The notes under the pieces: generated by a model
Databases searched by the model: none
Seen by the model: only the letters and a program-made list of their open reading frames with translations
What the model was told of the DNA's origin: nothing
Position numbers and translations under genes: made by a program
In this document: piece by piece, positions 1 through 64,000 of the stretch
How the letters are laid out: every line of letters starts with the position of its first letter
How positions within the stretch are numbered: position 1 is the stretch's first letter
Origin: Spirochaetota bacterium
Lineage (GTDB): Bacteria > Spirochaetota > UBA4802 > UBA5550
Assembly: GCA_024276015.1 (NCBI GenBank)
Contig: JAJRXZ010000004.1
Span: 20,216 to 84,215 of the forward strand
DNA: 64,000 bases
Reading direction: 5' to 3'

Positions 1-336
1 AAGGGAGATCTTTTTGAAACGGCAAAGATTGCCGGAATAATGGCTGCAAAAAAAAATTCCGATTTAATACCTATGTGCCATCCTTTAAATTTGACTTTTG
101 TTGATGTGGAAGTGAAAATTAACTACAAGCGGGTTGGGGTTGATATTAAATCGGAGATACATCTTGAAGGAAAAACAGGAGCTGAAATGGAAGCTCTTGC
201 AGCAGTGTCCGTTGCTGCTCTGACAGTTTATGATATGTGTAAAGCAGTGGATAAAAGTATGATTATACAGGATATAAGATTAATAAAAAAGACCGGAGGA
301 AAGTCGGATTACCGGAATAATAGTGATAAATTTTAA
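1..336 (+). CDS. moaC: cyclic pyranopterin monophosphate synthase MoaC, C-terminal part (5' end lies outside the window)
   Basis: Frame 1 is open from base 1 ([18 protein letters not shown]...). The conserved MoaC core is present: IPMCHPLNL...[32 protein letters not shown] at 334-336. Confidence 0.85.
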
Positions 337-424
337 AATATTTAGATTTATATAAAAAGAATTGATAATAGCCCTTATTTTGCTATAATCCTTTATAATC
401 CCTTATAATCAGAAATAATCAGAC

Positions 425-453
425 TTGCAAAAAAATAAAACATATTATATTTT
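425..453 (+). promoter_or_regulatory. candidate sigma70-type promoter of groES-groEL
   Basis: TTGCAA at 425-430, with -10 candidates TATATT (446-451) or TATTTT (448-453) 15-17 nt downstream. It sits directly upstream of the CIRCE operator. Confidence 0.35.
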
Positions 454-462
454 TATGTATTG

Positions 463-488
463 TTAGCACTCAATTAGATGAGTGCTAA
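463..488 (+). promoter_or_regulatory. CIRCE inverted repeat (HrcA operator)
   Basis: TTAGCACTC (463-471) and GAGTGCTAA (480-488) are perfect 9-bp arms matching the CIRCE consensus. I count an 8-nt spacer, where the consensus has 9. It lies about 145 nt upstream of groES. Confidence 0.9.
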
Positions 489-631
489 CAAATTAATTTG
501 AATTTTTGATCCTATTTAATCGGTATCAATTGTCTGAGTGAAATTGTAAGTCCATTTTATTAGCAAATGAAATTCTATTTTACAATAGAAGTTTAGAATA
601 TGAAATTAAAATAATATTTAGGAGGATCTAA

Positions 632-913
632 GTGGCTATTAAACCAATTGGAGACAGAATTCTTGTAGAACTAATCGAAGAAGAAGAAAAGGTTGGTTCA
701 ATTATAGTACCGGATACAGCTAAAGAAAAACCTCAAATCGCAAAGGTAATAGCTGTTGGCGAGGGCAGAAGAGACGGTAAAGAAATTATCCCGCTTACAG
801 TAAAGGAGGGGGATAAAGTTCTTTTCGGAAAATACGCAGGCACTGAGGTAAAATATCAGGGCACAGAATATCTGCTTTTATCAGAAAATGATGTCCTTGC
901 AGTAGTTGAATAG
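632..913 (+). CDS. groES: co-chaperonin GroES
   Basis: GTG start preceded by AGGAGG. 93 aa with [10 protein letters not shown]...[12 protein letters not shown]...VGEG, typical of Cpn10. Confidence 0.97.
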
Positions 914-949
914 TTTTTAAAAAGTAATCAAAAGAATAATATTTATTAA

Positions 950-2611
<1,662 letters not shown>

Positions 2612-2670
2612 TAACCTGATGCATATAGGCATTACATCAGCAATATAGAAAATAGTTGTAACATGAAATA

Positions 2671-2705
2671 AGAGAGGCTGTCTTTCACGCAGCCTCTCTT
2701 TATTA
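2671..2705 (+). terminator. intrinsic terminator after groEL
   Basis: 10-bp stem AGAGAGGCTG (2671-2680) / CAGCCTCTCT (2690-2699) with a 9-nt loop, followed by a T-rich run. Confidence 0.7.
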
Positions 2706-2843
2706 TGAAAATTAAAGCAGTAATCCCGCCTTTTTGGAATATCTCAAATTACCCCATTTTATAGATTAATAATTAATTCCCTTATACCGATGATTATGAC
2801 AGGGATTTTTACTGAATCTTAATATTTAAGGCATATAATAAGT

Positions 2844-3743
2844 ATGGACAGAGTAAAGGAAGAGAGCAGAAAATTGATCATACGGAATAGATTGAGGGAT
2901 CCCTACAGTTTTGAAGATATTCTGGGAATTAAGGATATAATAATTGAGAGAATAAAAGAGATCGATTTTTCGAGAGTGACCTTTATAGAACCATATTCCA
3001 TGCTTTCTCTGCTTCTTTTGGGCAGAATTTTTCTCAGAAGCCGCGGCGAGAAACTCAGAATTATCAATATACCGGTAAATATTCATCAATATCTGGCCAG
3101 AATGGATTTTCTGAAAACAGGGATGTATGATATCCCTGAGAGATTAAATGAAAGACTTTTTTTGAAAAGAAGCGCCTTCAGCTCTCGTGTAATAGAAATA
3201 ACCGAGATCCCCAATAAAGAGGTGGAAAGCATTAAAGTAATTTCGGAAATTATTGAGTTGTTCAGAAAGAGAGCCAGACATATCCTTAAGTACTGGATGT
3301 CCGATGTTATAATTGACCTCTTTGTTACTGTTATTTCGGAATTATGCCAAAATATCTTTGAGCACAGTCTGGATTCGGGATTTCTTGCAATTCAGACTTA
3401 TTCGCTTGGCCGGGAGAATATACTGAGGGTTGTAATTTCCGATTCCGGTATCGGTATTGAAAAAAGTTTTGATGAAAGATCGGATATTAAGTATGATTCG
3501 TCCGCCAAGTTAATTGAAATGGTGCTCACCACTCCGATTTCAAGTAAGCGTAAATTCGGTTACGGACTCTGTCAGGTTAACGCAATTGTGGAAAAATTAA
3601 AGGGAACAATTTTTATACGGTCAGGTAACGCTTCCGTAACCGGTTTATATCATAAGAAGACCAAAGGTTCGGCATATATGTTCTTAAAAAATAACCTGAG
3701 TTATTTTGAAGGTACTCAGATATCAATAACGCTGTCCGGATAA
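2844..3743 (+). CDS. STAS-like N-terminal domain fused to a GHKL (HATPase_c, RsbW/SpoIIAB-like) ATP-binding domain
   Basis: N-terminus IDFSRVTFIEPYSMLSLLLLGR...RIINIPVNIHQYLARMDFLK is STAS-like. C-terminus carries an N-box-like ELCQNIFEHS, a G1-like ISDSGIGI and a G2-like FGYGLCQV. Confidence 0.7.
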   Translation: MDRVKEESRKLIIRNRLRDPYSFEDILGIKDIIIERIKEIDFSRVTFIEPYSMLSLLLLGRIFLRSRGEKLRIINIPVNIHQYLARMDFLKTGMYDIPERLNERLFLKRSAFSSRVIEITEIPNKEVESIKVISEIIELFRKRARHILKYWMSDVIIDLFVTVISELCQNIFEHSLDSGFLAIQTYSLGRENILRVVISDSGIGIEKSFDERSDIKYDSSAKLIEMVLTTPISSKRKFGYGLCQVNAIVEKLKGTIFIRSGNASVTGLYHKKTKGSAYMFLKNNLSYFEGTQISITLSG

Positions 3744-3755
3744 GGGCGGGGGAAG

Positions 3756-4307
3756 ATGTATATTAATATAAAGAAAATTGCAGAAGAATTAGAAATAAAC
3801 AGATCGGATCTGATCGCAAGATTAAACGGGCGTTTGATCTATCAGAAGGCTTTAAAAATTATTGAAAATATTAATAGAGGCGAAACAGTAATTCTGGATT
3901 TTCAGGGTATAAGGGTTGTGGATTCGTCTTTTATTGATGAATTTATTATCAATCTTATAAAGAGGTCTATTGACAGTTCCAAAGATTTTTATATTAAACT
4001 TAAAAATCTTTCCAAAACAATTGAAATTAATATTGACTCTGTATTGAATACATATTTTAATTATAACAATGAGAAGATCGCCGTCCTTACTGAAGAAATT
4101 TGTTTGAACAATAATTTTTTCATTGGACCTCTTAATGATATTGAAAAGGATATTATCAATTATTTAAGGGTGAACAGATCGGGAGCTTTAAGTGATCTTG
4201 AAGATTTTACAGGTTTAAACAGGGGAATCCTGAAAGAAACAATGGACTTCTTATGTAAAATTAAACTTGTAAAGAAAGATCGCAAAGATCTATTCAGCTC
4301 TCTCTAA
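3756..4307 (+). CDS. DUF4325 (STAS-like) domain protein with a probable C-terminal winged-helix
   Basis: VILDFQGIRVVDSSFIDEFIINL matches the DUF4325 signature as I recall it. The tail INYLRVNRSGALSDLEDFTGLNRGILKETMDFL looks like a wHTH. It starts 13 nt after the previous gene. Confidence 0.6.
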   Translation: MYINIKKIAEELEINRSDLIARLNGRLIYQKALKIIENINRGETVILDFQGIRVVDSSFIDEFIINLIKRSIDSSKDFYIKLKNLSKTIEINIDSVLNTYFNYNNEKIAVLTEEICLNNNFFIGPLNDIEKDIINYLRVNRSGALSDLEDFTGLNRGILKETMDFLCKIKLVKKDRKDLFSSL

Positions 4308-4402
4308 GTTTAAAATCTGTAGTTTTTTTCAATAAAAAGTGATCATTTCTTGATCATATTGTTAAAAGACCGGTTAAGTTTAATTATATTTGAATATTAC
4401 AA

Positions 4403-4876
4403 ATGAAAGGACTTGCAAGGAAAGTAAAATCGAAAAAAAAGGATGAATATCTCTTCGGATTGTTAGCATCTTACAAATCGAATCATACATATATAAAGAT
4501 CCTTGAGTCCGAAGAGAAGGGGCTTATTGCCCTTTTTTTAACCGATAATCCGAAGAATTGGTCCAATGTTCCTGAAGATAAATTCAGCAGTTACCGGGAA
4601 TTAAGGCGGCTGGAAATTGGCGCTGATAAATTGTCCCTGAAGTTCCTTCTTCCTGAACAGATCGTAAGGATCAGAGGCCCCTTATTAAACATAAAGATTC
4701 CCCCGGGAAAAGTCGAGATCATTAATAGCCTTAGCGAGGGCGGGTTTTATATTCTTGAAGCTCCGGTTAAATACAAACAGAAAATCTTAATTGGTGTGAA
4801 TAAAATTTTAAACTTAAGCCCCCAGAAAAAGTACGAGATTATCGAAAAGTGTTTAGCTGAGAGCCAGGAATTATAA
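4403..4876 (+). CDS. hypothetical protein (157 aa)
   Basis: Long ORF co-directional with its neighbours. The stop lies 1 nt before the next start. No motif recognised. Confidence 0.55.
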   Translation: MKGLARKVKSKKKDEYLFGLLASYKSNHTYIKILESEEKGLIALFLTDNPKNWSNVPEDKFSSYRELRRLEIGADKLSLKFLLPEQIVRIRGPLLNIKIPPGKVEIINSLSEGGFYILEAPVKYKQKILIGVNKILNLSPQKKYEIIEKCLAESQEL

Positions 4877-4877
4877 A

Positions 4878-5921
4878 ATGTCAGAACAGTATAACTCTTT
4901 AAACGAAAAAACGAAATTGATTGATCTGTCCCTTAAGTATACCGGCGGAGATATGAACAAAGCCAAAGCCATGGCTTCGGGACAGTATCTTGACGTTATT
5001 GTTGTTGCCGGAAAGTTTGCAGTTGAAGAAACGGGACAGTCCGGGATGTTTTTTATCAGCGTTAATACATTTGACGAATATATTGCAAAAGTATTCACTT
5101 TGTTGAAAGATGATCCCGGTCTTTTTGACAAAGTGAGGATCTTTGACGATTGGAAATCGCTTTATAATGACGCTCTCTTTTATTCAAAGGAACCGGATAC
5201 TGTTAATTCCGATCAGTTAAGCGATCACATCCTTGACTCGAGTATCAGTACGGATATTTTTGCCGAGGTTCAGGACGAAGATCTGGCCGGTCTCATAAGA
5301 AAGATAAACAGTATGCTTCAGAATTATTTTAATGTGCCTTCGGTTCTATGTCAGATCAATCTGAATAAGACCAGCTCCCTCGCTATGGAGCTTGCAGGTA
5401 TAACCATTGATGTTCCTGAAAGAGAAGCCCCTGAAGAGGAAAAACCGGAAGAGCATATTGAAGAAATTATAACCGAAGAAGATAAAAGAATAAGAAAGAT
5501 TGAAGAAGAAGCAAATTATATTGTGAACGGGTCTATCATTGTATCTCCGGTTTCCGGGAAGTATATTAATGATATTGAAATTGGTGAAATGATCAAAGTG
5601 ATTTTACCCGGGAAAGATCCGGTAACCAGAAAACTGATTGACGTTCTCAATGCAAAGAATGAAGAAGGGGAAATTAGGCCCGTAAAAGGAAGGCTTAAGG
5701 CAAAAGTGCCTCTTGAGAAGAGCGGATATATACTTTATACGCTCATAGCAAAGGGAGTTCTTGCAAAAATAGTTGAAGAGGAGAATGTCAAGATCCAGAT
5801 TGAAGCCGGTGTTAAAGAGATACAGAAGGAGAGTAAAAGGGACAGCAGGCTTCTCTTAATGCTGGCAATCCTGATTGGCCTGGTTATTGTTGCAGGAATA
5901 ATTCTTATTAATGTACTGTAA
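4878..5921 (+). CDS. hypothetical tail-anchored membrane protein with a UBA-like N-terminus and an acidic linker
   Basis: N-terminal LKYTGGDMNKAKAMASG resembles a UBA/EF-Ts-N fold motif. Acidic stretch EREAPEEEKPEEHIEEIITEED. C-terminal TM LLLMLAILIGLVIVAGIILINVL. Confidence 0.6.
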   Translation: MSEQYNSLNEKTKLIDLSLKYTGGDMNKAKAMASGQYLDVIVVAGKFAVEETGQSGMFFISVNTFDEYIAKVFTLLKDDPGLFDKVRIFDDWKSLYNDALFYSKEPDTVNSDQLSDHILDSSISTDIFAEVQDEDLAGLIRKINSMLQNYFNVPSVLCQINLNKTSSLAMELAGITIDVPEREAPEEEKPEEHIEEIITEEDKRIRKIEEEANYIVNGSIIVSPVSGKYINDIEIGEMIKVILPGKDPVTRKLIDVLNAKNEEGEIRPVKGRLKAKVPLEKSGYILYTLIAKGVLAKIVEEENVKIQIEAGVKEIQKESKRDSRLLLMLAILIGLVIVAGIILINVL

Positions 5922-6840
5922 CGGTAAAGTGTTTCGGTCCTGTTTAACTTCTGCATGCCTCATCATATTGCTGCAATTTGCATCCCCTCTGATGTCTCAA
6001 ATGCCGGAATGGAAATTCTACAGAGACAGAGACGGCAATACATATTATATCGACAGGAGCGGTAAGATACGCACATCTGGTAAACCCGAATTTAACTTCA
6101 AACCCGTTTCACCGCAGGGAATCGATTATTATCTTAATCATGCAGAGCAATTATTAAAGGGGCATTATAAAGTTGAAGGGTTAATACTGCTGAAATCGAT
6201 TCTTGCTCTGCCTGTCAGTAACAACAGGGTCTATAAAGCCCAGACTGAAGCTGCCAAAAGAATAAATTATATTAAAAAAAGGGAAGGCGGCAGATTCAAC
6301 GGATTGAATGAAATGGCTTCTCTGATGCTTATTAAGAATAGCGGGAACACTGTTGTCATAAACGACAATATGTTTTATTCAATAGAAATTCCCGGCACTG
6401 CGGCTATTCTGAGGTCAAGGTTCAGGAAGAGACCCTATTACAGATATCACGGCTTGCTGATAGGTATAAATTTAAAAAAGAGCTTAAGTCTTTCTTCGGG
6501 CACTGATCCGAAATTCGATCTTCTCCTTGCCGTGGACAGTGAAAGATATTCGGTATCACTGAAAAGTATAAAGAGGGTTGTGAATAACTGGCGCACAAAT
6601 CTCGGTTTTGAAAATATATCGAGAGAGGAGGTTAAAAAGGATCGGAATAGCTATATCCTCAGATTTTATAAAAAAGAGAAACCTCTTTTATCCGGTTTTG
6701 AAGGATATTTTTTTAACGGGAAATTCGGGTATATGGTCAGAGCAATTTCTTCAGGAGAAAAATTCACCAAATTTAAGGATAAAATCAGAGATATTATTTT
6801 CAGCTTTAAATTTGTTGAGTTAAAATCTCAAGAGAGATAA
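5911..6840 (+). CDS. hypothetical secreted protein (309 aa)
   Basis: 11-nt overlap with the upstream gene. Hydrophobic N-terminus CLTSACLIILLQFASPLMSQ. No domain recognised. Confidence 0.55.
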   Translation: MYCNGKVFRSCLTSACLIILLQFASPLMSQMPEWKFYRDRDGNTYYIDRSGKIRTSGKPEFNFKPVSPQGIDYYLNHAEQLLKGHYKVEGLILLKSILALPVSNNRVYKAQTEAAKRINYIKKREGGRFNGLNEMASLMLIKNSGNTVVINDNMFYSIEIPGTAAILRSRFRKRPYYRYHGLLIGINLKKSLSLSSGTDPKFDLLLAVDSERYSVSLKSIKRVVNNWRTNLGFENISREEVKKDRNSYILRFYKKEKPLLSGFEGYFFNGKFGYMVRAISSGEKFTKFKDKIRDIIFSFKFVELKSQER

Positions 6841-6865
6841 TATGAGATGCGTATAGATTGTTAAA

Positions 6866-7336
6866 TTAATCGAAAAATTTTCCATCATACATCAGAGCGG
6901 TCTCTTTGCAGTTGTCTTTATTTTTACATTTACTGCAGTCTTTCCATATTTTTTCAGGCAGAGAATCTTTTGGGACTTCCAGAAAACCGTTCTTTTTAAA
7001 AAAGTCCGGAATATATGTCAGTGTGAAGATTTTTGAATTTTCAAGACCGGAAATTTTTTTTATTAATGCTTCCAGAAGCAATGACCCGATCCCGTTTCTC
7101 AATTCGCTTTTTATAACGCTCAGCGACCTGATCTCTTTTAAATTAGGCCCGTAATCATAAAATGATATAACCCCGATGGTTTGCTTGTCTCTTTTGGCAA
7201 TCAGAAATTTATCGATTGATCCGGTAATATCGTCTATACTCCTCTCCAGAATGATCTCTTCATCTGAGTAAATTTTAATTATGCTATAAATTGATAATGC
7301 GTCGCTTATGTCCGGTTCGATAATTTCTGGTTTCAT
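6866..7336 (-). CDS. GNAT family N-acetyltransferase (ArgA-like short form)
   Basis: Acetyl-CoA-binding-like motif RNGIGSLLLEALIKK. C-terminal Cys cluster CSKCKNKDNC, as seen in COG1246-type proteins. Confidence 0.7.
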   Translation of the reverse strand: MKPEIIEPDISDALSIYSIIKIYSDEEIILERSIDDITGSIDKFLIAKRDKQTIGVISFYDYGPNLKEIRSLSVIKSELRNGIGSLLLEALIKKISGLENSKIFTLTYIPDFFKKNGFLEVPKDSLPEKIWKDCSKCKNKDNCKETALMYDGKFFD

Positions 7337-7458
7337 AATAAAATTATATTAAATATAGTTTATGTAATCAATACCGGGTGGGTATGATGCTGCGCCAATG
7401 GGCTGCAAAAACTCTCCTTGCAAAGGCTGTATCGTAAAAAAGTCCGGGATACGATTGT

Positions 7459-8043
7459 TTACTTCCTTTTTAAAATTTTAATATTTGATGCAAGTAGGTT
7501 TTTCGAATAGACACTGAATTTTTTTAATATTATTTCCGCTTCTTTCTGATTTTTATAGGGACCGGTAAAGATCTGGAATTGGTCTCTGTCTCTTGATAAG
7601 ATTACAGTGTGGCCTTTATTACTGAGAAAGTCTGCAATTTTTTGCGATTTATTGCTGCTGAATCCATTGCCGATCTTTATTACAAAGGGGTATTCTTCTT
7701 TCGGAAAAGAGGCGCTCTTGAATTTTTCAACATTTTTATTTCTGTTGAATATATTTGTTACTTTTGATCTTATTCCGGAAACAGCTTTAAATGTTTTTTC
7801 ATCAACAATTTTCCTGTTTGATCCTCCGGCAAATTTTATTCCTATAACAATTCCGGTTGTAAAAGATATTATGCAGAGTGCTGCAATAACAAAAATTACT
7901 CTGCTTGCATGTTTCTTCTTTCTTGCTTCTTCTTTATAATGAAATTTTGACATTCTTGAGAAATATTCGGGGTCATTTCTATTAATCTGGTGAGGATTCT
8001 CCCTTATGTTTTTCCCATTATAAAAATCAATATTTTGCATCAT
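7459..8043 (-). CDS. SPOR domain-containing membrane protein
   Basis: One TM (VIFVIAALCIISFTTGIVIGI). C-terminal SPOR-like FVIKIGNGFSSNKSQKIADFLSNKGHTVIL...FQIFTGPYKNQKEAEIILKKF. Confidence 0.75.
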   Translation of the reverse strand: MMQNIDFYNGKNIRENPHQINRNDPEYFSRMSKFHYKEEARKKKHASRVIFVIAALCIISFTTGIVIGIKFAGGSNRKIVDEKTFKAVSGIRSKVTNIFNRNKNVEKFKSASFPKEEYPFVIKIGNGFSSNKSQKIADFLSNKGHTVILSRDRDQFQIFTGPYKNQKEAEIILKKFSVYSKNLLASNIKILKRK

Positions 8044-8171
8044 ATTGCCCCTGTCCCAGTCAGATTTTGCAGTTAAAATTTATTAATATATAATTAACCC
8101 GGTAATAATTTATTTTTCGACAGGAAAGTTTTAAATCATAAGAAAAAAGTGAATTTATGATTATAATGATA

Positions 8172-8460
8172 CATGAGGGCTGGCGGGAACCTCCTTTCTC
8201 TTTCCAGACAGTAAATCCTCTGCAAAAAGAAGCGAAAAGCCGAGGCCGATTTTTTAACATCCATGTCAAAATCGGCATTACCGGCATTCTGCCGGTAAGA
8301 CTGTTTGAGCCTGAAATGAAGAGCAAGTTCTGCGCCGAACAGGATGTTCAAGTGCCGCGGTGTGCACGGATGCACATGAACTGCGGCCAGGCTTTTGAGC
8401 TTTTTTGCAGAGGAAATCGGGATAAATCCTATCTTCGGAGGCAAATTTTCTCCTCTGATG
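8172..8460. ncRNA. candidate structured non-coding RNA, family not identified (weak hint for the minus strand)
   Basis: GC-rich island inside otherwise AT-rich spacers, open in frames on both strands with no protein signal. Nested helices: 8217-8228/8402-8413 (12 bp), 8235-8241/8390-8396 (7 bp), 8245-8253/8268-8276 (9 bp), 8278-8286/8290-8298 (9 bp), and 8361-8366/8371-8376 inside 8354-8358/8383-8387. Confidence 0.4.
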
Positions 8461-8463
8461 AAT

Positions 8464-9627
8464 CTAAATAACACGTACCATAATAATATCGTTTATCTGT
8501 TTCAGCTCATTTACCGTGTCCTCGTCAATATCTCCGTCAATATCAATAATATTGTATGCATAATTGTCTTTGCTTTTATTGAGCAGATAGGCAATATTAA
8601 TATTATGTCCGGCAAGAACATTTGAGATCTGTCCGATCATATTGGGAACATTTTTATTTGCAATTGTTATTCTTTTCATCCCGGAGTAGGGAAGAACGCA
8701 GTCAGGAAAGTTTACGGAATTTGAGATATTTCCATGTTCCAGGTAATCCATGATCTCCATAACAGCCATTTTTGCGCAATTCTCTTCGGATTCCGGTGTT
8801 GATGCTCCGAGATGGGGTATGGGGATAACATTATCGATGTTGAGAAGCTCCTCTTCAGGGAAATCCGTAACATACATGGCAACTTTTTCTTCATTTATTG
8901 CAGCAATGAGATCCTTGTTGTTTACCAGTCCCCCCCTTGCAAAATTGAGTATGCGTATCCCCTTTTTCATAATATTAAATTTGTTCTTATTGATTATGCC
9001 TTTGGTCTCGTCATTAAGGGGGATATGCAGGCTGATATAGTCCGATTCGGCAAGGATACTATCAAGACTGATAGCTTTTTTTATTGCTCTTGAAAGACCC
9101 CATGCTGATTCAACGGAAATAAAGGGGTCAAATCCGGCAACATCCATGCCCAGTGCATGGGCATCGTTTGCTACCATTACGCCAATGGCGCCAAGGCCCA
9201 CAACGCCCAGTTTTTTGCCTTTAATTTCCGGACCTTTGAAATTTGCTTTATTGCTCTCAATTAGTTTGGGGATTGTATCACCCTGTCCTGCAAGGGATTT
9301 AGCCCATGTAATTCCTCTGAATATCTTTCTTGATGATATTAAAAGTCCCAGCAAAACAAGTTCCTTAACGGCATTGGCATTTGCGCCTGGAGTATTAAAC
9401 ACAACAATTCCCTTTTCAGAGCAGGCTTCGACAGGAATATTGTTAACCCCTGCGCCTGCTCTTGCAATTGCTTTCAATGAATGGGGCAGTTCCATATTGT
9501 GCATATCTGTGCTTCTGACAATTATAGCATCCGGATTAATTATCTCAGTTGCATATTCATATTTCTCAGTTGGAAATAATTTCAATCCTTCCGATGATAT
9601 TTTATTTAATTTCTGAATTTTATACAT
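8464..9627 (-). CDS. serA: D-3-phosphoglycerate dehydrogenase with a C-terminal ACT domain
   Basis: 387 aa with a 2-hydroxyacid dehydrogenase NAD-binding motif GVVGLGAIGVMVA, catalytic-region LNFARGGLV, and an ACT-like tail. Confidence 0.9.
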   Translation of the reverse strand: MYKIQKLNKISSEGLKLFPTEKYEYATEIINPDAIIVRSTDMHNMELPHSLKAIARAGAGVNNIPVEACSEKGIVVFNTPGANANAVKELVLLGLLISSRKIFRGITWAKSLAGQGDTIPKLIESNKANFKGPEIKGKKLGVVGLGAIGVMVANDAHALGMDVAGFDPFISVESAWGLSRAIKKAISLDSILAESDYISLHIPLNDETKGIINKNKFNIMKKGIRILNFARGGLVNNKDLIAAINEEKVAMYVTDFPEEELLNIDNVIPIPHLGASTPESEENCAKMAVMEIMDYLEHGNISNSVNFPDCVLPYSGMKRITIANKNVPNMIGQISNVLAGHNINIAYLLNKSKDNYAYNIIDIDGDIDEDTVNELKQINDIIMVRVI

Positions 9628-9638
9628 TCTTAAGCTAC

Positions 9639-10721
9639 TTAGCTGTTCTCTTTTTCAAAGGTTTTCATAAATTCAATAAGTTTTTGTACGCCTTCAACAG
9701 GCATTGCATTATATATACTGGCTCTCATACCTCCTACGGATCTGTGGCCTTTCAATGTAACTAACCCTTCCTGAGCGGCCTCTTTAATAAATTTTGCGTC
9801 AAGTTCGTCAGAACCTGTAATAAATGGTATGTTCATGAGAGACCTGTATTTTTTCTCAACAGTTGATTTGAACATTTTTGAATTGTCGAGGTGATCGTAT
9901 AAAAGTTCCGCTTTGTACGAATTGATTTTTTCAATTTCAGCGAGCCCTCCCTTTTTCTTTATCATTTCAAAGACAAGTTTCGCAATATATATGCAATATG
10001 TGGGGGGGGTATTGAACATTGAGTTATTGTCAGCGTGAGTCTTGTAATTAAACATAGTGGGAGTTATATCCATGGCATTCCCGATCAGGTCATCCCTGAT
10101 TATTACAATAGTTAGACCGGCAGGCCCTATATTTTTTTGAGCGCCTGCAAAAATAATTCCGAATCTATTTAGATCAACAGGTTCCGAAAGAATATTTGAC
10201 GACATATCTGCAACAAGGGGTACGTCTCCGGTATGGGGCAGTTCTCTGTAGCGTGTGCCGTATATTGTATTATTTGTGCAAATGTAAAAATAATCCGCTT
10301 CAGAGTCAAATTTGCTTTTATCAAGTTCGGGTATGTATGAAAAGTTTCTGTCTTCAGATGATGCAACAATATTGACCCTGCCGTAGCGTTTTGCTTCGGA
10401 GATGGCTTTTTTTGTCCAGTTTCCGGTATGTATCAGGTCGCACTTTTTGCTTTTATTAAAGAGATTCATGGGAACCATTGCAAACTGGCTTGACGCTCCT
10501 CCCTGAAGAAAGAGGACTTTATAATTTTCAGGGATGTTCATGATCTCCCTGAGCAGCGATTCGGTTTCATTGAATATTTCAATGAATTCGGCGGATCTGT
10601 GACTCATCTCCATCACCGACATTCCCGTATCCCTGTACTCCGGTAATTCCTCTGCGGCTTTTTTCAGAACTTCTTCCGGTAGAGCTGCGGGCCCCGCGGA
10701 AAAATTGTAAACCCTTGACAT
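9639..10721 (-). CDS. serC: phosphoserine aminotransferase
   Basis: 360 aa. N-terminus YNFSAGPAALPEEVL and the overall class-V aminotransferase pattern. It ends 11 nt upstream of serA. Confidence 0.92.
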   Translation of the reverse strand: MSRVYNFSAGPAALPEEVLKKAAEELPEYRDTGMSVMEMSHRSAEFIEIFNETESLLREIMNIPENYKVLFLQGGASSQFAMVPMNLFNKSKKCDLIHTGNWTKKAISEAKRYGRVNIVASSEDRNFSYIPELDKSKFDSEADYFYICTNNTIYGTRYRELPHTGDVPLVADMSSNILSEPVDLNRFGIIFAGAQKNIGPAGLTIVIIRDDLIGNAMDITPTMFNYKTHADNNSMFNTPPTYCIYIAKLVFEMIKKKGGLAEIEKINSYKAELLYDHLDNSKMFKSTVEKKYRSLMNIPFITGSDELDAKFIKEAAQEGLVTLKGHRSVGGMRASIYNAMPVEGVQKLIEFMKTFEKENS

Positions 10722-10764
10722 GTTAAACTCCTTAGTAGTTAATTATTATTTTATGCAAAATCTA

Positions 10765-11448
10765 TCATAGATCATTATGATTTTTAATTGATGTATTTGC
10801 TGCGAACATTGCCGAGAGGAATCGAAATTCGCCGGCAATATCGAAATTCGTTATAAAAACATCCTTCACTCTGTTACTCAGAACAATCGGTGAAAAATTT
10901 ACAATCCCTTTTATGCCATAGTTGATAAGATTGTCTGCCATTTTTTTTGCGGATCGGCCCGGTACCGTAAGAACAGCCAGTTCGATTTTTTCTCTCTTGA
11001 TAATTTCAGGCAATTCATATGTTGGGTATAATGGTATGTCGGTTTTAACGGTTTCCAGTCTGTTAATGCTTGAATCGAATCCTGCAACTATTTTGAAATT
11101 CTGAGTAAGCAGATCTTTATAATTCAGCAGAGTTGTTCCCAGTTTACCGATTCCCACAATGCATGCATTTCTTACAACATCGAATCCGAAGGCGGAATTA
11201 ATATGGTTTTTAAGCTCTTTTATATCATAACCTGCTCCGATCCCTCCCCCTTTTTTGAGATATGATATATCCTTGCGGATACTATGGGAAGGGACGCCGA
11301 TCCTTCTGCCTATCTCTTTTGAAGAGATTGAGATATCGCCGGTTTTTTCTATCTCATCCAGAAGGCTGTATATTTTGCACAACCTTCTGACAGAAGGCGG
11401 CGGGATTTTTTTCAATTTTTTATTTCCGGATAAATGGATTTTCATCAT
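10765..11448 (-). CDS. rex: redox-sensing transcriptional repressor Rex
   Basis: IPPPSVRRLCKIYSLL...SSKEIGRRIGVPSHSIRKDISYL (wHTH) plus Rossmann motif CIVGIGKLGTTLLNY. I chose the ATGATG start at 11448 because the longer track ORF (to 11472) would run into a Rex box. Confidence 0.88.
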   Translation of the reverse strand: MMKIHLSGNKKLKKIPPPSVRRLCKIYSLLDEIEKTGDISISSKEIGRRIGVPSHSIRKDISYLKKGGGIGAGYDIKELKNHINSAFGFDVVRNACIVGIGKLGTTLLNYKDLLTQNFKIVAGFDSSINRLETVKTDIPLYPTYELPEIIKREKIELAVLTVPGRSAKKMADNLINYGIKGIVNFSPIVLSNRVKDVFITNFDIAGEFRFLSAMFAANTSIKNHNDL

Positions 11449-11456
11449 AGGTACAA

Positions 11457-11474
11457 TTGTGAAATAAATCACAA
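11457..11474. promoter_or_regulatory. Rex operator (ROP) box 1
   Basis: TTGTGAAATAAATCACAA is a near-perfect match to the known Rex palindrome TTGTGAA-N4-TTCACAA. It lies 9 nt upstream of the rex start. Confidence 0.8.
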
Positions 11475-11540
11475 ATTACGTCAAGAAATTTACCCCGTAG
11501 GTGTGGAAAAAGAGGTTGAATAATTAATTGCATTAAATAA

Positions 11541-11558
11541 GTGTGATATATTTCACAA
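11541..11558. promoter_or_regulatory. Rex operator (ROP) box 2
   Basis: GTGTGATATATTTCACAA. The right half is perfect and the left half has 2 mismatches. It lies 120 nt upstream of the DUF1015 start. Confidence 0.65.
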
Positions 11559-11609
11559 ATTTATAATCATTTTTAGTTGAAAAAAAATAGCTATTAAAAT
11601 ATGTTGAAT

Positions 11610-11658
11610 TATACCGATCGTTATTGAGAATTTCCATATTAAATGAATCGGTATATGA
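11610..11658 (+). repeat. conserved upstream element, copy A (module 1 only)
   Basis: TATACCGATCGTTATTGAGAATTTCCATATTAAATGAATCGGTATATGA is identical over 49 nt to 14688-14736. 9-bp inverted arms TATACCGAT/ATCGGTATA. It ends 19 nt before the ATG at 11678. Confidence 0.9.
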
Positions 11659-11677
11659 CAATAATTAAAGAGGAATT

Positions 11678-12907
11678 ATGGCTGATATAAGTGCATTCAG
11701 AGGATTACGACCCAAGAAGGATCTGGCAAAAGATGTTTCGGAATTGCCCTATGATGTGGTGAGCAGAAGTGAAGCAAAAAAGATTGCTGAAAACAATGAA
11801 TACAGTTTCTTCCATATTACGAGACCTGAAATTTCTATGTCCGATGATACCGATCCCTATCATGAAAGCGTTTACCAAAAGGGAAAGGAAAATCTCCATA
11901 GGTTTATAAGAGATAAAATACTTATTAAGGATGAAACACCGAAATTATATCTATATACCCAGATAATGAATGAGCGTGAGCAGACCGGACTTGTTGCCTG
12001 TGTAAATATTGATGATTATATAAACAATAATGTTAAGAAGCATGAATTGACCAGAGAAGACAAAGAGAGAGACAGAACAAGGCACCTTGATATTCTGAAT
12101 GCAAATACGGGACTTGTATTTTTACTCTATCGTGAAGACGGATCAAAAAAAGGTCTCTTTGAAAGAGCCAAAGCTGAAGAGCCCGAATACGATTTCGAAA
12201 CCGATGACGGAATACGTCATATTGTAAGAGTAATAAATGATGAAGATCTGATCAAATCTTTTGAAGAAAGTTTTGCAGAAAATACTCTTTTTATTGCGGA
12301 CGGACATCACAGAGCGGCGTCTGCGGTCAATGTGGGGCTAATGAGGAGAAAAAGGGAGAAAAATTTTACAGGAAAGGAAGAGTATAACCGTTTTCTTGCA
12401 GTAATATTTCCTCATGATCAGTTGAAGATCTTACCATACAATAGGGTTGTGAGGGATCTATGCGGCTTAAATACCGAGGATTTTATATCGAAAATTTCCG
12501 GCAGATTTGTTGTTAACCGGAACGGTGTGAAAGTTCCGGGAAGCAAGAGATCCTTTTCAATGTATATTGAGGGCCGGTGGTATTCGCTGGTCTACACCGG
12601 CAGTATGGAAGGAGATACTGTGGATAAACTTGATGTGAGGATCCTTCAGAAGAATATTCTTGAACCGCTGCTTGGAATTAAAGATCCCAGAACTGATAAA
12701 AGAATAAATTTTATCGGTGGTATCAGAGGTGTTGATGAACTGGAAAAACTTGTAGATTCGGGACAATACAGGGTTGCTTTTTCTCTTTATCCTACCTCTG
12801 TTGAGGAATTAATGGCTGTTGCTTCAGAAGAAGGCATTATGCCTCCCAAATCCACCTGGTTTGAACCGAAATTGAGAAGCGGTTTGTTTATTCATCTTTT
12901 AAGCTGA
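11678..12907 (+). CDS. DUF1015 domain-containing protein
   Basis: 409 aa. N-terminus SAFRGLRPKKDLAKDVSELPYDVV and internal ADGHHR fit the DUF1015 family pattern as I recall it. Confidence 0.75.
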   Translation: MADISAFRGLRPKKDLAKDVSELPYDVVSRSEAKKIAENNEYSFFHITRPEISMSDDTDPYHESVYQKGKENLHRFIRDKILIKDETPKLYLYTQIMNEREQTGLVACVNIDDYINNNVKKHELTREDKERDRTRHLDILNANTGLVFLLYREDGSKKGLFERAKAEEPEYDFETDDGIRHIVRVINDEDLIKSFEESFAENTLFIADGHHRAASAVNVGLMRRKREKNFTGKEEYNRFLAVIFPHDQLKILPYNRVVRDLCGLNTEDFISKISGRFVVNRNGVKVPGSKRSFSMYIEGRWYSLVYTGSMEGDTVDKLDVRILQKNILEPLLGIKDPRTDKRINFIGGIRGVDELEKLVDSGQYRVAFSLYPTSVEELMAVASEEGIMPPKSTWFEPKLRSGLFIHLLS

Positions 12908-13030
12908 TTTTTTAATTTTTTTTTGAACTAATTTGCAGATTTTCTTATATTAAAAGATAATTTTACAGGAATTATTTTACTCTGTGTATTGCAGAATGGA
13001 TTTCCTGTTATAGCAATAAGAAGCTGTTGT

Positions 13031-13501
13031 ATGGATAGAAGAGACAAACTTCCGGGCAGAAATCTGAAGAATTTTCTGCATTCTTTTCTTAAATCATTTT
13101 TTTTTAGAGAGAAAAGTTGCGAGGATGTTGTAGTTGATGCTTCGGGAAAGCTCGATATTGGGGAATTTGAGATTTTTCAGCTATCCTATGAAGCATGGTT
13201 CGGTGAGGAGGGTGAAATTAAGTTTCTTGAAGAGAACTTTTTATTATACCTTAATGCCGGGACAATTCCCCAGTGGGTCAGACATTATTCAAGAAATATA
13301 ATATTAGAGTATAAATCGGGTCGGCTTGATAAAAATTCTCCCCGATTTCATAAATTTGACAGAAAACCCCACAGTCTATTAATGGAAAAACCGGGTTTAT
13401 TGAATTATATTCTTGTTGCAGGTTTTCTTGCAGTAATAGTTATTTTTATAGTCTGTTTTTCCATGTCTTATATTGGAATTGCGGGAAAATTTTTAAAATA
13501 A
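13031..13501 (+). CDS. hypothetical membrane protein
   Basis: I prefer the ATG at 13031 over the track start at 12989. C-terminal TM LLNYILVAGFLAVIVIFIVCF. No domain recognised. Confidence 0.45.
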   Translation: MDRRDKLPGRNLKNFLHSFLKSFFFREKSCEDVVVDASGKLDIGEFEIFQLSYEAWFGEEGEIKFLEENFLLYLNAGTIPQWVRHYSRNIILEYKSGRLDKNSPRFHKFDRKPHSLLMEKPGLLNYILVAGFLAVIVIFIVCFSMSYIGIAGKFLK

Positions 13502-13663
13502 AATGGCATCACGCTGATCAAGAGTTAAAATTCGGTTATTTTCTTGACTCCGAAATCAAATACAATAAAAACATCAAAAATTATTTTTACAATAAAGACA
13601 ATCTGAATATTTTTGTTTATAGAGATGCTGCGTGAAATTATATAAGGGCTTAGAGTTGATAAA

Positions 13664-14263
13664 TTGAAAAATCTTTTTATTGCTGTTATAATTGTTGTTT
13701 TTAAGATTTCTCTATTTGCTCTGCCTCTTGCAGGCGGCGGTATTGGTGAAGATAATCCCATCAATGACCATTACTTTATAGAGCTGGAATTGGGGTGGAA
13801 CGGTTATGTCGGTACCGGGTCGAGAATAGATATCAGCCTGAATGATCATTTCAGTATAAATGCAGGCGCAGGTATGGGGTACTGGGGATACAGATTAGGC
13901 GCCGGTTTCAGGGCCTACAACCGGTTTCCCTATGGTATTGCCTTTGCAATGGGACTTTCCTATAATGGCGGAACTGTTGAACGGGAGATGAAACTGAGAA
14001 CAATCGGCGCAGCAGGTATTGTTGACAAAGATCCTGTTTTAATTGAGCTTAAACCGGTTACTGCAATGAATGTATCTTTTTTGTATTCACTTCCGGCCGG
14101 CAGAAATAAGATCTATCTTGAAATGGGTTATTCCTTTGCTCTGAGCAGTCAAGAATACACCTATATTGTTGAATCGGGAAATGAATTGCATCCTCAATCA
14201 AAGGAAACCCTTGATTCTCTTCGCCCGGGCGGTTTCCTGTTTTCCATCGGATATGCTTTTTAA
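13664..14263 (+). CDS. small outer-membrane beta-barrel-like protein
   Basis: TTG start. Signal peptide MKNLFIAVIIVVFKISLFA. Alternating Gly/aromatic strands and a C-terminal ...SIGYAF typical of OMP barrels. Confidence 0.55.
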   Translation: MKNLFIAVIIVVFKISLFALPLAGGGIGEDNPINDHYFIELELGWNGYVGTGSRIDISLNDHFSINAGAGMGYWGYRLGAGFRAYNRFPYGIAFAMGLSYNGGTVEREMKLRTIGAAGIVDKDPVLIELKPVTAMNVSFLYSLPAGRNKIYLEMGYSFALSSQEYTYIVESGNELHPQSKETLDSLRPGGFLFSIGYAF

Positions 14264-14322
14264 GCGTAACATGTTTTAAATGACCGGCAAATATGCATAG
14301 GCTGTTAACAGTTATATGGAAT

Positions 14323-14441
14323 CAATTATTAACTCGACTTAGGCGTTTTTTATATAATATGATGAGCAAATTTGCGAATTTTATTCGTTAACATAATGCA
14401 GAAAAAACGGGTGAAAATCGCCTAACTGGAGTTATTAATTG
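14323..14441. repeat. imperfect 23-nt inverted repeat flanking about 73 nt (MITE-like or hairpin element)
   Basis: CAATTATTAACTCGACTTAGGCG (14323-14345) against the reverse complement of CGCCTAACTGGAGTTATTAATTG (14419-14441) gives 18/23 matches. Confidence 0.3.
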
Positions 14442-14687
14442 TTTTGCCGAACCTGCTCTATATAATTTTTATGTAAAAACCAATATATTTAAAAAATATG
14501 TTTGCCAAATAATATTTATATTAAATTTATGTTAATTGCATAGGATATTATAAAAAAAATATTGCTATTTCCACTGTTTTTTTCAGATTGACTTATAGGA
14601 TGAATAGAATGGAGAAGTTTACGCCTGTAGAGAAATAATTTTACAGCAAATATCTATGGATGAGACTTCCTTCTGTTTTGATTGGAC

Positions 14688-14790
14688 TATACCGATCGTT
14701 ATTGAGAATTTCCATATTAAATGAATCGGTATATGATTTAAGCAGGATTTTGCCCTTTGCCAAGGGATAAAATATAGGCTTTTTGATATA
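14688..14790 (+). repeat. conserved upstream element, copy B (modules 1+2+3)
   Basis: Module 1 is identical to copy A. It is followed by CAGGATTTTGCCCTTTGCCAAGGGATAAAAT (hairpin) and GGCTTTTTGATATA. It ends 37 nt before the ATG at 14828. Confidence 0.9.
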
Positions 14791-14827
14791 AATTACTATA
14801 ATAAATTTAATAAAAAGAAGTAAAATT

Positions 14828-15970
14828 ATGTGCCGATTAGCTTTAAAAACATCATCAACACCATTTTCACCTTACAGCGTTCTGGAAGCCATGGAAGCAA
14901 TGCAGGAAGGGTATGACGGAAGCGGACTTGGTCTTCTTCTGCGCGGTCTTGAATTTTTAGATTATAATTATCAGACCAAAGACCCTATTTTCTCAGGCAT
15001 TGCCCATACCCATGAAGCTTTAAACCGCCTTGATTCATTTATGCAGGAGAAGGGGTTTACTTTAAAGTATGATCATGAGTTCAATGTTGATCATTCAAAG
15101 GTGGAAGCCCCTGACAGATATAAATATCTTCTCCGTATATACAATTTTCCTGAAATATGGAAAGATTATGATAAAGACAGGATCGAACATGAATTAATGA
15201 TGACCCGCCTTGAATTAAGAAGGGATGGAGAGAATCATAATGGAGACCTTACGCTTTTTTCTTTCTGGCCCGAGGTTGTTATTATTAAAGAGGTTGGCTG
15301 GCCTCTGGGCATTGGGGATTCCCTTGGTCTGTCTGATAACAGAATAAAGGCAAGACTGGTAATGGCTCAGGGCAGGCAAAATACAAACTGGGGCATTAAT
15401 CTGTATGCATGCCATCCCTTTTTCCTTCAGGGTGTTTCCACAATGACAAATGGTGAAAATACAGCCTTTATTCCTATTAAAGAATGGCTTATGGGCGTGC
15501 AATTTCCCGGTTATATAGGCTACCAGAGCGACAGTGAAGTATTTACGCATATTTTACATTATACTATTAAAAAGCTGAAACTCCCGCTCGAAGTTTATAA
15601 ACACATTATCACTCCGCTGAAAACAGAGGAGCTGTTAGATCATCCTCAGGGAGATTTTCTAAGAGGCTTGCGGGATGTAACCAGAAAGCTGATCATTGAC
15701 GGGCCCAATTGTGTTATAGGGTCTTTACAAGATGAAACATGTTTCATGGTAATGGACCACAAGAAATTACGTCCCGGTACAGTGGGCGGAAAAGAAGGCG
15801 AATGGGCAATGGCTTCCGAGATGTGCGGCGTTGACGCAATGATTCCCGAAAGGGACCGTTCCCTCGATTTTCAGCCAATGCGAGAGAACATGGTAATAAT
15901 ATCCCCAGACCGAAAGGAGTATAAGATATGGTCACAATTCGATCCATACCCTCAACACCGGGTAGCCTGA
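14828..15970 (+). CDS. glutamate synthase, class-II glutamine amidotransferase subunit (archaeal-type GltB domain 1)
   Basis: Begins MCRLA, with the Cys2 nucleophile of Ntn amidotransferases. It heads an operon with the FMN and GXGXG subunits. Confidence 0.75.
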   Translation: MCRLALKTSSTPFSPYSVLEAMEAMQEGYDGSGLGLLLRGLEFLDYNYQTKDPIFSGIAHTHEALNRLDSFMQEKGFTLKYDHEFNVDHSKVEAPDRYKYLLRIYNFPEIWKDYDKDRIEHELMMTRLELRRDGENHNGDLTLFSFWPEVVIIKEVGWPLGIGDSLGLSDNRIKARLVMAQGRQNTNWGINLYACHPFFLQGVSTMTNGENTAFIPIKEWLMGVQFPGYIGYQSDSEVFTHILHYTIKKLKLPLEVYKHIITPLKTEELLDHPQGDFLRGLRDVTRKLIIDGPNCVIGSLQDETCFMVMDHKKLRPGTVGGKEGEWAMASEMCGVDAMIPERDRSLDFQPMRENMVIISPDRKEYKIWSQFDPYPQHRVA

Positions 15971-17565
15971 CATACACTGATCTTCCATGGATAATCAATC
16001 ATATTGAAGATAGATGCACACTGTGCGGGAAATGCACTTCGGTTTGCCCCACTTCCGCAATATATCTCGGTTACAGACGACAGAGAATCCCGCAGATCGA
16101 TATTTATAATAAAGACAGAAAAACATCCTACAGAACATTTGCGGGCATAAGGCAGAGGCTTGACGTAGAGCACAGATGCATCGGGTGCGGTATGTGTTCC
16201 ATGGTTTGCCCCAATGAGGCAATAACTCCTGTCTTAAACTCAAATGACGACAGGCTCAAGTTTCATATACATCAGGGCGGCGATGCGTGGAAACGAGGCG
16301 GGAGAAGAAATAGCAGGGAATCTTTGCTGGACAATATTATTTTTACGAGGATCTCAATGCTTACAGACCCGGCGCTTGATGCCGGCAGGCATGAATTCTA
16401 TCTAAACACAATTCTGGGACGAATTCTCTCTCCTGAGGAATATCTGAAGAGGAAGGAAAAGGGCCAATGGATACCCCCCACAAGGGAGATTTTCCCCTTT
16501 ATTATAGGCTCTATGTCATTCGGCGCAATGTCTCCCAATATGTGGCTTGGCCTTCTGCAGGGCGTTGCATACTGCAACGAGGTGCTTGGCATTCCCGTTG
16601 TTATGGCAACGGGCGAGGGAGGGTGTCCCCCGTGGGTTTTAAAAAGCCCCTTCCTTAAGTATATTATACTGCAGATCGCATCAGGTTATTTCGGATGGGA
16701 CGAGATAATCAGGGCTATTCCCGATATGCAGTGCGACCCTGCGGCAATTGAAATAAAGTACGGGCAGGGCGCAAAACCGGGCGACGGCGGACTTTTAATG
16801 TGGTATAAGGTGAGTAAACTCATTGCCCGTCTCAGGGGCGTTCCGCAATCCGTTGATCTGCCTTCGCCTCCGGTACATCAGACGCTCTATTCCATAGAGG
16901 AGAGTGTTATGAAAATGATCCAGTCTCTGTCAATGGCATGGGGGTTCAGAGTGCCTGTATATCCCAAAATATCCGGTTCCAATTCTGCAAAATCGGTACT
17001 TAATAATCTTGTCAGAAATCCCTATGCTTCGGCTCTGTTGATAGACGGAGTAGACGGAGGAACCGGAGCAGCCTATAATGTAAGTATGGATGCAATGGGT
17101 TATCCCATAGCTTCAAATCTCAGAGAGTGTTATCTTGATCTTGCTGCTCAGGGAAAACAGAATGAGATCCCCCTCTTTGCCGCAGGCGGAGTGGGCAAGA
17201 ACGGAAATGTAACGCAAAACGGTATGGCTCTGATCATGCTTGGCGCAAGCGGCGTTCATATCGGCAAATATGTGATGCAGTCTATAGCAGGCTGCCTTGG
17301 AAGTGAAAGGAACAGATGCAATGTATGCAACTTGGGCATTTGCCCCAAAGGTATAACGAGCCAAAATCCGAAGCTCTACAGACGTCTTGATCCGGATCAG
17401 GTAGCTCAGAGAGTAGTCGATGTCTTCCAGGCAATCAGAACGGAGATGAAGAAGATCATGGCGCCGCTTGGAAGGTCTCAGAGTCTTCCTATCGGTATGA
17501 GCGATGCTATTGGGATAAACGATAAGGCAGCGGCGGATAAGTTGAAAATAAATTATATATGTTAA
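15928..17565 (+). CDS. glutamate synthase FMN/2-oxoglutarate subunit (GltB domain 2) with an N-terminal 2x[4Fe-4S] ferredoxin domain
   Basis: CTLCGKCTSVCP and CIGCGMCSMVCP, then the GltS FMN-domain pattern (IKYGQGAKPGDGG, LLIDGVDGGTGAA). RBS GGAG before the ATG at 15928. It overlaps the previous gene by 43 nt. Confidence 0.85.
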   Translation: MVTIRSIPSTPGSLTYTDLPWIINHIEDRCTLCGKCTSVCPTSAIYLGYRRQRIPQIDIYNKDRKTSYRTFAGIRQRLDVEHRCIGCGMCSMVCPNEAITPVLNSNDDRLKFHIHQGGDAWKRGGRRNSRESLLDNIIFTRISMLTDPALDAGRHEFYLNTILGRILSPEEYLKRKEKGQWIPPTREIFPFIIGSMSFGAMSPNMWLGLLQGVAYCNEVLGIPVVMATGEGGCPPWVLKSPFLKYIILQIASGYFGWDEIIRAIPDMQCDPAAIEIKYGQGAKPGDGGLLMWYKVSKLIARLRGVPQSVDLPSPPVHQTLYSIEESVMKMIQSLSMAWGFRVPVYPKISGSNSAKSVLNNLVRNPYASALLIDGVDGGTGAAYNVSMDAMGYPIASNLRECYLDLAAQGKQNEIPLFAAGGVGKNGNVTQNGMALIMLGASGVHIGKYVMQSIAGCLGSERNRCNVCNLGICPKGITSQNPKLYRRLDPDQVAQRVVDVFQAIRTEMKKIMAPLGRSQSLPIGMSDAIGINDKAAADKLKINYIC

Positions 17566-17619
17566 GATGTTTCAGTATGCTGTTTGATAAAAGGGTTTAT
17601 AAAGAGAGGAGACAGATAA

Positions 17620-19953
17620 GTGAAGGGCATAACCGAAGATTATATAACAATTAAAGGGGTTGATGACAAGGGCAAACGTATCAGTTCCAAAGATTATGAA
17701 GATATGGTGCAGGATGCCTTGAAGAGATCCAACAGGCTGATACTCTGGACCAAGGGGCAGCACAATGTTGGCGGACGTCTCAGGCATGAATCGGGCTCTG
17801 TTTTTATAAGAGTGAAAGGTCCTGTGGGCCAGCGGCTGGGATGTATGGGCCAGCCCGGCACAACAATTATCTGTGAAGGGCAGGCCTCCGACGATGTGGG
17901 ATATCTCAATATCGGAGCGGATATTGTTATTCTTGGAGATGCAACCAACGGAGTTTGTAATGCTACTGCCCAGGGCAGGGTGATGGTGCGCGGTTCAATC
18001 GGTTCCAGAGGCCTCACAATGACTAAGTGGAATCCCGATTATAAAAGGCCCGAACTATGGGTTCTCGGTTCCGTAGGGGATACCTTTGCAGAATTCAACT
18101 GCGGTGGAATTGCCGTTGTGTGCGGAATTAACCCGAAAAATCCGGATAATATTCTGGGATACCGCCCCTGCGTTGGAATGGTAGGCGGAACAATATTCTA
18201 CCGCGGAAAAACCGACAATACATACTCCGGAAATGATGTACGCCTTTCAGAACCGAATGACGAGCAGTGGCAGTGGCTTGTTTCACAGATGCCCCAATAT
18301 CTTGAAACCATTGAACGAAGCGATCTTTTAGAGGAGTTAACGGTTCGTGAAGAGTGGAAAGTTCTTGAAGCCATTCCCCCTCAGGAAAAATCACTGAGGC
18401 GCAGCGGGACCATGACCATTGAGGAGTTCAGGATAAAAGTATGGGAGAAGGCTTTCGGAGGCGACCCGCTTCGTGATCTTGCGCCGGGACTTGACCGTGA
18501 ACCTATCGGTTTAATTGAATCGGGCGATTTAAGGCGGAAAGTGCCCTTCTGGGCAAACAGGCAGTCTGCTGCGCCCTGTACATATTATTGTCCTGCGCAT
18601 ATACCCACTGTTGATCGTCTCAGACTTATCAGAGAGGGCAAGCTGGACCAAGCTTACCGGCTGACCCTGAATCATACTCCTTTCCCTGCATCGGTTTGCG
18701 GTTCCATCTGCCCCAATCTCTGTATGTCCAACTGTTCGAGACAGCGTGTTGACAAAAGCATTGATATTGCCCTTCTGGGGCGTTCTGTTCAGAATGCAGA
18801 GGCTCCTGAACTTAAGCCGCCCACCGGTAAAAAGGCGGCAATTGTGGGCGGAGGACCTGCAGGCTTAAGCGCTGCATGGCAGCTTGCTCTTGCAGGAGTT
18901 GAAGCTCATATCTTTGAGAAGGATAATAAGCTGGGCGGAAAAATGGCGCAGGTCATTCCCTGGGAAAGGCTGCCAAGGGCTGTCTGGGATGCAGAGCTTG
19001 AAAGATTATTGAAATTACCCGGTATTCATGTTAATTACGGCGTGAATATGACAAAGGATAAAATAGAAGAGTTAAAAAATAATTTTGATTATGTGATTGT
19101 CGCGGTTGGGGCGCATGAACCTCGCAGGATCCCCTTCCCCGGTTCGGAGAGGGTAATTGCAGGCCTTGATTTCCTGAAGTCTGCCAAATCTGACAATCCC
19201 ATGAAAGTTGGTAAAAAGGTAGTTGTTATAGGAGCCGGTAATGTGGGATGCGATGTTGCCTGTGAGGCATACCGCCTTGGAGCGGATGATGTAACATTGA
19301 TTGATATACAGAAACCTCTTTCCTTCGGCAAGGAGAGAGAAGCGGCAGAGAGGCTTGGAGCCAAATTCCGCTGGCCCGCTGTGACTAAAGAAGTAACGGA
19401 TGAAGGGGTACTCCTTGCCGACGGCGGTTTTATCCCGGCTGATACGGTGATAATTTCTATAGGAGATGTTCCGGCTCTCGATTTTCTGCCGGAGACTGTT
19501 GAAACAATAAAAGGATTGATTAAAACCGGCGAGGCGGGAAACACATCGGATAGTAAGATCCTTGCAATAGGCGATGTGGAAAAACCGGGGCTTGTAACCG
19601 ACGCTCTCGGCAGCGGTAAAAGAGCCGCCGAGTATGTTATAAGTTCATTAAACGGCAGAGAGTGGAAATCATTTAAGATCCCTGTAATTCAGCAGAGCGC
19701 TTTAACTGTTGAGCATTACTGCCCCGATAATAATACGCTGTCTGAGGACGGCGAGGCAGACAGGTGTCTCAGCTGCGGTTCATGCCGCGACTGCGGTTTG
19801 TGTGTTGACATCTGTCCCACTGCTGCAATAAGCAGGATCGACCTAAGTGACGGGCAGTATGAATATAGATCGGATGATGACAAATGTATCGCCTGCGGAT
19901 TCTGTTCGGATACATGCCCCTGCGGTATCTGGATCATGCAGGAGTTCGAATAG
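17620..19953 (+). CDS. fusion of the glutamate synthase GXGXG domain (GltB domain 3), a GltD-like NAD(P)H oxidoreductase and a C-terminal 2x[4Fe-4S] ferredoxin
   Basis: GTG start after GAGGAG. GXGXG beta-helix repeats (GQRLGCMGQPGTTIICEGQASDDVGYL...). GltD-type Cys cluster (VCGSICPNLCMSNCSR), dinucleotide fold AIVGGGPAGLSAA, and CLSCGSCRDCGLC / CIACGFCSDTCP. Confidence 0.85.
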   Translation: MKGITEDYITIKGVDDKGKRISSKDYEDMVQDALKRSNRLILWTKGQHNVGGRLRHESGSVFIRVKGPVGQRLGCMGQPGTTIICEGQASDDVGYLNIGADIVILGDATNGVCNATAQGRVMVRGSIGSRGLTMTKWNPDYKRPELWVLGSVGDTFAEFNCGGIAVVCGINPKNPDNILGYRPCVGMVGGTIFYRGKTDNTYSGNDVRLSEPNDEQWQWLVSQMPQYLETIERSDLLEELTVREEWKVLEAIPPQEKSLRRSGTMTIEEFRIKVWEKAFGGDPLRDLAPGLDREPIGLIESGDLRRKVPFWANRQSAAPCTYYCPAHIPTVDRLRLIREGKLDQAYRLTLNHTPFPASVCGSICPNLCMSNCSRQRVDKSIDIALLGRSVQNAEAPELKPPTGKKAAIVGGGPAGLSAAWQLALAGVEAHIFEKDNKLGGKMAQVIPWERLPRAVWDAELERLLKLPGIHVNYGVNMTKDKIEELKNNFDYVIVAVGAHEPRRIPFPGSERVIAGLDFLKSAKSDNPMKVGKKVVVIGAGNVGCDVACEAYRLGADDVTLIDIQKPLSFGKEREAAERLGAKFRWPAVTKEVTDEGVLLADGGFIPADTVIISIGDVPALDFLPETVETIKGLIKTGEAGNTSDSKILAIGDVEKPGLVTDALGSGKRAAEYVISSLNGREWKSFKIPVIQQSALTVEHYCPDNNTLSEDGEADRCLSCGSCRDCGLCVDICPTAAISRIDLSDGQYEYRSDDDKCIACGFCSDTCPCGIWIMQEFE

Positions 19954-19980
19954 TCCCGTATTGTCTGAATAAAAAGAATT

Positions 19981-21612
19981 TTATTTATATCTGCCGAATC
20001 GGGAAGTAATGGGATAGCGTCTGTCACGGCCGAAGGCTCTTTCTGTTATCCTTACGCCGGGCGGAGCCTGCCGGCGTTTGTATTCGTTGCGGTCAACCAT
20101 CTTTGCAATATCTTTAACAACATTTTCACTGTAACCTGCATTAACTATCTCTTTTATACACTTATCCTGCTCAATATACATCTCAAGAATCGGGTCCAGA
20201 ATATCGTAGGGGGGCAGGCTGTCTTCGTCCTTCTGATTCGGCGCAAGTTCTGCCGAAGGGGGTCGGCTGATTATTCTTCCGGGGATCACCCTTGAAATCG
20301 AATTTCTATAACGGGAAAGTTTATAAACAAGGGTTTTGGATACATCCTTCAATACGCAGAAGCCTCCGGCCATGTCTCCGTACAATGTTGCATAGCCCAC
20401 AGCCATTTCGCTCTTATTGCCGGTTGTTAAAACTATTTTACCCTTTTTATTGGATATGGCCATAAGAATTACTCCTCTGCACCTGGCCTGAATATTTTCT
20501 TCGGTTGTATCCTCGTCATATTCCTTGAATTGGTCTTTTAATGTTTCAAGAAAACTCTTGAAGGCAGATTCGATAGGAATAACGGAAAAATCGACTCCGA
20601 GTTTCTGAGACATTATTTTTGCGTCTTCGATGCTCATATCTGCCGTGTACCTTGACGGCATTGATACGGCTTCGACATTTTTACTGCCTATAGCATCAGC
20701 GGCAATTGCCAGAGTTAAAGCGGAATCTATGCCGCCGGAAAGTCCGATAACAGCGCCGCTGAATCTGTTTTTATTGATGTAATCTCGAACTCCGAGAACC
20801 AGCGCATTGTAGATGTTTTTGATCAGAGGAGCTTTTTTTTCGCAATGGCCTTTAAGAGGTTCAATCCCGTGTTTGGTTCTGTGAAAATCCACCGCTATCA
20901 AGTCTTCTTTGAATGAGTGCCCGCGGTGAGTGATCTCTCCTTTGCTGTTTAATGCGAAGGAAGCGCCGTCAAAAACCAGCTCATCCTGTCCGCCTATCAT
21001 ATTAACATACAGAACAGGAGTTTTGCATTCATTTACTCTTCTTTTCAGCATTTCTTCCCGTTCTGTATTTTTCGCTGTATGATAGGGCGAAGCATTTATA
21101 TTGATAATTATTTTTGCGCCGGCGCTGCATGCCTTCCGTATGGGCTCGGGATACCAGGCATCTTCGCATATTGTTAATCCCACCGGAATATTGTTGATAT
21201 TGATCACAGCCGGTTCTGCGGATGAGATAAAATATCTCTTTTCATCAAAGACACTGTAATTTGGAAGTTTATGCTTTCTATATATTGAAACTATTTCTCC
21301 TCGGCTTATAACAGCAGCGCTGTTAAATGTTCCCTGCGCTGTTTTTTCCGGAAAACCGGCAATTACTGTTATTTTATCCGTATAAGCTTTTATCTTATTG
21401 ATAGCCGATTCGACTCTCATATAGAGTTCGGGTCTCAGCAGGAGATCTTCGGGAGGATATCCCGTAAGAGCAAGTTCAGGAAAGATAACAAGATGAGCGG
21501 ATAATTCATTGCGGCATTTTTCAGTGACTGCAATTATTCTTTCTGCATTCTCCTCGATTGCGCCAACCATAAAGTTTATCTGAGCCATTGCTGTACGAAG
21601 TTGGGAAACCAA
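19981..21612 (-). CDS. nadE: glutamine-dependent NAD+ synthetase
   Basis: N-terminal CN-hydrolase domain (FPELALTGYPPEDL) plus the NAD synthetase SGGIDS P-loop (GLSGGIDSALT). TTG at 21612, or ATG at 21588. Confidence 0.92.
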   Translation of the reverse strand: MVSQLRTAMAQINFMVGAIEENAERIIAVTEKCRNELSAHLVIFPELALTGYPPEDLLLRPELYMRVESAINKIKAYTDKITVIAGFPEKTAQGTFNSAAVISRGEIVSIYRKHKLPNYSVFDEKRYFISSAEPAVININNIPVGLTICEDAWYPEPIRKACSAGAKIIININASPYHTAKNTEREEMLKRRVNECKTPVLYVNMIGGQDELVFDGASFALNSKGEITHRGHSFKEDLIAVDFHRTKHGIEPLKGHCEKKAPLIKNIYNALVLGVRDYINKNRFSGAVIGLSGGIDSALTLAIAADAIGSKNVEAVSMPSRYTADMSIEDAKIMSQKLGVDFSVIPIESAFKSFLETLKDQFKEYDEDTTEENIQARCRGVILMAISNKKGKIVLTTGNKSEMAVGYATLYGDMAGGFCVLKDVSKTLVYKLSRYRNSISRVIPGRIISRPPSAELAPNQKDEDSLPPYDILDPILEMYIEQDKCIKEIVNAGYSENVVKDIAKMVDRNEYKRRQAPPGVRITERAFGRDRRYPITSRFGRYK

Positions 21613-21620
21613 AGTTATTT

Positions 21621-22349
21621 TTACTCCTGAAATTGTTTTTTTAATATTTTTATTTCATTTTCTTTTAGAAGCCTGAAAGAGCCTCTTTTTATTCCTCTGA
21701 CGCTTAATGAAGCATAGCCTATTCTCTTCAGGTATTTTATTTTGTATCCGAGCTTTATGAATGTATATCTGATTTGTCTTTTCTTTCCTTCCCGAAGCGT
21801 TATTAATATTTTTGTTCCGGGATCATTTATTATCTCAATTCCGGCTTTTCCCGTTCTTGACCCGATTTGAGGGAGGAAAATTCCTTTGGTAATTTTTTTA
21901 AGATCCCCTTCTTCAAGAGGCCTGTTAATTTCAACAAGATATTTTTTATCTATTGAGTATCTGGGGTGGCTTAATCTATTTGCCAGTGTTCCGTCATTTG
22001 TAAGGAGCAGCAGACCTTCAGTATCCATGTCCAGTCTTCCCACAGGAAAGATCCCTTCTTTTCTGAATTTTTCCGGTATTAGATCCATTACAGTGGGTCT
22101 GCCCAGTTCATCGCTGAGAGTTGTTATGTATCCTTTCGGTTTATTCAATATAATGTAGTGAAAATTTACTGCAGGTTTTATTCTTTTATTATTATACTCT
22201 ACCAGATCAATTTCAGGATCAATAAAGAGAGCAAGTTTTTTTGAGGTTTTGTTGTTAATTTTTATCTTTCCGGAAAGAATATACTCTTCAACTTTTCTTC
22301 TTGAACCCAGCCCGCAGGACGCTAAATATTTATTTAGCCTGACTTTCAT
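21621..22349 (-). CDS. pseudouridine synthase, RsuA/RluB family
   Basis: S4 domain (RLNKYLASCGLGSRRKVEEYI) and the catalytic motif GRLDMDTEGLLLLTNDG. Confidence 0.9.
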   Translation of the reverse strand: MKVRLNKYLASCGLGSRRKVEEYILSGKIKINNKTSKKLALFIDPEIDLVEYNNKRIKPAVNFHYIILNKPKGYITTLSDELGRPTVMDLIPEKFRKEGIFPVGRLDMDTEGLLLLTNDGTLANRLSHPRYSIDKKYLVEINRPLEEGDLKKITKGIFLPQIGSRTGKAGIEIINDPGTKILITLREGKKRQIRYTFIKLGYKIKYLKRIGYASLSVRGIKRGSFRLLKENEIKILKKQFQE

Positions 22350-23056
22350 TTTTTGTTTTTATCAATAGTGTTTTGAATTGAGATTTTTTTAAAAACAAGT
22401 TCGCCCGCTTTAAGTTCTTTTTTCAGGACATAAGAGGAACCTCTTTTTATAAATTTAAGCTTTTCGCCGAAAGTTGTGCCGTCCTCAAAGAGAAGCATAT
22501 TGTTATGGAAATCGATGCGGTAGTGCCCTTCATATATTTTGGGGTTTTGCGATTTTATGTATGATTTATACAGACCTTTGCTGTTGAATTCAATACCGTG
22601 TCTGGTAAAATCTCCGAATCTGTTAATACTCCACCATTTTCCGGAAAGCTCTTTCATCATATTTTCTGTTTCGCCTTTAAAAAAATCGGTAACGAATTTT
22701 TTGATTTTCACTGAATTATCCGTTGTTAAGATCTTTATATTGGTACCGAATATCCATCCGGTAATCCCGTTTTTAATTTTAATCTTATACCAATAGTCCC
22801 TGGATTTACCTATCCAGCTTTTTTCAGCGGATCTGTCTATGATCTCAACGGTTTCCCCTTTTTTAAGAAGTGTTATTCTTGCAGAAAAAAAGAAAGGGTC
22901 AATTCTTACAGAAGAATTCCTGATCAATACAATTCCCATTGTCTTTTTTTGCGCGGATATTTTTGCTTCTCCGGCCAGATGATTTTTAAGGCCTCCCTGT
23001 AATAGTATACATATAAACGAAAGTATTAAAAAGAATTTGCGCTTTCCGGTTGTCAT
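22346..23056 (-). CDS. secreted protein with a bacterial SH3-like domain
   Basis: Signal peptide. WYKIKIKNGITGWIFGTNI is SH3b-like. 4-nt overlap with the downstream gene. Confidence 0.5.
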   Translation of the reverse strand: MTTGKRKFFLILSFICILLQGGLKNHLAGEAKISAQKKTMGIVLIRNSSVRIDPFFFSARITLLKKGETVEIIDRSAEKSWIGKSRDYWYKIKIKNGITGWIFGTNIKILTTDNSVKIKKFVTDFFKGETENMMKELSGKWWSINRFGDFTRHGIEFNSKGLYKSYIKSQNPKIYEGHYRIDFHNNMLLFEDGTTFGEKLKFIKRGSSYVLKKELKAGELVFKKISIQNTIDKNKK

Positions 23057-23466
23057 TTATCCTTTCCCTGATTTCCTGTTTTATTATAAATGGTCAGATT
23101 TTCTTCCGTGTCCCTGTTGTGATGTATAAATGTTTGTCTTTCATTTTCAGAATAGCTTACCTGAACTGTGTTATAATTAAATGAAAAATTAAGATCAAAA
23201 TTGCCGCAGTTTATTCTGCCCGAACTTAACATTCCGAAACATTTATAAGACCATTCGGTAGTATTATAGTTCTCAAGCGGTACGCCTTCAAATTTCAGCT
23301 CATACATGTTAGTATCAATTTTTTTTATTGTTAATGTATAGTATTTCAGCAAGTTCCGGTAATGAACATAAATTCCGGAGACATCAACAGTTTTATTTGA
23401 GCATAAGATATGGTTTAATAAAAGAGGCAGCAATGATATAAATATATTTCTTTTGGTAAATTTCAT
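23053..23466 (-). CDS. hypothetical secreted protein (137 aa)
   Basis: N-terminal signal-like FISLLPLLLNHILC. Overlaps the next gene by 4 nt. No domain recognised. Confidence 0.45.
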   Translation of the reverse strand: MKFTKRNIFISLLPLLLNHILCSNKTVDVSGIYVHYRNLLKYYTLTIKKIDTNMYELKFEGVPLENYNTTEWSYKCFGMLSSGRINCGNFDLNFSFNYNTVQVSYSENERQTFIHHNRDTEENLTIYNKTGNQGKDK

Positions 23467-23710
23467 TCTGAATTTCCTTTTATATTGGTTATGGAAATAT
23501 TAAATTATATTTAGTCAACATAATTACAATTTTTCAACCTTTTTATTTATCCGAATTTTTTATTGGATTTTTTATTATTGTATGTATACAATGAGCGGAT
23601 AGATATATAAAATGTTTTAAAATTTTGTGTTTTTGAAAATCTTTATTGAAGTAAGCAGACATCTGTTTTAATTTGATATTAAAATGTTTTTCTGCCGGAG
23701 GATAAAAGCA

Positions 23711-24775
23711 ATGAAAGAAAAAGTCTTCTTTATAAAAACCGATGAAAAGGAAAGTGATGATCTAAGGTGTAAGAAATTAAAGGAATTTCTGGTTTCTCAG
23801 AAGATATTAAACTTTATAGATGAAAACGATATGGTTGCAGTTAAAAGTCATTTCGGGGAGAAGAGCATATCCGGATATGTGCGCCCTCTGTTTTTAAAAA
23901 TGATCGGGGAACTTGTAAAAGAGCAAAAAGGGATGCCTTTTCTTACTGAAACATCAACACTGTATAAAGGGAACAGAAGTAACGCAGTGGTCCACATAGA
24001 ACATGCAAACAAACAGGGATTCGGTTTTAATGAAACGGGTATGCCCATTATACTTGCGGACGGGCTTTACGGCGATGAAGAATATGAAATTAAAATCCCG
24101 GGCAAATTATACAGTGCTGTTAATATTGCTTCTCTTATCGGCAAGGTGCAGGCAATGATAATGATATCTCATTTTACCGGGCATATGATTGCCGGATTCG
24201 GAGCCGCTTTAAAAAATATGGGAATGGGCTGCTCGAGCAGAAAAGGAAAACTGATTCAGCATTCAACAGCCAAGCCGAAAATCAAGCCCGGTGATTGCAC
24301 CAAATGTGAAATGTGTATTAAGTGGTGCCCTGCCGATGCAATAACCATGAATGAAGACAGTGCTTTTATCGATAAGGATAAATGTATAGGCTGCGGCGAA
24401 TGCCTTGCGGTTTGCAGATTTTATGCGGTAGCTTTTAACTGGAAAGCTACTTATGAAGATTTACAGAAAAAAATTGTTGAACATGCCTGGGGCGTTCATA
24501 AGGCAAATGAAGGTAAAAATATATATATAAACTTTTTAACCAGAATTTCGAAGGATTGCGATTGTATGGATAAGTATGAAAAGATATGTCCCGATATCGG
24601 CATAGTTGTTTCAAATGACGCGGTTGCTGCCGATTCTGCTTCGCTTGATTTAGTAGAAAAAACTTCGGGGAAAAAATTCTCTGAAATGGGGCACAATATT
24701 CCTTACAGATTTCAGATCGATTATGCCGCGGAACTGGGATTCGGGAATCCTGAATATGATCTCATCCCGGTATAG
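23711..24775 (+). CDS. DUF362 / COG2768-type Fe-S protein with a 2x[4Fe-4S] ferredoxin insert
   Basis: I chose the ATG at 23711 because it follows GGAGGA. VAVKSHFGE and CTKCEMCIKWCP / CIGCGECLAVC motifs. Confidence 0.7.
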   Translation: MKEKVFFIKTDEKESDDLRCKKLKEFLVSQKILNFIDENDMVAVKSHFGEKSISGYVRPLFLKMIGELVKEQKGMPFLTETSTLYKGNRSNAVVHIEHANKQGFGFNETGMPIILADGLYGDEEYEIKIPGKLYSAVNIASLIGKVQAMIMISHFTGHMIAGFGAALKNMGMGCSSRKGKLIQHSTAKPKIKPGDCTKCEMCIKWCPADAITMNEDSAFIDKDKCIGCGECLAVCRFYAVAFNWKATYEDLQKKIVEHAWGVHKANEGKNIYINFLTRISKDCDCMDKYEKICPDIGIVVSNDAVAADSASLDLVEKTSGKKFSEMGHNIPYRFQIDYAAELGFGNPEYDLIPV

Positions 24776-24793
24776 CATTCAGACAGGGAATAG

Positions 24794-25807
24794 TTAATCC
24801 CAGATCTCTATTGCTCCGTAATTTTCTGTTACAGGTTTGATCAGGCTGTCCTCAATTAGAGATTCATAGGAGAAGATACGGTTGCGTCCCTTCGTCTTTG
24901 CATAGTATAATGCTCTGTCTGCTTTATCCACAAGAATAAGAGGATTGTCCGCCGGATTAATTGAAACATAACCTGCGCTGATAGTTACTCTTTTGACGCG
25001 TGGGAATTTGTATGATTCAACTTTACTTCTGAACCTTTCCATAATTTGACGAGTCTGTTCGATGTCATTATTTAAAATGAGCAAAAATTCTTCTCCGCCG
25101 TATCTGAAGATCAGGTCGTTCTGCCTGAATGATGATTTTAATAGTCTGGAAAATAGGACAAGGATTTCATCTCCCATGAGGTGTCCGTAATTATCATTGA
25201 TCGTCTTAAAGTGATCGATATCGATCAGGATGAGAGTTCTCTGTTCGGAAGAGAAGTTCAGATCCGATGGTGATGAGAATATTATATTGATTGTCCTGTT
25301 ATATGCATCCCTGTTAAAAAGCCCTGTAAGAAAATCTTTATTCTTGCTATTGATCAAAAAGAGCTGGTTATTAAAAATTTTAACAATTTTTCTCAGAAAT
25401 TCTTCATCTTCTCTGTTAGTTGAACCGGCTTCAAAGGATACTATATAAGTTATTTGCCCTCCTTCGAAGATAGGGTGGATGATCGTCTTTCGGTTGTTAT
25501 CAGAGCAGATTCTTTTTACAATTTTTTTTGTTTTTATACATTTAATAAATTCATTTCTGTTATTTAATATGATCGGTTTTTTTTCTCTGTTCAGAGAATT
25601 TATCCCGTAATAAATATTCTCAGTATTTTTGTTATTATCTCTTGATTTGTATATTTCGTAAATTGTTAACCTGGAATTACTGAATTCGGATTGTATAATT
25701 GATTGAAATTCTGAAATCAGGTCTGATGCATTATCGATTTCCGTAACTTTGATAAGTAAATCCAGTATGTCATTATTTTTAGAGTTCATATTAATTTGCA
25801 GCAGCAT
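24794..25807 (-). CDS. diguanylate cyclase (GGDEF) with an uncharacterised N-terminal sensor region
   Basis: DIDHFKTINDNYGHLMGD and the active-site RYGGEEFLLIL. Confidence 0.9.
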   Translation of the reverse strand: MLLQINMNSKNNDILDLLIKVTEIDNASDLISEFQSIIQSEFSNSRLTIYEIYKSRDNNKNTENIYYGINSLNREKKPIILNNRNEFIKCIKTKKIVKRICSDNNRKTIIHPIFEGGQITYIVSFEAGSTNREDEEFLRKIVKIFNNQLFLINSKNKDFLTGLFNRDAYNRTINIIFSSPSDLNFSSEQRTLILIDIDHFKTINDNYGHLMGDEILVLFSRLLKSSFRQNDLIFRYGGEEFLLILNNDIEQTRQIMERFRSKVESYKFPRVKRVTISAGYVSINPADNPLILVDKADRALYYAKTKGRNRIFSYESLIEDSLIKPVTENYGAIEIWD

Positions 25808-25837
25808 GAGCGTAATTTGCTTTAACTGCTTGATCGA

Positions 25838-26362
25838 TTATGTCTGCAATAAATCCATATTATTTAATTTTTTTCTGACTTCATTTTTTATATACTCGAG
25901 ATCTTTTTTATCAGGGCGGTTGAGCGCTTTATAAAAATTCTCTATATATGCTTTTGTCCCGGCATTTGAAGGATCTTCTTCAAGCATTTTATTATATTTA
26001 TTCAGAGCCTCTTCGTATATTTTACCCTGACAAAGGAGATGGAAAATGAGCCGATTCTTCTTTTCTATGGGCTGTTCCACTCTTTTTTTAACGATCAGCG
26101 CGTGATCAGATGTCGGGTTTGCGCCGAGAGTCCCGAAAAGCCCTATTGTTTTTGCGGAAATTTTGTTTATATAGCCTCTTGTCTTTATGTCGGCGTTTCC
26201 TTTGTCGACCCAGTAGCCCATTAATATGAGATCATAATTATCAGGGTCAGGAGCTTTTTCAATGGAATAGATCTCTGTGCCTCGGGGCAATACTTCTTTT
26301 ATAGCCATTGCGACTTTCTTTGTATTGCCGGTGTTGCTTGAATATATTATTACGGTTCTCAT
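25838..26362 (-). CDS. flavodoxin family protein
   Basis: FMN-phosphate loop IIYSSNTGNTKKVA at the N-terminus. Confidence 0.75.
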   Translation of the reverse strand: MRTVIIYSSNTGNTKKVAMAIKEVLPRGTEIYSIEKAPDPDNYDLILMGYWVDKGNADIKTRGYINKISAKTIGLFGTLGANPTSDHALIVKKRVEQPIEKKNRLIFHLLCQGKIYEEALNKYNKMLEEDPSNAGTKAYIENFYKALNRPDKKDLEYIKNEVRKKLNNMDLLQT

Positions 26363-26447
26363 GATCAGCCATATTAAAAATTAGGGTCTCATAAATCAAT
26401 TATTATATTTAGTAATGATTCCACTTCTGGAGTGATTATTAAGCCGG

Positions 26448-27533
26448 TTAAGGCGTCCTTGTAAAGATTTTCTTTATACAATGGATCAACATGCGGTTGC
26501 TCTTCCTGTCCTTTACTGCGAGCCGGATAAATGAATCGTCAAGATATGCGAAATTTGACGCATCCCTGATCAGAATATTTTGTTTCAGCAATTTCTCTTT
26601 CAGTTCGTACGATTTTGTTCCGCATAATATTTTCACAAGAATAAAATTTGTTTCCGAATCGTATGTTTTGAGCTGTTCTATTTTTTTCAGGCTGCCGATC
26701 AAGAATTGTTTCTCTTTTTTTATCAGTGCAAGCGAATTTTCAGCATATACGCTGTTGTTAAGGAGGATTTTTGAGGATAAGTCGGCAAGAATGTTTACTG
26801 TCCATGGCTCTTTTATCGATTTTATCTTCCTGATAAATTCTCTGTTAAAGTTTATGCAGTAACCCAGCCTCAGTCCCGGTATTGCAAAAAATTTTGTAAA
26901 GGATCTGATTATAAAAAGGTTATGATAGGCAGGTGCAAGTTTCATTGAAGACCTTTCTCTCCAGCCTTCAATGAATTCGATAAATGATTCATCAATAATA
27001 AAAAGGGTATTTTTATTTTGGGCACAGAATAAGAGTTCCTGAACTATATTTATATTTGTAAAGGTTCCTGTTGGATTATTGGGGCTGCAGATGTAAATTA
27101 AATCGTAGTTTTTAGATATTTCTTTTAGAATTTTTTTAAGGTTTATTTTGAAATCTTCTTCGTTTAATTTGAAATAATTTATTTCTGTGCCGGTATGTTT
27201 TAGTGAGAGAGCGTATTCTGAAAAGCACGGCGCAATGATCAGCGCCCTTTGCGGCTTAAATACCCTTGGAAGAAGGTATATAAGTTCTGCAGCTCCGTTT
27301 CCGGGAACAATAGTTTCGGGATCAATATTATTATAGCGGGCAATATTTTGAGTCAAATCCGCATAATCGGGATCAGGGTAGTTTTTGATTTTATCGATGT
27401 TTTTTATTAGCGTCTGTTTTAGTTCCGGAGGCAGACCCAGAGGATTAATATTTGAGCTGAAGTCGAGTATATCTTCTTTTTTTATGTTATAATCTCTTTC
27501 GATTCTATAAATGTTGCCGCCGTGGGTATCCAT
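26448..27533 (-). CDS. cobD: threonine-phosphate decarboxylase (CobD, aminotransferase class I/II fold)
   Basis: N-terminus HGGNIY...ILDFSSNINPLG, and position at the end of the cob operon. Confidence 0.8.
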   Translation of the reverse strand: MDTHGGNIYRIERDYNIKKEDILDFSSNINPLGLPPELKQTLIKNIDKIKNYPDPDYADLTQNIARYNNIDPETIVPGNGAAELIYLLPRVFKPQRALIIAPCFSEYALSLKHTGTEINYFKLNEEDFKINLKKILKEISKNYDLIYICSPNNPTGTFTNINIVQELLFCAQNKNTLFIIDESFIEFIEGWRERSSMKLAPAYHNLFIIRSFTKFFAIPGLRLGYCINFNREFIRKIKSIKEPWTVNILADLSSKILLNNSVYAENSLALIKKEKQFLIGSLKKIEQLKTYDSETNFILVKILCGTKSYELKEKLLKQNILIRDASNFAYLDDSFIRLAVKDRKSNRMLIHCIKKIFTRTP

Positions 27534-27542
27534 CTTTTTTAT

Positions 27543-28472
27543 TTATAGTACACTGTTTATTGTAAAGGAAATAGTTAAGCCCGTTATTAACGCTGTTATT
27601 GCCGTTGCATACGTCAGCTTTATGCTTCTTAAGATGTCATTTTTAATCAAAGTTGTTTCGGAGCGGCCTATTACCGGTTTTTTTACGGTGTTTCCGAAAT
27701 ATACGGCATCACCGCCAAGCCTGCAATTGAGCGCTCCTGCAAAGGCGGCTTCGGGATGCGCCGAATTGGGACTTGAGTGATTCAGCCTGTCTCTGCGAGC
27801 GGTCTTTAGGCTGTTTTTATGATCCATACCGCAGAAAAAGGCGGCCGCAGGGATGAGAAAAAAGGCGCTTATTCTTGCCGGTAAAAAATTCATTATATCG
27901 TCCAGTTTTGCTCCTGCCATACCGAAATTAATATATTTATCGTTTTTATATCCGATCATTGAATCTATTGTGCTGACAGCTTTATATGTCATTGCAAGGG
28001 GCGCGCCTCCGATAAATAAATAGAAGATGGGGGAGACAACGGCGTCCACAACATTTTCGGCAACCGTTTCAATTGTTGCTTTCAGAATTTCTTCCTCGTC
28101 CAGTTTGTCCGTATCCCTGCTGACAAGGGTACTTAAGTGTTTTTTGGCTTCGTCGATTTTATTGTTTTCTAATAAAGTGTAAACTCTTCTTGCTTCAACT
28201 GAAAGCGACTTTACGGCAAGGATTGTATATATTAACAGGATTTCCAGAATTAGAGACAGGGATGAGATCAAATGAGCAGTTATATATGAAGAGGAAGTTA
28301 CAATAAGAACCAGTATAATTCCCGCAGTCTTTTGAGAACCCATTTTTATCAGTTTTTTTTCAAGGAATAAGATCAGCTTTCCCATAAGTTTAACCGGGTG
28401 GGGAAAACCGTAAGGGTCTCCCAATATGATATCAAGAACGAATCCCGCTGTTATTTTAAGAGCTGGCAGCAC
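27543..28472 (-). CDS. cbiB: adenosylcobinamide-phosphate synthase CbiB
   Basis: Polytopic membrane protein. DIILGDPYGFPHPVKLMG is the typical CbiB N-terminus. Confidence 0.88.
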   Translation of the reverse strand: MLPALKITAGFVLDIILGDPYGFPHPVKLMGKLILFLEKKLIKMGSQKTAGIILVLIVTSSSYITAHLISSLSLILEILLIYTILAVKSLSVEARRVYTLLENNKIDEAKKHLSTLVSRDTDKLDEEEILKATIETVAENVVDAVVSPIFYLFIGGAPLAMTYKAVSTIDSMIGYKNDKYINFGMAGAKLDDIMNFLPARISAFFLIPAAAFFCGMDHKNSLKTARRDRLNHSSPNSAHPEAAFAGALNCRLGGDAVYFGNTVKKPVIGRSETTLIKNDILRSIKLTYATAITALITGLTISFTINSVL

Positions 28473-29958
28473 CGGCTTGATCCATTATTTTATATATTTT
28501 GTCAATATCAATTGACTTTCTCAAAGTGTGTGCCAACCTGTTGAATTCCTTCTCCTTCTCTTCGTTAACAGATGTGAACTTCTTTACAGGTTCAAGGCCT
28601 TTTTGGGCCCTTATGTTGTTCAGGAGCCCCCTTGTAAATTTCTGGTTGTCAAAAATGCCGTGTATATATGTGCCCATAATATTCTCGTGTGCAATTCCGC
28701 TGATTCTGTTGTTTATTCTGATAAAGCACCTGTTTTCAATGCTGCCCCTGCTGATCCCCATGTGGATTTCGTATCCCTTGATCTCAGCTCCAATGAGGCC
28801 CTTTAAAATCCCGGAATTCATTTCAACAGAACCTTTTACCTGTTCCGTTAATTTTTTCTTTTCAAGTATGGTGTCCATTTCTATAAAGCCCAGCCCGCTG
28901 ATCTGTCCAACTGAGCTTTCAACGCGGTGAGGATCCCTTATTGACCTGCCCATCATCTGATATCCTCCGCATATACCGATTATCAGTTTGTTCAGATTAT
29001 GGTGTCCAATGATTTTATCTGCAATTCCGTTTTCCTTAATTACCCTAAGGTCTTCAATTGTATTCTTTGTCCCCGGGATTATTATTATGTCGGGATTTTC
29101 AATATCTTCGGCTTTTTCAATAAATTTAAACTTAACATCTTCAAAAAGCCTGAAAACGTCAAAATCGGTAAAATTTGAAATGTGAGGCAGCCTGATGATA
29201 TCAATTTCAATATCGCCCTTTCCCTCCCTTGGATTGAATCTCTCGGTTACGCTGTCTTCGTCTTCAAGATTGATATCGATATATGGAACAACACCGAGTA
29301 CCGGGATCTTGATTATATCTTCGAGCATAGTTAAACCGGGCTTTAATAGCTCAATATCGCCTCTGAACTTGTTTATGATGACTCCCTTAACTCTCTCTCT
29401 TTCGCGGTCATTTAAAAGAAGCATAGTTCCTGCAATTGATGCAAAAACTCCGCCTCTGTCAATATCGGATACCAGAATAACCGGCGAATCTGCAATCTCA
29501 GCCATACCCATATTGACAATATCATTATCTCTCAAATTTATTTCAGCGGGGCTTCCGGCTCCCTCAATAACAATTATATCAAATTTTTCTGCAAGACTTT
29601 TATAGGCCTCAGTTACGATTGTTTTTGCTTTGCTCTTATATTCATGGTACCCGGCAGCGGTCATGTTTTTATAGACAATCCCATTAAGTACAACCTGAGC
29701 ATTTCTATGGCCTGTGGGTTTTAACAGAATGGGGTTCATCAGGGAGGAGGGCCGGAGCCTGCAGGCCTGAGCCTGTACAACCTGAGCCCGTCCCATCTCA
29801 TGTCCCTCGGATGTAACAAAAGAGTTCAGCGACATATTCTGAGATTTGAATGGAGCCACCGCATATCCGTCGCTGCAGAATATTCTGCAGAGTCCTGCAG
29901 TTATAATGCTTTTGCCAACTGAAGAGGCGGTTCCCTGGATCATAATATTCCTGGTCAC
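28456..29958 (-). CDS. cobQ: cobyric acid synthase CobQ/CbiP
   Basis: IMIQGTASSVGKS P-loop, a CobQ-type amidotransferase C-terminal domain (ICGGYQMMG) and 500 aa length. Confidence 0.92.
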   Translation of the reverse strand: MTRNIMIQGTASSVGKSIITAGLCRIFCSDGYAVAPFKSQNMSLNSFVTSEGHEMGRAQVVQAQACRLRPSSLMNPILLKPTGHRNAQVVLNGIVYKNMTAAGYHEYKSKAKTIVTEAYKSLAEKFDIIVIEGAGSPAEINLRDNDIVNMGMAEIADSPVILVSDIDRGGVFASIAGTMLLLNDRERERVKGVIINKFRGDIELLKPGLTMLEDIIKIPVLGVVPYIDINLEDEDSVTERFNPREGKGDIEIDIIRLPHISNFTDFDVFRLFEDVKFKFIEKAEDIENPDIIIIPGTKNTIEDLRVIKENGIADKIIGHHNLNKLIIGICGGYQMMGRSIRDPHRVESSVGQISGLGFIEMDTILEKKKLTEQVKGSVEMNSGILKGLIGAEIKGYEIHMGISRGSIENRCFIRINNRISGIAHENIMGTYIHGIFDNQKFTRGLLNNIRAQKGLEPVKKFTSVNEEKEKEFNRLAHTLRKSIDIDKIYKIMDQAGAASS

Positions 29959-29962
29959 AGAG

Positions 29963-31003
29963 CTACATTCCTATATCGGCAAATGTTCCCATACGGTTCA
30001 TCATTTCAGTTGCAGCTTCAACAATGTTAAAGGCAAGCGCACAGCCAGTGCCTTCTCCCAGCCGCATATTCATTTTCAGCATTGGTTCAATGCCCAGTAT
30101 TTTCATAATTATTTTAGCGCCCGGTTCTTCACTGACATGAGATCCCATCATAAAGAATTTTGCTTTGGGGTTGATCTTTACTGCCGCAACTGCGGCAGCT
30201 CCGGAAATAAACCCGTCAATTACTATGGGTACTCTTCGCGCCGCTGCTGCAAGGAAACATCCCGTAAGGCCCGCAATGTCAAATCCTCCCACTTTGGACA
30301 GAACGTCAATTGCATTGTCAGGGTCCGGCTTATTTATCTTGACTGCGGTTTTTACAATCTCTTTTTTGCGTTCAAGCCCCTCGTCGTCAAGGCCTGCGCC
30401 CCTTCCGGTCAGTTTGTCCGGATTTTCGCCTGTAAAAGCGTGAAGCACAGCACTGCTGGTTGTTGTGTTTCCGATCCCAACTTCGCCGGTTCCAAGAAGG
30501 TTAACTCCGCTATCTATTGCTTTTTCAGTAATTTCAATTCCTGTTTCTATTGCCTGCACAGCCTCGTCCGCTGTCATGGCAGGTCCTTTTGCTATGTTTG
30601 ACGTTCCATATCTGATTTTTTTATTAATTATTCCCGCTATGGCAATGTCCTTATCAAGGCCCATATCAACAACTACCAGTTCTGAACCGGCATGTCTGGC
30701 AAGAACGGCAACTCCCGATATTCCCGTTGCCATTGTTTGGGCTACCAGATAACTTACGTCTTTAGGGAAAGAACTGATATTCTCCTCAACAACTCCGTTA
30801 TCGGCGCACATCGCGATAATTGCTTTTTTATGGACTCTGTTGAATATTTCACCTGTAATTCCTGAAAGCTGTTTTGCAATTGATTCCAGTTTCCCAAGAC
30901 TGCCGGGAGGTTTCAGCAGATTGTTCAGCCTCTCCTGCGCTTTATCCATAACATCCTCATGTAATGAGCCTATTGATTCGATTGTTTTGTTTAGCTTGTC
31001 CAT
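29963..31003 (-). CDS. cobT: nicotinate-nucleotide--dimethylbenzimidazole phosphoribosyltransferase
   Basis: LLKPPGSLGKLE and GEVGIGNTTTSSA motifs. Confidence 0.92.
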   Translation of the reverse strand: MDKLNKTIESIGSLHEDVMDKAQERLNNLLKPPGSLGKLESIAKQLSGITGEIFNRVHKKAIIAMCADNGVVEENISSFPKDVSYLVAQTMATGISGVAVLARHAGSELVVVDMGLDKDIAIAGIINKKIRYGTSNIAKGPAMTADEAVQAIETGIEITEKAIDSGVNLLGTGEVGIGNTTTSSAVLHAFTGENPDKLTGRGAGLDDEGLERKKEIVKTAVKINKPDPDNAIDVLSKVGGFDIAGLTGCFLAAAARRVPIVIDGFISGAAAVAAVKINPKAKFFMMGSHVSEEPGAKIIMKILGIEPMLKMNMRLGEGTGCALAFNIVEAATEMMNRMGTFADIGM

Positions 31004-31017
31004 AATCTCTCCAGTAA

Positions 31018-31602
31018 TTATTTTTCATTTAATGTTTTTAAATATGTATAATCTCTGCTGAAGCAGAGGCGGGCTATTGTTCCGTTATCGATCTGAAAGC
31101 GCCATGATTTCTCAATAGATTCGAGTAAATAGTATCCGAGAATCGTTCTGATGCAGCCTCCGTGAGAGACAACTGCTATTCTGTTATAGCGGCTTTCAAG
31201 AATGGTATCGATCTCGGCAATAACTTTTCTGCTCATATCGTAAAAGCTCTCGCCTTCGGTAATTTTAAAATTTATCCAGTCCTTTCTCCAATCTTTAAAT
31301 TCCGGGCCGTAGCTTTCTCTGATCTCCTCCCAGGTCAGGCCTTCCCAGCGTCCGAAATTCATCTCCCTTAAATTTTTTGTATGATAAATCTCCTGACCGA
31401 AGTTGATGATTTCAGCAGTTTCTCTGCATCTGAGAAGATCGCTGGAAATTACATAGTCTATTTCTTCGCCTTCCAGTTTGTTCTTTAAATTAAGAGCCTG
31501 ATTTCTCCCTTCATTGTTAAGGCCGATGTCCCTTATGCCGAGGAATCTCCCGTGTCTGTTGTAGTCGGTTTCGCCGTGCCTGATCAATAGCAGTTCCTTC
31601 AT
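31018..31602 (-). CDS. cobC: alpha-ribazole phosphatase (histidine phosphatase family)
   Basis: LIRHGETDYN catalytic motif, a later SHGG, and operon context. Confidence 0.8.
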   Translation of the reverse strand: MKELLLIRHGETDYNRHGRFLGIRDIGLNNEGRNQALNLKNKLEGEEIDYVISSDLLRCRETAEIINFGQEIYHTKNLREMNFGRWEGLTWEEIRESYGPEFKDWRKDWINFKITEGESFYDMSRKVIAEIDTILESRYNRIAVVSHGGCIRTILGYYLLESIEKSWRFQIDNGTIARLCFSRDYTYLKTLNEK

Positions 31603-31603
31603 G

Positions 31604-32359
31604 TTATGATCCCCTCATCGGTTTTATTAAATGTGCTGAAAGGAGAAAGACAATTTCTGACATTTCAATAACAGCGCCGAGAATATCTCCTGTTGTTCCG
31701 CCTATTTTTTTCTTTACGTAAGTTGTGAATAAGAGAGTGAAAATGATTGCAGGGATAATTAAAAGAGGCCCCCTAATTCCCAGCATGGCAGTACCTGCTG
31801 CCGCTGTAAGGGCAGTGGATATTATTATTTCTCTGATCCCGGTATTGTTTATATAGGCAGTGCCAAGGCCTTTTTTCTTACCTGCATAGCTGGAAATGCC
31901 GGAACTCCAGGAGATACTCATTCGTGATACCGCAGGCATTAAAATTATTATATATAAATTTGAACTAATATTGAGGGACATTATAAGCATTGTTTTTGCT
32001 AAAATCGTTAAAATGAGCGCCAGCGTTCCGTTTGTGCCTATTCTTGAGTCTTTCATAATTTTTAAAATTTCGTCTGCCGGCCTGTTGCTGGGGATTCCGT
32101 CAAATGTATCTGCAAGGCCGTCCATGTGGAGACCCCCGCTGATCAAAATTTCGGCAATTACCACTGAGAGAGCGGAAAGAGCGCCTGCGCCCGTTTTATT
32201 GAACAGAAGAAAAATTACGCATAACATAACTCCGATGATAAAACCGATTACCGGCGCAAAAATAATCCCCTTTGCAAAATGGGTGTCGTCAAATTCTATT
32301 TTGACCGGTACCGGGATCCTTGTGAAGAACTGCAGCTGTAACAGAAAGCTTCTTATCAT
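31604..32359 (-). CDS. cobS: adenosylcobinamide-GDP ribazoletransferase (cobalamin synthase)
   Basis: Polytopic membrane protein. LQFFTRIPV N-terminus and HMDGLADTFDG motif. Confidence 0.9.
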   Translation of the reverse strand: MIRSFLLQLQFFTRIPVPVKIEFDDTHFAKGIIFAPVIGFIIGVMLCVIFLLFNKTGAGALSALSVVIAEILISGGLHMDGLADTFDGIPSNRPADEILKIMKDSRIGTNGTLALILTILAKTMLIMSLNISSNLYIIILMPAVSRMSISWSSGISSYAGKKKGLGTAYINNTGIREIIISTALTAAAGTAMLGIRGPLLIIPAIIFTLLFTTYVKKKIGGTTGDILGAVIEMSEIVFLLSAHLIKPMRGS

Positions 32360-32377
32360 GTAATTCGCTCCTTTGGT

Positions 32378-32938
32378 TTACCCTTTGATCTTTACCGGAA
32401 TACCGGAAATCATCAGATAAACTTCGTCGGCGCTTTGCGCAACCGTCTGGTTGGACCTGCCTGCAACATCTCTGAAGTATCTGCCCAGCGGTGCTGCAGG
32501 AACAATGCTCATGCCCACTTCATTGGAAACAATTATAGTTTTCCCTTTAAACTTTTTTGCAGATATAATGATATTCTGTATTTCCGATTCTATTATTTTT
32601 TCGGTTTTTTTTGCGGATTCGGAATTTATGTTTTCCTCTTCCATGCCATTCTCAATGATCATGAGGTTTGAGATCATAATGGTTAAGCAGTCTAATAAAA
32701 TATAACCTGTATTTTCATCAGCCTTCGAGATAATAGAAGCGATGTTTTTGTAGGACTCAAATGTCTGCCAGTTACTGTTTCTTCTTGATCTGTGTATTTT
32801 TATTCTCTCTTTCATCTCTTCGTCAAAGGGTATGGCAGTTGCAATATATACGACATTATCATGCGCATTTAACATACTTTCGGCAAAGGTGCTTTTCCCG
32901 CTTCTTGCTCCGCCTGTAATGAATACTATTTTGCCCAT
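32378..32938 (-). CDS. cobU: adenosylcobinamide kinase / adenosylcobinamide-phosphate guanylyltransferase
   Basis: P-loop FITGGARSGKS and YIATA...H motifs. First gene after the B12 riboswitch. Confidence 0.9.
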   Translation of the reverse strand: MGKIVFITGGARSGKSTFAESMLNAHDNVVYIATAIPFDEEMKERIKIHRSRRNSNWQTFESYKNIASIISKADENTGYILLDCLTIMISNLMIIENGMEEENINSESAKKTEKIIESEIQNIIISAKKFKGKTIIVSNEVGMSIVPAAPLGRYFRDVAGRSNQTVAQSADEVYLMISGIPVKIKG

Positions 32939-32976
32939 TCTGTATTGTTATTGTTCAATTTATAATTTTCCGAATA

Positions 32977-33014
32977 ATAAAAAAATCCCCGAACCTTCAA
33001 CCGGTTCGGGGATT
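32977..33014 (-). terminator. intrinsic terminator forming the riboswitch expression platform
   Basis: On the minus strand, AATCCCCGAACC / GGTTCGGGGATT form a 12-bp stem followed directly by TTTTTTTATT. It lies between the aptamer and the cobU start. Confidence 0.8.
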
Positions 33015-33072
33015 CCCTTTTTTATCTCCGAAACAAATCCCTTCCCCTTTACACGACGGGGCAGGGCTCAAT

Positions 33073-33240
33073 GTACAGGCAGGTCTTCTGGCTTACGGAT
33101 CACTCTACTTGCTGCGCCTTCCCATAAGACTTGATAATGACTTACAGTGGCATTCTGCAGCGTTCGTTCCCGATTACAGCGGCGGGCCCGCACCCGAATT
33201 TCACGGGTTTCACTTTTAATCCCATAATGGGAACCTGTAC
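33073..33240 (-). promoter_or_regulatory. cobalamin (B12) riboswitch aptamer
   Basis: The minus strand reads GTACAGGTTCCC...GGGATTAAAAGTGAAACCCGTGAAATTCGGGTGCGGGCCCGCCGCTGTAA...GTAAGCCAGAAGACCTGCCTGTAC. P1 is GTACAGG/CCTGTAC and the B12 box is AGCCAGAAGACCTGCC. Confidence 0.92.
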
Positions 33241-33445
33241 ACTATATTACACAGTTATCTGAACATGTGATTTATATCTCTCAATTGTCAATAAAAAATA
33301 TATTTATTTTATGATGTTCCGGTTTCAATGAGAGGGTAGTAGAAGGAATTTGTTCTTTAAAATAATAAAAGAAACTACGTATTAATGCTTATTTACTTGA
33401 TAATAAGAATTATGTAAATTATAATTGCTGTAATATTCAGGTCAT

Positions 33446-33549
33446 TATACCGATCATAATTGAAGATATTATATTAAATGAATCGGTATATGATCTGATC
33501 AGGATTTTACCCTTTGCAAAGGGACAAAATCGATATTTTTTGATATATA
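33446..33549 (+). repeat. conserved upstream element, copy C (modules 1+2+3)
   Basis: TATACCGAT-N27-ATCGGTATATGAT, then CAGGATTTTACCCTTTGCAAAGGGACAAAATCGATATTTTTTGATATAT. It ends 63 nt before the ATG at 33613. Confidence 0.88.
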
Positions 33550-33612
33550 TATGATAAAAGGGATTGATAAATCTAATTGGGTGAAAAATCGGATTTTTGT
33601 CAGGAGTCATTT

Positions 33613-36600
33613 ATGTTAGAGCACCTATCTCCTTATTCCAGACCGCCCCTCTTCATAATGATGTTTCTGTTCTTTGCTTTTCCCAAATGCAGTGATCTGA
33701 GGGATTACCCCGATACGCAAATATCCGAATGTTCCGCTTCCCAGTGCCATCCATCAACGCTGTTAAAGCAGTACCCTCCGGCAAGCGGTAAACATACCCG
33801 GCACTTAAACAGAGGCTTAATATGTGAGAATTGCCATAATGATTATCTCAACAGACCTCAACACAAGAATGGGAAACTGGATCTTTCCGGAGATACAGTT
33901 ATTGTATATTTTGATAAACTGAACGGTTCCACAATATGGGACAATTCATCGGACGCCTGTTCTAATATTGACTGTCACGGCGGAGCTCCTTCTTCCATAA
34001 GCTGGTATGGCGATACAGCCGGTTGTACCGAATGTCATACTGGGGGGAGTACAATTGATCCTGTATCAACCAATGGCGAAAAGGAGAGCGGCAAGCATAT
34101 ATCTCATGTGCAAGATCAGAATATATCATGCAATTCGTGCCATAACGATTATATGTCGAATGCCATGCATATTAATGGAATATACGGCAGGGCCGAAAAG
34201 AACCCTGTTGTTATTTTTGATGCATCCAATCCTTGGGCTCAATGGGATAATGAAAATACTTCATGCAGTCTTATGGATTGCCACGGCACGCTTGACTGGT
34301 ATTCCACAGGATCATATTCGTGCCTGTCATGTCACGCGCCCGGAACGACCTATGATCCCTTAACTATCAATGGTTCCGGGAATTCGGGAAAGCACATAAA
34401 ACATGCAGGCAGCCTCAATTATGATTGTGAAAAATGTCATAAGAATTACGGAGATGCCCCTGAACACAGGAACGGCCTTCTGGATACGGGTGATCCCTCT
34501 GTTATGATGACCTTTTTCGATTCAACAAATCCTGCAGGGCAGTGGATTGGCGATACAGGAGAGGGTAAGGGCATGTGTTCTTCTCTTGCATGCCATGGGA
34601 CATCAGTTCCGGAATGGTACGGGACCGCTTCATGGTCTCTGCCCTCATGTGATACGTGCCACGCTTCTGTAATAAACTCAAGGAGGCAGATTCTTGGAAC
34701 AGGCGGAGATTTTGGGGCTAATCCCGGAATAAAGTCTCATCATATTACCGGCAGTGCAGATCCTTCTGATGAGCAGTGCAAAGTATGCCATGATCTTTCT
34801 TCCCATATGGGCGGAACCGTTATCCTTAATAATGCCGATGACGGTACAGGTATTGTATATGATCCTTCAATTCCTTCAACGCTTGAGGATTTTTGTTTAA
34901 GCTGTCACGATCCAAACGGCGCATCTGTGACTTTTGCATCTGTCGGATCACCGCTGGATCCTTTCGGCGAAAAATCAGGATCGGATCTGCTGGGCATCCC
35001 CCCTTATTCCTATGCAGCAAGGATCAGCGCAAGCTGGCAAAAAAAATACGGCCACGGATCAACTAATACCGATCCTGCGGATTTTCAGAATGTAAATGTA
35101 AAAATGAGAACAACCGGGAGCAGGCTTACATGTATGGGCAGCGGCGCGCCAGGTACCGGATGCCATGGAAGTAACGGAAATATCAATGCTCACGGATCGG
35201 TAAATGAGGTTATTTCAGCGGCACAGTTTGATTATTCGGCAATGTCTCAGATCTATGACGAGTCATGGTTTTCACTCTGTTTTAACTGCCATTCTTCTTA
35301 TCCCGGCGTTACAAAAGAGGATATTCTCGGCGTAAAAGAAGACGGAATTCTCGATATGAGATACGGCAATATGAAAAGCAGGCCCGGAGATGCCAATAAG
35401 GAATTTAATCCTCCTTATTATATTTCACGCGTTGTAACTCACTTTGCAGATCACAATGCAGGGTCGATTTATCTTGGAGGAATGCCTCAGGGCATAATTA
35501 ATGCAGGCGGTTATATATGGGTGGGATTGACCTATGACGATAAAGTATTAAAATTAGATAAATCCACAGGAGAGATATTAGCGGTAATAGCGGCTGATTC
35601 AAGTCCCGGTGTGGTGAACGGCTTTGCCTATGACAGTGACAATAATTATGTATGGGTTACAAATCAGGGCAGCAGCAGCATCGTCACTAAAATAAAAGCG
35701 GATGATAACAGTGTTACAAATGTTGCAATAGCTCAATCCGGGCAGTATAGCATTATATATGCCAATGCCTCAATATGGCTTACTGCAAACGGCAGGCTTC
35801 TGCAGTTAGATCCCGCAACAAACAGTACTTTAAACACTTATGATTTTTCGCCGAAAAGTCTCATGGGTATGGCTTACGACGGACAGTATATCTGGCTGGC
35901 CAGCGGCAATGAGGTCATGAAAATAGATCCTCTCGACGGATTAACTGTTAATACTGTTTCGGTTGGATCGAGTCCTTATTCCGTAAGATACTATGACGGA
36001 TATATATGGGTTGCAAACACAGGAGGCGGATCTATCACAAAAATTGATCCCTCATCCGATTCCGTGCTGGCTGATATTTATGCGGGCGATCATCCCATAG
36101 ATATGACCTATGACGGCCAGTATTTATGGGTAGCTCTCAACAGTTATAACGGCGTGTCCAAAATTGATATTTCTTCCGATACGGTGATTGACACATATCA
36201 GATGAACGGCAGATCTCTTGGTGTTGCTTATGACAACTCAGGACATATTATGACAACCGATATTGACAATTATTCTTTAACAAAACTGAATATATCGACC
36301 GGTCTGATGGATGGCGACGCTTACGGGATCAATGATTCGCCTGTGCATCTGACAGCTACTAAAAACAGTATGAACCTTCACTGGTACCACATGAGGTTTT
36401 ATACGAATTTCAGAGGCAACGAGATCCCTGCTCCTGATACGGGTGCGGGTGAATATTTCAAAAGAGGAGAACTTTGCGATAATTGCCACAGAATATTTGA
36501 ATTCGGCAAAAACTTATCCTGCGTTAACTGCCACGATGTACACGGCTCCGATAATCCGAACGGTGCGGTTTACGACGAGATCGGATATGCGAGAGTGGAC

Positions 36601-36765
36601 GGCTTCTGGGGGTCTTACGGGAAGCTGCCGGATCTGATCCCCGATCTTGATCAGTATCCCGCATATTGCGCATATAACTGCCACAATGCGGATCAGTATC
36701 TCCATCAAGACAAGATGGATTTAAAACCGCCTAACAAGGCATGGTTTGATCCTATTACCGAGTGA
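33613..36765 (+). CDS. multihaem c-type cytochrome family protein (11 CXXCH plus 4 CxxxxCH) with an embedded YVTN/NHL-like beta-propeller
   Basis: I chose the ATG at 33613 because it follows AGGAG. Hydrophobic N-terminus. Motifs: CENCH, CTECH, CNSCH, CLSCH, CEKCH, CDTCH, CKVCH, CLSCH, CFNCH, then about 6 repeats of the ...YIWVAN.GGGSITKIDP... type, then CDNCH and CVNCH. Confidence 0.8.
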   Translation: MLEHLSPYSRPPLFIMMFLFFAFPKCSDLRDYPDTQISECSASQCHPSTLLKQYPPASGKHTRHLNRGLICENCHNDYLNRPQHKNGKLDLSGDTVIVYFDKLNGSTIWDNSSDACSNIDCHGGAPSSISWYGDTAGCTECHTGGSTIDPVSTNGEKESGKHISHVQDQNISCNSCHNDYMSNAMHINGIYGRAEKNPVVIFDASNPWAQWDNENTSCSLMDCHGTLDWYSTGSYSCLSCHAPGTTYDPLTINGSGNSGKHIKHAGSLNYDCEKCHKNYGDAPEHRNGLLDTGDPSVMMTFFDSTNPAGQWIGDTGEGKGMCSSLACHGTSVPEWYGTASWSLPSCDTCHASVINSRRQILGTGGDFGANPGIKSHHITGSADPSDEQCKVCHDLSSHMGGTVILNNADDGTGIVYDPSIPSTLEDFCLSCHDPNGASVTFASVGSPLDPFGEKSGSDLLGIPPYSYAARISASWQKKYGHGSTNTDPADFQNVNVKMRTTGSRLTCMGSGAPGTGCHGSNGNINAHGSVNEVISAAQFDYSAMSQIYDESWFSLCFNCHSSYPGVTKEDILGVKEDGILDMRYGNMKSRPGDANKEFNPPYYISRVVTHFADHNAGSIYLGGMPQGIINAGGYIWVGLTYDDKVLKLDKSTGEILAVIAADSSPGVVNGFAYDSDNNYVWVTNQGSSSIVTKIKADDNSVTNVAIAQSGQYSIIYANASIWLTANGRLLQLDPATNSTLNTYDFSPKSLMGMAYDGQYIWLASGNEVMKIDPLDGLTVNTVSVGSSPYSVRYYDGYIWVANTGGGSITKIDPSSDSVLADIYAGDHPIDMTYDGQYLWVALNSYNGVSKIDISSDTVIDTYQMNGRSLGVAYDNSGHIMTTDIDNYSLTKLNISTGLMDGDAYGINDSPVHLTATKNSMNLHWYHMRFYTNFRGNEIPAPDTGAGEYFKRGELCDNCHRIFEFGKNLSCVNCHDVHGSDNPNGAVYDEIGYARVDGFWGSYGKLPDLIPDLDQYPAYCAYNCHNADQYLHQDKMDLKPPNKAWFDPITE

Positions 36766-37810
36766 CGAACCTTCTTGTTGCTTCTTCTATTTCAGCGGTT
36801 TTATTCTTAACCATCCGGATCAGAAGGTCTTTCACTTTGACTCTCTCCTTGTGATTTCTGTCCAGTTTCTGTTCCAAGTCCTCAAGAATTTTTTTCAAAT
36901 TTCCGGAAGCCATGAGCTTTTTTCGCAAAAGAAAGGATTTGCTTTTATTATACTGCTGTGTTTCGTATGTAAGGTAAGCATTATACTGGCTTACAATGCA
37001 GAGTATATCCTTATAAAATCCGCTCAGCTTGTTAAAGAATCCTGAGAACGCTTTAACCAGATCTTTTTCGTTCTTAACGTCGGAATAAGTTCCTCCTGAC
37101 GAAGAAGCGATCTGTGACAATTGCCTTCTTGTTCTTCTGTCAACTCCAAGGCCTATGACAAAAACATCGGGATTTATAAGGCTTACTTTCAGGTCAATAA
37201 TTGCTTTTACAGGATTCCCTCCGCAGCTCTCCATTCCGTCGCTTATCAGGATGAGTGTGTTATTTTCATTTTCAATTCCTTTGAAGTATTCGTATGATCT
37301 GTTAAGGGTCATTGCAATGGGCGTAAGCCCTCCGGGTCTAATTGCGTCGATTTTACTATTGATTCTGCTTCTGTTGGATTTTCCTATAGGTGCAATTAAT
37401 TCGATGCTGTCCTCTCCGCAGGATGCTTTTCCATAAAGGACGAATCCGAGTCTGATAGATTGAGGCAGGGAGTCTATATATTTTTTCAGGATTTTTTTTG
37501 CAAGTCCCATTCTTGTGCCGCTTCCCAGCGCGGTTTTCATGCTTCCGGAACCGTCGAGGATCAATAAAATATTGTGCGGTTTTGCAAGCTTCAGCAAATC
37601 TGTTTTTATCATGCCGCACTTTCCGCCTCTGTTGCTTTTGACAAGAGCTTCGTTTAATCTGTGGTTATATCCGGTCCGGATCTCAAGGTCGTCAGGAAAA
37701 CCGTCATGGTCAATATCTCTGGTGAATGGAAGGTCTTTGCTGTGAGCTGCTTGGCAGAAAAATATTAACGCTATAACAAAAGTAAGTTTTAGATTTTTTC
37801 TATTTTTCAT
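36755..37810 (-). CDS. secreted von Willebrand factor type A (vWA) domain protein with a coiled-coil tail
   Basis: ATG at 37810 after GGAGG. Signal peptide. DIDHDGFPDD Ca-binding-like motif. MIDAS motif LILDGSGSM with a later SDGMES. Confidence 0.8.
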   Translation of the reverse strand: MKNRKNLKLTFVIALIFFCQAAHSKDLPFTRDIDHDGFPDDLEIRTGYNHRLNEALVKSNRGGKCGMIKTDLLKLAKPHNILLILDGSGSMKTALGSGTRMGLAKKILKKYIDSLPQSIRLGFVLYGKASCGEDSIELIAPIGKSNRSRINSKIDAIRPGGLTPIAMTLNRSYEYFKGIENENNTLILISDGMESCGGNPVKAIIDLKVSLINPDVFVIGLGVDRRTRRQLSQIASSSGGTYSDVKNEKDLVKAFSGFFNKLSGFYKDILCIVSQYNAYLTYETQQYNKSKSFLLRKKLMASGNLKKILEDLEQKLDRNHKERVKVKDLLIRMVKNKTAEIEEATRRFVTR

Positions 37811-38099
37811 AATTGCTCCTCCAATTAACAATTTTAACAATTGCGTTTATTTATTATAACATATAAAAAAATATATCCGGCACTAAAAAAGAAAATAGAT
37901 CTATATTTTTATTCAAAGATAATATTTAAGAATATTTTATTCAATTAAATTTTAAATTAGTATGCATTATTTAAAACAATAAAAAAGAATTGAAAAATTA
38001 AACAATTTGAGAAATGTGGATTATTAAGATAGAAAGTCATATACTTCCTGTCAAATGTGCCCGAGATCCGGTACAATCATTTTATTTCTTTTATTCAAT

Positions 38100-39512
38100 A
38101 TGGCTAAACAAAACAGAGCTCTTCTGGTTGAAGGCAAAATAGGCAAAACTCTTTTTTATATGTCACTGCCCATGATTGTTGGAATTATAGGCATGGTATT
38201 ATTTAATCTTGTTGATACATATTTTGTGGGACGTCTCGGTGCGGATGAACTTGCTGCAATCAGTTTTACATTTCCAGTGATTTTTTTGATCGGCAGTATT
38301 ACAATGGGACTGGGAATAGGAACATCGTCGGTAATATCCAGGGCTATCGGCGAAGGGAATAACTATAAGGTTCAGCGTTTGACAACAGATTCAATAATTC
38401 TTTCAATTATTCTATCGGCAATATTTCTTCTGGCCGGTCTGTTAACCATCAGGCCGCTTTTCAGGCTGATGGGAGCAACTTCTGAAGTTTTGCCGCTGAT
38501 TGAAGAGTATATGTCTATATGGTATCTTGGTATGCCCTTTGTAATTATTCCAATGGTAGGGAATAATGCCATCAGGGCAACCGGGGATACTAAGACTCCC
38601 GCATTAATAATGTTTACAGCAATTGTTGTAAATATTACTCTCGATCCTCTGCTGATATTCGGGCCGGGCCCTTTCCCGAGGCTGGAACTGAAAGGAGCCG
38701 CTATAGCAACGGTTATTGCAAGAGCCGTAACCATGATAGTTGCATTTTATGTACTCTATAGAAGGGATAAAATGGTTACCTTTGCAAAACCTGAAATAAA
38801 GGATGTTATGGGCTCATGGAAAAAGATATTGTATATAGGTCTCCCCGCAGCCGGTACAAATCTTATAATACCTCTTTCGATCGGTATTATTACCCGTCTC
38901 ATATCGCAGTATGGAAAAAATGCTGTGGCTGCCTTTGGAGTAGGATCAAAGGTTGAGATGTTTGCAATGGCTGTTATTATGGCTCTCTCTTCTGTTCTTG
39001 CTCCCTTTGTGGGTCAGAACTGGGGCGCTGAAAAGATCGGAAGGATCAACAGGGGGATTCGCATAAGTCAGTTTTTTTCTTTGATCTGGGGGGTGGCGCT
39101 TTTTTTTCTTTTTCTGTTTATGTCGGACCGGATAGCCGGTATTTTTAATGACAATGTTGAAATTGTAAATTTAACGTCGCTCTATTTGATCATTCTCTCT
39201 GTCAGCTACGGATTTCAGGGTGTCCTGAGATTGTCAGGATCTGCATTGAATGCGCTGAATAAACCTCTGCCCTCTGCGGCGCTGTCCATTCTGCAGATGT
39301 TTGTACTTTATATCCCTCTGGCTTTGATCGGATCAAAGATGACAGGTATTAAAGGTATTTTCGCAGCAGGGGCAATTGCAAATATTGCTGCCGGGAGCGC
39401 TGCATTTTTGCTGTTAAGGCGTTTCACCACTTCAAACGGGGCGGGTGATAGGGGTGCAGATGTGATCTCTGAAGCCGATATTTTCGGCCGGAAATCGGAC
39501 GATCTTTTATAA
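38100..39512 (+). CDS. MATE family efflux transporter
   Basis: 12-TM pattern. N-terminus GKIGKTLFYMSLPMIVG...DTYFVGRLG is typical of MATE/NorM. Confidence 0.88.
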   Translation: MAKQNRALLVEGKIGKTLFYMSLPMIVGIIGMVLFNLVDTYFVGRLGADELAAISFTFPVIFLIGSITMGLGIGTSSVISRAIGEGNNYKVQRLTTDSIILSIILSAIFLLAGLLTIRPLFRLMGATSEVLPLIEEYMSIWYLGMPFVIIPMVGNNAIRATGDTKTPALIMFTAIVVNITLDPLLIFGPGPFPRLELKGAAIATVIARAVTMIVAFYVLYRRDKMVTFAKPEIKDVMGSWKKILYIGLPAAGTNLIIPLSIGIITRLISQYGKNAVAAFGVGSKVEMFAMAVIMALSSVLAPFVGQNWGAEKIGRINRGIRISQFFSLIWGVALFFLFLFMSDRIAGIFNDNVEIVNLTSLYLIILSVSYGFQGVLRLSGSALNALNKPLPSAALSILQMFVLYIPLALIGSKMTGIKGIFAAGAIANIAAGSAAFLLLRRFTTSNGAGDRGADVISEADIFGRKSDDLL

Positions 39513-40199
39513 TGCCTGCCCCTTCTTAATATGAGATATCTTTATTCTTATATTCTTTGCCCGGAACGTGATCAATTTGCTGTTTTTTATTTTCAGCAGG
39601 TCATATTCCAAAAATGTTCCGTGTCTGCTTTTCTCAGGAATAATTACGCGTAATTTCGATGTGGTGTGGATCCTTCCGATACCTTTACATACATGACACT
39701 GTGAATCCCTGCCGTAACAGATGGGGCAGTGCATTCTCGCAGGCAGTTCGATAAAGGCAATTGCCCCTGTCTGAGCTTCCTCCTCGGTAATTAATATTTC
39801 AATATCCTGTCCGATATTATTGAGTATTTCATCTCTTTTCATTTTTTTCCTGAGCAGCCGAGCCTTGAGCATTCTCTTTAATGATGTTGAGTATTTTATT
39901 CTGCTGCCCGGTATTACAGGCAGTATTTCTTTTTTGCTGTTTACCATTATTTTTTTAAATAGCTGGTTGTCATATTCCTCTCTCGAATTACTGTCGGAAA
40001 GAATTCTGTGGCCTGTTATTAAAGATTCGATCAGTTCAATAGCATTATCCGGGCTTTCTTCGGAAGTGTCAGGGTGATAACGTTTAATGAGAGTTCTGAA
40101 GGCAGAATTTATTTCATCTTTTCCCGCGTTATAGGGTACATTTAAAATGCTGTAATAATCTATGAGATTACCGTTTCTGTCGCAGAATTTATTATCCAT
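39507..40199 (-). CDS. J-domain protein with a CxxC-type zinc knuckle
   Basis: DYYSILNVPYNAGKDEINSAFRTLIKRYHPD (HPD motif). CPICYGRDSQCHVCKGIG. I prefer the ATG at 40199 over 40241. Confidence 0.75.
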   Translation of the reverse strand: MDNKFCDRNGNLIDYYSILNVPYNAGKDEINSAFRTLIKRYHPDTSEESPDNAIELIESLITGHRILSDSNSREEYDNQLFKKIMVNSKKEILPVIPGSRIKYSTSLKRMLKARLLRKKMKRDEILNNIGQDIEILITEEEAQTGAIAFIELPARMHCPICYGRDSQCHVCKGIGRIHTTSKLRVIIPEKSRHGTFLEYDLLKIKNSKLITFRAKNIRIKISHIKKGQAL

Positions 40200-40204
40200 A
40201 GTAA

Positions 40205-40606
40205 TCAATATAATGTAATGTAAGGTTTTAGTAAACAGCAAAAAAAGTATAATTTAATATTTTCGTCTGGAATATATTGGGTCATGCATATTACACGGTG
40301 GGCAACTTCAAAATAGTCGCCCGAACCTCCCATTACAAGAATTGACGATATTCCCAAATCGGTATAGAGCTGTTTGATTTTATCTATACTGCTTTTTGAA
40401 GAGAATGTCTCTTCGGGGAATTTAGACAGTTTCTGTGAAACTCTGACTCTGATCCGGCTGGGAGTTGCAAAGGGGTCCCCCTGAACATGGTCAATATACA
40501 GTGTAAAGAATTCATCACGGTAAGTATCTTTAATGTTTTTGTATGCTTTATAGCTGCGGTTATTAATTTTTAATATTGTTGATTTTAATTCGTCAAAGCG
40601 TTTCAT
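40205..40606 (-). pseudogene. remnant of a COG3044/PF09818-type predicted ABC-class ATPase with a large internal deletion
   Basis: The N-terminal segment (SYKAYKNIKDTYRDEFFTLYIDHVQGDPFATPSRIRVRV) is joined directly to a C-terminal segment (GISSILVMGGSGDYFEVAHRVICM). The Walker A core of a protein that is normally about 550 aa is missing. Confidence 0.6.
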
Positions 40607-40819
40607 ACTTTGTCATTGATAGCTGATTTTTTGATCATCAATCGAAATATATTATTAAAGAACATAATAGTTATTTAAGCAAGGAATAATTATAAAATTA
40701 AATGGTTGACCATAGAAAAATTATATATATTATGAGAATGTCTATATTTTTAAAGCCGCAGATTGATCTGAAATCAATTGTTAATGCAGTTGGCAACATT
40801 TTAAAGGGAAAGTAATATA

Positions 40820-43222
40820 ATGGCATCCATGGATTCCCCTCTTTTGCTTATTATTGATGATGAGGAGTATTTTTGTGAGCTGCTTTCGGCTTTTTTTGAA
40901 GATTACGGATTCAGCGTTTTAACTGCCACTCAGGGGAACAGGGGTATCGAGCTTTTTGATGAGAGTAAACCGGATATTGTACTGCTTGATCTTCATATAC
41001 CTGAAGTGCACGGTCTTAAAATACTGAAATATATTAAAGAATATTCTGAAAATACTCCTGTGATCGTGATTTCAGGCACCGGGGATATAAATGATGTTGT
41101 GGAAGCTCTGCGTCTCGGCGCATGGGATTATATTATAAAACCGATAAGGGGACTGGAGTTTCTGCATCATTCGGTGAAGAGGAATATTGAACGTTCCAGA
41201 CTGATCAAAGATAATAAGCTGTATCAGGAGGAACTTGAAGAGAAGGTACAAAGAAGAACCGCTGAGCTGAATCGGGCAAACAGCGAACTGCTGCAAATTA
41301 ATGAACGTCTCAGAAGGATTGTTGAAACTACAAGAGAAATATCCCGCCATACTGAATTGAGAGAATTTCTGAAGAGCCTTCTTGAGGAGTATGCCATATT
41401 GATGTCTGCACAGGGAGGTTCGGTTTATCTCTTTGAAAAGGGAGTGTTTAACCTTGTAAGTTCTCTGGACCCGGGTCATGCTCCGGAGTCAGTATCTTTG
41501 CATTCTCATGGGGAGTCGGTGTTTAACAAATTAATAATGGAAAAAGAGCCTCTTTTAATACAAGACATAGATAAATATAAATATATTAAGACAAGCGGCT
41601 GGAAAGGATATAGCCATAATTCATTCCTTGCTTTTCCGTTACTTGATGTAAAAAATAGTGTTGCAGCCCTGATCTCACTTCACAATAAGACCGACCCTCC
41701 TTTTGTTGAGCAGGATAAAGAGATAGGGGCAATTCTTTCATCATATTGCTGCCAGGCATTGAGCAAGATCAAAACAAATGAAGCTTTAAGGATAAGCGAA
41801 GAAAAATACAGAAAACTTTTTAATAATGCAATTGATGCGATCTATCTTTGGCGGTTAAATGATGACGGAACATTTGGGGAATGTATTGAGGTCAATTCCG
41901 TAGCAAGCAGCATGTCAGGCTACAGCAAGGAAGAACTGCTGGCCTTAACTCCCGGCGATCTTTTCGACGAATCATCCGGAGAAAAGCTTCATGAAATTGC
42001 TGACAGGCTTTTGAAGGAGGGTTTCTCCTCTGACGAATTGATCTATGTTGCAAAGGATAAAAACAGGATCCCGGTTGAAATTAATTCTCATATGTTCAGA
42101 CTTCAGGACAAAGATGTTGTTTTGTCTATAAGCAGGGATATTACAAGCAGAAAGCTTGCAGAAACCAGGATTATATCTTCTCTGAAAGAGAAAGAAATAA
42201 TGCTGAAGGAAATACATCACAGAGTTAAGAATAACATGCAGGTTATTTCCAGCCTTCTTGATCTCCAGGCTAATTACGTTTTAGATGATCAGTATCGAAA
42301 GCTTTTCATTGAAAGCCAGAAAAGAGTATTTTCAATGGCGTTGGTTCATGAGATGCTTTATCAGTCGGAAAATTTCTCAGAAATTGATTTTGGCAAATAT
42401 ATAAAAGATCTGACGGGTGAGTTGTTCAATACATACAGGAGAGACAAGGATAGAATTAATATTTCCATTGAAGCTGAAAATATATTTATCAGTATTGACA
42501 ATGCCATTCCATGCGCATTAATAATAAATGAACTTGTGTCAAATTCATTAAAATACGCATTTTCCGGTAAGGAACATGGTTCTTTAAAGATCAAGTTCGT
42601 TAAAGAGAGCGGGGATTTTATCTTGACTGTTGTTGATAACGGTATAGGTCTCCCCGAAGATTTTAATATAGAAGAAAGTAAATCTCTGGGCCTTCACCTT
42701 GTAGATGCACTGGTGACTCAACTGAGAGCTTCGCTTGATATAAAAACCCGTAATGGAACCGAGTTTGTAATTAAATTTCCTTCCGGAAATCATTCCGATT
42801 ACAGCTGTATGAGTTCACGTAATGGAGCAGCTTCGGCCCAAGTGAAAAGCAAAATAAGAGTTATAATTGTCGAAGATGAAAATGTTACCGCGGAATATAT
42901 AAAAAAGATTCTTATTTCAGAAGGTTTTGACGTGTTGAAAATATTTGATTGCGGTGAAGATGCTGCTGCATTTATTAATGAAAACAGGCCCGATATGATA
43001 ATCATGGATATATTTTTAAGCGGGAAGATCAACGGATTTGAAACGTATGAAATAATTAAGAAAAAACACCTAATACCCGTTATATTTTCGTCGGTGCGGT
43101 CCAGGCAATTTGAAGACCATAAAGCCGAAAATTTCAATAAGAAGGGAATGGAGTATATTGACAAACCCGTTACCAGATCGAGGTTGTTGTCGGCGATTAA
43201 TAGAATTATTGCTGACAGATAA
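40820..43222 (+). CDS. hybrid sensor kinase: REC-GAF-PAS-HisKA_2-HATPase-REC
   Basis: N-terminal receiver (LLIIDDEE...DIVLLDLHIP), H-box EIHHRVKNNMQVISSLL, ATPase VVDNGIGLP, and a C-terminal receiver (VIIVEDEN...DMIIMDIFL). Confidence 0.88.
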   Translation: MASMDSPLLLIIDDEEYFCELLSAFFEDYGFSVLTATQGNRGIELFDESKPDIVLLDLHIPEVHGLKILKYIKEYSENTPVIVISGTGDINDVVEALRLGAWDYIIKPIRGLEFLHHSVKRNIERSRLIKDNKLYQEELEEKVQRRTAELNRANSELLQINERLRRIVETTREISRHTELREFLKSLLEEYAILMSAQGGSVYLFEKGVFNLVSSLDPGHAPESVSLHSHGESVFNKLIMEKEPLLIQDIDKYKYIKTSGWKGYSHNSFLAFPLLDVKNSVAALISLHNKTDPPFVEQDKEIGAILSSYCCQALSKIKTNEALRISEEKYRKLFNNAIDAIYLWRLNDDGTFGECIEVNSVASSMSGYSKEELLALTPGDLFDESSGEKLHEIADRLLKEGFSSDELIYVAKDKNRIPVEINSHMFRLQDKDVVLSISRDITSRKLAETRIISSLKEKEIMLKEIHHRVKNNMQVISSLLDLQANYVLDDQYRKLFIESQKRVFSMALVHEMLYQSENFSEIDFGKYIKDLTGELFNTYRRDKDRINISIEAENIFISIDNAIPCALIINELVSNSLKYAFSGKEHGSLKIKFVKESGDFILTVVDNGIGLPEDFNIEESKSLGLHLVDALVTQLRASLDIKTRNGTEFVIKFPSGNHSDYSCMSSRNGAASAQVKSKIRVIIVEDENVTAEYIKKILISEGFDVLKIFDCGEDAAAFINENRPDMIIMDIFLSGKINGFETYEIIKKKHLIPVIFSSVRSRQFEDHKAENFNKKGMEYIDKPVTRSRLLSAINRIIADR

Positions 43223-43294
43223 TTTACCGGTTCTCTATGTTCTGTTTGGGCATATTTCCTTGACTTATATTGAAGAGAATAATTATAAATATAT

Positions 43295-43400
43295 TATACC
43301 GATCATCATTGAAAATTTCCATATTAAACGAATCGGTATATAATTTGATCAGGATTTTGCCCTTTGCAGAAGGACAAAATCGATGCTTTTCGATATATAT
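43295..43400 (+). repeat. conserved upstream element, copy D (modules 1+2+3)
   Basis: TATACCGAT-N28-ATCGGTATATAAT, then CAGGATTTTGCCCTTTGCAGAAGGACAAAATCGATGCTTTTCGATATATAT. It ends 47 nt before the ATG at 43448. Confidence 0.88.
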
Positions 43401-43447
43401 TGAACCGTCTTTCTTTAATAACCGACACTTTACGAATGAGGTAAGTA

Positions 43448-45283
43448 ATGAAAAGAATAAACGATTTTACAATCAGGACCAGGCTTTTATCCGCCTTCTC
43501 AATTATAATAATATTGATGGCTGCAATGGGAGCGGTGAGTTATTACAGTAATTATTCTATCACGGAAAACACTATTGCAATGCTCAATACCGATGCAAAA
43601 TTTGCCGAATATTCTGCCGGTTTACGAGCTCATATTTACGGCATGAGACAATATGAGAAGGACATGTTTATTAACATTATGCCGGGCGCAAAAGCCGAAT
43701 TCTATCTGGATAACTGGGAAGACCAGTATAAGGAGAGTATGATAAAGATTGAGGAGATGAAAAGGATTGCATCCGAATCCTTTAAAGACGAGGTTCTGTA
43801 TATAAATAATTTGAGCATGCTGTTAGAAAATTACAGGAAAGGGTTTTTGGACGTATATAGACAGATCAATAGCGGCAAGATCAAAACTACGAAAGGCGCA
43901 AGTGATTCAATTAAAGAATATCAGGAGGATATTGACTCTGTTGTGAAACATGCAAAATATCTAACGGATAAATATACGAATAAAATACATTTGATTGAAA
44001 AAAGAGTGAAATTAAGATCTGATGCTTCGGCAATTATTATTTTTGCTTTCGTAATTGCTTCAATAATAATCAGCATTCTCATCAGTTCGGTTATCAGGAA
44101 GGGGATTGTAAATCCCATACAGCAGGGACTTGATTATGCAAAGAACCTTTCTGCCGGAAATTTTACAGCGAGAATAAACATCGATCAGGATGACGAACTG
44201 GGACAGCTTGGCAGAGCATTGAACGAAGCTTCGATTAAACTTGAAAGATTGATTCTTAATGTAGTTAAGAGCTCTCAAAATCTCTCTTATGCAATTAAAC
44301 AGATTGCATCCGGCAATCAGGATCTGTCCGGCAGAGTATCGGAACAGGCATCGTCGCTGGAAGAAATTGCCTCAACTGTGGAAGAGACAGGAGCCACAGT
44401 AAGGCTTAATACCGATAATGCGATTAAGGCAAATGAACTTGCAGAGAGATCTTTCAGACTCGCAGAACAGGGGGGAAGGATATCAGATGACGCTGTTAAA
44501 GGCATTGAAGAGATAAATGAAGTAAGTGCAAAAATATATGATATAACCGGAGTTATTAATGAGATATCTTTTCAGACGAATCTCCTTGCGCTTAACGCTG
44601 CTGTTGAGGCCGCAAGGGCAGGAGAAGCAGGCCGCGGTTTTGCAGTAGTAGCCGGAGAGATCAGAAATCTTGCTCAGAGATCGGGCAATGCTGCCAGAGA
44701 GATCGAAGGTCTTATAAAAGATACGGTAAAAAAAATAGAGAATGGTTCCGAGCTTGTTAATCAGAGCGGAAGATCTTTAAAGGATATTATTAATGCAGTT
44801 AAAGAAGTAAGCAGAATTGTTTCGGAAATAACAGCGGCAAGCCGGGAGCAGCTTCAGGGTATTGAACAGCTTACAATTGCTGTTACGGAAATGGACAGCA
44901 TGACACAGCAGAACGCTTCTCTTGTGGAAGAAACCGCTTCTGCAAGCGAGGAGATGGCCAATCAATCTAAAGAATTGATCCGACTGACGGAAGTTTTTAA
45001 GATCGGCTCATTAAAAGAGAAGAGAGAATCGGGAGCATTCGTATCAGTAAAGGAGCTTCGGGATGAAAGAGATCTATTGGAAAAGAGAAGTGTTTCTGAA
45101 AAAAGAATGATAAACGATTCGGCAAAAAGTGAGGTTAATAATATGGGACAGTATAGAACAGGTGGAGCAAAAATTGCTGAAAATGTCAGGAGTAACGGTT
45201 CGAAGAAGGAGGATCTGTTCTTAGCTGATGAATCTCCTGATATAAAGAAGGTATTATCTGAAGAAGGTTTCGAAGAGTTTTGA
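43448..45283 (+). CDS. methyl-accepting chemotaxis protein (periplasmic sensor, HAMP, MA domain)
   Basis: Two TMs, HAMP, and the highly conserved [41 protein letters not shown]. Confidence 0.93.
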
Positions 45284-45313
45284 TATAATTAAACAATTTT
45301 CAGGTGCAATGAA

Positions 45314-45808
45314 ATGAACAACACAACTAACAAAGATATTTACCGTAGTCTGAACATAAATGAATCGAATCAGTATGTAACATTTACCATAGACGATGAG
45401 ATTTACGGCGTTGACGTTTTAAAAGTATATGAGATCGTAGGCATGACTAAGATCACGTATGTTCCAAACAGCATGAATTATATGAAGGGCGTTATAGATC
45501 TCAGAGGGCGTGTGATACCGGTTGTTGATATGAGATTGAAGTTTAATATGGATGAACGTGAATATGATGATATAACGGTAATACTGATTGTGGAAGTAAT
45601 GGACAAACTTATAGGCATGATAGTGGATACGGTTTCCGACGTAATAGGGCTCCCGGAGGGGAGCATTCAGGATACTCCGCATTTCAGCGCAAAGATTGAT
45701 TCCGATTATATAAGCGGCATAGGCAGAAATAACGGTGATCTTATTATATTAATTGATGTTGATAAGATTTTAACATGGGACGAGCTTGAGAGAATTAACA
45801 GAGGTTAG
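45314..45808 (+). CDS. cheW: chemotaxis coupling protein CheW
   Basis: 164 aa with YVTFTIDDEIYGVDVLKVYEI...KGVIDLRGRVIPVVDMR. Confidence 0.9.
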   Translation: MNNTTNKDIYRSLNINESNQYVTFTIDDEIYGVDVLKVYEIVGMTKITYVPNSMNYMKGVIDLRGRVIPVVDMRLKFNMDEREYDDITVILIVEVMDKLIGMIVDTVSDVIGLPEGSIQDTPHFSAKIDSDYISGIGRNNGDLIILIDVDKILTWDELERINRG

Positions 45809-45944
45809 GATCGGATGCTGTTCCGGACAATGTGCAGAAAAGACGTTGAAAGAATTTATGAGCTTGAAAAGGAGCAGGTCAATCTCTGAATAAAATAAAA
45901 AATGATGGTCTGATTTTAACGGCCGGCAATAAAAGGGTTTACTA

Positions 45945-46847
45945 TCAATTTTTTACGCGTATACTGTGATTGTGAATTCTGTGATTTTTCAGGAGCTCTT
46001 CCAAATCCTCTCTGCTGAGAATTTTTTCTTGCACAAAATACTCTCCAATATGAGATTGAATATTCTGCTGTTTGGCAATAATTGCATTATGCTGAAATAT
46101 ACTAATGTACCCAAGCCTTACTGCGCATTCGCCGAATTTTTCAAAGGGATTTCTATTTCGCAGAATATTGATGATGTCTTTTGTGCCGATGAGATTCCAT
46201 TTTTGTGCGATCTTTCCATAGGGATCTCTCTGATTCCTCTGCCAGAATATTGCATCAAGAAGCATTCTGAAAGTTATATATCCGGAATAATAAAGGTATT
46301 GTCCGAAAAGTAATTCGAAATTTTTTGGGATATTTTTGGGGATAAATGAATTATGTTTTGTTCTGTTTCGGCTGCTGCCCGATGTTGAAGATGATGATTT
46401 ATTTTTATATGAATATGAACTGTTATTATAATAAGAATAATTGCTGCTGTTCCTCTCTGCGGAAGTTTTTTCCTGTTTCTTTTTATAGTTCTTTGAGTAT
46501 TCTTTCCATTGTGATTTAGTATAAGTTTTTTTATTTGAACCGGAATTTCTTTTTATGTTTCTGTATACCTCGGATCTTTTTTGTTCTATATATTGATAAA
46601 GGCTCTGATACGCCGAAGTGAGTTCACGAAATCTTTTTGCTAAAATTTTTTCATTAATTCCCAGATGTTTGGACCTGTCGGGATGAGTTTCCAGCGCTTT
46701 TGCCCTGTATGCCGCTTTTATTTTTGACAAGTGCAGATCATTAATACTGTTTATATTAAAATTGTTTTCCTGAGAAAATAGTAATCTATAAGCCTGAAGA
46801 AGTTTTTTTTCTTTATTTTGATTAACAGGTTTGTTCATATTCTCCAC
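45945..46847 (-). CDS. J-domain protein with a Ser/Asn/Tyr-rich linker and a C-terminal helical repeat region
   Basis: KAAYRAKALETHPDR (HPD). Low-complexity SSNYSYYNNSSYSYKNKSSSS. The C-terminus resembles GspE-N/MshEN-like repeats. Confidence 0.7.
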   Translation of the reverse strand: MENMNKPVNQNKEKKLLQAYRLLFSQENNFNINSINDLHLSKIKAAYRAKALETHPDRSKHLGINEKILAKRFRELTSAYQSLYQYIEQKRSEVYRNIKRNSGSNKKTYTKSQWKEYSKNYKKKQEKTSAERNSSNYSYYNNSSYSYKNKSSSSTSGSSRNRTKHNSFIPKNIPKNFELLFGQYLYYSGYITFRMLLDAIFWQRNQRDPYGKIAQKWNLIGTKDIINILRNRNPFEKFGECAVRLGYISIFQHNAIIAKQQNIQSHIGEYFVQEKILSREDLEELLKNHRIHNHSIRVKN

Positions 46848-46999
46848 CGGAGCAGCAAAGTAATAGGTTATTTAATAATGGTTCAAATATAATAATTTCA
46901 ATTGTTTTTTATGTTTATAGTAATATTTTCGGAAAACTACCAAACAAATGTGATAAATTTTAAGAAATTGAATTATTGTTTGCAGAAATAATAATATAT

Positions 47000-47029
47000 T
47001 TGACAAATTGTTGTTAAAGGATGTAATAT
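47000..47029 (+). promoter_or_regulatory. candidate sigma70-type promoter
   Basis: TTGACA (47000-47005), an 18-nt spacer, then TAATAT (47024-47029). It lies 65 nt upstream of the ATG at 47094. Confidence 0.35.
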
Positions 47030-47093
47030 TCAAAAAAAAACTAAAACCTGAAGATTCTTAATCTTTTTTACCGGAACAATAAATAAGTAATAT

Positions 47094-49229
47094 ATGGAAA
47101 AGCTAAGCGATAATGTTGTTCTTCTCCCCAGAGGCGGATACCTGATAGATACGTCAATCGGTTATATTCAGATCGGGTCGCCGCCCGAAACAATAAAGGA
47201 TACAATGTTTATGCCCAAGGGCGTTCCCGAGATATTTGTTTTATCGAATGAACTTTTTAACTGGATTAAAGGAATAAGCGTTGCCGAAATTGAATTCCCC
47301 ATTTATTATAATTTTTTTATCAATAAAAAGAAAACTTATATTATATGTACCCAAGACCAGTATGTCCGTTTAAAGAAAGTTCTGCAGGAATCTCTATTCG
47401 GTCCCGGAGAGATCGATCTATCAATGGATTTGCACTGGTCTTTAGATCCGGGGGTTTATGATATAAAAAAGGAGATGTCCTATTTCAGAAATAATCTTAA
47501 ATTATCCGATCTTATTGCTGTTGGTATTTTTCATGATAATAAATTTACGTTTAAAGGAATAACTATCAGAATTGATGAGAATAATAATTTTACCATATCT
47601 GAGAATAATAAGGTGATTTCGCACGTTCCCGGTAAAATTGAGTATAAACCGACCTATGAAATCGGCGAAAGACTGCCCGAACCTTATAAGCCTCCTCTTT
47701 TCGGCGTTACATGCCTTGGCCCCAGCCACGGTTTTGATCCTACGGCAAATACATCCGGATTTATAATCTGGCTTAATCATCAGGGCGTAATGGTTGATCC
47801 TCCTGTAAATTCAACCGAATGGCTTGAAGATTCAAATGTCAACCCGAAATTGATTGACAGTATTATTCTTACTCACTGTCACGCGGACCATGATGCCGGG
47901 ACATTCCAAAAAATTCTCGAAGAAGGAAAGATCACAATATATTCCACAAGGACCGTTCTTAACAGCTTTATAAGAAAATATTCTTCCCTTTCCGGTATTG
48001 ATCCGTCATATCTTATGAAACTGTTTCACTTCCATCCGATTACTATCGGCGAACCCGTGTTTATTAATGGCGGAAGGTTTAATATGTTTTATACTTTACA
48101 TTCAATCCCCACAATGGGGTTCAGGATGGACTTTCAGGATCAATCATTTGTTTATACTTCCGATCATAACAATGACCCCGAGCTGCATAAAAAGATGCTT
48201 GAAGAGAAGGTAATAAGCGAAGAGAGGTATAAAGAGTTGTTGAACTTCCCATGGGATTCTAAAGTGATCTATCATGAATCCGGAGTGCCTCCTCTTCATA
48301 CTCCTATAAAATTTCTTAATTCTCTGCCCAAAGATCTTCAAAAGAAGATTGTAGTTTATCATATTGCGAAAAATGATTTTCCCGATAAAACCGATCTTAC
48401 TCTTGCAACTTTCGGAATAGAAAATACTCTCTATTTTGATACTACCCCCCCCAGGTTTGAAGAGGCATATCAGATTTTGGGACTGTTAAAAAATCTTGAT
48501 TTTTTTGAAGACCTGCCCATCAGCAAAGCTCAGGAGTTTATAGATATTATAGAAGAGGAAAGATATAAAAAAGGCGATCTTATTGTAAAAAAAGGGACAA
48601 TCGGCGATAAATTCTATATGATCCTATCGGGTAATATTTCCGTTGATACCGGCGGACTTGAAATGAAGAAGATTTACGGAGCCTATGATTATTTCGGAGA
48701 GGTGGCATTGATTACAGGTCAGAAAAGAGCGGCCGATATATACGCTGAGACCGATATTGTTGTTTATACAATAACAAGGGATAAATTCCTCAATTTTATT
48801 GTTGGGACCGAGTTTGAAAAAACGCTGATGAGGCTTTCCAAAATCAGATGCAGTGAAACATGGAATTTGCTGTCCAGCAGCAAATTTTTTCAGCACTGTA
48901 CCTCTTCACAGAAAACATGGCTTGAATCGATTTTTATTCCTGTTGAACTGAATGAGCCCGGCGAAATTATCAGAGAAGGAGAAAAACTTGAATACATATA
49001 TATCATCAGAAACGGCGAAGTTGAAGTTGCAAAAAACGGAAGCAATATTGCAACTTTGAAAAAAAGCGACCCGATCGGTTCCATGCAGAAGATATACAGA
49101 GGCGAGCCTGCAGTATATACTTTTTCACATAAAAAACCCTTATCCCTCTATGCTATGAAAAAAGATGACATACTGAAATTTCTTGAAAATAATCCGGGAA
49201 TACTGATGAAATCTGTTTATGATTTCTGA
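47094..49229 (+). CDS. MBL-fold metallo-hydrolase fused to two cyclic-nucleotide-binding domains
   Basis: HxHxDH motif ILTHCHADHDAG. CNB domain 1 has FGEVALITGQKRAADIYA. The second CNB-like domain is degenerate. About 200 aa at the N-terminus are unassigned. Confidence 0.8.
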   Translation: MEKLSDNVVLLPRGGYLIDTSIGYIQIGSPPETIKDTMFMPKGVPEIFVLSNELFNWIKGISVAEIEFPIYYNFFINKKKTYIICTQDQYVRLKKVLQESLFGPGEIDLSMDLHWSLDPGVYDIKKEMSYFRNNLKLSDLIAVGIFHDNKFTFKGITIRIDENNNFTISENNKVISHVPGKIEYKPTYEIGERLPEPYKPPLFGVTCLGPSHGFDPTANTSGFIIWLNHQGVMVDPPVNSTEWLEDSNVNPKLIDSIILTHCHADHDAGTFQKILEEGKITIYSTRTVLNSFIRKYSSLSGIDPSYLMKLFHFHPITIGEPVFINGGRFNMFYTLHSIPTMGFRMDFQDQSFVYTSDHNNDPELHKKMLEEKVISEERYKELLNFPWDSKVIYHESGVPPLHTPIKFLNSLPKDLQKKIVVYHIAKNDFPDKTDLTLATFGIENTLYFDTTPPRFEEAYQILGLLKNLDFFEDLPISKAQEFIDIIEEERYKKGDLIVKKGTIGDKFYMILSGNISVDTGGLEMKKIYGAYDYFGEVALITGQKRAADIYAETDIVVYTITRDKFLNFIVGTEFEKTLMRLSKIRCSETWNLLSSSKFFQHCTSSQKTWLESIFIPVELNEPGEIIREGEKLEYIYIIRNGEVEVAKNGSNIATLKKSDPIGSMQKIYRGEPAVYTFSHKKPLSLYAMKKDDILKFLENNPGILMKSVYDF

Positions 49230-49253
49230 TGTTTAAAAAGATTGGAGTATAGA

Positions 49254-50561
49254 ATGGATTTTAAAGTCAAAAAACTTGGAGAGTGTAAAATCGAATCTCC
49301 CTTGAAAAAAATTACTGCCTCCGGCAGAGTTTTTGTAAATGATGACAGAAGAATGTTTTTTGATATTTTTACCGATTCCTGCGCAGACGGGGAAAACCGG
49401 AGCGAAAAATCCTTTGAACTGGCCGGAGCCAGAGAGAAGATATTTTTTGATCCTGTAAATACGAAAATTGCTCTGGTAACATGCGGAGGATTGTGCCCCG
49501 GTCTTAACGATGTTATAAGATCCATTGTGATGGAGTCTTATTATATATACGGGATAAGATCGATTACCGGAATAAGATACGGATATAACGGACTGGATGC
49601 TGCAAAGGGATATGATCCTCTGGAGTTGTCTCCTGAAAATGTGAATGATATCCACAAAAAAGGCGGCACTATTCTCGGTTCTTCGCGGGGCGGAACCGAT
49701 GATATGGAAAAACTTGTAGATACGCTTGTAGAAATGAAAATAAACATTTTGTATACGATCGGCGGCGACGGCACTTTAAGGGGAGCTCATGAAATTGCGT
49801 CCATTGCCTTAAAAAGGGGGGTAGATTTAGCGGTTGTGGGAGTGCCCAAGACCATAGATAACGATATCAGTTTTATTCAGAAATCATTCGGTTTTGAAAC
49901 GGCATTTTCAAAAGCTGTTGAATCAATAAGTTCCGCCCATGTTGAAGCAAATGGAGCGCCTAACGGTATAGGGTTGGTAAAACTTATGGGAAGGCATTCC
50001 GGATTTATAGCCGCCAATGCCGCTCTTGCCATGAATGACGTTAATTTTCTTCTTATACCGGAGGTTCCCTTTGATCTTGAAGGCGAAAGAGGTTTTCTAA
50101 ACCATCTTAAGAAAAGAATTTTAAGGCGCAGCCATGCCGTTATCTGTGTTGCCGAAGGAGCCGGGCAGGATCTTGTTGCAGGCGGCCAAAGAAAACCTGA
50201 AGTAGATGCTTCAGGAAATGTCATCCTTCGGGATATCGGCATATTCTTAAAGAATAAAATAAAAGAATATTTTAAAAAAGAAGGAATTGAAATTAACCTG
50301 AAATATATAGACCCCAGTTATAATATCAGAAGCACGGCGGCAACACCCAATGATTCAATCTATTGCGCAATGCTGGGCCAGTTTGCAGTTCATGCCGCAA
50401 TGGCAGGCAAGACAGATATGATCGTGGGGCAGTGGAATAATATTTTTACGCACGTTCCTATTGAGCTTGCGATTTCCAGAAGGAAGAAAATTAATCCGCA
50501 TTCGTTGTTCTGGAACAGCGTTATTCAGGCAACAGGCCAGCCCTTCTCAATGGTAAACTGA
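49254..50561 (+). CDS. 6-phosphofructokinase (PfkA family; ATP versus PPi specificity is ambiguous)
   Basis: ATG at 49254 after GGAG. TCGGLCPGLND, IGGDGTLRGA, PKTIDNDI and MGRHSGFIA motifs. Confidence 0.88.
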   Translation: MDFKVKKLGECKIESPLKKITASGRVFVNDDRRMFFDIFTDSCADGENRSEKSFELAGAREKIFFDPVNTKIALVTCGGLCPGLNDVIRSIVMESYYIYGIRSITGIRYGYNGLDAAKGYDPLELSPENVNDIHKKGGTILGSSRGGTDDMEKLVDTLVEMKINILYTIGGDGTLRGAHEIASIALKRGVDLAVVGVPKTIDNDISFIQKSFGFETAFSKAVESISSAHVEANGAPNGIGLVKLMGRHSGFIAANAALAMNDVNFLLIPEVPFDLEGERGFLNHLKKRILRRSHAVICVAEGAGQDLVAGGQRKPEVDASGNVILRDIGIFLKNKIKEYFKKEGIEINLKYIDPSYNIRSTAATPNDSIYCAMLGQFAVHAAMAGKTDMIVGQWNNIFTHVPIELAISRRKKINPHSLFWNSVIQATGQPFSMVN

Positions 50562-50700
50562 TTGCTTTATATTTTCATGTAGTCAAGGTGTTTTAACTTA
50601 TTTTAAGGAACAAATACTGAATTGTTCGTATAATTTAGTGCGGCAGACAGGTGTTATCCGGAAGTTAATTTTATAACTCCCGGATAATAAGGAGGTTTTC

Positions 50701-52572
50701 TTAAGCAGAGAAGCTGCTGTTATTTATATTTATAACTGAAAGGTCTTCGCTTTTTATTGCTTTTGCAAATGATTCGGACAGAGGCAGAACATTTTTTATG
50801 TAATATCTTGCGCTGTACAGTTTACCGCTGTAAAATGCCGCTTCTCTGTTGTCTGCAATGAAATTATTTACCCTTTCTTTATCTCCGGGATCTATTCTAT
50901 TGGATTCGTAGATTGAGGCAAGTTTCTGCGATGCGATCCCGGCCTGCCAGAAGAGGAGCCATGCCAGGCATATATTTCCCAGCATAGTAATAAAGGGATA
51001 GGCATTTGAAATCGGAATAAGAAATTTACCCTTTTCGCTGCATTTTGCAAAAAAGATGCCGGTCTCCGCAAGAAGGTTTATATAGGTCTGCATTTCATCT
51101 GCAATGTCTTTTATCTCTTTAATATCTTTAAATCGGGCTACGGTTTTGTTCATCTCAGATAGGAGAGTAATAAAGTATTTCCCTTTTTTCTGACCAAGTT
51201 TCCTTCCAACCAGGTCAAGTGCCTGAATTCCGTTTGTTCCTTCATAGATAGATGCAATTTTAAGGTCTCTCATAAACTGTTCCACAGGGTAATCCTGGCA
51301 GTATCCGTATCCGCCATAGACCTGCATCGCAGTTTCGGTTACCCTGAAGCCGGTGTCGCTGCAATAAGCTTTGCAGACAGGAGTCAGTATTTCCAAAAGG
51401 CCTTTCCATTTTTCATATTCTTCATGATCTTCATTCAGTATCTGTATTTTGTCAAAGCAGATCCCGCTGAAATAGATGAGCGCTCTCATGCCTTCAACGT
51501 TTGATTTCATCCAGAGGAGCATCCTTCTTACGTCGGGATGTTCAATGATAGCGACTCTGGGAGCTTCGGGGTTCTGCATGTTCATAATACTGGTCCCCTG
51601 TTTTCTTTCCGAAGCATATTTCAGCGCGTGAAGGTAAGCGGCGCCTGCTGTTCCCATCCCCTGAAGACCCACATCAATTCTTGCCTCATTCATTAGCTGA
51701 AACATTACTTTCATGCCTTTGCGTTCTTCTCCGAGAAGTTCTCCGTAGCATTCGCCGTTATCGCCAAAATTAATAGAACAGGTTGAACTTCCCCTGAGCC
51801 CCATTTTATGTTCAATTCCGCTGATAGAATAATCGTTCCTTTTTCCTATGGAACCGTCTTCATTAACAATAAACTTCGGGACAAGAAAAATTGATATGCC
51901 CTTTGTGCCGGCCGGATCGCCTTCAATTCTTGCCAGCACCGGATTGATTATATTTTCAAAAAGATCGGATTCTGCTCCTGTAATAAATATTTTCGATCCT
52001 GTGATTTTGTAGGAACCGTCAGTCTGTTTCACGGCTTTTGTTTTGAGGCTGCCCACGTCCGACCCTGCATCAGGTTCGGTAAGAGCCATTGAGCCGCCCC
52101 AAAGACCTGTATACATCTTTTCCATATATTTCTTTTTCTGTTCATCGCTGCCGAATTTTTCGATCAGATGGGCGGCGCCCACGCTGAGAAATATGTAAGA
52201 GTGAAATGCGTAATTGTGCACAAAATATTCGCATACTGCGAGATGCATTGTGTATGGGAAACCCTGTCCGCCTGCTTCAGGCGATACTGACAGCAGGTTC
52301 CATCCTCCTTCAATGAATTTTTCTTTAATTTTATGAAATGATCTCGGCACAAAAACCTTGCCGTTTTCCAGACGGCAGCCTTCTCTGTCTGCCTCCATCA
52401 TTGTGGGATAAATTTCCTCTTGGGCTAATCTCCCTGCGATATCAAGCGTCATGTCGAATTCGTCTCTGGAAAATTCGCTGTATGGGCCCCTTTTGCACAG
52501 TTCTTCTTCTATATTGAGCATTTCATAAAGAATAAATTCCTGATCCCTTTTATCAACCAATAGATTACTCAT
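50701..52572 (-). CDS. long-form acyl-CoA dehydrogenase
   Basis: 623 aa. ACAD middle-domain and C-terminal-domain pattern (ALTEPDAGSD, IYEGTNGIQ) plus an extra C-terminal domain. Confidence 0.85.
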   Translation of the reverse strand: MSNLLVDKRDQEFILYEMLNIEEELCKRGPYSEFSRDEFDMTLDIAGRLAQEEIYPTMMEADREGCRLENGKVFVPRSFHKIKEKFIEGGWNLLSVSPEAGGQGFPYTMHLAVCEYFVHNYAFHSYIFLSVGAAHLIEKFGSDEQKKKYMEKMYTGLWGGSMALTEPDAGSDVGSLKTKAVKQTDGSYKITGSKIFITGAESDLFENIINPVLARIEGDPAGTKGISIFLVPKFIVNEDGSIGKRNDYSISGIEHKMGLRGSSTCSINFGDNGECYGELLGEERKGMKVMFQLMNEARIDVGLQGMGTAGAAYLHALKYASERKQGTSIMNMQNPEAPRVAIIEHPDVRRMLLWMKSNVEGMRALIYFSGICFDKIQILNEDHEEYEKWKGLLEILTPVCKAYCSDTGFRVTETAMQVYGGYGYCQDYPVEQFMRDLKIASIYEGTNGIQALDLVGRKLGQKKGKYFITLLSEMNKTVARFKDIKEIKDIADEMQTYINLLAETGIFFAKCSEKGKFLIPISNAYPFITMLGNICLAWLLFWQAGIASQKLASIYESNRIDPGDKERVNNFIADNREAAFYSGKLYSARYYIKNVLPLSESFAKAIKSEDLSVININNSSFSA

Positions 52573-52767
52573 TTTATAACTCCTGTATTATATTTTAAAG
52601 GCATTTTGTTGACTAAAAACTATAAAATTAAACTAATTATAATTAGCTTAATTTTATTGTCCATTATTTTTTAGTTTGTACAGAAAAAAGAGAAGCAATT
52701 ACGGGTTTAAGATTTCATTGACTTTCACATGCCCGCTCACGAGCTCTTTCAGCAGTTTTATATTTTC

Positions 52768-53742
52768 TTAATCCTCAATTGAAAGAAGAGGTTCCATGTC
52801 GTCAATCTGTTTTGCAACCTGAAATGTATCTCCCTTCACTGTCATCAGGGGGATATCCTTTTCCGATGCCATTGATATGATGTTTGCAGGAGGCAGAATA
52901 TCATTTGAAAGGACAATTGCCGATGTGTCGCTTTCAAGAGCGGTTAAAATAATATCGCTCCTGTCGCCGCTTGTTATGATAAGTTTTTTTTCTCTGCGAA
53001 AAAGTATATGCCTCAGCATTTCGCCGGATGACATTGCGCCAACAAGTATGTTTTTTACCACTTTGTTGAGGCCTTTTTCGCCGGCAATAATATTTGCGTT
53101 AATTCTTTCCGTTAGAAATCTTACCGTAAAGTTGTTTAATTCGTCTCTGAAGGGAATTACGCCGAGAATTTTAAAACCGAGTTCTTTTATTTCTTCAAAA
53201 CATGACTTTTTAAAATCATCAGGATAATTCACCCTGTTTATTATTACTCCGCTGATCGCACCGGTTTTACGGTTCATATATTTGTTCATATATGTCAGTT
53301 CGTCAATGATCATATCTTCATTTCCGCTGACAACAATAATAAGCTCCGCATCGAGGTTAACAGAAAGCGAGAAGGGATCCAATAAAACCGAAGCTCCGTA
53401 TGAGAGGGTTCTCCCTCCCTCAATGAATAATATGTCCTTCCCCGATCCGGCCTTTTCAGCCATTCGTATCAGTTCGTTTTTGATATTATCGTTATTATAT
53501 TTGTATTTTAATTTACAGTGGTCAAATCCGAGGGACAGTTCTTCCGGTTTGGCGCCTGAGTTGGTAATATCTGTTATAAGCCTTGAATCGGAATCAAAAT
53601 TTATTTTGCCTTTGCGGATCAGCCGGTCGCCCACAGGCTTTATATATGAACAGTTTTTATTCATAAGGGACATTATTATACCGGCAATGATACTTGTTTT
53701 GCCGGCATTGCCTTTTACTGATCCAACTACTATCCTTTTCAT
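52768..53742 (-). CDS. BioD-like P-loop plus DRTGG domain protein (resembles the Pta N-terminal region)
   Basis: GSVKGNAGKTSIIAGI P-loop. C-terminal DRTGG-like ITSGDRSDIILTAL. Confidence 0.65.
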   Translation of the reverse strand: MKRIVVGSVKGNAGKTSIIAGIIMSLMNKNCSYIKPVGDRLIRKGKINFDSDSRLITDITNSGAKPEELSLGFDHCKLKYKYNNDNIKNELIRMAEKAGSGKDILFIEGGRTLSYGASVLLDPFSLSVNLDAELIIVVSGNEDMIIDELTYMNKYMNRKTGAISGVIINRVNYPDDFKKSCFEEIKELGFKILGVIPFRDELNNFTVRFLTERINANIIAGEKGLNKVVKNILVGAMSSGEMLRHILFRREKKLIITSGDRSDIILTALESDTSAIVLSNDILPPANIISMASEKDIPLMTVKGDTFQVAKQIDDMEPLLSIED

Positions 53743-53754
53743 CTGTTTGTCTCC

Positions 53755-55881
53755 TTATTGGTTTGTAATAAGTATCCTTACATCAATAGCCTTTAATCCC
53801 TTTTTCTTTTCATATACCATTACCGGATTGATTTCAATATCCCTTATTTCGGGGCATTTTTGTATTATTGTACTTACTTTGATGATTGTGTCAACAACGC
53901 CTTCAATATCTTTTCTTTTACTTCCTCTGGCGCCGAGAAGAAGGGGATATGATTTGATCTCGCTGAGCATTTTTGCCGCTTATTTCCTGTTCAGAGGCAG
54001 TCCTCTGAAAGTAATATCCTTCATTATCTCAACATAGATGCCTCCGAGGCCGCACATTACAATGGGCCCGAATGATGGGTCTCTTCTTGCTCCGATAATA
54101 AGCTCAACATCGGGGTCAACCATTTCACTGACTTCAATTCCGTCAATTCTTGCGTCGCTTTTGTAGGATTTGGCATTGTATATTATTGCTTCATAGGCAT
54201 CGATGGCTTCTTCATCCTTTTCAATGTTAAGAATTATGCCTCCGGCATCGCTCTTATGGAGGATATCTCTGGAAACGATCTTCATAACAACAGGATAACC
54301 TATTTCGCCGGCAAAGGCCAGCGCTTCCTCGAGGTTATGCGCTATTTTGGCAGCAGGTATGCTGATGCCTGTACTTCCGACGATTTCTATCCCCTCGCTG
54401 GAAAAGAGGAAGTTTCGTCCCTCTGCAAGGGCATTGGTAATTATTGAATTGATCGGTTCGGTGCATATATCGGCTTCGTCAACCGAATCCGAATATTCGT
54501 CAATATATTTTTTATATTTGTATGATGCAGCCAGTGATGATACTGCATCCCTTACGTCTCCGTAAACGGGAATACTTTCTTTTTTAAGAGTTAAAATTGA
54601 GTTTTCAACTGATGCGCCGCCTACTATTGCATAGCTGATGGGTTTCCCTCTGTCAAAGTGTGTTTTACAGGTATCTCTTATCATGGGAGTGAGGTTGTGG
54701 GAATCGAATGTTGCAGTTTCGCAATAGAGAGCAATTGTAGAGTCCATATGTTTGCTCAGAGCAGGCGCAGAAAGCGCCAGGACGTAGTCCTCCGATACTG
54801 CGCCCCCGGTAATATCTACGGGGTTTTTTGTTGATCCGAAGGATGGAGTGGCAGGTCCAAAAACCTCTTTAAGTATCTCCTGGTCGTCATATAGTTCGAT
54901 CCCATACTTCTCACAGGCGTCTGTGGCAAGAACCCCAATTCCTCCGCCGTTGGTAACAATTACGCATCGGCTGCCTTTGGGTCGGGGACTTGTGGACAGA
55001 AATTTGCACCAGTTAAAAGCTTCTTCAATGCTGTCTGTCCTTAAAACGCCGCACTGTTTCATGATAGCGTCAAAAACCGCGTCTGAACCGGCAAGGGATC
55101 CGGTATGCGATGCAGCAGCCATGGCGCCTCTTTTTGACCTTCCCGATTTGATAACTACTACCGGTTTTTTCAGAGTTGCCCTTTTGAGCGTTTCGATGAG
55201 AACTTTCCCGTTTTTTACTCCTTCAATATACATAAGTATAACTTTGGTCTCGTCCTGTTCTGTCAGATATTCAAGAAGTTCGGCTTCGTCAAGGTCGGAT
55301 TTATTTCCAATGGATACTATTGCAGAAAGCCCTATGTTATCAACAGCGGTTTTACCTATCATGGCAATCCCCAGGGCTCCGCTCTGTGTGAGTATGGCAA
55401 CATTGCCCGGCATGATCTTTGATGCTGAGAAGGTCGAGTTCAGCGATGATGACGACGAGTAGAGCCCGAAAATATTGGGCCCCAGAATCCTCATTCCTGC
55501 GGATCTCGCTATGGATACGATCTTTCTCTCTTCTTCAAGGCGCCCGATTTCGGAGAATCCGGAAGTTATAATCTGGACATGCTTTACTCCTTTATCTGCG
55601 CAGTTTTGAACCGCTTACGTTACATATTGCGCCGGAATAGCAATTGAAGCAACATCAACAGCGCCTTTAATATCCAGAATATTTTTATATGCTTTTCTGC
55701 CCGAGATCTCGCCTCCTGCCGGATTTACCGGATAAACTTTGCCTTTAAAAGCGCCCTCTATTATATTTTTTAAAATTATGTGACCTATTTTCTCCCGGTT
55801 TTTTGATGCGCCGATAACTGCAATGCTTTCCGGTTCAAAAAGAGATTTAATGGCACTGTTCTTTGTTTTTATTTTGTCCAT
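53755..55881 (-). pseudogene. ADP-forming acetyl-CoA synthetase (fused alpha/beta, about 709 codons) interrupted by two in-frame TAA codons
   Basis: Three track ORFs (55881-55615, 55494-53980, 53970-53755) share one frame. TAA codons sit at 55617-55615 (GTA ACG TAA GCG GTT) and 53982-53980 (AGG AAA TAA GCG GCA). Homology-like sequence continues across both (CoA-binding IAVIGAS, ...ITSGFSE..., ATP-grasp, ...LLLGARG...EINP). Confidence 0.7.
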
Positions 55882-55953
55882 AGAATATCAATATACTGTT
55901 AATATGCTTTTTTTCAAAATTTTTTGTTAAGGGATGGTAAAATCCTTGATCTT

Positions 55954-56619
55954 TTATTTCTGGTCTTTTTGAACCCACAGCGTTGCTCTTTGCACAAGCT
56001 CAATGGCGCTTTTCAGGCTCAATTTTTCTTTGATATGAACTCTGTGATTTTCAACTGTTTTTATGCTTATATTTAATTTATAGGCAACCTGTCTTGTTCC
56101 CAGTCCCTGTCCTATGAGTTCAAAGACTTCAAGTTCTCTGTCCGTTAAAAGATCCACAGGAGAGCTGTCGATTCTGGATTTGCCGTCCAGCATCATGCTG
56201 AAAATTCTTGTGGCTATCTGGTCGCTCACATATATATTCCCTTTAAGAACATGGTGAATTGCTTTGATTATTGTTTCCGGAGCCTCCTGTTTCATTACAT
56301 AACCTTTGGCTCCGGCTTTCAATGTTCTTTCGGCATATATCTTTTCATCGTGCATTGATAAGACAATAATGGGCATATTGGGAAATTTTATTCTGGAGTC
56401 CTTTATAAGGTCTATGCCGCTTCTGTCTTTCAGCGTAATATCAATGATCACGAGATCCGGTTTTTTTTCCTCAAATCCTTTGAATGCATTGAATGTATCT
56501 TCCGCTTCTCCGCATACAGTGAGGTCCTTTTCATTATTGATCAACTGTGCCAGGCCTTTCCTGAAAATAGGGTGGTCTTCCACAATGAATATTTTGGTTA
56601 TGTTTTTTGCTGAAATCAT
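55954..56619 (-). CDS. NarL/LuxR-family response regulator
   Basis: Receiver (IFIVEDHPIFR...DLVIIDITL) plus LuxR HTH (LTDRELEVFELIGQGLGTRQVAYKLNISIKTVENHR). Confidence 0.93.
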   Translation of the reverse strand: MISAKNITKIFIVEDHPIFRKGLAQLINNEKDLTVCGEAEDTFNAFKGFEEKKPDLVIIDITLKDRSGIDLIKDSRIKFPNMPIIVLSMHDEKIYAERTLKAGAKGYVMKQEAPETIIKAIHHVLKGNIYVSDQIATRIFSMMLDGKSRIDSSPVDLLTDRELEVFELIGQGLGTRQVAYKLNISIKTVENHRVHIKEKLSLKSAIELVQRATLWVQKDQK

Positions 56620-56715
56620 TAATAAATCCCATTTGTTTATATTTATGTAGATTAATGATTTGTATAAAAAGATAATTTACAGTTTTATTATTTTAAGCAA
56701 TATAATTTCTCTGAA

Positions 56716-58110
56716 TTAATTTTTTTTCAGAATACAGGTTACACTGGTACCGCCTGTATCATTTTGACCGATATTAAGAGATGAGTTGATAATACGGGCC
56801 CTGTATTTCATTATATTTATTCCCATGCCTTTCCTCCTGTCAAGAAGCTTTTCAATACCGATCCCGTCGTCTCTGACTCTTAATGTTATTTCTCCGTTTA
56901 CCTCGTTGAGCTCTACGGTAATATTTTTTGCTTTACTGTGCTTTATGGAGTTGTTAACCGCCTCCTGCGCTATGAGGAAGAGGTGTATTGCCACTATGTT
57001 CTCTTTAATTGAAACAGATTTGATATGTTCAAAATTGCATTTTATTCCGTAGAGTCTTTCAACATTATTGAGCAGTTCGTCAAGAGCAAAGATCAGGCCG
57101 TCCGCGTCGATATCAACGGGACTCAACCCTTTAACAAGCTGCCTTGTGTGGTTAATGGCTTGTGTGATATGCTCATTTATTTCCTCCAGGTCTTTTGCCT
57201 CGCTCATCAATTGTTTTGCTTCAAGTTTCTTTTTCAGTATATTTGTCATAAATTTAATTCCCACAAGGTGAGGCCCCAGCCCGTCGTGAAGGTCATTCCC
57301 TATCTGCTGTCTCTCCTGTTCGCTTACTCTGATTATCTCGCTTTCAAGGCGTTTCTGTTCGGATATGTTCATAAATGAAGCAACGCTCTTTTTAGTGCCG
57401 GGGATCATATCGGCTGTCATATATATCTCTTTGATTATGCCGTATCTGTCAATAAATCTGAACTCATAGTTTCTGGGAGCGGCAGCGGGATCAATTCTTC
57501 TCAGTTTATGATATTCGAGCATTTTTTCCAGGTCTTCTTCTGCAATAAATTCGGTCCAGCTTTTTTTGCCTTCAATTTCATCTCTGCTGTAGGCTGACAG
57601 CAGCTCAAATTCTCTGTTAACCAGTGATATTGTTGTATCTTCTTCGATAAAAATTGTTGCATTCCCGGTGTTTTCAAAGATCGTACGGTAAATCCCTTCA
57701 CTTTCTCTCAGTTTCCGGTCTATTCTCTCCCTGTACAGCGTGATTTCAATGGCGCTGTAAAGATTTTTAAGATTTATAGGTTTTACCAGATATTCATAGG
57801 GTTCGGTAATTTTATCTTTTTTCAATACGGATATTTCAGGGTATTCGATAAGATAGATAATGGGTATTTTGAAATCTTCCTTAATAGTATCAGAAAAAGA
57901 GATATTATTTGTAACTCTGTTCAGGTCGGTATCCAGCATTATCAGGTCGGGTTTGTTTTTAAATATCTCTCTGATACATTCGTCAACAGAGTCTAAAAGC
58001 GCTGTTACTTCATAACCGAGCTTATTGAGATTATTCTTAATATCTTTTGCAATATTTTTCTTTTTTTCAATTATAAGAATTTTTGCGGCATTTGTTTTCT
58101 GTTCTTTCAT
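56716..58110 (-). CDS. cytoplasmic hybrid histidine kinase: REC-PAS-HisKA_3-HATPase
   Basis: Receiver-like N-terminus (ILIIEKKK...DLIMLDTDL; acidic pocket atypical), PAS, H-box IGNDLHDGLGPHL, ATPase VRDDGIGI. No TM segment. Confidence 0.88.
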   Translation of the reverse strand: MKEQKTNAAKILIIEKKKNIAKDIKNNLNKLGYEVTALLDSVDECIREIFKNKPDLIMLDTDLNRVTNNISFSDTIKEDFKIPIIYLIEYPEISVLKKDKITEPYEYLVKPINLKNLYSAIEITLYRERIDRKLRESEGIYRTIFENTGNATIFIEEDTTISLVNREFELLSAYSRDEIEGKKSWTEFIAEEDLEKMLEYHKLRRIDPAAAPRNYEFRFIDRYGIIKEIYMTADMIPGTKKSVASFMNISEQKRLESEIIRVSEQERQQIGNDLHDGLGPHLVGIKFMTNILKKKLEAKQLMSEAKDLEEINEHITQAINHTRQLVKGLSPVDIDADGLIFALDELLNNVERLYGIKCNFEHIKSVSIKENIVAIHLFLIAQEAVNNSIKHSKAKNITVELNEVNGEITLRVRDDGIGIEKLLDRRKGMGINIMKYRARIINSSLNIGQNDTGGTSVTCILKKN

Positions 58111-58365
58111 AGTTTTCTATTACTGAATTATCAAAATAATACCATAGTATTCAACAGTTGAGATTAAATTTATAAGAGATCAAGTTTTTTTCTGTTTAGT
58201 TTCGCAATAAATACTTTTAATGTATGCAAAGAACAGTATCAGTAAATAGTATTTGATTATTCGACGATAATTATATTTGTGAAAAATTAAAATATTTTAT
58301 ATAATTAATATTAAAAAATGCTTGGAAAATTACGCAATATAACTTTACAATGACCAAATATTTAG

Positions 58366-58403
58366 CTTAAGTAAATATTCACATATATAAATATTTACTT
58401 AAG
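58366..58403. promoter_or_regulatory. perfect 14-bp inverted repeat, candidate operator of the liu operon
   Basis: CTTAAGTAAATATT (58366-58379), a 10-nt spacer, then AATATTTACTTAAG (58390-58403). It lies 60 nt upstream of the ATG at 58464. Confidence 0.45.
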
Positions 58404-58463
58404 TGTCAATTGATTTTAACTGAAAAACAGTATTTTCCAGCTCAATTTAAGGAGCAATTAAAT

Positions 58464-60068
58464 ATGATACTTAAAAGTTCTATAAACAGAAATTCGCCCG
58501 AATATAAAAGCAACAGTGATGCAATGACTGCTCTTGTTGCGGATCTGAAACAGAAGGTTTCGCTTATAATTCAGGGCGGCAATGAAAAGGCGCGGGCAAA
58601 GCATACAGGCAGAAACAAGCTCCTGCCAAGGGAGCGGATCCGCCGGCTTCTCGATGCGGGCGCTCCTTTTCTTGAGCTGTCGCAATTTGCGGCATGGGGG
58701 ATGTATAACAACGAAGTGCCGGCTGCGGGGATAATTACCGGTATAGGACGTGTGGCGGGGCAGGAGTGCGTAATAATTGCAAATGACGCTACTGTAAAGG
58801 GAGGTTCCTATTTCCCTCTGACTGTTAAAAAACACCTGCGGGCTCAGGAAATTGCCGAGGAAAATCATCTGCCATGTATATATCTGGTAGATTCGGGCGG
58901 AGCCAATCTTCCTGAGCAGGATGAAGTTTTTCCGGACTCCAAACATTTCGGGCGGATCTTTTACAATCAGGCAAATATGTCGGCAAAGGAGATCCCTCAG
59001 ATAGCGGTAGTTATGGGTTCCTGTACTGCAGGCGGCGCCTATGTTCCTGCAATGGCCGATGAAAGCATTATTGTAAAAAATCAGGGAACCATCTTTCTTG
59101 GAGGCCCGCCCCTTGTTAAGGCTGCAACAGGCGAAGTTGTCAGCGCAGAGGATCTGGGCGGAGCAGATGTACACTGTCGTATCTCCGGAGTAACAGACCA
59201 TTATGCCCTGAATGACGTACATGCTCTTGGCATTACAAGGCGGATCGTGAAGAGCCTCAACAGAGTTAAACGTCCCGATCTGGAGATCCGTAAACCTATG
59301 GAACCGCTTTATGACCCGACTGAACTTTACGGAGTTGTGCCTGCGGATATACGAAAACCCTATGATGTGCGGGAGGTTATTGCCCGTATTGTTGACGGAA
59401 GCATGTTTGATGAATTCAAAAAACTCTATGGAGAAACAATGGTGTGCGGCTTTGCCCATATTTTCGGATATCCTGTGGGGATCCTGGCAAACAACGGCAT
59501 ATTATTTTCCGAATCGGCAATTAAGGGGGCTCATTTCGTGCAGATATGCTCACAGAGGGGCATCCCTCTTATTTTTCTTCAAAATATATCGGGCTTCATG
59601 GTCGGAAGCAAATATGAAGCCGGAGGAATTGCCAAAGACGGTGCTAAACTGGTTACTGCAGTGGCCTGTTCACGGGTGCCAAGATTTACCGTAATTATAG
59701 GCGGCAGTTTCGGCGCCGGCAACTACGGTATGTGCGGCAGGGGATACAGCCCCAGGTTCCTCTGGATGTGGCCTAATGCCCGTATATCCGTAATGGGCGG
59801 CGAGCAGGCGGCAAACGTTCTGGCGCAGGTAAAGCGCGACAGTATGGAATTCAGAGGGGAGACCTGGTCAAAAGAAGAAGAGGAAGCCTTTAAGAAACCG
59901 ATAAGAGAGCAGTACGAAACTCAGGGACATCCTTACTATGCCAGCGCCAGACTGTGGGATGACGGAATAATAGACCCTGCCGATACAAGGATGGTGCTGG
60001 GTCTTGGAATTTCGGCATCATTAAATGCCCCAATAGAAAAGACAAAATTCGGTATATTCAGGATGTAA
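58464..60068 (+). CDS. liuB: methylcrotonyl-CoA carboxylase, carboxyltransferase (beta) subunit
   Basis: ATG at 58464 after AAGGAG. Carboxyltransferase pattern ([34 protein letters not shown]) and operon context. Confidence 0.88.
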
Positions 60069-60072
60069 TATT

Positions 60073-60864
60073 ATGAATGAAAAAACCATAATGATTGATG
60101 TTGATGAGAAGGGCAGGGCAACCGTAACTTTAAATAGGCCTGCTATGCACAATGCCTTTGACGATTCCCTTATAGCTCTGCTGACCGATGAATTAAAGCG
60201 GTTAGATAGGGACTCGAATATACGCGTTGTTGTGCTGGCTGCAAAGGGCAAGAATTTTTCTGCAGGAGCCGATCTGAACTGGATGAAGCGTATGGCCGGT
60301 TATTCCCTTGAGGAAAATCTTGAAGATGCAAAAAAACTTGCGCACTTGATGAAAACTCTTAACGGGCTGTCAAAGCCTGTAATTGCAGCGGTGCAGGGAG
60401 CGGCATTCGGCGGCGGAGTTGGTCTTGTTGCATGCTGCGATATTGTAATTGCAAGCACGCGGGCAAGTTTTTCCCTTTCGGAAGTTAAGCTGGGGCTCAT
60501 TCCTTCTGTGATCTCCCCCTATGTTGCGGATGCAATTGGCAGCCGTGCCGCAAGGCGTTATTTTCTTACAGGAGAGCGTTTCAGCGCAGAGGAAGCATAC
60601 AGGCTGGGACTGGTAAATGAAGTTGTAGAGGAAGATGAATTAAATTCTGCTGTTGAAAAGATCTGTCATATTCTTCTTCAGAACGGGCCCGAAGCGATCG
60701 GTGAGGCTAAAAAACTGATCGCCTCGGTTTCGCGCGGCAATATCGACGAGAATATGATCAACAGAACGGCTCACTGGATTGCAGAAGTGCGTGCGTCTCA
60801 CGAGGGAAGGGAAGGCCTTTCGGCATTTCTGGAAAAACGCAAACCCAATTGGATCAGAGGATAG
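60073..60864 (+). CDS. liuC: methylglutaconyl-CoA hydratase (crotonase family)
   Basis: Crotonase motifs VVVLAAKGKNFSAGADL and AAVQGAAFGGG. It lies between the two MCC subunits. Confidence 0.82.
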   Translation: MNEKTIMIDVDEKGRATVTLNRPAMHNAFDDSLIALLTDELKRLDRDSNIRVVVLAAKGKNFSAGADLNWMKRMAGYSLEENLEDAKKLAHLMKTLNGLSKPVIAAVQGAAFGGGVGLVACCDIVIASTRASFSLSEVKLGLIPSVISPYVADAIGSRAARRYFLTGERFSAEEAYRLGLVNEVVEEDELNSAVEKICHILLQNGPEAIGEAKKLIASVSRGNIDENMINRTAHWIAEVRASHEGREGLSAFLEKRKPNWIRG

Positions 60865-60868
60865 CAAT

Positions 60869-62866
60869 ATGTTCGAAAAAATATTAATTGCCAACCGAGG
60901 TGAAATCGCCTGCCGCATTATTCGTACTGCAAAAAGACTTGGAATCGGAACAGTTGCCGTTTATTCCGATGCTGATGCCTCTTCAATGCATGCTGAGCTT
61001 GCTGACGAGGCCTGCCATATAGGACCTTCTCCGGCAAGGGAAAGTTATCTCAGAGCCGATCTTCTTATAGAGGCTGCCCTGAAGAGCGGAGCAGAAGCAG
61101 TGCATCCCGGATACGGTTTTATGTCGGAAAATGCAGACTTTGCAGAGGCCTGCAAAAAAGCCGGGCTTATCTTTATAGGCCCTCCGGCACAGGCTATTCG
61201 CGCAATGGGATCCAAGAGCGCTGCAAAAAAAATAATGGAGAAAGCGGGCGTTCCCCTGATCCCGGGCTATCACGGCGAGAACCAAGAGCCGGAACTTCTT
61301 CGGAAAGAAGCGGAAAAAACAGGTTATCCTTTGATGATCAAAGCCGTAATGGGCGGCGGCGGTAAGGGAATGCGCATTGTAATGAAAGAAAATGATTTCA
61401 GCAGCGCTCTCACTGCTGCGAGACGAGAGGCAATGGCTTCGTTTGGTGACGAGAGTGTACTCCTCGAAAAATATATATCCGGACCGCGTCACGTTGAAAT
61501 TCAGGTTTTTGCGGATAATCACGGTAATGCAGTCTATCTTTTTGAGAGAGATTGTTCCATCCAGCGCCGTCATCAGAAGATCATTGAGGAGGCTCCGGCG
61601 CCCGGAATGACTCAAAAGTTGAGGGAAAAGATGGGGGCTGCCGCGGTTGATGCTGCAAAGGCAAGAGCTTATACAGGAGCCGGTACAGTGGAGTTTCTTC
61701 TTGATGAAAGCGGCAATTTCTATTTTATGGAAATGAACACGCGACTTCAGGTGGAACACCCCGTTACTGAAATGATCACTTCAGTTGACCTTGTAGAGTG
61801 GCAATTGCGTGTGGCTTGCGGTGAGAAGCTTCCCTGCGGGCAGGAAGACCTGCATATCAGCGGCCATGCTGTTGAGGCGCGAATTTACGCAGAGGACCCT
61901 TCGAATAGTTTTCTTCCTTCAACAGGAAAACTCTTTTATCTCAGTACACCGAAGGAAAGCGGGAATGTTCGTATTGATACTGGAATCAGAGAAGGGGATG
62001 AAGTGAGCATGGAGTATGACCCCATGATCGCAAAACTTATAGTATGGGATGTTGACAGAAGTTCCGCTGTTCGGAGGCTTCACAGAGCTCTCGGGGAATA
62101 TCATGCGGCCGGAGTAACAACCAACGTAGAATTCCTGCGGAGAGTAACGGAACATCCGCTTTTCAGTTCCGGCGGTTATGATACCGGTTTTATTGAACAG
62201 CATGAATCTGAACTTTTTCCTGCGCGGCAGAAAGCTCCGGATCGGATTTTAGCTCTTGCCGCATTGTATATTATGCTGAGCATAGCGCCGAATAGAGAGG
62301 ACTCCGATAATTCCGGCGATCCCTATTCCCCGTGGAATATGACCCACGGGTGGAGGTTGAACTGCCGGAGCTTTCACGAGATATCTTTTATTGACGGTGA
62401 TTCCGATGTTACTGTAAAAGTTCATTACAGGGAGAAGGGATATCAACTGGAACTGCCGTCAGGAGAAATGGCGGTATGGGGACGGCTGGATGGCGAAGGT
62501 ATTGTCAATGCCGATCTCGGAGGGGCATTGACAAAAGCCAGTGTTATCCGAAACGGAGCTGAGATCATATTGATGACATTGGGGGCGAGATATCGTCTTA
62601 TTCATACAGATCCCTTTGCGCAGTTTGAAGAGCAGGACGATACCGGCGGCAGTCTGACGGCTCCCATGCCCGGGAGGATTATTGAAGTTATGGTTAAGGA
62701 AGGAGACGCAGTAAAAAGAGGAGACTCCTTATTGACTATGGAAGCTATGAAAATGGAACATACAATAAAAGCCCCCGGTGACGGGAAAGTGGTGGAACTG
62801 AAATACGCCGTTGGCGATCAGGTAAACGAAGGAGAAAAACTTCTGATATTTGAGGTTAATGAATAA
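60869..62866 (+). CDS. liuD: methylcrotonyl-CoA carboxylase, biotin carboxylase/BCCP (alpha) subunit
   Basis: The ATG at 60869 gives MFEKILIANRGEIACRIIRT. ATP-grasp. C-terminal biotinylation motif EAMKMEH. The track ORF start at 60779 is an upstream extension. Confidence 0.9.
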   Translation: MFEKILIANRGEIACRIIRTAKRLGIGTVAVYSDADASSMHAELADEACHIGPSPARESYLRADLLIEAALKSGAEAVHPGYGFMSENADFAEACKKAGLIFIGPPAQAIRAMGSKSAAKKIMEKAGVPLIPGYHGENQEPELLRKEAEKTGYPLMIKAVMGGGGKGMRIVMKENDFSSALTAARREAMASFGDESVLLEKYISGPRHVEIQVFADNHGNAVYLFERDCSIQRRHQKIIEEAPAPGMTQKLREKMGAAAVDAAKARAYTGAGTVEFLLDESGNFYFMEMNTRLQVEHPVTEMITSVDLVEWQLRVACGEKLPCGQEDLHISGHAVEARIYAEDPSNSFLPSTGKLFYLSTPKESGNVRIDTGIREGDEVSMEYDPMIAKLIVWDVDRSSAVRRLHRALGEYHAAGVTTNVEFLRRVTEHPLFSSGGYDTGFIEQHESELFPARQKAPDRILALAALYIMLSIAPNREDSDNSGDPYSPWNMTHGWRLNCRSFHEISFIDGDSDVTVKVHYREKGYQLELPSGEMAVWGRLDGEGIVNADLGGALTKASVIRNGAEIILMTLGARYRLIHTDPFAQFEEQDDTGGSLTAPMPGRIIEVMVKEGDAVKRGDSLLTMEAMKMEHTIKAPGDGKVVELKYAVGDQVNEGEKLLIFEVNE

Positions 62867-62886
62867 ACCGGTTTTACCGGTTTATT
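62862..62886. terminator. bidirectional hairpin between convergent liuD and the HMG-CoA lyase gene
   Basis: AATAAACCGG (62862-62871) / CCGGTTTATT (62877-62886), a 10-bp stem with a 5-nt loop. It overlaps the liuD stop codon. Confidence 0.5.
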
Positions 62887-62898
62887 CATTAATAGGTT

Positions 62899-63894
62899 TT
62901 ATTTATTAAGGATCCCCTTTTCTTTGTCGTATTCTATACCTTTATGGGGCACGGGGCCTGCATTGATAAAATTTGACCTGAGCTGCCGTCCCAGAATTTC
63001 TTCGGATTTTTTCCCCAGAGCGATCATCTTGTCAATATCAATACCTGTGGAAACACCCATCTCTTCAAACATCCCAACGAGATCTTCGGTACAGGTATTG
63101 CCGGCGTACCCTCGGTGATAATCTGCCGCGCCTGTTTTTGGCTGGCCTCCGATTGCTCCGAGAGAAGAATCGAAGTGTATAAATCCGTATGTAAGGGCGG
63201 TTAAGGAGTTTGCCACTCCCCAGCCGCGCGTATCGTGAAAGTGAACTACAACCTCTTCGGTTGTAAATCCCTCGGACAGGACATATTCGTAAAATCTGCT
63301 TACCTGTACCGGATTTGACGAGCCCGTAGTGTCTCCGAATCCTATGATAGTAGCGCCGGCATTTTTCCACCATTTGCCCAGGGCAATTGCGTCTTCGGGA
63401 GCAACGTCTCCTTTAATGGGGCAGCCGAAAGATGTGAGAGCCCATCCGAAAACTTTATGGCCCGAATCAAGGGCCAGGCGGATCATCTTTTCCGCGAGGC
63501 GTTTGTTTTCATCGTGGTTCATTCCCACATTGGCCAGGTTATGAGCTTCGCTTGTGGAAATAACGAGGACGATCTCGTCCACTCCGAAGCCCTCTTTCTT
63601 TGATGCAATTGCTCTTTCAACAGCTTTAACTGTGGTGCAGATGCCTCTGTAGTCTACATTATCCCTGCGGGGGATCCTCCTCAGCAATTCTTCCGCATCG
63701 GCAAACTGAGGGAGGTATTTAGGATGGGCAAAACTTGTAGCTTCAATTTTTGTAAAACCTGCTTCCACCATTCCTGTGATCATCTCAACCTTATGTTCAA
63801 GAGAAACAACCTTTGCTTCATTCTGAAGTCCGTCGCGGGCCCAGCATTCGCCCATGACTATTTTTTTTGGGAAGTTTATTTGATGTAATTTCAT
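62899..63894 (-). CDS. liuE: hydroxymethylglutaryl-CoA lyase-like protein
   Basis: ECWARDGLQNE at the N-terminus and HFHDTRGWGVANSL (DRE-TIM metallolyase motifs). Confidence 0.85.
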   Translation of the reverse strand: MKLHQINFPKKIVMGECWARDGLQNEAKVVSLEHKVEMITGMVEAGFTKIEATSFAHPKYLPQFADAEELLRRIPRRDNVDYRGICTTVKAVERAIASKKEGFGVDEIVLVISTSEAHNLANVGMNHDENKRLAEKMIRLALDSGHKVFGWALTSFGCPIKGDVAPEDAIALGKWWKNAGATIIGFGDTTGSSNPVQVSRFYEYVLSEGFTTEEVVVHFHDTRGWGVANSLTALTYGFIHFDSSLGAIGGQPKTGAADYHRGYAGNTCTEDLVGMFEEMGVSTGIDIDKMIALGKKSEEILGRQLRSNFINAGPVPHKGIEYDKEKGILNK

Positions 63895-64000
63895 AGTAAC
63901 TTTTTATTGATCCTGCTTAGTATTTTTCTTAATTATTAAGATAATTGCTTAGTACAAAGAAACGTTTTGCTCTGTAAATAAGCAATTCACCATGAGCCTG

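Follow-up and report, generated by a model that had tools for sequence, protein, structure and literature searches.

The locus lies within a window of 64,000 nt, the whole stretch of DNA that was analyzed, and comprises five genes, called P1 to P5 here, with the following features.

2671..2704, forward strand: intrinsic-terminator-like hairpin of groEL, AGAGAGGCTG...CAGCCTCTCT then TTATT, read from the sequence
2766..2794, forward strand: sigma-28 (FliA)-like promoter, with a -35-like T-TAAT at 2766-2770 and a -10-like TATACCGATGAT at 2783-2794
2844..3743, forward strand: P1, 299 aa, putative Ser kinase, CapK/VapK-like but HTH-less; residues ~1-150 form a STAS-like N-domain and ~155-299 a GHKL domain
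3756..4307, forward strand: P2, 183 aa, CapS-like STAS(DUF4325)-wHTH protein, putative phospho-regulated repressor
4308..4402, forward strand: P2-P3 spacer (95 nt), candidate internal promoter and operator with repeats and a -35-like box
4403..4876, forward strand: P3, 157-aa cytoplasmic orphan with conserved D-SLFGLLxxYK and SPQKKYEILEK motifs
4878..5921, forward strand: P4, 347 aa, tail-anchored cytoplasmic protein of two domains
5911..6840, forward strand: P5, 309 aa, secreted or periplasmic protein

The five reading frames, all on the forward strand, have exactly the coordinates given by a first-pass annotation made from the letters alone, which had also correctly described a tight five-gene operon with a 1-nt gap between P3 and P4 and an 11-nt overlap of P4 and P5; the spacer between P1 and P2 is 12 nt rather than the 13 nt it had counted. 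Across the loci of relatives, the median intergenic distances for P1-P2, P2-P3, P3-P4, and P4-P5 were 11, 50, 3, and 10 nt, respectively. The hairpin behind groEL, which escaped a pattern scan because its loop exceeds 8 nt, appears to set groESL apart, and P1 to P5 would then form one operon beginning past this terminator, a view that forms part of the CapK/CapS-type switch reading, to which we give slightly better than even chances.

P1 residues 160-262 matched HATPase_c (E 1.9e-8), and both this model and HATPase_c_2, the RsbW/SpoIIAB type, were matched by all 28 family members (best E for HATPase_c_2, 4e-5), which bears out the earlier description of a GHKL ATPase of that type. The key residues comprise the N box (E166/N170/H174), the G1 box (D200-S-G-I-G204), S233-S-K-R236, and the G2 box (G239-Y-G241); the three boxes are invariant in an alignment of 28 sequences and at least 98% conserved over 71. 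These catalytic motifs are intact, and P1 is predicted to be a serine kinase. The N-terminal domain, which carries the motif F47-I-E-P50-Y51-S52, had been called STAS-like as well. The Pfam STAS model was matched by 7 of the 28 family members (best E 0.009), and hhalign aligned the domain with the P2 STAS domain in the expected register (P = 0.015); these direct comparisons hint weakly at a STAS-like fold, for which the CapK-type homology described below provides indirect support.

The first-pass assignment of P2 as a winged-helix protein of the DUF4325/STAS type was upheld by a DUF4325 match (E 1.8e-8) and by alignment of its C-terminal half to the wHTH domain of Vibrio cholerae CapS. When the P2-family profile was compared with the PDB, the top two matches were VapS (9z7o, E 2.2e-4) and CapS (9z72, E 4.2e-3, both domains). 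The predicted phospho-loop D56-x-S58-F-x-D61-E62 is invariant at D56, S58, F59, D61, and E62 in 73 species. The canonical phospho-site position is S57, the equivalent of CapS S54 and VapS S48, where Ser or Thr is present in 52 of the 73 species and Ala, Pro, or Leu in the other 21; the invariant S58 lies one residue past it. Phosphorylation of P2, if any, may therefore fall on the neighboring S58 or may not be universal. The residues by which CapS contacts DNA (N145, K151, and G169-G170) showed no recognizable conservation in the P2 family.

The pair had been regarded as widespread but uncharacterized; it belongs to a published class, CapK/CapS, in which a STAS-GHKL kinase is paired with a STAS-wHTH repressor (Chambers et al., EMBO J 2026, PMC13373217; CapS structures 9Z71-9Z73). 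CapK responds to single-stranded DNA, phosphorylation frees CapS from DNA, and the pair turns on bacterial immune operons, which are headed by 348 of 443 capKS loci; the systems under CapKS control include CBASS, Bub, and VapKSC (PMC13373217). A link to this class was also found by tblastn with P1, for which the only plasmid match was a Nostoc linckia gene (31.7% identity, E 6e-22). By hhalign, this gene is a full-length homologue of P1 (probability 99.9, E 1.7e-36) and the next Nostoc gene is a full-length, CapS-like homologue of P2 (probability 97.2, E 2.8e-11) whose product aligns with V. cholerae CapS over the whole length (E 0.0022). The Nostoc pair is followed by an MBL-like gene and then an E2-E1-JAB fusion, which is the published layout of capK-capS plus an immune operon (PMC13373217). 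On the basis of these comparisons, P1 and P2 appear to be distant, chromosomally fixed relatives of the CapK/CapS pair, their likeness to the experimentally studied CapS and VapS being detectable at the profile level only. The datasets of the CapK/CapS paper (PMC13373217) do not include this spirochaete lineage.

Like capKS, the P1-P2 cassette stands at the head of the operon that it would control, with the STAS-GHKL kinase gene directly before that of the STAS-wHTH protein, the GHKL N, G1, and G2 boxes intact, and an acidic, serine-containing loop where STAS helix alpha-2 begins. P1, however, lacks the N-terminal HTH of CapK, the invariant P2 serine is at D+2 rather than the D+1 of CapS, neither the CapS DNA-contact residues nor the TTAA operators are conserved, and the P1-P2 spacer (median 11 nt) is too short for a separate capS promoter. 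The promoter before P1 is sigma-28-like, unlike that of CapKS, and the modular cargo of CapKS is replaced by an unvarying set of three clade-specific, non-immune genes. In its HTH-less STAS-GHKL architecture P1 resembles VapK of the VapKSC toxin-antitoxin system (PMC13373217), whose VapS (VapS-VapC structure 9Z7O) was the best PDB match of P2; P1 Y51 may be the counterpart of VapK F54, the conserved aromatic that follows STAS strand beta-3. In contrast to VapKSC, there is no PIN/VapC toxin at the P1-P5 locus, and P2 has a full wHTH where VapS has a short C-terminal inhibitory helix.

The order P1-P2-P3-P4 was found in approximately 70 species genomes and approximately 70 metagenome contigs, all spirochaetal, and was kept wherever a locus among the 77 of GTDB species and the 80 on metagenome contigs was long enough, so that P3 and P4 are syntenic with P1-P2 throughout, far above chance. 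The first-pass annotation was thus right to expect synteny of the downstream genes with the cassette. P5 is less tightly bound to the others: an oppositely oriented Fis-like gene lies between P4 and P5 in at least 12 inspected relatives, the P4-P5 gap exceeds 150 nt in 17, and P5 is not adjacent to P4 in one subclade. The chromosomal position of the unit is fixed across approximately 70 species, from groESL (in the closer relatives) to a GNAT-SPOR gene pair, and no mobile-element genes were seen near it in these species. We conclude that P1-P5, unlike the mobile CapKS, is a core-genome operon that is vertically inherited in an uncultivated spirochaete lineage. The invariant cargo, which sets the unit apart from CapKS, fits cooperating proteins at least as well as a regulator with its cargo.

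The region upstream of P1 contains the strings TATACCGAT (2783-2791) and TGAATCTTAATAT (2813-2825), which the first-pass annotation had read as a decayed copy of an approximately 80-bp repeat family with four copies in the window (at 11610, 14688, 33446, and 43295). The resemblance is real (left arm 9/9; right arm 10/13 after a 3-nt shift), but the decay was rejected: 43 of 69 related genomes keep CCGAT at this position and on this strand, whereas the repeat was found in 0 of 83 related loci. The CCGAT in question (2787-2791) lies within the -10-like element, 57 nt 5' of the P1 ATG. In 43 of 69 loci, the 200 nt preceding P1 contain a forward-strand CCGAT; the reverse strand gives 9 such loci, and shuffled sequences average 7.6 (maximum 16). 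The logo anchored on this motif reads T(-21, 47/53)-Y-A-A-N16-R-CCGAT-n-A-T. Both the element sequences and their spacing agree with the P. aeruginosa fliC promoter, GCCGATAA / TCTAAAG (PMC12784957). Because CCGAT is conserved in relatives and the 80-bp repeat is absent, the motif is probably a functional element of some age, and a sigma-28-type -10 box is the interpretation that suits it best.

Within the spacer between P2 and P3, a -35-like box, CTTGATC, is overlapped by the direct repeat TGATCA-N5-TGATCA (4340-4356), and TTAA-N8-TTAA lies at 4362-4377. Spacers of 60 nt or more are present in 36 relatives; 17 of these have CTTGA[TC] on the forward strand, as against 2 on the reverse and an average of 1.8 in shuffles (maximum 5), and 9 of the 17 add a correctly spaced -10 element (shuffle mean 0.04). 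These counts point to a sigma-70-like promoter in this spacer in many relatives; in the window itself the internal promoter is uncertain because the -10 is weak there. In 26 relatives the spacer is 20 nt or shorter, too little to accommodate a promoter for the cargo alone. Canonical TTAA palindromes showed no convincing enrichment, their observed count being reached by 12-16 of 300 shuffles upstream of P1 and by 33-78 of 300 in the P2-P3 spacer.

P3 had no match in Pfam, NCBIfam, PADLOC, or PDB profiles, and a search of 1.84 billion representatives returned only 35, which are stand-alone proteins of ~150-160 aa or shorter fragments of such; it thus appears to be an orphan restricted to the clade. 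P0295 (1700 aa, E 4.2e-4) does not fit this pattern, but its match is weak and probably spurious. P4 comprises a helical hairpin plus alpha/beta N-domain (residues 1-175) and a KOW/Tudor/EF-P-domain-I-like beta-barrel (200-310). The acidic linker and C-terminal membrane anchor noted earlier are reproduced in the AF2 model as a disordered segment (183-198) and a TM helix (312-346), whereas the "UBA-like" N-terminus comes down to a two-helix hairpin with no Pfam support. P4 aligned over its full length with the model of the Leptospira LIC10486 family (NCBIfam NF047678) at E 1.3e-15, but its 57 bits are far under the family cut-off of 500; 3 of the 120 P4 relatives listed carry a precomputed DUF4899 (PF16240) match. 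We take P4 to be a probable distant relative of LIC10486/DUF4899, LIC10486 being described solely as a seroreactive hypothetical protein (PMC3798601). A P4 paralogue adjoins a gene for a CheY-like receiver. The signal peptide proposed for P5 is consistent with a hydrophobic helix at residues 6-27 and the conserved junction AQ|MPDW after it. The remainder of P5 consists of a WW-like beta-hairpin (WxxxxDxxGNxYY), TPR-like helices (68-135), and an alpha/beta domain (138-297) like those of the PsbP/Mog1/DcrB-like (DUF1795-type) extracytoplasmic proteins, from which it differs in having the extra hairpin and helices and with which it shares only 7-14% sequence identity. This fold is common to extracytoplasmic sensors and envelope-homeostasis proteins. 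P3, P4, and P5 plausibly constitute a clade-specific envelope module and may form a physical complex.

The reading that we modestly favor is an operon headed by a CapK/CapS-type phospho-switch, with P3-P5 as its output. Unphosphorylated P2 would dimerize via its STAS domain, bind operator DNA via its wHTH, and repress the downstream genes, possibly the whole operon. Basal transcription would start at the sigma-28-like promoter 57 nt 5' of P1; many relatives have, in addition, the sigma-70-like promoter in the P2-P3 spacer. P1 would be activated by a cytoplasmic cue that it senses in the groove formed by its STAS and GHKL domains, and would then phosphorylate P2 on the serine with which STAS helix alpha-2 begins, either S57 or the invariant S58. 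The P2 dimer would then dissociate and leave the DNA, allowing production of cytoplasmic P3, tail-anchored P4, and the periplasmic PsbP/DcrB-like P5.

Integrated signaling, in which P3-P4-P5 are the input side that reports the state of the envelope to the P1 kinase, with P2 as the transcriptional output on genes elsewhere in the genome, is a possible though doubtful account. It would explain why P1-P4 are strictly co-inherited at ~150 loci with no alternative cargo, in contrast to the modular CapKS, and it suits the missing room for a P2-P3 promoter in many loci, the sensor-like domain of P5 (PsbP/DcrB/PknH-sensor-like), and the receiver gene beside the P4 paralogue. P1 is also the best conserved of the five proteins, with 60-72% identity among relatives versus 35-59% for P4 and 26-47% for P5. 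Tail-anchored P4, however, has essentially no periplasmic residues and so would not by itself contact P5 across the membrane, the two genes are split by the Fis-like gene or not adjacent in the relatives noted above, and no sequence evidence ties P3 or P4 to P1.

We consider it unlikely that P1 is an RsbW/SpoIIAB-type anti-sigma factor for a sigma factor elsewhere, possibly FliA, with P2 as its antagonist and the wHTH as an accessory. The HATPase_c_2 matches agree with such partner switching, as the first-pass annotation had suggested for the pair; the P2 STAS fold is that of anti-sigma antagonists, the D-S-S-type loop of a STAS substrate is kept, and the sigma-28-like promoter would permit a feedback loop. 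That annotation had also reported no adjacent sigma factor, PP2C phosphatase, or classical anti-sigma antagonist; among the neighbors and the scanned ORFs of at least 150 aa in the 64-kb window, neither a sigma factor nor a PP2C phosphatase was found, nor any gene for a single-domain STAS protein. In contrast to SpoIIAB-SpoIIAA and RsbW-RsbV, the pair thus has no cognate sigma factor or phosphatase beside it, P1 has its own STAS-like domain, and P2 joins its STAS domain to a conserved DNA-binding wHTH; neither of these additions is known from RsbW/RsbV pairs. The nearest relatives are CapK/CapS and VapS, and in the CapK/CapS class the output, DNA binding, resides in the STAS protein (PMC13373217), as we presume for P2.

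Although most characterized relatives of the pair head immune operons, as does the Nostoc pair, and P4 and P5 belong to the membrane or envelope, a domesticated defense or abortive-infection system, with P3-P5 as a toxic (e.g., membrane-acting) effector module freed by phage-induced DNA damage, is quite improbable, given that no defense or stress-island context was seen, PADLOC returned no convincing match for the five proteins (P1 versus DrmA at 12.6 bits only), the position is fixed and free of mobile-element genes, the GC content across 3-7 kb (34-40%) is inside the range of the whole window (30-51%), and the conservation of P1 is housekeeping-like, unlike that of fast-evolving defense genes.

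The five plus-strand ORFs of the locus were found exactly at the coordinates that the first-pass annotation had assigned, and a terminator-like hairpin with a T-run stands upstream of them:

2671-2704: hairpin followed by a T-run, between groEL and P1
2844-3743, plus strand: P1, STAS-like and GHKL protein
3756-4307, plus strand: P2, DUF4325/STAS and wHTH protein
4403-4876, plus strand: P3, orphan protein
4878-5921, plus strand: P4, predicted tail-anchored protein
5911-6840, plus strand: P5, predicted secreted PsbP/DcrB-like protein

P1 and P2 are 12 nt apart, P2 and P3 95 nt, and P3 and P4 1 nt, and P4 overlaps P5 by 11 nt. The 5' neighbors of P1 are moaC, groES, and groEL (968-2611), and the 3' neighbors of P5, on the opposite strand, encode a GNAT acetyltransferase, a SPOR-domain protein, serA, serC, and rex. 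The remaining window is ordinary chromosome, with a split glutamate synthase, nadE, a cobalamin operon with its riboswitch, a multihaem cytochrome, mcp-cheW, two-component systems, and leucine catabolism genes.

The first two genes resemble a recently described regulatory pair. [quoted passage not shown] CapS phosphorylation is activated by ssDNA, the CapK HTH is dispensable, and the related toxin-antitoxin system VapKSC has an HTH-less kinase (PMC13373217). The pair was described as a mobile regulator that senses DNA damage and controls immune operons, and a general stress-response role for pairs of this type was left open by the authors (PMC13373217). The locus has the same arrangement, a GHKL kinase gene (P1) directly followed by a STAS-wHTH gene (P2), with a median spacer of 11 nt across 71 loci.

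The GHKL domain of P1 matched HATPase_c (E 1.9e-8), and the RsbW/SpoIIAB-type model HATPase_c_2 was matched by all 28 of the P1 relatives tested. In the 28 sequences of alignment A6, the N box (E166, N170, H174), the G1 box (D200-S-G-I-G204), and the G2 box (G239-Y-G241) show no variation, and over 71 sequences N170, D200xGxG204, and G239xG241 are conserved to at least 98%. N170 is the equivalent of CapK N218, and the ATP-binding/catalytic boxes are intact. Matches of the N-domain to Pfam STAS or STAS_2 were weak (6-7 of 28 members, best E 0.009); it aligned with the P2 STAS domain in the expected register (hhalign, P = 0.015) and, full length, with a CapK-like protein of Nostoc (alignment A8), the motif F-I-x-P-Y being common to both. 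Single-sequence and profile searches of the PDB with P1 returned weak histidine-kinase matches only. P2 matched DUF4325 (E 1.8e-8). Its single-sequence PDB search gave weak matches to 9Z71 and 9Z72, proteins of almost identical length, and the profile of 31 relatives had VapS (E 2.2e-4) and Vibrio cholerae CapS (E 4.2e-3) as its top matches, the one to CapS (9z72) spanning both the STAS and the wHTH halves.

The closest non-spirochaetal relative found for the pair lies on a plasmid. A tblastn search of 72,556 plasmids with P1 gave a single match, on a conjugative plasmid of Nostoc linckia (31.7% identity over 86% of P1, E 6e-22; locus L084, NIES-25 plasmid2, AP018224.1, record 90901-95935). 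The kinase gene encodes a full-length P1 homologue (hhalign probability 99.9) and the adjoining gene a full-length P2 homologue (hhalign probability 97.2, E 2.8e-11) that can be aligned with CapS over its whole length (E 0.0022). Downstream stand an MBL-like gene and a 752-aa Prok-E2_A + ThiF + Prok-JAB fusion, a layout that equals the published one of capKS plus an immune operon. The two Nostoc proteins (282 aa and 197 aa) are unannotated, both being labeled "hypothetical protein", and a 377-aa cargo protein of Nostoc was compared with P3 and P4 and rejected as unrelated. Because of the P2 profile matches and the Nostoc bridge homologies, we conclude that P1 and P2 are, as judged from their sequences, true, though divergent, members of the CapK/CapS regulator class. 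The first-pass annotation had described a partner-switching pair of uncharacterized type; the observation stood and its interpretation was partly right, and the 2026 publication (PMC13373217) has since overtaken it by explaining these two genes.

The P1/P2 branch differs from the published systems in several respects. CapK carries an N-terminal HTH, whereas P1, like VapK and the Nostoc homologue, is without it: the domain search gave no HTH match in P1, the STAS-like motif begins no later than residue 20, and the N-box Asn is residue 170, versus 218 in Enterobacter roggenkampii CapK. The phospho-acceptor site also differs. CapS S54, V. cholerae S58, VapS S48, and SpoIIAA S58 directly follow a conserved Asp/Ala, but this absolutely conserved serine of CapS/VapS is not kept at the equivalent position 57 of P2, which is Ser or Thr in 52 of 73 species (S 48, T 4, A 9, P 11, L 1). 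S58 is invariant across the same 73 species, P2 of the window carries S57-S58, and the Nostoc CapS-like protein has its serine at D+2 (D-V-S-F). Either the phospho-acceptor would have moved by one residue in the P1/P2 branch, or phosphorylation may not be universal. Tyr51, in the P1 motif F-I-E-P-Y-S, is nearly invariant and sits at about the position of VapK F54 and CapK W68, a residue for which stacking on ssDNA has been proposed (PMC13373217); its placement near VapK F54 is the only hint that phosphorylation in P1/P2 might be activated by ssDNA. Unlike in canonical CapKS, the P1-P2 spacer is too short to hold a separate capS promoter. The third gene of VapKSC encodes the PIN-domain toxin VapC, whereas P3 has no PIN match. 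As a further observation, P1 has a segment IPNKE(R/V)ES..I..VI..FRKRA (residues ∼122-141, DNA ∼3207-3266), located between its STAS-like and GHKL domains, that hardly varies within the spirochaete clade and has no counterpart in the Nostoc homologue (A8); this segment may be an interaction surface specific to the clade.

The three downstream proteins belong to other families. P3 gave no match in Pfam, NCBIfam, PADLOC, or a PDB profile search, and its 35 relatives among 1.84 billion cluster representatives are stand-alone proteins of ∼150-160 aa or shorter fragments, except for one 1700-aa match (E 4.2e-4) that is probably spurious. P3 is an orphan confined to the clade, and its alignment shows no obvious catalytic residues. 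P4 scored 57.4 bits against NF047678 (LIC10486 family, cut-off 500) and 15.1 bits against PF16240 (DUF4899, cut-off 25), scores that make it a distant LIC10486/DUF4899 relative only; the literature mentioning LIC10483 and LIC10486 gives neither function nor gene context. The C-domain of P5 superposes structurally on members of the PsbP/Mog1/DcrB-like family. Together, P3, P4, and P5 have the look of an envelope-associated module, one part being cytoplasmic, one anchored in the inner membrane, and one periplasmic. A lone P4 paralogue (locus L081, 8476-10050, 28% identity), in the same MAG as locus L038, occurs without P1-P3 and is directly preceded by a gene for a single-domain CheY-like receiver (Response_reg, E 2.5e-25), an ORF that had been considered as a P3 paralogue and was rejected as such.

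P1 has 293 database relatives, and the best 120 of these are all 60-72% identical, ∼295 aa long, and from uncultivated Spirochaetota. A synteny scan with the P4 alignment as query and one genome per GTDB species gave 77 loci, all in spirochaetal MAGs labeled Spirochaetota or Leptospirales. The conserved gene order that the first-pass annotation had proposed to look for was present: P1-P2-P3-P4 is intact in every sufficiently long locus of the 77 and is likewise kept in 80 metagenome contigs, and groES-groEL-P1-P2-P3-P4-P5 occurs in three divergent contigs. The groESL genes lie upstream of P1 only in the closer subclade, and the GNAT-SPOR pair lies downstream in most loci. P5 follows P4 in 64 loci; the P4-P5 gap exceeds 150 nt in 17 loci, a small Fis-like gene on the opposite strand splits the two in at least 12 inspected relatives, and P5 is absent beside P4 in one subclade. 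This Fis-like HTH protein (∼75 aa, ...NWNLQKTSRVLDIARNTLKAKIKKY.., minus strand) is encoded between P4 and P5 in one subclade, at L028 10039-10266, L038 10066-10347, L041 10064-10294, L064 10048-10260, and others; L056 and L063, with P5 missing, also carry its gene after P4. The metagenome scan, which used a Nostoc-led alignment and a single peptide pattern, recovered almost only the spirochaete family and no further cargo types. The published capKS, vapKSC, and Bub datasets do not include the lineage. Because the order is kept across species loci and metagenome contigs, we conclude that P1-P5 is an old, vertically inherited core operon and not a defense island.

We prefer a model in which a CapK/CapS-type switch controls P3-P5, and we consider it moderately probable. 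P2 would repress transcription, a cytoplasmic cue would cause P1 to phosphorylate the STAS loop of P2, and this phosphorylation would release expression of P3-P5. The main rival, that P3-P5 are not cargo but act jointly as input components, fits their invariant association with P1-P2 and the very high conservation of P1, but it is weakened by P4 being tail-anchored and P5 only loosely linked, and we judge it unlikely. Less likely still is a sigma-directed partner switch: RsbW/SpoIIAB switching involves a sigma factor/PP2C and a single-domain STAS antagonist, whereas no sigma factor, PP2C phosphatase, or single-domain STAS gene was found in the operon or in the window, and P2 is fused to a wHTH. 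A domesticated defense system is quite improbable: a known or predicted immune operon follows in 348 of 443 published capKS cases (PMC13373217), whereas P3-P5 have no PADLOC or Pfam defense matches, PADLOC gave nothing convincing for any of the five proteins (a 12.6-bit DrmA match only), and the proposed check for a defense-island context led instead to a conserved core-genome setting.

The regions upstream of P1 and between P2 and P3 contain the following elements:

2766-2776: TTAATAATTAA, a TTAA-type candidate palindrome
2787-2791, plus strand: CCGAT, 57 nt before the P1 ATG
4340-4356: TGATCA-N5-TGATCA in the P2-P3 spacer, overlapping a CTTGATC box whose -10 is weak in the window
4362-4377: TTAA-N8-TTAA in the P2-P3 spacer

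Of 69 genomes, 43 have a forward-strand CCGAT in the 200 nt preceding P1 (reverse strand, 9; shuffles, mean 7.6 and maximum 16), and the logo anchored on it reads T-Y-A-A-N16-R-CCGAT-n-A-T. The sigma-28 consensus combines a -35 TAAA, a spacer of ∼15 nt, and a -10 GCCGATAA, and the -35 of Pseudomonas aeruginosa fliC is TCTAAAG (PMC12784957); at the sequence level, both P1-upstream elements and their spacing match it. The motif is fairly probably a FliA-type promoter. A flagellin gene was present in none of the fetched loci, which thus offered no sigma-28 positive control, and the sites returned by a sigma-28 PWM scan were mostly those on which it had been trained, with the SPOR gene in addition in three loci. 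A sigma-28-like site close to the consensus (TTCTTAAAG-N14-GCCGACAAT) stands 66 nt upstream of the SPOR-domain gene in loci L042 and L046 (12075, minus strand), and the identical site in L052 (6695, minus strand) was paired with no ORF by the scan. These sites hint at a possible co-regulation of the SPOR gene with the operon in a subset of genomes.

Among the 36 relatives with a P2-P3 spacer of at least 60 nt, forward-strand CTTGA[TC] was found in 17 (reverse strand, 2; shuffle mean, 1.8), and nine of these spacers also have a correctly spaced TATAAT-like box, which points to a putative internal sigma-70-type promoter between P2 and P3 in relatives, at the same position as capKS promoter 2. 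Another 26 relatives have a P2-P3 spacer of at most 20 nt, and in these P3 must therefore be co-transcribed with P2. Canonical CapS TTAA palindromes were not convincingly enriched near the promoters (12-78 of 300 shuffles reached the observed count).

The upstream region of P1 had been read as a decayed copy of a dispersed repeat. The family is real and comprises four copies of ∼80 bp, each 65-150 nt 5' of a plus-strand gene:

11610-11690, plus strand: upstream of a DUF1015 gene
14688-14770, plus strand: upstream of the glutamate synthase operon
33446-33525, plus strand: upstream of the multihaem cytochrome gene
43295-43375, plus strand: upstream of mcp-cheW

The copies have a 9-bp terminal inverted repeat (TATACCGAT...ATCGGTATA) and the consensus TATACCGATCGTTATTGAGAATTTCCATATTAAATGAATCGGTATATGAT..CAGGATTTTGCCCTTTGCA, in which the 9-bp inverted repeat is spaced by 28 nt. 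The P1 upstream region does share the left arm and a degraded right arm, but decay does not account for it: because CCGAT is conserved across the clade and the repeat is present in none of the 83 related loci, the P1 motif appears to be the older, functional element. An RNA-element reading of this motif was dropped, as the repeat copies and the P1 leader folded no better than shuffles. A MITE-like element, an operator, and a promoter cassette are candidates for the repeat.

To our knowledge, phospho-switches of the CapK/CapS type are otherwise known only as portable regulators of anti-phage operons. New here are an HTH-less branch with a shifted serine, fixed in the spirochaetal core genome, and its coupling to three uncharacterized envelope proteins and a flagellar-type promoter motif. 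Because this divergent branch has become a fixed core-genome component throughout an uncultivated spirochaete lineage and is always tied to the same three non-immune envelope genes, behind a flagellar-type motif, the locus is a concrete test case for a housekeeping role of such a switch. It also prompts the question whether a phospho-acceptor can move to the adjacent residue, and it defines three conserved protein families (P3, P4, and P5), one distantly related to a seroreactive Leptospira antigen family. A bolder reading, which we regard as doubtful, is that P1-P5 constitutes an unrecognized lineage-wide spirochaetal stress or motility-linked system, in which a CapK/CapS-type switch, permanently recruited and controlled by a flagellar-type sigma factor, would link a cue from the cytoplasm (DNA damage or some other signal) to a new trans-envelope module of P3, tail-anchored P4 (whose fold has no PDB counterpart), and periplasmic PsbP-like P5. 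If true, this would be the first housekeeping use of the CapK/CapS class, together with a new envelope machine.

An Rfam search of the whole window gave no family at the operon or at the ∼80-bp repeats, its only match being a cobalamin riboswitch (RF00174, 33061-33253, minus strand, 118 bits) that precedes a cobalamin salvage/biosynthesis operon on the minus strand (26448-32938: cobU, cobS, cobC-like, cobT, cbiP/cobQ, and cobD). The split, archaeal-type glutamate synthase is encoded by three ORFs (14828-19953, plus strand), with one repeat copy 5' of them; the second has Fer4 and Glu_synthase domains, the third GXGXG and pyridine-nucleotide oxidoreductase domains, and the unannotated 380-aa product of the first is taken, on its sequence alone, to be the amidotransferase part.

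Follow-up and report, generated by a model that had tools for sequence, protein, structure and literature searches.

We describe a structured island that lies just downstream of serA in the window, by which we mean the whole 64-kb stretch of DNA that was analysed, and that carries two independent signals, each of them hard to dismiss. The first is a nested fold, whose helices are real and which is far beyond chance. The second consists of minus-strand signals of the translation type, which belong to an orphan ORF of 102 codons (8136-8444) that is probably translated into a small orphan protein, modelled as helical. Plain coding sequence fails to explain the fold, and plain non-coding RNA fails to explain the Shine-Dalgarno sequence, the start codon, the codon bias, the preserved frame and the helical model. 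Our preferred reading, to which we give a probability of about 0.4, is that of a lineage-specific structured module on the serC-serA transcript which carries the probably translated ORF.

Location and fold of the structured core

The window is AT-rich (40% GC), and the local genes are all encoded on the minus strand: rex (10765-11472), serC (9639-10721), serA (8464-9627, with its stop codon at 8466-8464), a weakly SPOR-like gene (7459-8043) and a GNAT acetyltransferase gene. The island is contained in the 420-nt spacer between serA and the SPOR-like gene. The rex-serC-serA order is also present in relatives; the best genome matches to SerA are Spirochaetes MAGs with at most 68% identity among the matches listed, and the best protein matches beyond the window's own sequence reach at most 76%. 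No terminator-like sites were found on either strand between 7900 and 8700, and there is no intrinsic terminator between serA and the island. On the plus strand, a promoter-like site (TTTGCA-17-TATAAT, 8066-8094) matches at 10 of 12 positions and could drive a transcript through the island, although with four such sites found against 2.6 expected it is weak evidence.

The core has a GC content of 49.7%, a value which is reached by 7.4% of all 200-nt windows, most of them coding. The original prediction held that it is GC-richer than every other spacer. The island spacer is indeed GC-rich relative to other spacers, but that of the cobalamin riboswitch (33061-33253) peaks higher, at 0.553 against 0.527. 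The riboswitch is the sole match at gathering level to Rfam in the 64-kb window, and in GC content the island spacer resembles the spacer of this one known structured RNA.

The core itself (8216-8414, 199 nt) folds on both strands into a multibranch structure, in which a closing stem composed of P1 and P2 surrounds four hairpins. P1 joins a 5' arm, TCCTCTGCAAAAA (8216-8228), to a 3' arm, TTTTTGCAGAGGA (8402-8414); the two are 100% complementary over 13 nt, and only about 0.001 perfect pairs of this length are expected by chance in 430 nt. P2 pairs AAAAGCC (8235-8241) with GGCTTTT (8390-8396) over 7 bp. Hairpin A (8245-8276, arms 8245-8253 and 8268-8276) has a perfect 9-bp stem and a 14-nt loop, and hairpin B (8278-8298, arms 8278-8286 and 8290-8298) a perfect 9-bp stem and a 3-nt loop. 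Hairpin C (8301-8342) is an imperfect stem-loop, and in hairpin D (8352-8388) GCCGC/GCGGC encloses TGTGCA-CGGA-TGCACA (8361-8376). The nested helices that had been proposed for this region were thus all recovered, the long-range helix being 13 bp in length instead of 12. The 13-bp long-range pair lies far outside what chance would produce in 430 nt, and so does each of the perfect 9-bp hairpins.

Comparison of the minimum free energy with shuffled controls, which the original prediction had called for, gave a clear result. The core folds with -86.8 kcal/mol on the plus strand and -82.4 kcal/mol on the minus strand, corresponding to z-scores of -7.0 and -6.9, and none of 200 shuffles folded as well; for the wider region 8160-8470 the z-scores are -5.5 (plus) and -4.5 (minus). 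The background, determined from 160 windows across the sequence, has a mean z of -0.43 (sd 1.21). Among 318 sense-strand coding windows one is found at z <= -5 and none at z <= -6, and their most stable folds reach about -65 kcal/mol, making the core the most stable 200-nt fold in the window. The minimum free energy and centroid structures agree on both strands, with the closing stem and four hairpins, and do not form a rod. The fold contains three G-U pairs on the plus strand and five on the minus strand; an earlier hint from G-U pairing in favour of the minus strand did not hold up, since it is the plus strand that folds slightly better.

The exceptional z-scores favour a non-coding structured RNA, which we consider possible, if doubtful. 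It would be either a stand-alone small RNA of the plus strand, convergent with serA and starting from the promoter-like site at 8066-8094, or an untranslated 3'-UTR or intergenic element of the minus strand, and the ORFs would be by-products of a TA-poor, self-complementary sequence. The 10/12 promoter match on the plus strand, the slightly better fold of that strand and a spacer GC peak that matches the spacer of the only Rfam-confirmed RNA in the window all fit such an RNA. Against it, a terminator is found on neither strand, and the main stems are all perfect Watson-Crick helices that favour neither strand, which would be unusual for an old RNA gene.

Known RNA families also give this reading no help. 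A cmscan search with Rfam 15 of 7000-9500 and 8130-8475, on both strands at E <= 10 and with the laxest filters, returned no relevant family. The top-scoring family was Bacillaceae-1, whose 17.9 bits fall short of its gathering score of 35, and none was better than E = 0.6; the earlier remark that no family could be matched by eye is in line with this. No tRNA or tmRNA was detected by ARAGORN. A 6S-like RNA had been put forward, and the island is indeed similar to 6S RNA in its length of about 200 nt and in having its 5' and 3' ends brought together by a long stem. It differs from 6S RNA in having no match to the covariance model (RF00013), in a four-hairpin multibranch fold in place of a rod with a central bubble, and in an unusual gene context. 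With no match in Rfam, the 6S assignment is unsupported.

The second structural proposal was a switch, in which 8408-8414 would leave the long-range helix and pair with TCCTCTG (8451-8457). This alternative 7-bp pair does exist, but its role as a switch does not follow: about 5-6 pairs of 7 bp are expected by chance in a region of this size and seven were listed, and forcing the alternative helix costs 11 kcal/mol on the plus strand and 8 kcal/mol on the minus strand. Being at chance level and energetically unfavourable, the 7-bp helix leaves the switch unsupported.

Hairpin D brings in a different explanation, namely that the island is a cluster of operators acting at the DNA level and that hairpin D is a degenerate Rex or CRP-type box downstream of rex-serC-serA. 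The Rex operator consensus is the palindrome TTGTGAA-N4-TTCACAA. The window contains three instances of the pattern TGTG-N8-CACA where 0.28 would be expected, and the two besides hairpin D, at 11458-11473 and 11542-11557, lie at the rex promoter and have the look of textbook Rex boxes. The site at 8361-8376 differs from these two at inner positions; it agrees with the Rex consensus at about 10 of 14 positions, and misses the conserved A of TGTGA. Since an operator would in addition leave the nested 199-nt fold with its 13-bp long-range stem unexplained, and would lie downstream of the operon, we consider this very unlikely.

Translation signals on the minus strand

The minus-strand ORF begins with TTG at 8444-8442 and ends with a stop codon at 8138-8136, and the structured core makes up its central 199 nt. 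Read along the minus strand, the serA stop (8466-8464) is followed by 6-7 nt, a Shine-Dalgarno-like AGAGGAG (8450-8456), AAAAT and the TTG, which is in frame with the ORF and lies 5 nt from the Shine-Dalgarno sequence. AGAGGAG overlaps the TCCTCTG of the plus strand, i.e. the partner in the proposed alternative helix. A Shine-Dalgarno match of at least 5 nt at the right distance accompanies 20% of the true starts in the window compared with 3.3% of start-like triplets, and the likelihood ratio for the combination with TTG 8444 is about 6. Accessibility of the start region was 0.49, compared with 0.50 +/- 0.10 at real genes, a value that does not discriminate between the readings.

The codon usage of the ORF resembles that of a gene. 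Its codon score is 0.208, compared with 0.31 +/- 0.10 for true frames, 0.05 +/- 0.08 for same-phase antisense frames and 0.00 +/- 0.09 for shuffles. This score is reached by 0.6% of shuffled frames (p = 0.006), and by the best of six frames in 3.8% of shuffles (0.038). As a caution, one frame of the cobalamin riboswitch, which is non-coding, still scores about 0.17. The predicted product, of 102 aa, is basic and not hydrophobic, and the AlphaFold single-sequence model (pLDDT 67.9) is a helical hairpin, with two long helices at about 80. The ORF has no match in Pfam, NCBIfam, PHROGs or the sequences of the PDB, and a Foldseek search with the model retrieved only generic helical bundles, at E >= 0.5.

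These observations change the reading of the spacer as gene-free. The two open frames listed at 8136..8474 on the minus strand and 8157..8471 on the plus strand both exist and are open, and neither has a match to a protein family, so that the absence of a protein motif was correctly noted. The absence of any ribosome-binding site was not, because AGAGGAG is found 5 nt upstream of the in-frame TTG at 8444. With this Shine-Dalgarno sequence, its TTG start, a gene-like codon usage and a helical model, the minus-strand ORF is hard to reconcile with the statement that there is no credible gene. Likewise, the overall pattern had been called typical of a structured RNA, and while the stable nested fold with its long-range stem agrees with that description, the translation signals do not. 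Since the structured stretch is enclosed by a small orphan ORF for which a ribosome-binding site is present, the island is not clearly a non-coding RNA. In screens of long GC-rich spacers, about one third of the unknown intergenic regions turned out to be known protein-coding genes and about one quarter carried uORFs or sORFs (PMC6429828). Given these base rates, the prior does not favour an RNA.

For a non-coding RNA, the Shine-Dalgarno sequence, the TTG, the codon bias and the helical model would all have to be coincidences. The open frame as such is less telling, since a single fully open frame arises in 18% of dinucleotide shuffles of the same composition, and this is in favour of the RNA; two open frames arise in only 1.2%, which counts against it.

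The second of these frames, on the plus strand (8157-8471, 104 aa), could alternatively be the gene, convergent with serA. Besides the open frame itself, this is suggested by the promoter-like site upstream and by a comparison with the second copy described below, in which 8 of 13 inferred differences would be synonymous in the plus frame. The excess is largely a matter of ascertainment (8 of 11 transitions; our own binomial test against 50% gives p ~0.11), since a change can be detected only if it shows in the minus frame, and about half of such changes would be synonymous in the plus frame anyway. The plus-strand ORF has no Shine-Dalgarno sequence, its codon score lies below that of the minus frame, as is typical of an antisense shadow, and its AlphaFold model has a pLDDT of 34.3. 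No homologue and no protein family match were found for it, and its start region lies within the part that the second copy does not conserve. On the homology, codon and AlphaFold evidence we rejected it as a gene, and regard this reading as highly improbable.

A second copy and its distribution

When 5.8 billion proteins were searched with the minus-strand ORF, two were retrieved, and the ORF is annotated in two NCBI assemblies. The first protein, P0001, is recorded as an NCBI protein and is identical to the ORF of the window from TTG 8444; since its contig of 92,292 bp also carries an identical SerA, it represents the source genome's own annotation. The second, P0002, shows 84% amino-acid identity over the region aligned by BLASTP and comes from a 34,161-bp contig attributed to NCBI. 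Its genome holds the only other copy of the element. A profile search of 1.84 billion representative proteins likewise gave P0002 as the sole relative, and among about 15 billion proteins there are only two variants of the ORF. The original prediction had named a protein homologue of one of the ORFs as evidence that would speak against an RNA. P0002 is such a homologue. Being another genome's copy of this very element, however, it is uninformative as to whether the island is coding or non-coding.

The second copy is known only as protein, and 13 single-base changes were inferred from its amino-acid differences; the difference at the start codon was left out of this count, since protein records show M for every start codon. 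No frameshift interrupts the 90 codons over which the frame is kept, and the start position is the same. The changes visible in this way are unevenly spread, with 6 in about 133 sites of the core and 5 in about 19 sites of the flank at 8415-8443. The core is thus about six times more conserved than the N-terminal flank (Fisher p ~0.004, our own estimate), and this lower density of changes indicates that the stem-closed core is the constrained unit. On the side of the start codon, conservation drops 3 nt outside the closing stem, with the first change at 8417, and on the other side it reaches about 8175. Below this position the window and P0002 diverge, with indels, and the C-terminal tail of the ORF is unconserved.

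A conservation centred on the stem-closed core is what would be expected of an RNA, and so are several of the individual changes. The amino acids encoded across both arms of P1 are unchanged in P0002. In P2, an inferred change of C8240 to T would give a G-U pair on the plus strand, and most of the differences lie in or beside hairpin C. Six inferred changes fall at predicted paired positions, and five of these keep the plus-strand pair (G-C to G-U or similar) while one breaks it; in the core alone the numbers are two and one. For all three stem changes in the core, the partner base is one whose change would be silent in the minus frame, so that any compensation would be invisible in the protein data of P0002. 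The lack of visible covariation thus lends a non-coding RNA no support, and the occurrence of the element in just two genomes tells against it.

Most of the amino-acid replacements are radical (R>G, S>F, Y>C, G>R, K>E, and R>M twice). Together with the unconserved C-terminus they fit selection on the nucleic acid better than selection on the protein, and, as far as sequence comparison goes, they argue weakly against selection at the protein level. The orphan status of the ORF and its radical substitutions also count in favour of a non-coding RNA.

The distribution of the element among relatives is patchy. BLASTN and nhmmer searches for homologous spacers, which had been proposed along with the RNA, brought up none in the relatives fetched, and the one further copy is that found at the protein level. 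The nearest syntenic relative, L081, whose SerA is 76% identical, keeps the order serC-serA-spacer-SPOR. Its spacer of 467 nt has a canonical terminator right after serA, is unstructured (z = +1.4), has no similarity to the island and encodes nothing similar. In the other close SerA relatives (L082-L086) the neighbours are different and the element is absent, and none of the SerA-anchored loci from 80 genomes among the matches listed (best 68% identical) carries it. A SPOR-anchored metagenome scan found only L087, with a different upstream gene, and tblastn of the relatives' loci found no copy. Neither JGI metagenomes nor IMG/VR yielded a relative when scanned with patterns taken from the minus-strand ORF, and blastn gave no match in plasmid and phage collections. 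The core covariance model detected no second copy in 31 loci; within the 64-kb window, blastn, nhmmer and a covariance model run unfiltered did not detect one either. One nhmmer match, in L001 (E = 0.03), falls in the 5' end of an unrelated gene of 392 aa and was set aside as chance.

The protein collection contains no SerA with an identity of 77-99%, the next after the window's own being 76% identical. This gap implies that the second copy does not lie beside a closely related full-length serA, or that this serA is truncated, the E-value cut-off of the search being such that a serA fragment would have been hidden.

A highly similar second copy combined with such a gap among SerA sequences could point to mobility, and it may be asked whether the island is a selfish or relic palindromic DNA element, either MITE-like or of the REP/BIME type, that was inserted between serA and the SPOR gene, with the ORF as an annotation artefact or an exapted frame. 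A 173-bp interval is bounded by perfect 13-bp terminal inverted repeats, the stems show perfect Watson-Crick pairing and are strand-symmetric, the GC content is foreign relative to that of neighbouring spacers, and neither L081, in its serA-SPOR spacer, nor any other relative examined has the element. To MITEs and to palindromic elements that lie in frame, like the RPEs of Rickettsia, it is alike in these 13-bp terminal repeats, in its length of about 200 bp, in a strong foldback, in a patchy distribution and in being readable as an ORF. It differs from them in lacking a target-site duplication, a second copy in 64 kb and a partner transposase, and its four nested hairpins contrast with the single foldback that is usual in MITEs. 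No direct repeat abuts the inverted repeats, whose neighbouring letters are ...GTAAA| and |AATCG..., and the sequence outside the inverted repeats is still homologous in P0002. The element is single-copy in 64 kb by all three search methods, is positioned in the middle of a 92-kb contig, has only two ORF variants among about 15 billion proteins and has no match in the plasmid, phage or IMG/VR collections. A search of the window for copies of the terminal repeats gave scattered matches with two mismatches, none of them in pairs. A 15-nt inverted repeat at 39930/40231 was considered as a sister element and dismissed, being unrelated, spanning a gene start and having a z-score of -2. We judge an origin as inserted palindromic DNA to be unlikely.

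Relation to known systems and significance

Our preferred reading, in which the serC-serA transcript includes a structured module with an orphan ORF that is probably translated, is supported by the core z of about -7, the lack of a terminator after serA and the contrast with L081 and its canonical terminator, and, on the side of translation, by the Shine-Dalgarno sequence with TTG, the codon score, the frame kept in P0002 and the helical model. It is weakened by the orphan status of the ORF, by the radical substitutions, by the loss of conservation 3 nt beyond the closing stem on the side of the start codon and by the fact that no ordinary coding window is nearly so structured. The L081 spacer, which encodes nothing similar, and the codon score of about 0.17 in a riboswitch frame weaken it further.

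On this preferred reading, the island would be a lineage-restricted module of the minus strand and part of the rex-serC-serA transcription unit. REP elements protect upstream mRNA from 3' exonucleases and uncouple downstream expression. By analogy, the structured domain on the mRNA may act as a block in cis to 3'-to-5' exonucleases and so protect the upstream serC-serA message, and the same domain would slow ribosomes on the ORF, as extragenic palindromes of enterobacterial operons do. The analogy with REP/BIME elements would lie in a very stable palindrome directly 3' of a gene, in a co-oriented cluster and without a canonical terminator. REPs are units of 20-40 bp present in hundreds of copies, whereas the island is a single-copy, 199-nt domain of four hairpins which is found in two genomes and overlaps an ORF with a ribosome-binding site.

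A bolder version of the same idea is that the locus has a dual function and has newly arisen in one spirochaete-like lineage, where a four-hairpin RNA domain of about 200 nt, selected for its fold, would double as the coding sequence of a new small helical protein. The closing stem would then compete with the stretch complementary to the Shine-Dalgarno sequence and so time translation relative to the completion of the serA transcript, and the gene would have originated on a structured or palindromic element or become fused to one. We think it quite unlikely that all of this applies together. The mRNAs of hok-type type I toxins offer a partial parallel, in that a small ORF lies in an mRNA dominated by long-range pairing; moreover, the sequence complementary to the Shine-Dalgarno (8408-8414) may pair either with it or with its distal partner. 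In the island, the pairing with the Shine-Dalgarno is only 7 bp long, at chance level and disfavoured by 8 kcal/mol. The predicted product, at 102 aa, basic and not hydrophobic, is a further difference, and no antisense RNA gene is evident.

The island can also be set beside the candidates from screens of GC-rich intergenic regions, which it resembles as a long GC-rich spacer with extensive predicted structure in an AT-rich genome (PMC6429828, PMC8632094, PMC11109978). Candidates in these screens were accepted on covariation across many representatives, and the pipeline drops spacers that overlap predicted proteins, or flags sORFs (PMC6429828, PMC8632094, PMC11109978). The island differs in having two representatives, with DNA for one of them.

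The island is real, is unclassified and is restricted to two genomes. Having two known copies limits its significance at present. There is nonetheless a lesson in it, as an apparently gene-free, GC-rich and structured island can hold good translation signals, and structure alone is insufficient for calling a non-coding RNA. If the fold is functional, it would represent an undescribed, lineage-specific structured element on the rex-serC-serA operon, which belongs to central metabolism, of an uncultured Spirochaetota-like bacterium. If the ORF is translated as well, the locus would offer a clear-cut example of a young orphan gene on a nested palindrome, and as such would bear on the origin of new genes and of RNA structures.

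Folded windows and inverted repeats across the window

On the minus strand, 33061-33253 matched the Rfam model of the cobalamin riboswitch (RF00174) at 118 bits; this riboswitch lies upstream of the minus-strand gene cluster starting at 32938. Its fold stability, expressed as a z-score of minimum free energy relative to shuffled controls, was only around -0.7, so functional RNAs are not necessarily conspicuous in thermodynamic terms. Two coding windows on the plus strand folded unusually well, at 62219-62578 (z = -4.5) and 38401-38600 (z = -4.4). Two perfect long-range inverted repeats, one of 15 nt with arms 286 nt apart (39930-39944/40231-40245) and one of 13 nt with arms 377 nt apart (39367-39379/39757-39769), were placed around ORF 39507-40241, whose product looks, by eye, like a J-domain protein. 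The region they enclose bears no relation to the island, the highly structured region 3' of serA, and its z-score was no lower than -2.

Structure within rex, and the sequence following serA

Among the 318 sense-strand coding windows scanned, the only one with z ≤ -5 was 11201-11400 on the minus strand, in the 5' part of rex (z = -5.1 to -5.4). Its predicted fold consists of three hairpins enclosed by a long closing stem and is made of recurring CCTTCTG/CAGAAGG motifs. The gene is conserved, and the Rex protein of the window aligns colinearly with that of relatives; the fold is therefore superimposed on genuine coding sequence. This structured segment and the island belong to the same operon.

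The serA gene of the nearest syntenic relative (ENA ERZ27247960) runs directly into an intrinsic terminator of canonical form, AAATAGCCGGTTTTATGAAAGCCGGCTATTTATT, at 3058-3090 of that locus. No terminator was found after serA in the window.

Palindromes at the rex promoter

The listed rex ORF (10765-11472) begins with a GTG codon that overlaps the first of two Rex-box-like palindromes. Based on alignment with the Rex of another relative, the true start is probably an ATG downstream of this GTG (MMKIHL... or MKIHL...). The two palindromes, TTGTGAAATAAATCACAA and GTGTGATATATTTCACAA, are located at 11458-11473 and 11542-11557 in the rex/DUF1015 divergent promoter region, and by sequence they look like classical Rex operators. 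The pattern TGTG-N8-CACA occurs at three sites in the window against 0.28 expected: these two palindromes, and hairpin D of the island core (8352-8388). The operator-like palindromes at the rex promoter suggest that rex-serC-serA is autoregulated.

Follow-up and report, generated by a model that had tools for sequence, protein, structure and literature searches.

Four copies of a promoter-proximal repeat in a Spirochaetota chromosome and their probable origin as a propagated cassette

How does the same stretch of about 100 nucleotides come to stand in front of four unrelated genes, and what might it do there? The question is raised by a window of 64,000 nucleotides, the whole stretch of DNA analysed here, from a Spirochaetota bacterium (GCA_024276015.1, JAJRXZ010000004.1:20216-84215). 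The window is ordinary chromosomal DNA, 91% coding and 40% G+C. Its genes include groES/groEL, a serA-serC-rex cluster beside a DUF1015 gene, a three-gene split glutamate synthase, NAD synthase, a cobalamin-salvage operon, a 1050-aa multihaem/beta-propeller protein, and chemotaxis, two-component and leucine/fatty-acid catabolic genes. The best homologues of the encoded proteins come from uncultured Spirochaetota, the nearest being 68% identical for DUF1015, 56% for the multihaem protein and 50% for the methyl-accepting chemotaxis protein (MCP); protein matches at 100% all lie on one 92,292-nt NCBI contig.

A first-pass annotation of the window described a two-module element in four copies, each close to the start of an operon. 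Module 1 consists of two short arms around a variable interior, and module 2 is a hairpin followed by a T-run. Two functions were considered: a sigma70-like promoter within module 1, or a transcribed regulatory leader. When the sequence was read and aligned anew, all four copies were found where that annotation had placed them, on the + strand throughout:

Copy A, 11610..11658, + strand: 49-nt short form, module 1 only; arms at 11610-11618 and 11647-11655.
Copy B, 14688..14790 (end approximate), + strand: full form; arms at 14688-14696 and 14725-14733; module 2 hairpin at 14747-14773; T-run plus GATATA reaching 14790.
Copy C, 33446..33547 (end approximate), + strand: full form; arms at 33446-33454 and 33482-33490, spacer 27 nt; hairpin at 33504-33530; GATATA at 33542-33547.
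Copy D, 43295..43397 (end approximate), + strand: full form; arms at 43295-43303 and 43332-43340; hairpin at 43354-43380; CGATATA reaching 43397.

Every copy opens with TATACCGAT, and ATCGGTATA comes 27 nt (in C) or 28 nt (in A, B and D) further on. The arms are unchanged in eight of eight instances, just as had been claimed, and module 1, the short form, is thus bounded by perfect 9-bp inverted repeats. The full-length form measures about 103 nt in B, C and D. Copy A is the first 49 nt of B, matching it at 49 of 49 positions (96% if the comparison is stretched to 55 nt), and lacks module 2 altogether; both points bear out the earlier description. The pattern of the module 2 hairpin recurs three times at no more than two mismatches, where none is expected; its sequence is ATTTTACCCTT in copy C, and in copy D AAGGG is replaced by GAAGG. 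The annotation had also proposed scanning with a model built from the copies. Such a scan of the window yields the four copies only, and no further significant copy was found in the 64 kb by nhmmer --max with models of the whole element, of module 1 or of module 2. The repeat is the largest repeat family in the window.

Are these binding sites that evolved separately, or copies of one piece of DNA? Over the 103 element columns, gapped identity is 82.5% between B and C, 85.4% between B and D, and 86.4% between C and D. It spans the spacers, the linker and the loop of the hairpin and falls sharply at both edges; in the 40-nt flanks it is down to 25-45%, the background level for a window of 40% G+C. 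Because identity stands at 82-100% across the unit, spacers included, against that level in the flanks, common descent of the copies follows. To judge from this pattern, they are paralogous DNA, not separately evolved sites, and they are paralogous through duplication, transposition or gene conversion. The identity of A and B, which lie just 3 kb apart, points to a recent event.

On top of this shared descent, the arms appear to be held more tightly than the rest. Among B, C and D, 23 of the 103 columns vary, and none of the 18 arm columns does (p = 0.0065, for a set of columns chosen post hoc). In the window as a whole, TATACCGAT is the commonest of 5040 9-mers of the same composition, with 11 occurrences against a mean of 0.57. 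The lack of any variable arm column and this excess together argue for an extra constraint on the arms. Such a constraint would fit recognition by a protein, either a mobilising enzyme or a regulator, and would equally fit a stem.

A regulator that binds the arms would make the element a shared operator. The arms would be the two half-sites, the right one overlapping a -10, and the four operons would be co-regulated; the cassette may still have spread by duplication, with regulation as the function maintained. The invariance of all eight arms while 23 other columns vary is what such an operator would show, as is their palindromic arrangement. The right arm also abuts or overlaps a -10-like TATGAT/TATAAT, and the copies are placed non-randomly at gene starts (see below). 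Yet the spacer and module 2 are conserved nearly as well as the arms, in a unit 80-86% identical, and binding sites alone need not produce that. With their centres 36-37 bp apart, the half-sites fall on opposite faces of the helix. The four targets share no common function, and no candidate regulator is linked to them; Rex adjoins copy A, but its boxes differ in sequence. No arm pair lies at the DUF1015 or multihaem orthologues, nor in 82 kb of distant relatives. Given this balance, we think a shared operator rather unlikely.

Single arms are also in surplus. At one mismatch or fewer, TATACCGAT occurs 40 times in the window, where 14 +/- 3 are expected, and 32 of these sites lie outside the four elements. 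Exact single arms are found elsewhere in the window at 2783, 28972 and 40358 (about 0.6 expected), and the groES leader holds a 1-mismatch arm at 519-527. The surplus could come from k-mer or codon bias, or reflect half-sites scattered through the window. One of the exact arms belongs to a longer resemblance:

Candidate decayed fifth copy (short form), 2783..2826, + strand: left arm exact; a lead only.

Here an exact TTATACCGAT is followed by a 24-nt spacer and then by ATCTTAATA, in which the right arm survives at 6 of 9 positions; TGAATC is retained. The stretch stops 17 nt ahead of the ATG at 2844 of a HATPase_c protein, oriented and placed like copy A. As a copy of the element it falls below nhmmer significance (E 2-11), and it may be a short form in decay.

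The second clue is where the copies lie. Each is followed at once by a gene on its own strand:

Gene after copy A, ATG 11678, + strand: DUF1015 gene, across a divergent intergenic region common to rex.
Gene after copy B, ATG 14828, + strand: first gene of the split glutamate synthase.
Gene after copy C, ATG 33613, + strand: multihaem/beta-propeller gene.
Gene after copy D, ATG 43448, + strand: MCP-cheW pair.

The distances from copies A, B, C and D to these start codons are 19, 37, 63 and 47 nt, the values first reported, and for the multihaem and MCP genes the start codons match those of database proteins of identical length (P0124, 1050 aa, and P0123, 611 aa). The downstream genes are non-homologous (DUF1015, a class II amidotransferase/glutamate synthase, a multihaem cytochrome and an MCP), and so are the upstream ones (Rex, a hypothetical protein, CobU and a hybrid response-regulator kinase). 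We placed four elements at random positions and orientations within intergenic DNA and counted the trials in which all were in sense orientation and no more than 70 nt from a start; this happened in 0.6% of trials. The link to gene starts that the first-pass annotation had suspected is therefore non-random (four of four copies intergenic, in sense and within 63 nt; simulated p ~0.006), for a sample of four copies, and it speaks against a randomly scattered repeat. Of the 14 intergenic regions that measure 150 nt or more, six are divergent, five +/+ and three -/-; four of the 14 hold a copy. No copy lies in a convergent or -/- region, though such regions make up 11 of the 27 intergenic ones that reach 40 nt or more.

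These figures bear on the simplest account of a small repeat, namely that it is a selfish one (MITE-, REP- or ERIC-like) with no effect on its neighbours. Its uniform placement would then be an accident of sampling, or a preference for insertion into TA-rich promoter DNA. Full-length homology, sharp edges, a short form beside a long one and TA at both borders are all in keeping with a selfish repeat, and relatives hold other short interspersed repeats in both orientations; four copies also make for thin statistics. Random intergenic placement, however, gives the observed orientation and start proximity with p ~0.006, the convergent and -/- regions hold no copy, and the arms and several core blocks have been retained despite 14-18% divergence. 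We give a purely selfish repeat a slim chance.

The neighbourhoods of copies B and C have features of their own. The 380-aa product of 14828-15970 (+), the gene that opens the split glutamate synthase operon, begins with MCRL..., in keeping with an amidotransferase with N-terminal Cys; it has no Pfam match at E up to 0.001, and the two genes that follow match Glu_synthase and GXGXG/Pyr_redox_2. The spacer ahead of copy B, at 564 nt, is unusually long and very AT-rich. Its part at 14264-14687 has no annotation or Rfam match and could hold a small gene or sRNA; several promoter-like sites fall within it, among them TTAACT-18-TATAAT at 14329-14358. The 1050-aa protein encoded at 33613-36765 (+) has repeated CxxCH/CxxxxCH multihaem modules and a C-terminal beta-propeller-like region. 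Only one database protein, 56% identical, spans more than 60% of its length. The 1050-aa protein may merit attention in connection with extracellular electron transfer among Spirochaetota. Elsewhere in the window, a 133-aa ABC_N/ABC_ATPase fragment at 40205-40606 (-) overlaps a DnaJ-domain ORF, and an ADP-forming acetyl-CoA synthetase-like gene at 53980-55881 (-) is broken in two, a CoA_binding ORF of 88 aa and a remainder of 504 aa; these fragments may be pseudogenes or frameshifts in the metagenome-assembled genome (MAG).

Has anything of this kind been seen before? The first-pass annotation could assign the element to no known motif. That is true of its sequence, which has no Rfam match, but the phenomenon is known, under the name of putative mobile promoters (PMPs; PMC3488235). 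Matus-Garcia, Nijveen and van Passel (2012, Nucleic Acids Res) recorded more than 4000 PMP families: stretches of 50-100 nt, at least 80% identical, within about 150 nt upstream of non-homologous genes, with upstream neighbours that are non-homologous as well and families that are species-specific (PMC3488235). To illustrate the class they show a 10-member family of the spirochaete Treponema brennaborense whose conserved stretch spans -5 to -120; as routes of spread they name transposon ends, non-autonomous mimics of such ends, recombination-mediated duplication and horizontal transfer (PMC3488235). In our window the pairs B-C, B-D and C-D each share more than 50 nt at 80% identity or better, the pair A-B is borderline in length, and the genes on both sides are non-homologous. 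The element thus belongs among PMPs, an operational class and not a mechanism, and its own promoter role is putative, as judged by consensus matches. Compared by description, it differs from the T. brennaborense family in stopping 19-63 nt before the start codon, where that family reaches -5, and in its modular build with a short and a long form.

Correia elements (CREE/NEMIS) of Neisseria duplicate a TA target, carry 26-bp terminal inverted repeats and occur in hundreds of copies, in both orientations. TA borders every copy of the present element too, but it merges with the TATA that the arms contain and cannot be told from it. Here the one solid inverted repeat is 9 bp long and encloses module 1 only, and there is no sequence similarity to Correia. 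The copy flanks contain no direct repeat longer than TA. We considered a third 'arm' at the 3' end as a terminal inverted repeat and rejected it (two to three mismatches in nine positions; p 0.11-0.61 against shuffles); an IS200/IS605-type element was rejected as well, there being no conserved target tetranucleotide 5' of the copies. In mechanism, Correia elements are the best-studied parallel. They are short intergenic repeats of ~100-150 bp, with inverted repeats and a conserved core, that can create promoters and bind host proteins, and that when co-transcribed form RNase III-sensitive hairpins which change the fate of the mRNA (PMC2649163).

The ERIC/IRU, BOX and RUP families are likewise small, transcribed, hairpin-forming intergenic repeats with modular or shortened variants and a restricted lineage, but none resembles the present element in sequence. 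They are found in both orientations, often at 3' ends or between cistrons, and none is known from this lineage. Finally, the promoter-early stem-loop (PeSL) cassettes of T4-type phages combine a sigma70-type promoter with a stem-loop, are repeated before unrelated genes and have been implicated in modular gene shuffling. They are phage-borne, whereas our window is chromosomal DNA with housekeeping genes.

How far does the element extend beyond the window? The pattern TATACCGATC-N24-30-GAATCGGTATA, sought in 185,579 species genomes and in JGI/ENA metagenome contigs, gave unrelated matches only, with dissimilar interiors, and the same was true of TATACCGAT-N26-29-ATCGGTATA in IMG/VR. The source contig itself was not returned from these collections, so the source genome is absent from them or masked there. 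Searches for the arm sequences in full-text literature returned primers and unrelated matches only. A search for MCP paralogues from the same genome gave NCBI-only matches that all come from GCA_009885955.1, a different relative with 46% G+C.

The first-pass annotation had further proposed a scan of relatives. For this comparison we used 82 kb: a JGI contig with the DUF1015 orthologue (L009), an ENA contig with the multihaem orthologue (L018) and four contigs of GCA_009885955.1, which has 70% protein identity over a syntenic cluster. The element is absent from these 82 kb, as is the arm pair at up to one mismatch per arm (nhmmer and arm-pair scan), in relatives that are distant. In particular, no element lies upstream of the DUF1015 orthologue in L009 or of the multihaem orthologue in L018, a weak test at this distance, the nearest relatives showing protein identity as low as 56-70%. 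The relatives do carry short interspersed repeats that are intergenic and unrelated to ours, which suggests that lineage-specific small repeats are normal in the group. L009 has its own 150-nt interspersed unit with a perfect 26-bp G+C-rich hairpin; the repeats in L009 are at 3633-3782, 12746-12895 (inverted) and 11439-11475. GCA_009885955.1 has a 40-49-nt CTCTGTG...CTCTGTGGCA unit, including a 192-nt tandem duplication; the repeats in L019 are at 213-261, 4129-4482 and 15428-15468.

If the element is a PMP, does it contain a promoter? One reading in the annotation put a sigma70-like promoter in module 1. A consensus scan for -35/-10 hexamers 16-18 nt apart, the -10 having A as its second and T as its sixth base, finds this pair intact in B and D and broken in A and C:

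Internal promoter-like site of copy B, 14709-14737, + strand: TTTCCA-17-TATGAT; consensus match at 9/12 positions.
Internal promoter-like site of copy D, 43316-43344, + strand: TTTCCA-17-TATAAT; consensus match at 10/12 positions.

No internal promoter is called in copy A, where the -10-like hexamer is TATGAC, its final T gone, nor in copy C, where a 1-nt deletion and substitutions abolish TTTCCA. A mirror match, TGGAAA-17-TATAAT/TATAGT, lies on the - strand of A, B and D. Since the arms are palindromic and contain TATA, which yields this mirror match, the promoter-like signal is partly a by-product of the arms. Further sites lie outside the element or at its edge:

Promoter-like site, 11577..11605, + strand: TTGAAA-17-TATGTT; 9/12, consensus match only; ends 4 nt before copy A.
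Promoter-like site, 33397..33425, + strand: TTGATA-17-TATAAT; 11/12, consensus match only; ends 20 nt before copy C.
Promoter-like site, 43270..43297, + strand: TTGAAG-16-TATTAT; 9/12, consensus match only; overlaps the left edge of copy D.

The first of these has its predicted transcription start at the left edge of copy A. The second predicts a start ~13 nt before copy C, so that copy C would be part of the 5' leader. Shuffled versions of these AT-rich spacers give promoter-like matches about as often.

Inverted repeats around a segment with promoter-like matches on both strands recall an invertible, phase-variable promoter switch, in which the arms would be the sites of a recombinase. The segment between the arms is only 27-28 bp, however, and known invertible segments measure roughly 100-300 bp or more. 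A flip would exchange TTTCCA for TGGAAA and leave promoter-like matches in both directions, all copies have a single orientation, and the window is without a recombinase gene. We regard such a switch as very improbable indeed. More broadly, no transposase, recombinase, integrase or invertase gene lies within the 64-kb window.

Other regulatory signals were met in the same spacers or considered for the element itself. Upstream of groES, the region 362-491 combines three CC(T)TTATAAT repeats in tandem with a promoter close to consensus (TTGATA-16-TATAAT with TG), and positions 462-490 form a perfect CIRCE operator, TTAGCACTC-N9-GAGTGCTAA. The groES promoter and CIRCE show that canonical sigma70 signals, and control by HrcA, are in use in this organism. 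Copy C is abutted at its left edge by a promoter-like site on the - strand, ATGACC-16-TATAAT (33445-33418). Two Rex-box-like palindromes, at 11457-11474 (TTGTGAAATAAATCACAA, one mismatch) and 11541-11558 (GTGTGATATATTTCACAA, two mismatches), adjoin rex (10765-11472, -). Their sequence suggests autoregulation of rex and possibly control of the divergent DUF1015 gene by Rex. The second box, upstream of copy A, hints that the DUF1015 promoter likewise precedes the element. Since the first box runs into the GTG listed as the start of rex, the true start may be further in. Our element is not itself a Rex operator, the Rex boxes being separate sequences beside rex. Four readings made by eye were rejected as well: sigma54 for module 2 (the GG to GC spacing is 13, not 11); sigma28 for an arm, from CCGAT (the last two -10 positions are wrong and there is no conserved -35); an ECF-type promoter, TGAxxA-N17/18-CGGTATA (no AAC motif, spacing off); and a leader peptide MNRYMI, ATGAATCGGTATATGAT(T/C)T(A/G)A, present in B and C (D has ACG, not ATG).

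Could the element act instead as RNA? This was the second function first considered for it: transcription would start upstream, and both modules would fold in the 5' UTR, module 1 as a stem of 9 bp closing a loop of 27-28 nt, module 2 as an interrupted stem of 11 bp. Such a leader would act on stability, on attenuation or on translation, perhaps by way of an RNA-binding protein. The promoter-like sites just upstream of A, C and D would provide the transcript, and each stem is predicted in all the copies that could form it, though copy A is without module 2. Folding z-scores of -1.3 to -2.0 on the + strand are modest for a structured RNA, and those on the - strand are equal or better. Covariation analysis of these few copies found no compensatory pair among 20 stem pairs, 17 of which never vary; one stem column pair reads G-U, G-C and A/C, the last a mismatch, and stem cells without a standard pair number 2 of 69 (one sequence, one pair). 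In copy D, two substitutions move the register of the module 2 stem and a 5-bp helix remains, which is weak support for a maintained hairpin. A T-run does follow module 2, but it starts at least 6 nt past the stem, and no intrinsic terminator is called at any copy. The distance to the ribosome-binding site ranges from 19 to 63 nt.

Comparison with Rfam 15 places the element in no family, and a search at E up to 10 of the intergenic regions of B and D found nothing credible. The only hit at the gathering score in the window is a cobalamin riboswitch (118 bits) at 33061-33253 (-), which shares a 674-nt divergent spacer with copy C. Seven cobalamin-salvage genes follow it as an operon on the - strand: CobU kinase, CobS, a His_Phos_1 phosphatase (CobC-like), DBI_PRT (CobT-like), a CobQ-like amidotransferase, CobD/CbiB and a class I/II aminotransferase. 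With the structural results as they stand, an RNA leader as the primary identity of the element seems quite improbable. A regulator and an RNA leader are both partly compatible with a cassette that was copied from place to place.

The element, then, combines full-length homology with sharp edges, a non-random link to gene starts and extra constraint on its arms. We judge it reasonably probable that it is a lineage-specific, propagated promoter-region cassette, a 'putative mobile promoter' or MITE-like. It would have originated as a copy-and-paste interspersed repeat: one unit of ~103 bp, duplicated in sense orientation ahead of at least four unrelated transcription units. Module 1 of this unit is the two 9-bp inverted arms around a conserved 27-28-bp core, and module 2 a hairpin of mixed A/U and G/C pairs with its T-run and GATATA; a 49-bp short form exists beside the full unit. 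Spread would have been by non-autonomous transposition or by recombination/gene conversion.

We infer that the cassette influences expression of the gene behind it, in two ways. In B and D the intact TTTCCA-17-TAT(G/A)AT is probably the promoter, going by its match to consensus, and module 2 would fold into a stem-loop spanning roughly +3 to +30 of the transcript. In A and C this pair has decayed; a promoter just upstream probably reads through, and the element would be a structured 5' leader. The arms are most likely sites of protein recognition, either for a mobilising enzyme or for a regulator whose right-arm site overlaps the -10. A bolder version, in which an undescribed regulator's operator-plus-promoter or a protein-bound RNA leader has been duplicated and so built a single redox- or nitrogen-responsive regulon, strikes us as doubtful. 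If it were true, DUF1015/serine-linked metabolism, glutamate synthase, an extracellular multihaem cytochrome and a chemoreceptor would be wired together, and the birth of a regulon through promoter propagation would have been caught in the act.

The propagated cassette opens no new class of mechanism; it is a species-specific case of a known phenomenon, the reused promoter-region repeat. A repeat of this kind can confuse assembly and motif discovery. In this MAG it marks the likely transcription-unit starts of four operons. If the cassette is active, it would be a clean natural case of transcription rewired by the copying of a ready-made promoter or leader, and it would give a handle on co-expressed genes in a lineage without a cultured member.

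Follow-up and report, generated by a model that had tools for sequence, protein, structure and literature searches.

Beta-propeller proteins recur beside multihaem cytochromes in extracellular electron-transfer clusters, where their role is poorly understood, and one gene in the window (the whole 64-kb stretch of DNA analysed here) fuses both in a single chain, raising the question of what a propeller does inside a cytochrome. The reading favoured here, with a probability of roughly 60%, is that the product is a c-type cytochrome of a conduit family whose propeller would act as a docking module for an electron-transfer wire.

An open reading frame at 33577..36765 on the + strand encodes 1062 aa counted from a TTG start. 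The in-frame ATG at 33613 appears a more likely start than the TTG at 33577, which would lengthen the product by 12 aa. Translation from the ATG gives a product of 1050 aa, in agreement with the size estimated in a first-pass annotation of this DNA and 100% identical to the NCBI-derived protein P0001. Residue numbers for motifs and domains follow the 1062-aa ORF throughout. The gene and its product comprise the following features:

33602..33606, + strand: Shine-Dalgarno-like AGGAG, 6 nt 5' of the ATG at 33613 (read from the sequence)
33613..36765, + strand: coding sequence of the cytochrome-propeller protein, 1050 aa plus stop (ORF call; identity to P0001)
33613..33690, + strand: predicted signal peptide with a loose lipobox, FAFPK-C, at its end (read from the sequence, by eye)
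33730..34647, + strand: three tandem repeats of ~100 aa, residues 52-357 (motif census, TIGR01904, Cytochrome_C7, c3_2)
34648..35469, + strand: conserved core, residues 358-631 (alignment; PF22113 similarity)
35470..36321, + strand: inserted seven-bladed YVTN beta-propeller, residues 632-915 (blades, AF2, phmmer, Foldseek, alignment)
36322..36762, + strand: C-terminal haem module, residues 916-1062 (motif census, family alignment)

A hydrophobic N-terminal stretch followed by Cys is evident by eye in the window protein, and a Cys likewise follows the hydrophobic N-terminus in most full-length homologues (by eye; e.g. AAGC, ATGC, FLNC, LSRC). The Cys after the signal peptide is the predicted lipidation site, in a lipobox that is non-canonical in having Lys at -1, and the protein is probably Sec-exported and lipid-anchored. 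This putative export signal, together with conserved haem motifs and cytochrome HMM scores above cut-off, is consistent with the secreted multihaem c-type cytochrome originally proposed.

A motif census returned 11 CXXCH (residues 83, 150, 185, 249, 284, 358, 401, 440, 568, 967 and 982) and 4 CX4CH motifs (52, 128, 230 and 334), the same counts as in the first-pass annotation, together with a CX3CH at residue 1031 and a C-X9-CH at 519-530 that it had missed. The predicted haem sites accordingly number 16 rather than 15, or 17 if the C-X9-CH binds haem too. In an alignment of 39 homologues nearly all motifs are conserved, haem motifs being retained in 27/27 to 39/39 of the aligned sequences; the His is kept in every CXXCH and the C-X9-CH is invariant (39/39). 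This retention, and the finding that no other window ORF has more than one CXXCH, indicate that the motif array did not arise by chance. Nine of the motifs (5 CXXCH and 4 CX4CH) fall in the tandem repeats, each of which holds an SGKHxxH block, a CXXCH and a CX4CH, and the three internal SGKH...CxxCH...CxxxxCH repeats first noted are real units of ~100 aa. Three stretches match TIGR01904, the Geobacter-type CxxxxCH/CxxCH domain, by a small margin (27.6 bits versus a cut-off of 27), and the Pfam models Cytochrome_C7 (44.3 bits versus 24.8) and c3_2 (32.2 versus 25) also score above cut-off. The doubled CXXCH domain of Geobacter, with which the repeats had been compared, was rejected, since PF09699 (10.2 versus 20.6 bits) and TIGR01905 (13.4 versus 25.2 bits) both fell below cut-off, with a single short stretch at 981-995.

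The core contains the CXXCH motifs at 358, 401, 440 and 568, the C-X9-CH and the blocks RRQxxGxGGDF and PPYY..THFADHN. PF22113 (domains II/IV of MtrC/MtrF) scores 20.5-20.6 bits against this core, below its gathering score of 30, and is matched by 33/39 family members at E <= 0.001 (best 3.7e-15). The C-terminal module consists of an NLHWYH block, an extra CDNCH at 967, a conserved CVNCHDVHGS at 982 and CAYNCH at 1031; the motifs at 967 and 982 are the two CXXCH that had been placed after the propeller, and that at 967 aligns in 5/39 members, among them all three propeller-bearing ones. AF2 models the haem domains at low confidence (pLDDT mostly 30-80), and the family profile searched against PDB sequences gave weak NrfA-like matches alone (E 0.007), with no sequence-level structural homologue. 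No model specific to the family (at least 15 haems, invariant C-X9-CH) was found in Pfam or NCBIfam. The family is without any characterised member, and both it and a cytochrome with an inserted propeller are undescribed in the literature searched.

The region after the ninth CXXCH resolves into seven blades starting at residues 632, 677, 718, 757, 795, 835 and 876. Structure prediction, suggested in the first-pass annotation as a check on the propeller, gave with high confidence a predicted fold of seven four-stranded blades (AF2 pLDDT ~90; range 78-97, mostly >88). The best match in both sequence (phmmer against PDB, E 1.3e-12) and fold (Foldseek, E 2.7e-16, rmsd 2.1 A over 284 columns) is the Methanosarcina mazei surface-layer protein 1l0q, followed in Foldseek by YncE and Lp49. 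Both propellers have seven blades of ~40 aa; 1l0q, by contrast, belongs to an archaeal S-layer, has a PKD domain after the propeller and no haem domain, and is only 21% identical. TIGR02276 (YVTN) scores just under cut-off (26.6 versus 27.85 bits), and the NHL repeat PF01436 has no match at E <= 1, as against 1e-15 for the positive control, the gene neighbouring the related protein P0044. The propeller initially described as YVTN/NHL-like is best assigned to the YVTN type.

In 36/39 relatives the equivalent place holds a short, variable linker some tens of residues long, and the blocks flanking it are ~59-101 aa apart. In the window protein, P0002 and P0003 these blocks are separated by 382-391 aa, corresponding to an insert of ~310 aa; ordinary propeller-less family members are ~740 aa long. 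This alignment shows the propeller to be genuinely inserted, occupying a variable loop that separates the core haem domain from the C-terminal haem module; as first suggested, it is embedded in the cytochrome rather than appended to it. The architecture was found in only five proteins (the window protein, P0002, P0003, P0044 and P0045/L001). Apart from the window protein these amount to four 50%-identity clusters, out of 1.84 billion representatives that were searched, and the propeller-bearing form is rare. These five sequences come from independent assemblies, one of them a single-cell genome, which indicates that the architecture is real and selected, and their identity of 46-60% over 700 aa between genomes of ~40% and ~70% GC argues that propeller and haem chain cooperate physically. 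In a neighbour-joining tree of the core (212 columns) the propeller-bearing proteins group with the propeller-less P0004 and P0006, a topology that would fit either a single insertion with later loss or a strictly monophyletic origin, the internal branches being too short to choose. When the propeller was searched by tblastn against the 80 family loci at a threshold of E 1e-5, a search that would miss unrelated propellers such as NHL, only L001 matched, so a close relative of the insert is not encoded in any other of these loci. The NHL gene beside P0044 was considered as a source of the inserted propeller and rejected, the two being not closely related (best local E 0.02).

A search for orthologues and their neighbourhoods, also proposed at the outset, yielded the 39 aligned homologues and, among the 45 loci in other genomes that matched best, placed 31 in porin-cytochrome clusters, in which a porin-like gene is followed by a gene for a 7-haem, presumably periplasmic cytochrome and then by a propeller-less family member. 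The genomes surveyed belong to Nitrospirota, Spirochaetota and Gammaproteobacteria; most of the clustered loci also have a divergent 9-haem cytochrome, and their porin-like product carries a signal peptide and terminates in ...MRYDF. Over shared regions, the window protein is 38-48% identical to proteins sitting in such porin, 7-haem and large-cytochrome clusters. This gene order suggests that family members serve as the outer cytochrome, a lipoprotein, of a porin-cytochrome conduit. The clustered form was also present in other Spirochaetota MAGs (L021, L024-L026 and L036), and these related loci add to evidence that uncultivated Spirochaetota carry conduit-type cytochromes.

Geobacter-type porin-cytochrome (Pcc) clusters, e.g. 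OmbB-OmaB-OmcB (Shi et al. 2014, PMC4245776, cited from PMC13264449), have the same order as the relatives of the window protein: the porin-like gene comes first, then a small multihaem cytochrome of the periplasm and then a large multihaem lipoprotein cytochrome. The window protein likewise resembles Pcc outer cytochromes in its high haem count and putative lipobox, and it has the Geobacter-type CxxxxCH/CxxCH domain at its N-terminus. However, the window gene lacks a nearby porin or periplasmic partner and carries the inserted propeller, and the comparison with OmcB is one of relatives' gene order, haem count and domain type. The decahaem MtrC/OmcA/MtrF proteins of Shewanella are also porin-associated lipoproteins, and it is their pentahaem-domain model, PF22113, that the 33/39 family members match; the window protein differs in scoring below the cut-off of this model, in lacking the MtrC-type beta-barrel domains I/III and in having more haems.

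In each of the three contexts of sufficient length, the propeller variant lay outside porin-cytochrome clusters. No porin, partner cytochrome or Ccm/Ccs gene was found beside L001/L084 or L082/L083, the other two propeller variants whose flanks could be used. Within the window, no cytochrome, porin or maturation gene was present among the 40 larger ORFs scanned against Pfam, no second multi-CXXCH ORF or WWD motif occurred in any frame of the 64 kb, and nothing was found by tblastn with the partner proteins of the relatives' clusters. Ccm/Ccs maturation genes were found neither within the 64-kb window nor in the retrieved loci of relatives. The absence of adjacent maturation, porin and partner cytochrome genes reported in the first-pass annotation thus extends to 64 kb. 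A VWA-domain protein is encoded convergently downstream, as described there, although it is not the only neighbour, since a divergent cobalamin-salvage operon behind a B12 riboswitch lies upstream. The VWA gene is missing from the two other long contexts holding the propeller variant, so nothing ties it to the cytochrome. The window also encodes a GroEL 81-85% identical to that of uncultured Spirochaetota. A role in extracellular electron transfer, as first put forward, gains indirect support from the propeller-less relatives in porin-cytochrome clusters and would still be a prediction for the window protein itself. With no porin, partner or maturation gene in 64 kb or beside the two other variants, a trans-outer-membrane route is unsupported, and the window protein may face the periplasm instead of occupying the surface location that its relatives would suggest.

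Under the docking interpretation, closely spaced haems would pass electrons along the protein, and the rigid propeller would most likely form a docking surface holding the terminal haems against a partner, perhaps a mineral, a polymer, a protein of the cell envelope or another cytochrome. The propeller may have entered the variable loop in this lineage, with the extra CXXCH accompanying the insertion, and would fulfil in cis the part attributed to separate beta-propeller lipoproteins in other electron-transfer clusters. Such lipoproteins include DFE_0451, 0452 and 0463 of D. ferrophilus (PMC8322314) and UetH/UetI of Tenderia and Gallionella (10.1101/2022.05.06.490989, PMC9900912), and Gmet_0556 is a further separate NHL-type propeller in cytochrome clusters; six- or seven-bladed NHL-type propellers near multihaem cytochromes are thought to stabilise complexes or mediate adhesion (PMC9900912, 10.1101/2022.05.06.490989, PMC8322314). 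The association of propeller with cytochrome is common to these systems and the window protein, and one variant, P0044, additionally has an NHL propeller gene directly upstream and translationally coupled to it. They differ in that UetH/UetI, the DFE proteins and Gmet_0556 are separate and NHL-type, whereas the propeller here is a YVTN-type insert within the cytochrome chain.

A more specific and tentative extension is that core, propeller and C-terminal module form a self-contained "dock-and-wire" unit, in which the propeller might recognise a specific insoluble or polymeric partner, or an envelope protein, and set it beside the terminal haems. If true, this would give an otherwise fermentative spirochaete a way to exchange electrons with no dedicated porin conduit encoded alongside, and the natural fusion would show what the separate beta-propeller lipoproteins do in many extracellular electron-transfer clusters, where their role has long gone unexplained. 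The fused protein is also a tractable construct with which to study binding by the propeller.

Fusion of a haem c domain to a propeller is a known enzyme design: cytochrome cd1 nitrite reductase and hydrazine synthase combine c-type haem domains and a beta-propeller in one polypeptide, the domains being in tandem and the propeller holding the cofactor or active site. The window protein could by analogy be a periplasmic redox enzyme modelled on these, on quinohaemoprotein dehydrogenases or on the propeller of N2O reductase, with a catalytic or substrate-binding propeller to which the haems feed electrons. The position of the gene outside a porin cluster, the extra haem motif at 967 that comes with the insertion and a weak NCBIfam match of the propeller to lactonase-type NosZ (E 1.2e-5, 24 bits versus a cut-off of 700) agree with such a role. 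However, among four aligned propeller-bearing sequences no invariant His or Cys occurs inside the propeller, nor do clustered acidic residues, and the conserved positions are those of the structural YVTN signature, making a cofactor there unlikely. The propeller differs from those of cd1 and hydrazine synthase in being an internal insert devoid of conserved ligand residues and matched by no family model: Cytochrom_D1 had no match to the window protein, the Cytochrom_D1, PQQ enzyme and NosZ models had none near their cut-offs, and the nearest structural relatives (the S-layer YVTN domain, YncE and Lp49) are non-enzymatic. An enzymatic function is consequently regarded as improbable.

About equally doubtful is an adhesin or envelope scaffold, in which the propeller would attach to surfaces, polymers or cells and the haems would be secondary, acting as a capacitor or redox sensor and not as a respiratory conduit. 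YVTN propellers typically occur in surface and surface-layer proteins, with 1l0q, Lp49 and giant multi-propeller proteins among the representative matches; the window gene stands alone, and the P0044 locus is flanked by surface-type proteins with CBM_4_9, RCC1 and PPC domains. Against this, haem motifs and core are conserved at 46-60% identity across phyla, which argues for selection on electron transfer, and relatives are embedded in conduit clusters. An artefact (assembly chimera, pseudogene or CXXCH motifs that are zinc ribbons) is already largely refuted and highly improbable, even for a protein predicted from sequence alone on a metagenome-derived contig, given an intact reading frame with Shine-Dalgarno sequence and signal peptide, the same architecture in five independent assemblies including a single-cell genome, and conservation of every CXXCH His with matches to cytochrome Pfam and TIGRFAM models, which favour the haem-binding motifs originally assumed.

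Two further features lie upstream of the cytochrome gene:

33397..33425, + strand: promoter-like site, TTGATA, 17 nt, TATAAT, 11/12 matches (consensus match only)
33444..33550, + strand: copy C of a dispersed repeat of ~107 nt (repeat comparison within the window)

The promoter-like site is just 5' of copy C, and such sites are no more numerous in the region than in shuffled sequence; a sigma-54 promoter was rejected by eye on the wrong GG/GC spacing. Copy C, which probably lies in the 5' leader of the cytochrome gene, contains an inverted repeat of 9 bp (TATACCGAT...ATCGGTATA) and, after it, a CCCTTTGCAAAGGG palindrome. The element matched no Rfam family, its fold z-score was only -1.5, no copies were found in related loci, and a metagenome scan for the hairpin stems gave four chance matches without other similarity. 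The conserved upstream element noticed initially is a real repeat, with two more full copies in the window (43293-43401 and 14687-14794) and one partial copy (11608-11659). These other copies all lie on the + strand and precede unrelated genes by 20-63 nt (an MCP, an unknown protein and a DUF1015 protein), indicating that the element is not specific to the cytochrome.

The cytochrome-propeller gene and the motif census of its product are given below, with residues numbered along the open reading frame from its TTG codon.

33577..36765, + strand: cytochrome-propeller open reading frame, 1062 aa counted from TTG
33613, + strand: ATG start (M13), with AGGAG 6 nt upstream, giving a product of 1050 aa
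Residues 83, 150, 185, 249, 284, 358, 401, 440, 568, 967 and 982: eleven CXXCH motifs
Residues 52, 128, 230 and 334: four CX4CH motifs
Residue 1031: one CX3CH motif
35131-35166 (residues 519-530): C-X9-CH, CMGSGAPGTGCH, invariant in 39/39 family members

The 1050-aa product is 100% identical to an entry (P0001) in the public protein collection. The first-pass annotation had listed the eleven CXXCH and four CX4CH motifs correctly but had omitted the CX3CH at residue 1031, and the haem count is corrected here; the three internal repeats that it described were evident at the N-terminus, each of approximately 100 aa with the pattern SGKHxxH...CxxCH...CxxxxCH. The 36 Cys and 41 His residues of the protein are sufficient for bis-His ligation of all haems. 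When the window protein was aligned with 38 homologues (alignment A2), every haem motif was retained in 27/27 to 39/39 of the aligned sequences, with the exception of the first CX4CH and the CDNCH at 967, a degree of conservation that excludes chance and makes a reading of these motifs as zinc ribbons untenable. The invariant C-X9-CH either forms a disulphide loop or binds haem as a non-canonical seventeenth site; a CX8C disulphide is conserved in MtrC-type cytochromes. No second multi-CXXCH ORF was present in the 64-kb window, every other ORF containing at most one CXXCH. Pfam models matching the window protein were Cytochrome_C7 (44.3 bits, cut-off 24.8) and Cytochrom_c3_2 (32.2 bits, cut-off 25), and the NCBIfam model TIGR01904 for the Geobacter CxxxxCH/CxxCH domain matched three stretches (27.6 bits, cut-off 27). 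The doubled-CXXCH family to which the protein had been likened scored below its cut-offs (10.2 against 20.6 bits and 13.4 against 25.2 bits) and that assignment is withdrawn. A model of domains II/IV of MtrC/MtrF (PF22113) fits 33/39 family members, with a best E value of 3.7e-15, whereas the window protein itself, at 20.5 bits, falls below the cut-off of 30. A search by sequence matched no solved structure to the family.

Seven units of approximately 40 aa, each with predicted strands G(Y/Q)(Y)IWV and xxK(I)D, make up residues 632-915, and AlphaFold2 modelling on alignment A2 folded this segment into seven four-stranded blades with pLDDT values of 78-97, mostly above 88. The haem domains were modelled poorly (pLDDT 30-80), as expected of a prediction from which haem is absent. 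In a sequence comparison the segment matched 1l0q, the YVTN propeller of an S-layer protein from Methanosarcina (E 1.3e-12), and in a fold comparison the best matches were 1l0q (E 2.7e-16), YncE and leptospiral Lp49. The propeller had been described as YVTN/NHL-like; the first half of that description is borne out by the 1l0q match and the seven modelled blades, but a Pfam search of the window protein gave no NHL match. In alignment A2 the linker between the PPYY..THFADHN and NLHWxH blocks is short and variable in 36/39 relatives, the compared segment between these blocks measuring 59-101 aa in those 36 and 382-391 aa in the window protein and the homologues P0002 and P0003. These segment lengths show, as had been proposed, that the propeller has been inserted into a variable loop rather than appended. 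An extra CXXCH (CDNCH, residue 967) lies 15 residues ahead of a conserved CVNCH in the window protein, P0002, P0003 and the protein of locus L001. The original observation is confirmed overall, with small corrections to haem count and domain family.

The propeller variant is rare, yet conserved across phyla. When residues 360-1062 were used as query in a full HMMER search against 1.84 billion representatives (standing for approximately 15 billion proteins), only P0002, P0003, P0044 and P0045 matched in a single stretch through core, propeller and C-terminus, and among the best 150 matches no other protein joined haem motifs to the propeller. P0045 is the L001 protein, from a Spirochaetota single-cell genome of 39% GC, whilst P0044 (1021 aa) is encoded on 70%-GC contigs (locus L082, 3217-7301; locus L083, 1339-5423) and has a different N-terminus, with no lipoprotein signal. 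The gene directly upstream of P0044 encodes a translationally coupled, six-bladed NHL-repeat propeller. Proteins with CBM_4_9, RCC1 and PPC domains are also encoded nearby. Across these very different genomes the core-propeller-C-terminus module is 46-60% identical, a level of conservation that speaks for selection acting on the unit as a whole and against an error of assembly. In a weakly resolved neighbour-joining tree built from the core, the propeller-bearing proteins grouped with P0006 and with P0004 (locus L002), which among the propeller-less spirochaete relatives is the closest. Flanking sequence was adequate in three contexts of the propeller variant (the window, L001/L084 and L082/L083), and in none of them did a porin or partner cytochrome lie nearby; P0004 is likewise encoded by an orphan gene.

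Most homologues measure approximately 730-745 aa and contain 14-15 haem motifs. A Cys follows the hydrophobic N-terminal stretch in most of them, frequently as part of a canonical lipobox (AAGC or ATGC, for example). A locus scan that took a single genome from each species yielded 80 loci, chiefly from Nitrospirota and Spirochaetota and in some cases from Thermodesulfovibrionales and Acidiferrobacterales; matches confined to the core were found in Sideroxydans, Thiodiazotropha and Anaerolineales. Of the first 45 loci, 31 have the family gene directly behind genes for a 7-haem cytochrome of approximately 190 aa and a porin-like protein. The latter, encoded ahead of the 7-haem cytochrome, is a protein of approximately 470 aa with a signal peptide and a C-terminal ...MRYDF; it matched no Pfam family and resembles an outer-membrane beta-barrel. 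In most of these 31 loci there are also divergent genes, one for a 9-haem cytochrome built of four doubled-CXXCH units and one for a DUF4149 membrane protein, completing a five-gene cluster of DUF4149 and 9-haem (divergent), porin-like, 7-haem and 14-15-haem lipoprotein cytochrome genes (locus L003, 6577-12211). This arrangement is repeated in approximately 30 further loci (e.g. L007, L009, L016 and L017), its hosts being Nitrospirota, some Spirochaetota and Acidiferrobacterales, and no description of it by name was found in the literature searched. The gene order in these relatives is that of a porin-cytochrome conduit of porin, periplasmic cytochrome and lipoprotein outer cytochrome, and it matches ombB-omaB-omcB of Geobacter. 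The family is one of uncharacterised yet recognisable porin-cytochrome outer cytochromes, of which the window protein has gained an internal YVTN propeller. The clustered form was also present in other Spirochaetota MAGs (L021, L024, L025, L026 and L036), indicating that conduit-type cytochromes exist among uncultivated Spirochaetota; the GroEL encoded in the window is 81-85% identical to GroEL of uncultured Spirochaetota MAGs.

These analyses establish the architecture, family membership, insertion topology and contexts of the window protein, for which the following mode of action is proposed. The protein would be exported by Sec and probably lipidated at the Cys of FAFPK-C, a lipobox that is non-canonical but whose Cys position recurs across the family. 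Its 16-17 haems would be supplied by a maturation system encoded elsewhere and electrons would be conducted along the haem chain. The propeller contains no His or Cys that is invariant among the four propeller-bearing sequences aligned, and the structures most similar to it are surface modules without enzymatic function; it would most likely serve as a rigid docking platform. The earlier suggestion of extracellular electron transfer or redox-linked binding of a polymer or mineral is partly supported. The protein could instead be a periplasmic haem-propeller enzyme, but the propeller lacks conserved ligand residues and no enzyme family was matched. It is also possible that the protein is an adhesin first, although this would leave the strict conservation of haem sites unexplained. 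That the cytochrome-propeller architecture is an artefact is essentially excluded. A built-in docking platform of this kind would have a parallel in the beta-propeller lipoproteins that, as products of genes of their own, occur alongside cytochromes in other electron-transfer clusters, namely DFE_0451, 0452 and 0463 of D. ferrophilus (PMC8322314) and UetH and UetI (10.1101/2022.05.06.490989; PMC9900912), which have been proposed to stabilise complexes or mediate adhesion. The haem-propeller fusion, whose function we infer here, gives a useful hint as to what propeller proteins do in extracellular electron transfer.

The features surrounding the gene, and the repeat copies in the window, are as follows.

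33061-33253, - strand: cobalamin riboswitch RF00174 (118 bits, full length), heading the divergent operon
29963-32938, - strand: divergent operon upstream of the cytochrome gene, read from translations
36755-37840, - strand: convergent downstream gene for a VWA-domain protein of 361 aa, its 3' end overlapping the cytochrome gene by 11 nt
33444-33550, + strand: full repeat copy of approximately 107 nt, ahead of the cytochrome gene
43293-43401 and 14687-14794, + strand: other full repeat copies, and 11608-11659, + strand: partial copy (82-87% identity)
Just 5' of the repeat at 33444-33550: promoter-like site TTGATA, 17 nt, TATAAT, a consensus match

The riboswitch shares the intergenic region with the leader of the cytochrome gene, and the operon behind it looks like a cobU/cobS/cobC/cobT-type cobalamin salvage operon. 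Each copy of the repeat is followed, after 20-63 nt, by the start codon of a gene on the + strand, and the element contains a 9-bp inverted repeat and a 14-nt palindrome. Given the promoter-like site just 5' of it, the element could form part of a transcribed leader. The repeat had been reported as a conserved element of this gene; its existence holds but a specific tie to the cytochrome does not, as the genes behind the copies are unrelated in function (cytochrome, MCP, an unknown 380-aa protein and DUF1015). No Rfam family was matched, folding was no better than for shuffled sequence (z -1.5), no copies occurred in related loci and a metagenome scan for the stems gave chance matches only. 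The element is a dispersed repeat specific to this lineage and is not peculiar to the cytochrome gene; it could be a promoter/leader cassette or a small mobile repeat.

The VWA-domain neighbour, which may be a lipoprotein, is absent from the two other long contexts of the propeller variant and is consequently not linked to the cytochrome; VWA (BatA/BatB) genes also occur in the Tenderia Uet cytochrome cluster (10.1101/2022.05.06.490989). The N-terminus of this VWA-domain neighbour is hydrophobic and contains a Cys (ALIFFC). A Pfam scan of 40 of the larger window ORFs, which include housekeeping, signalling and acyl-CoA metabolism genes, revealed no cytochrome, porin or maturation genes among them, and the WWD motif of CcmC, CcmF and CcsA was absent from all frames of the window, in agreement with the first-pass annotation that such genes are not adjacent. 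Two adjacent ORFs at 15928-19953 (+ strand), encoding a glutamate-synthase-like 4Fe-4S protein and a GXGXG/pyridine-nucleotide-disulphide oxidoreductase fusion, have a GC content of 48% compared with a window average of 40%.
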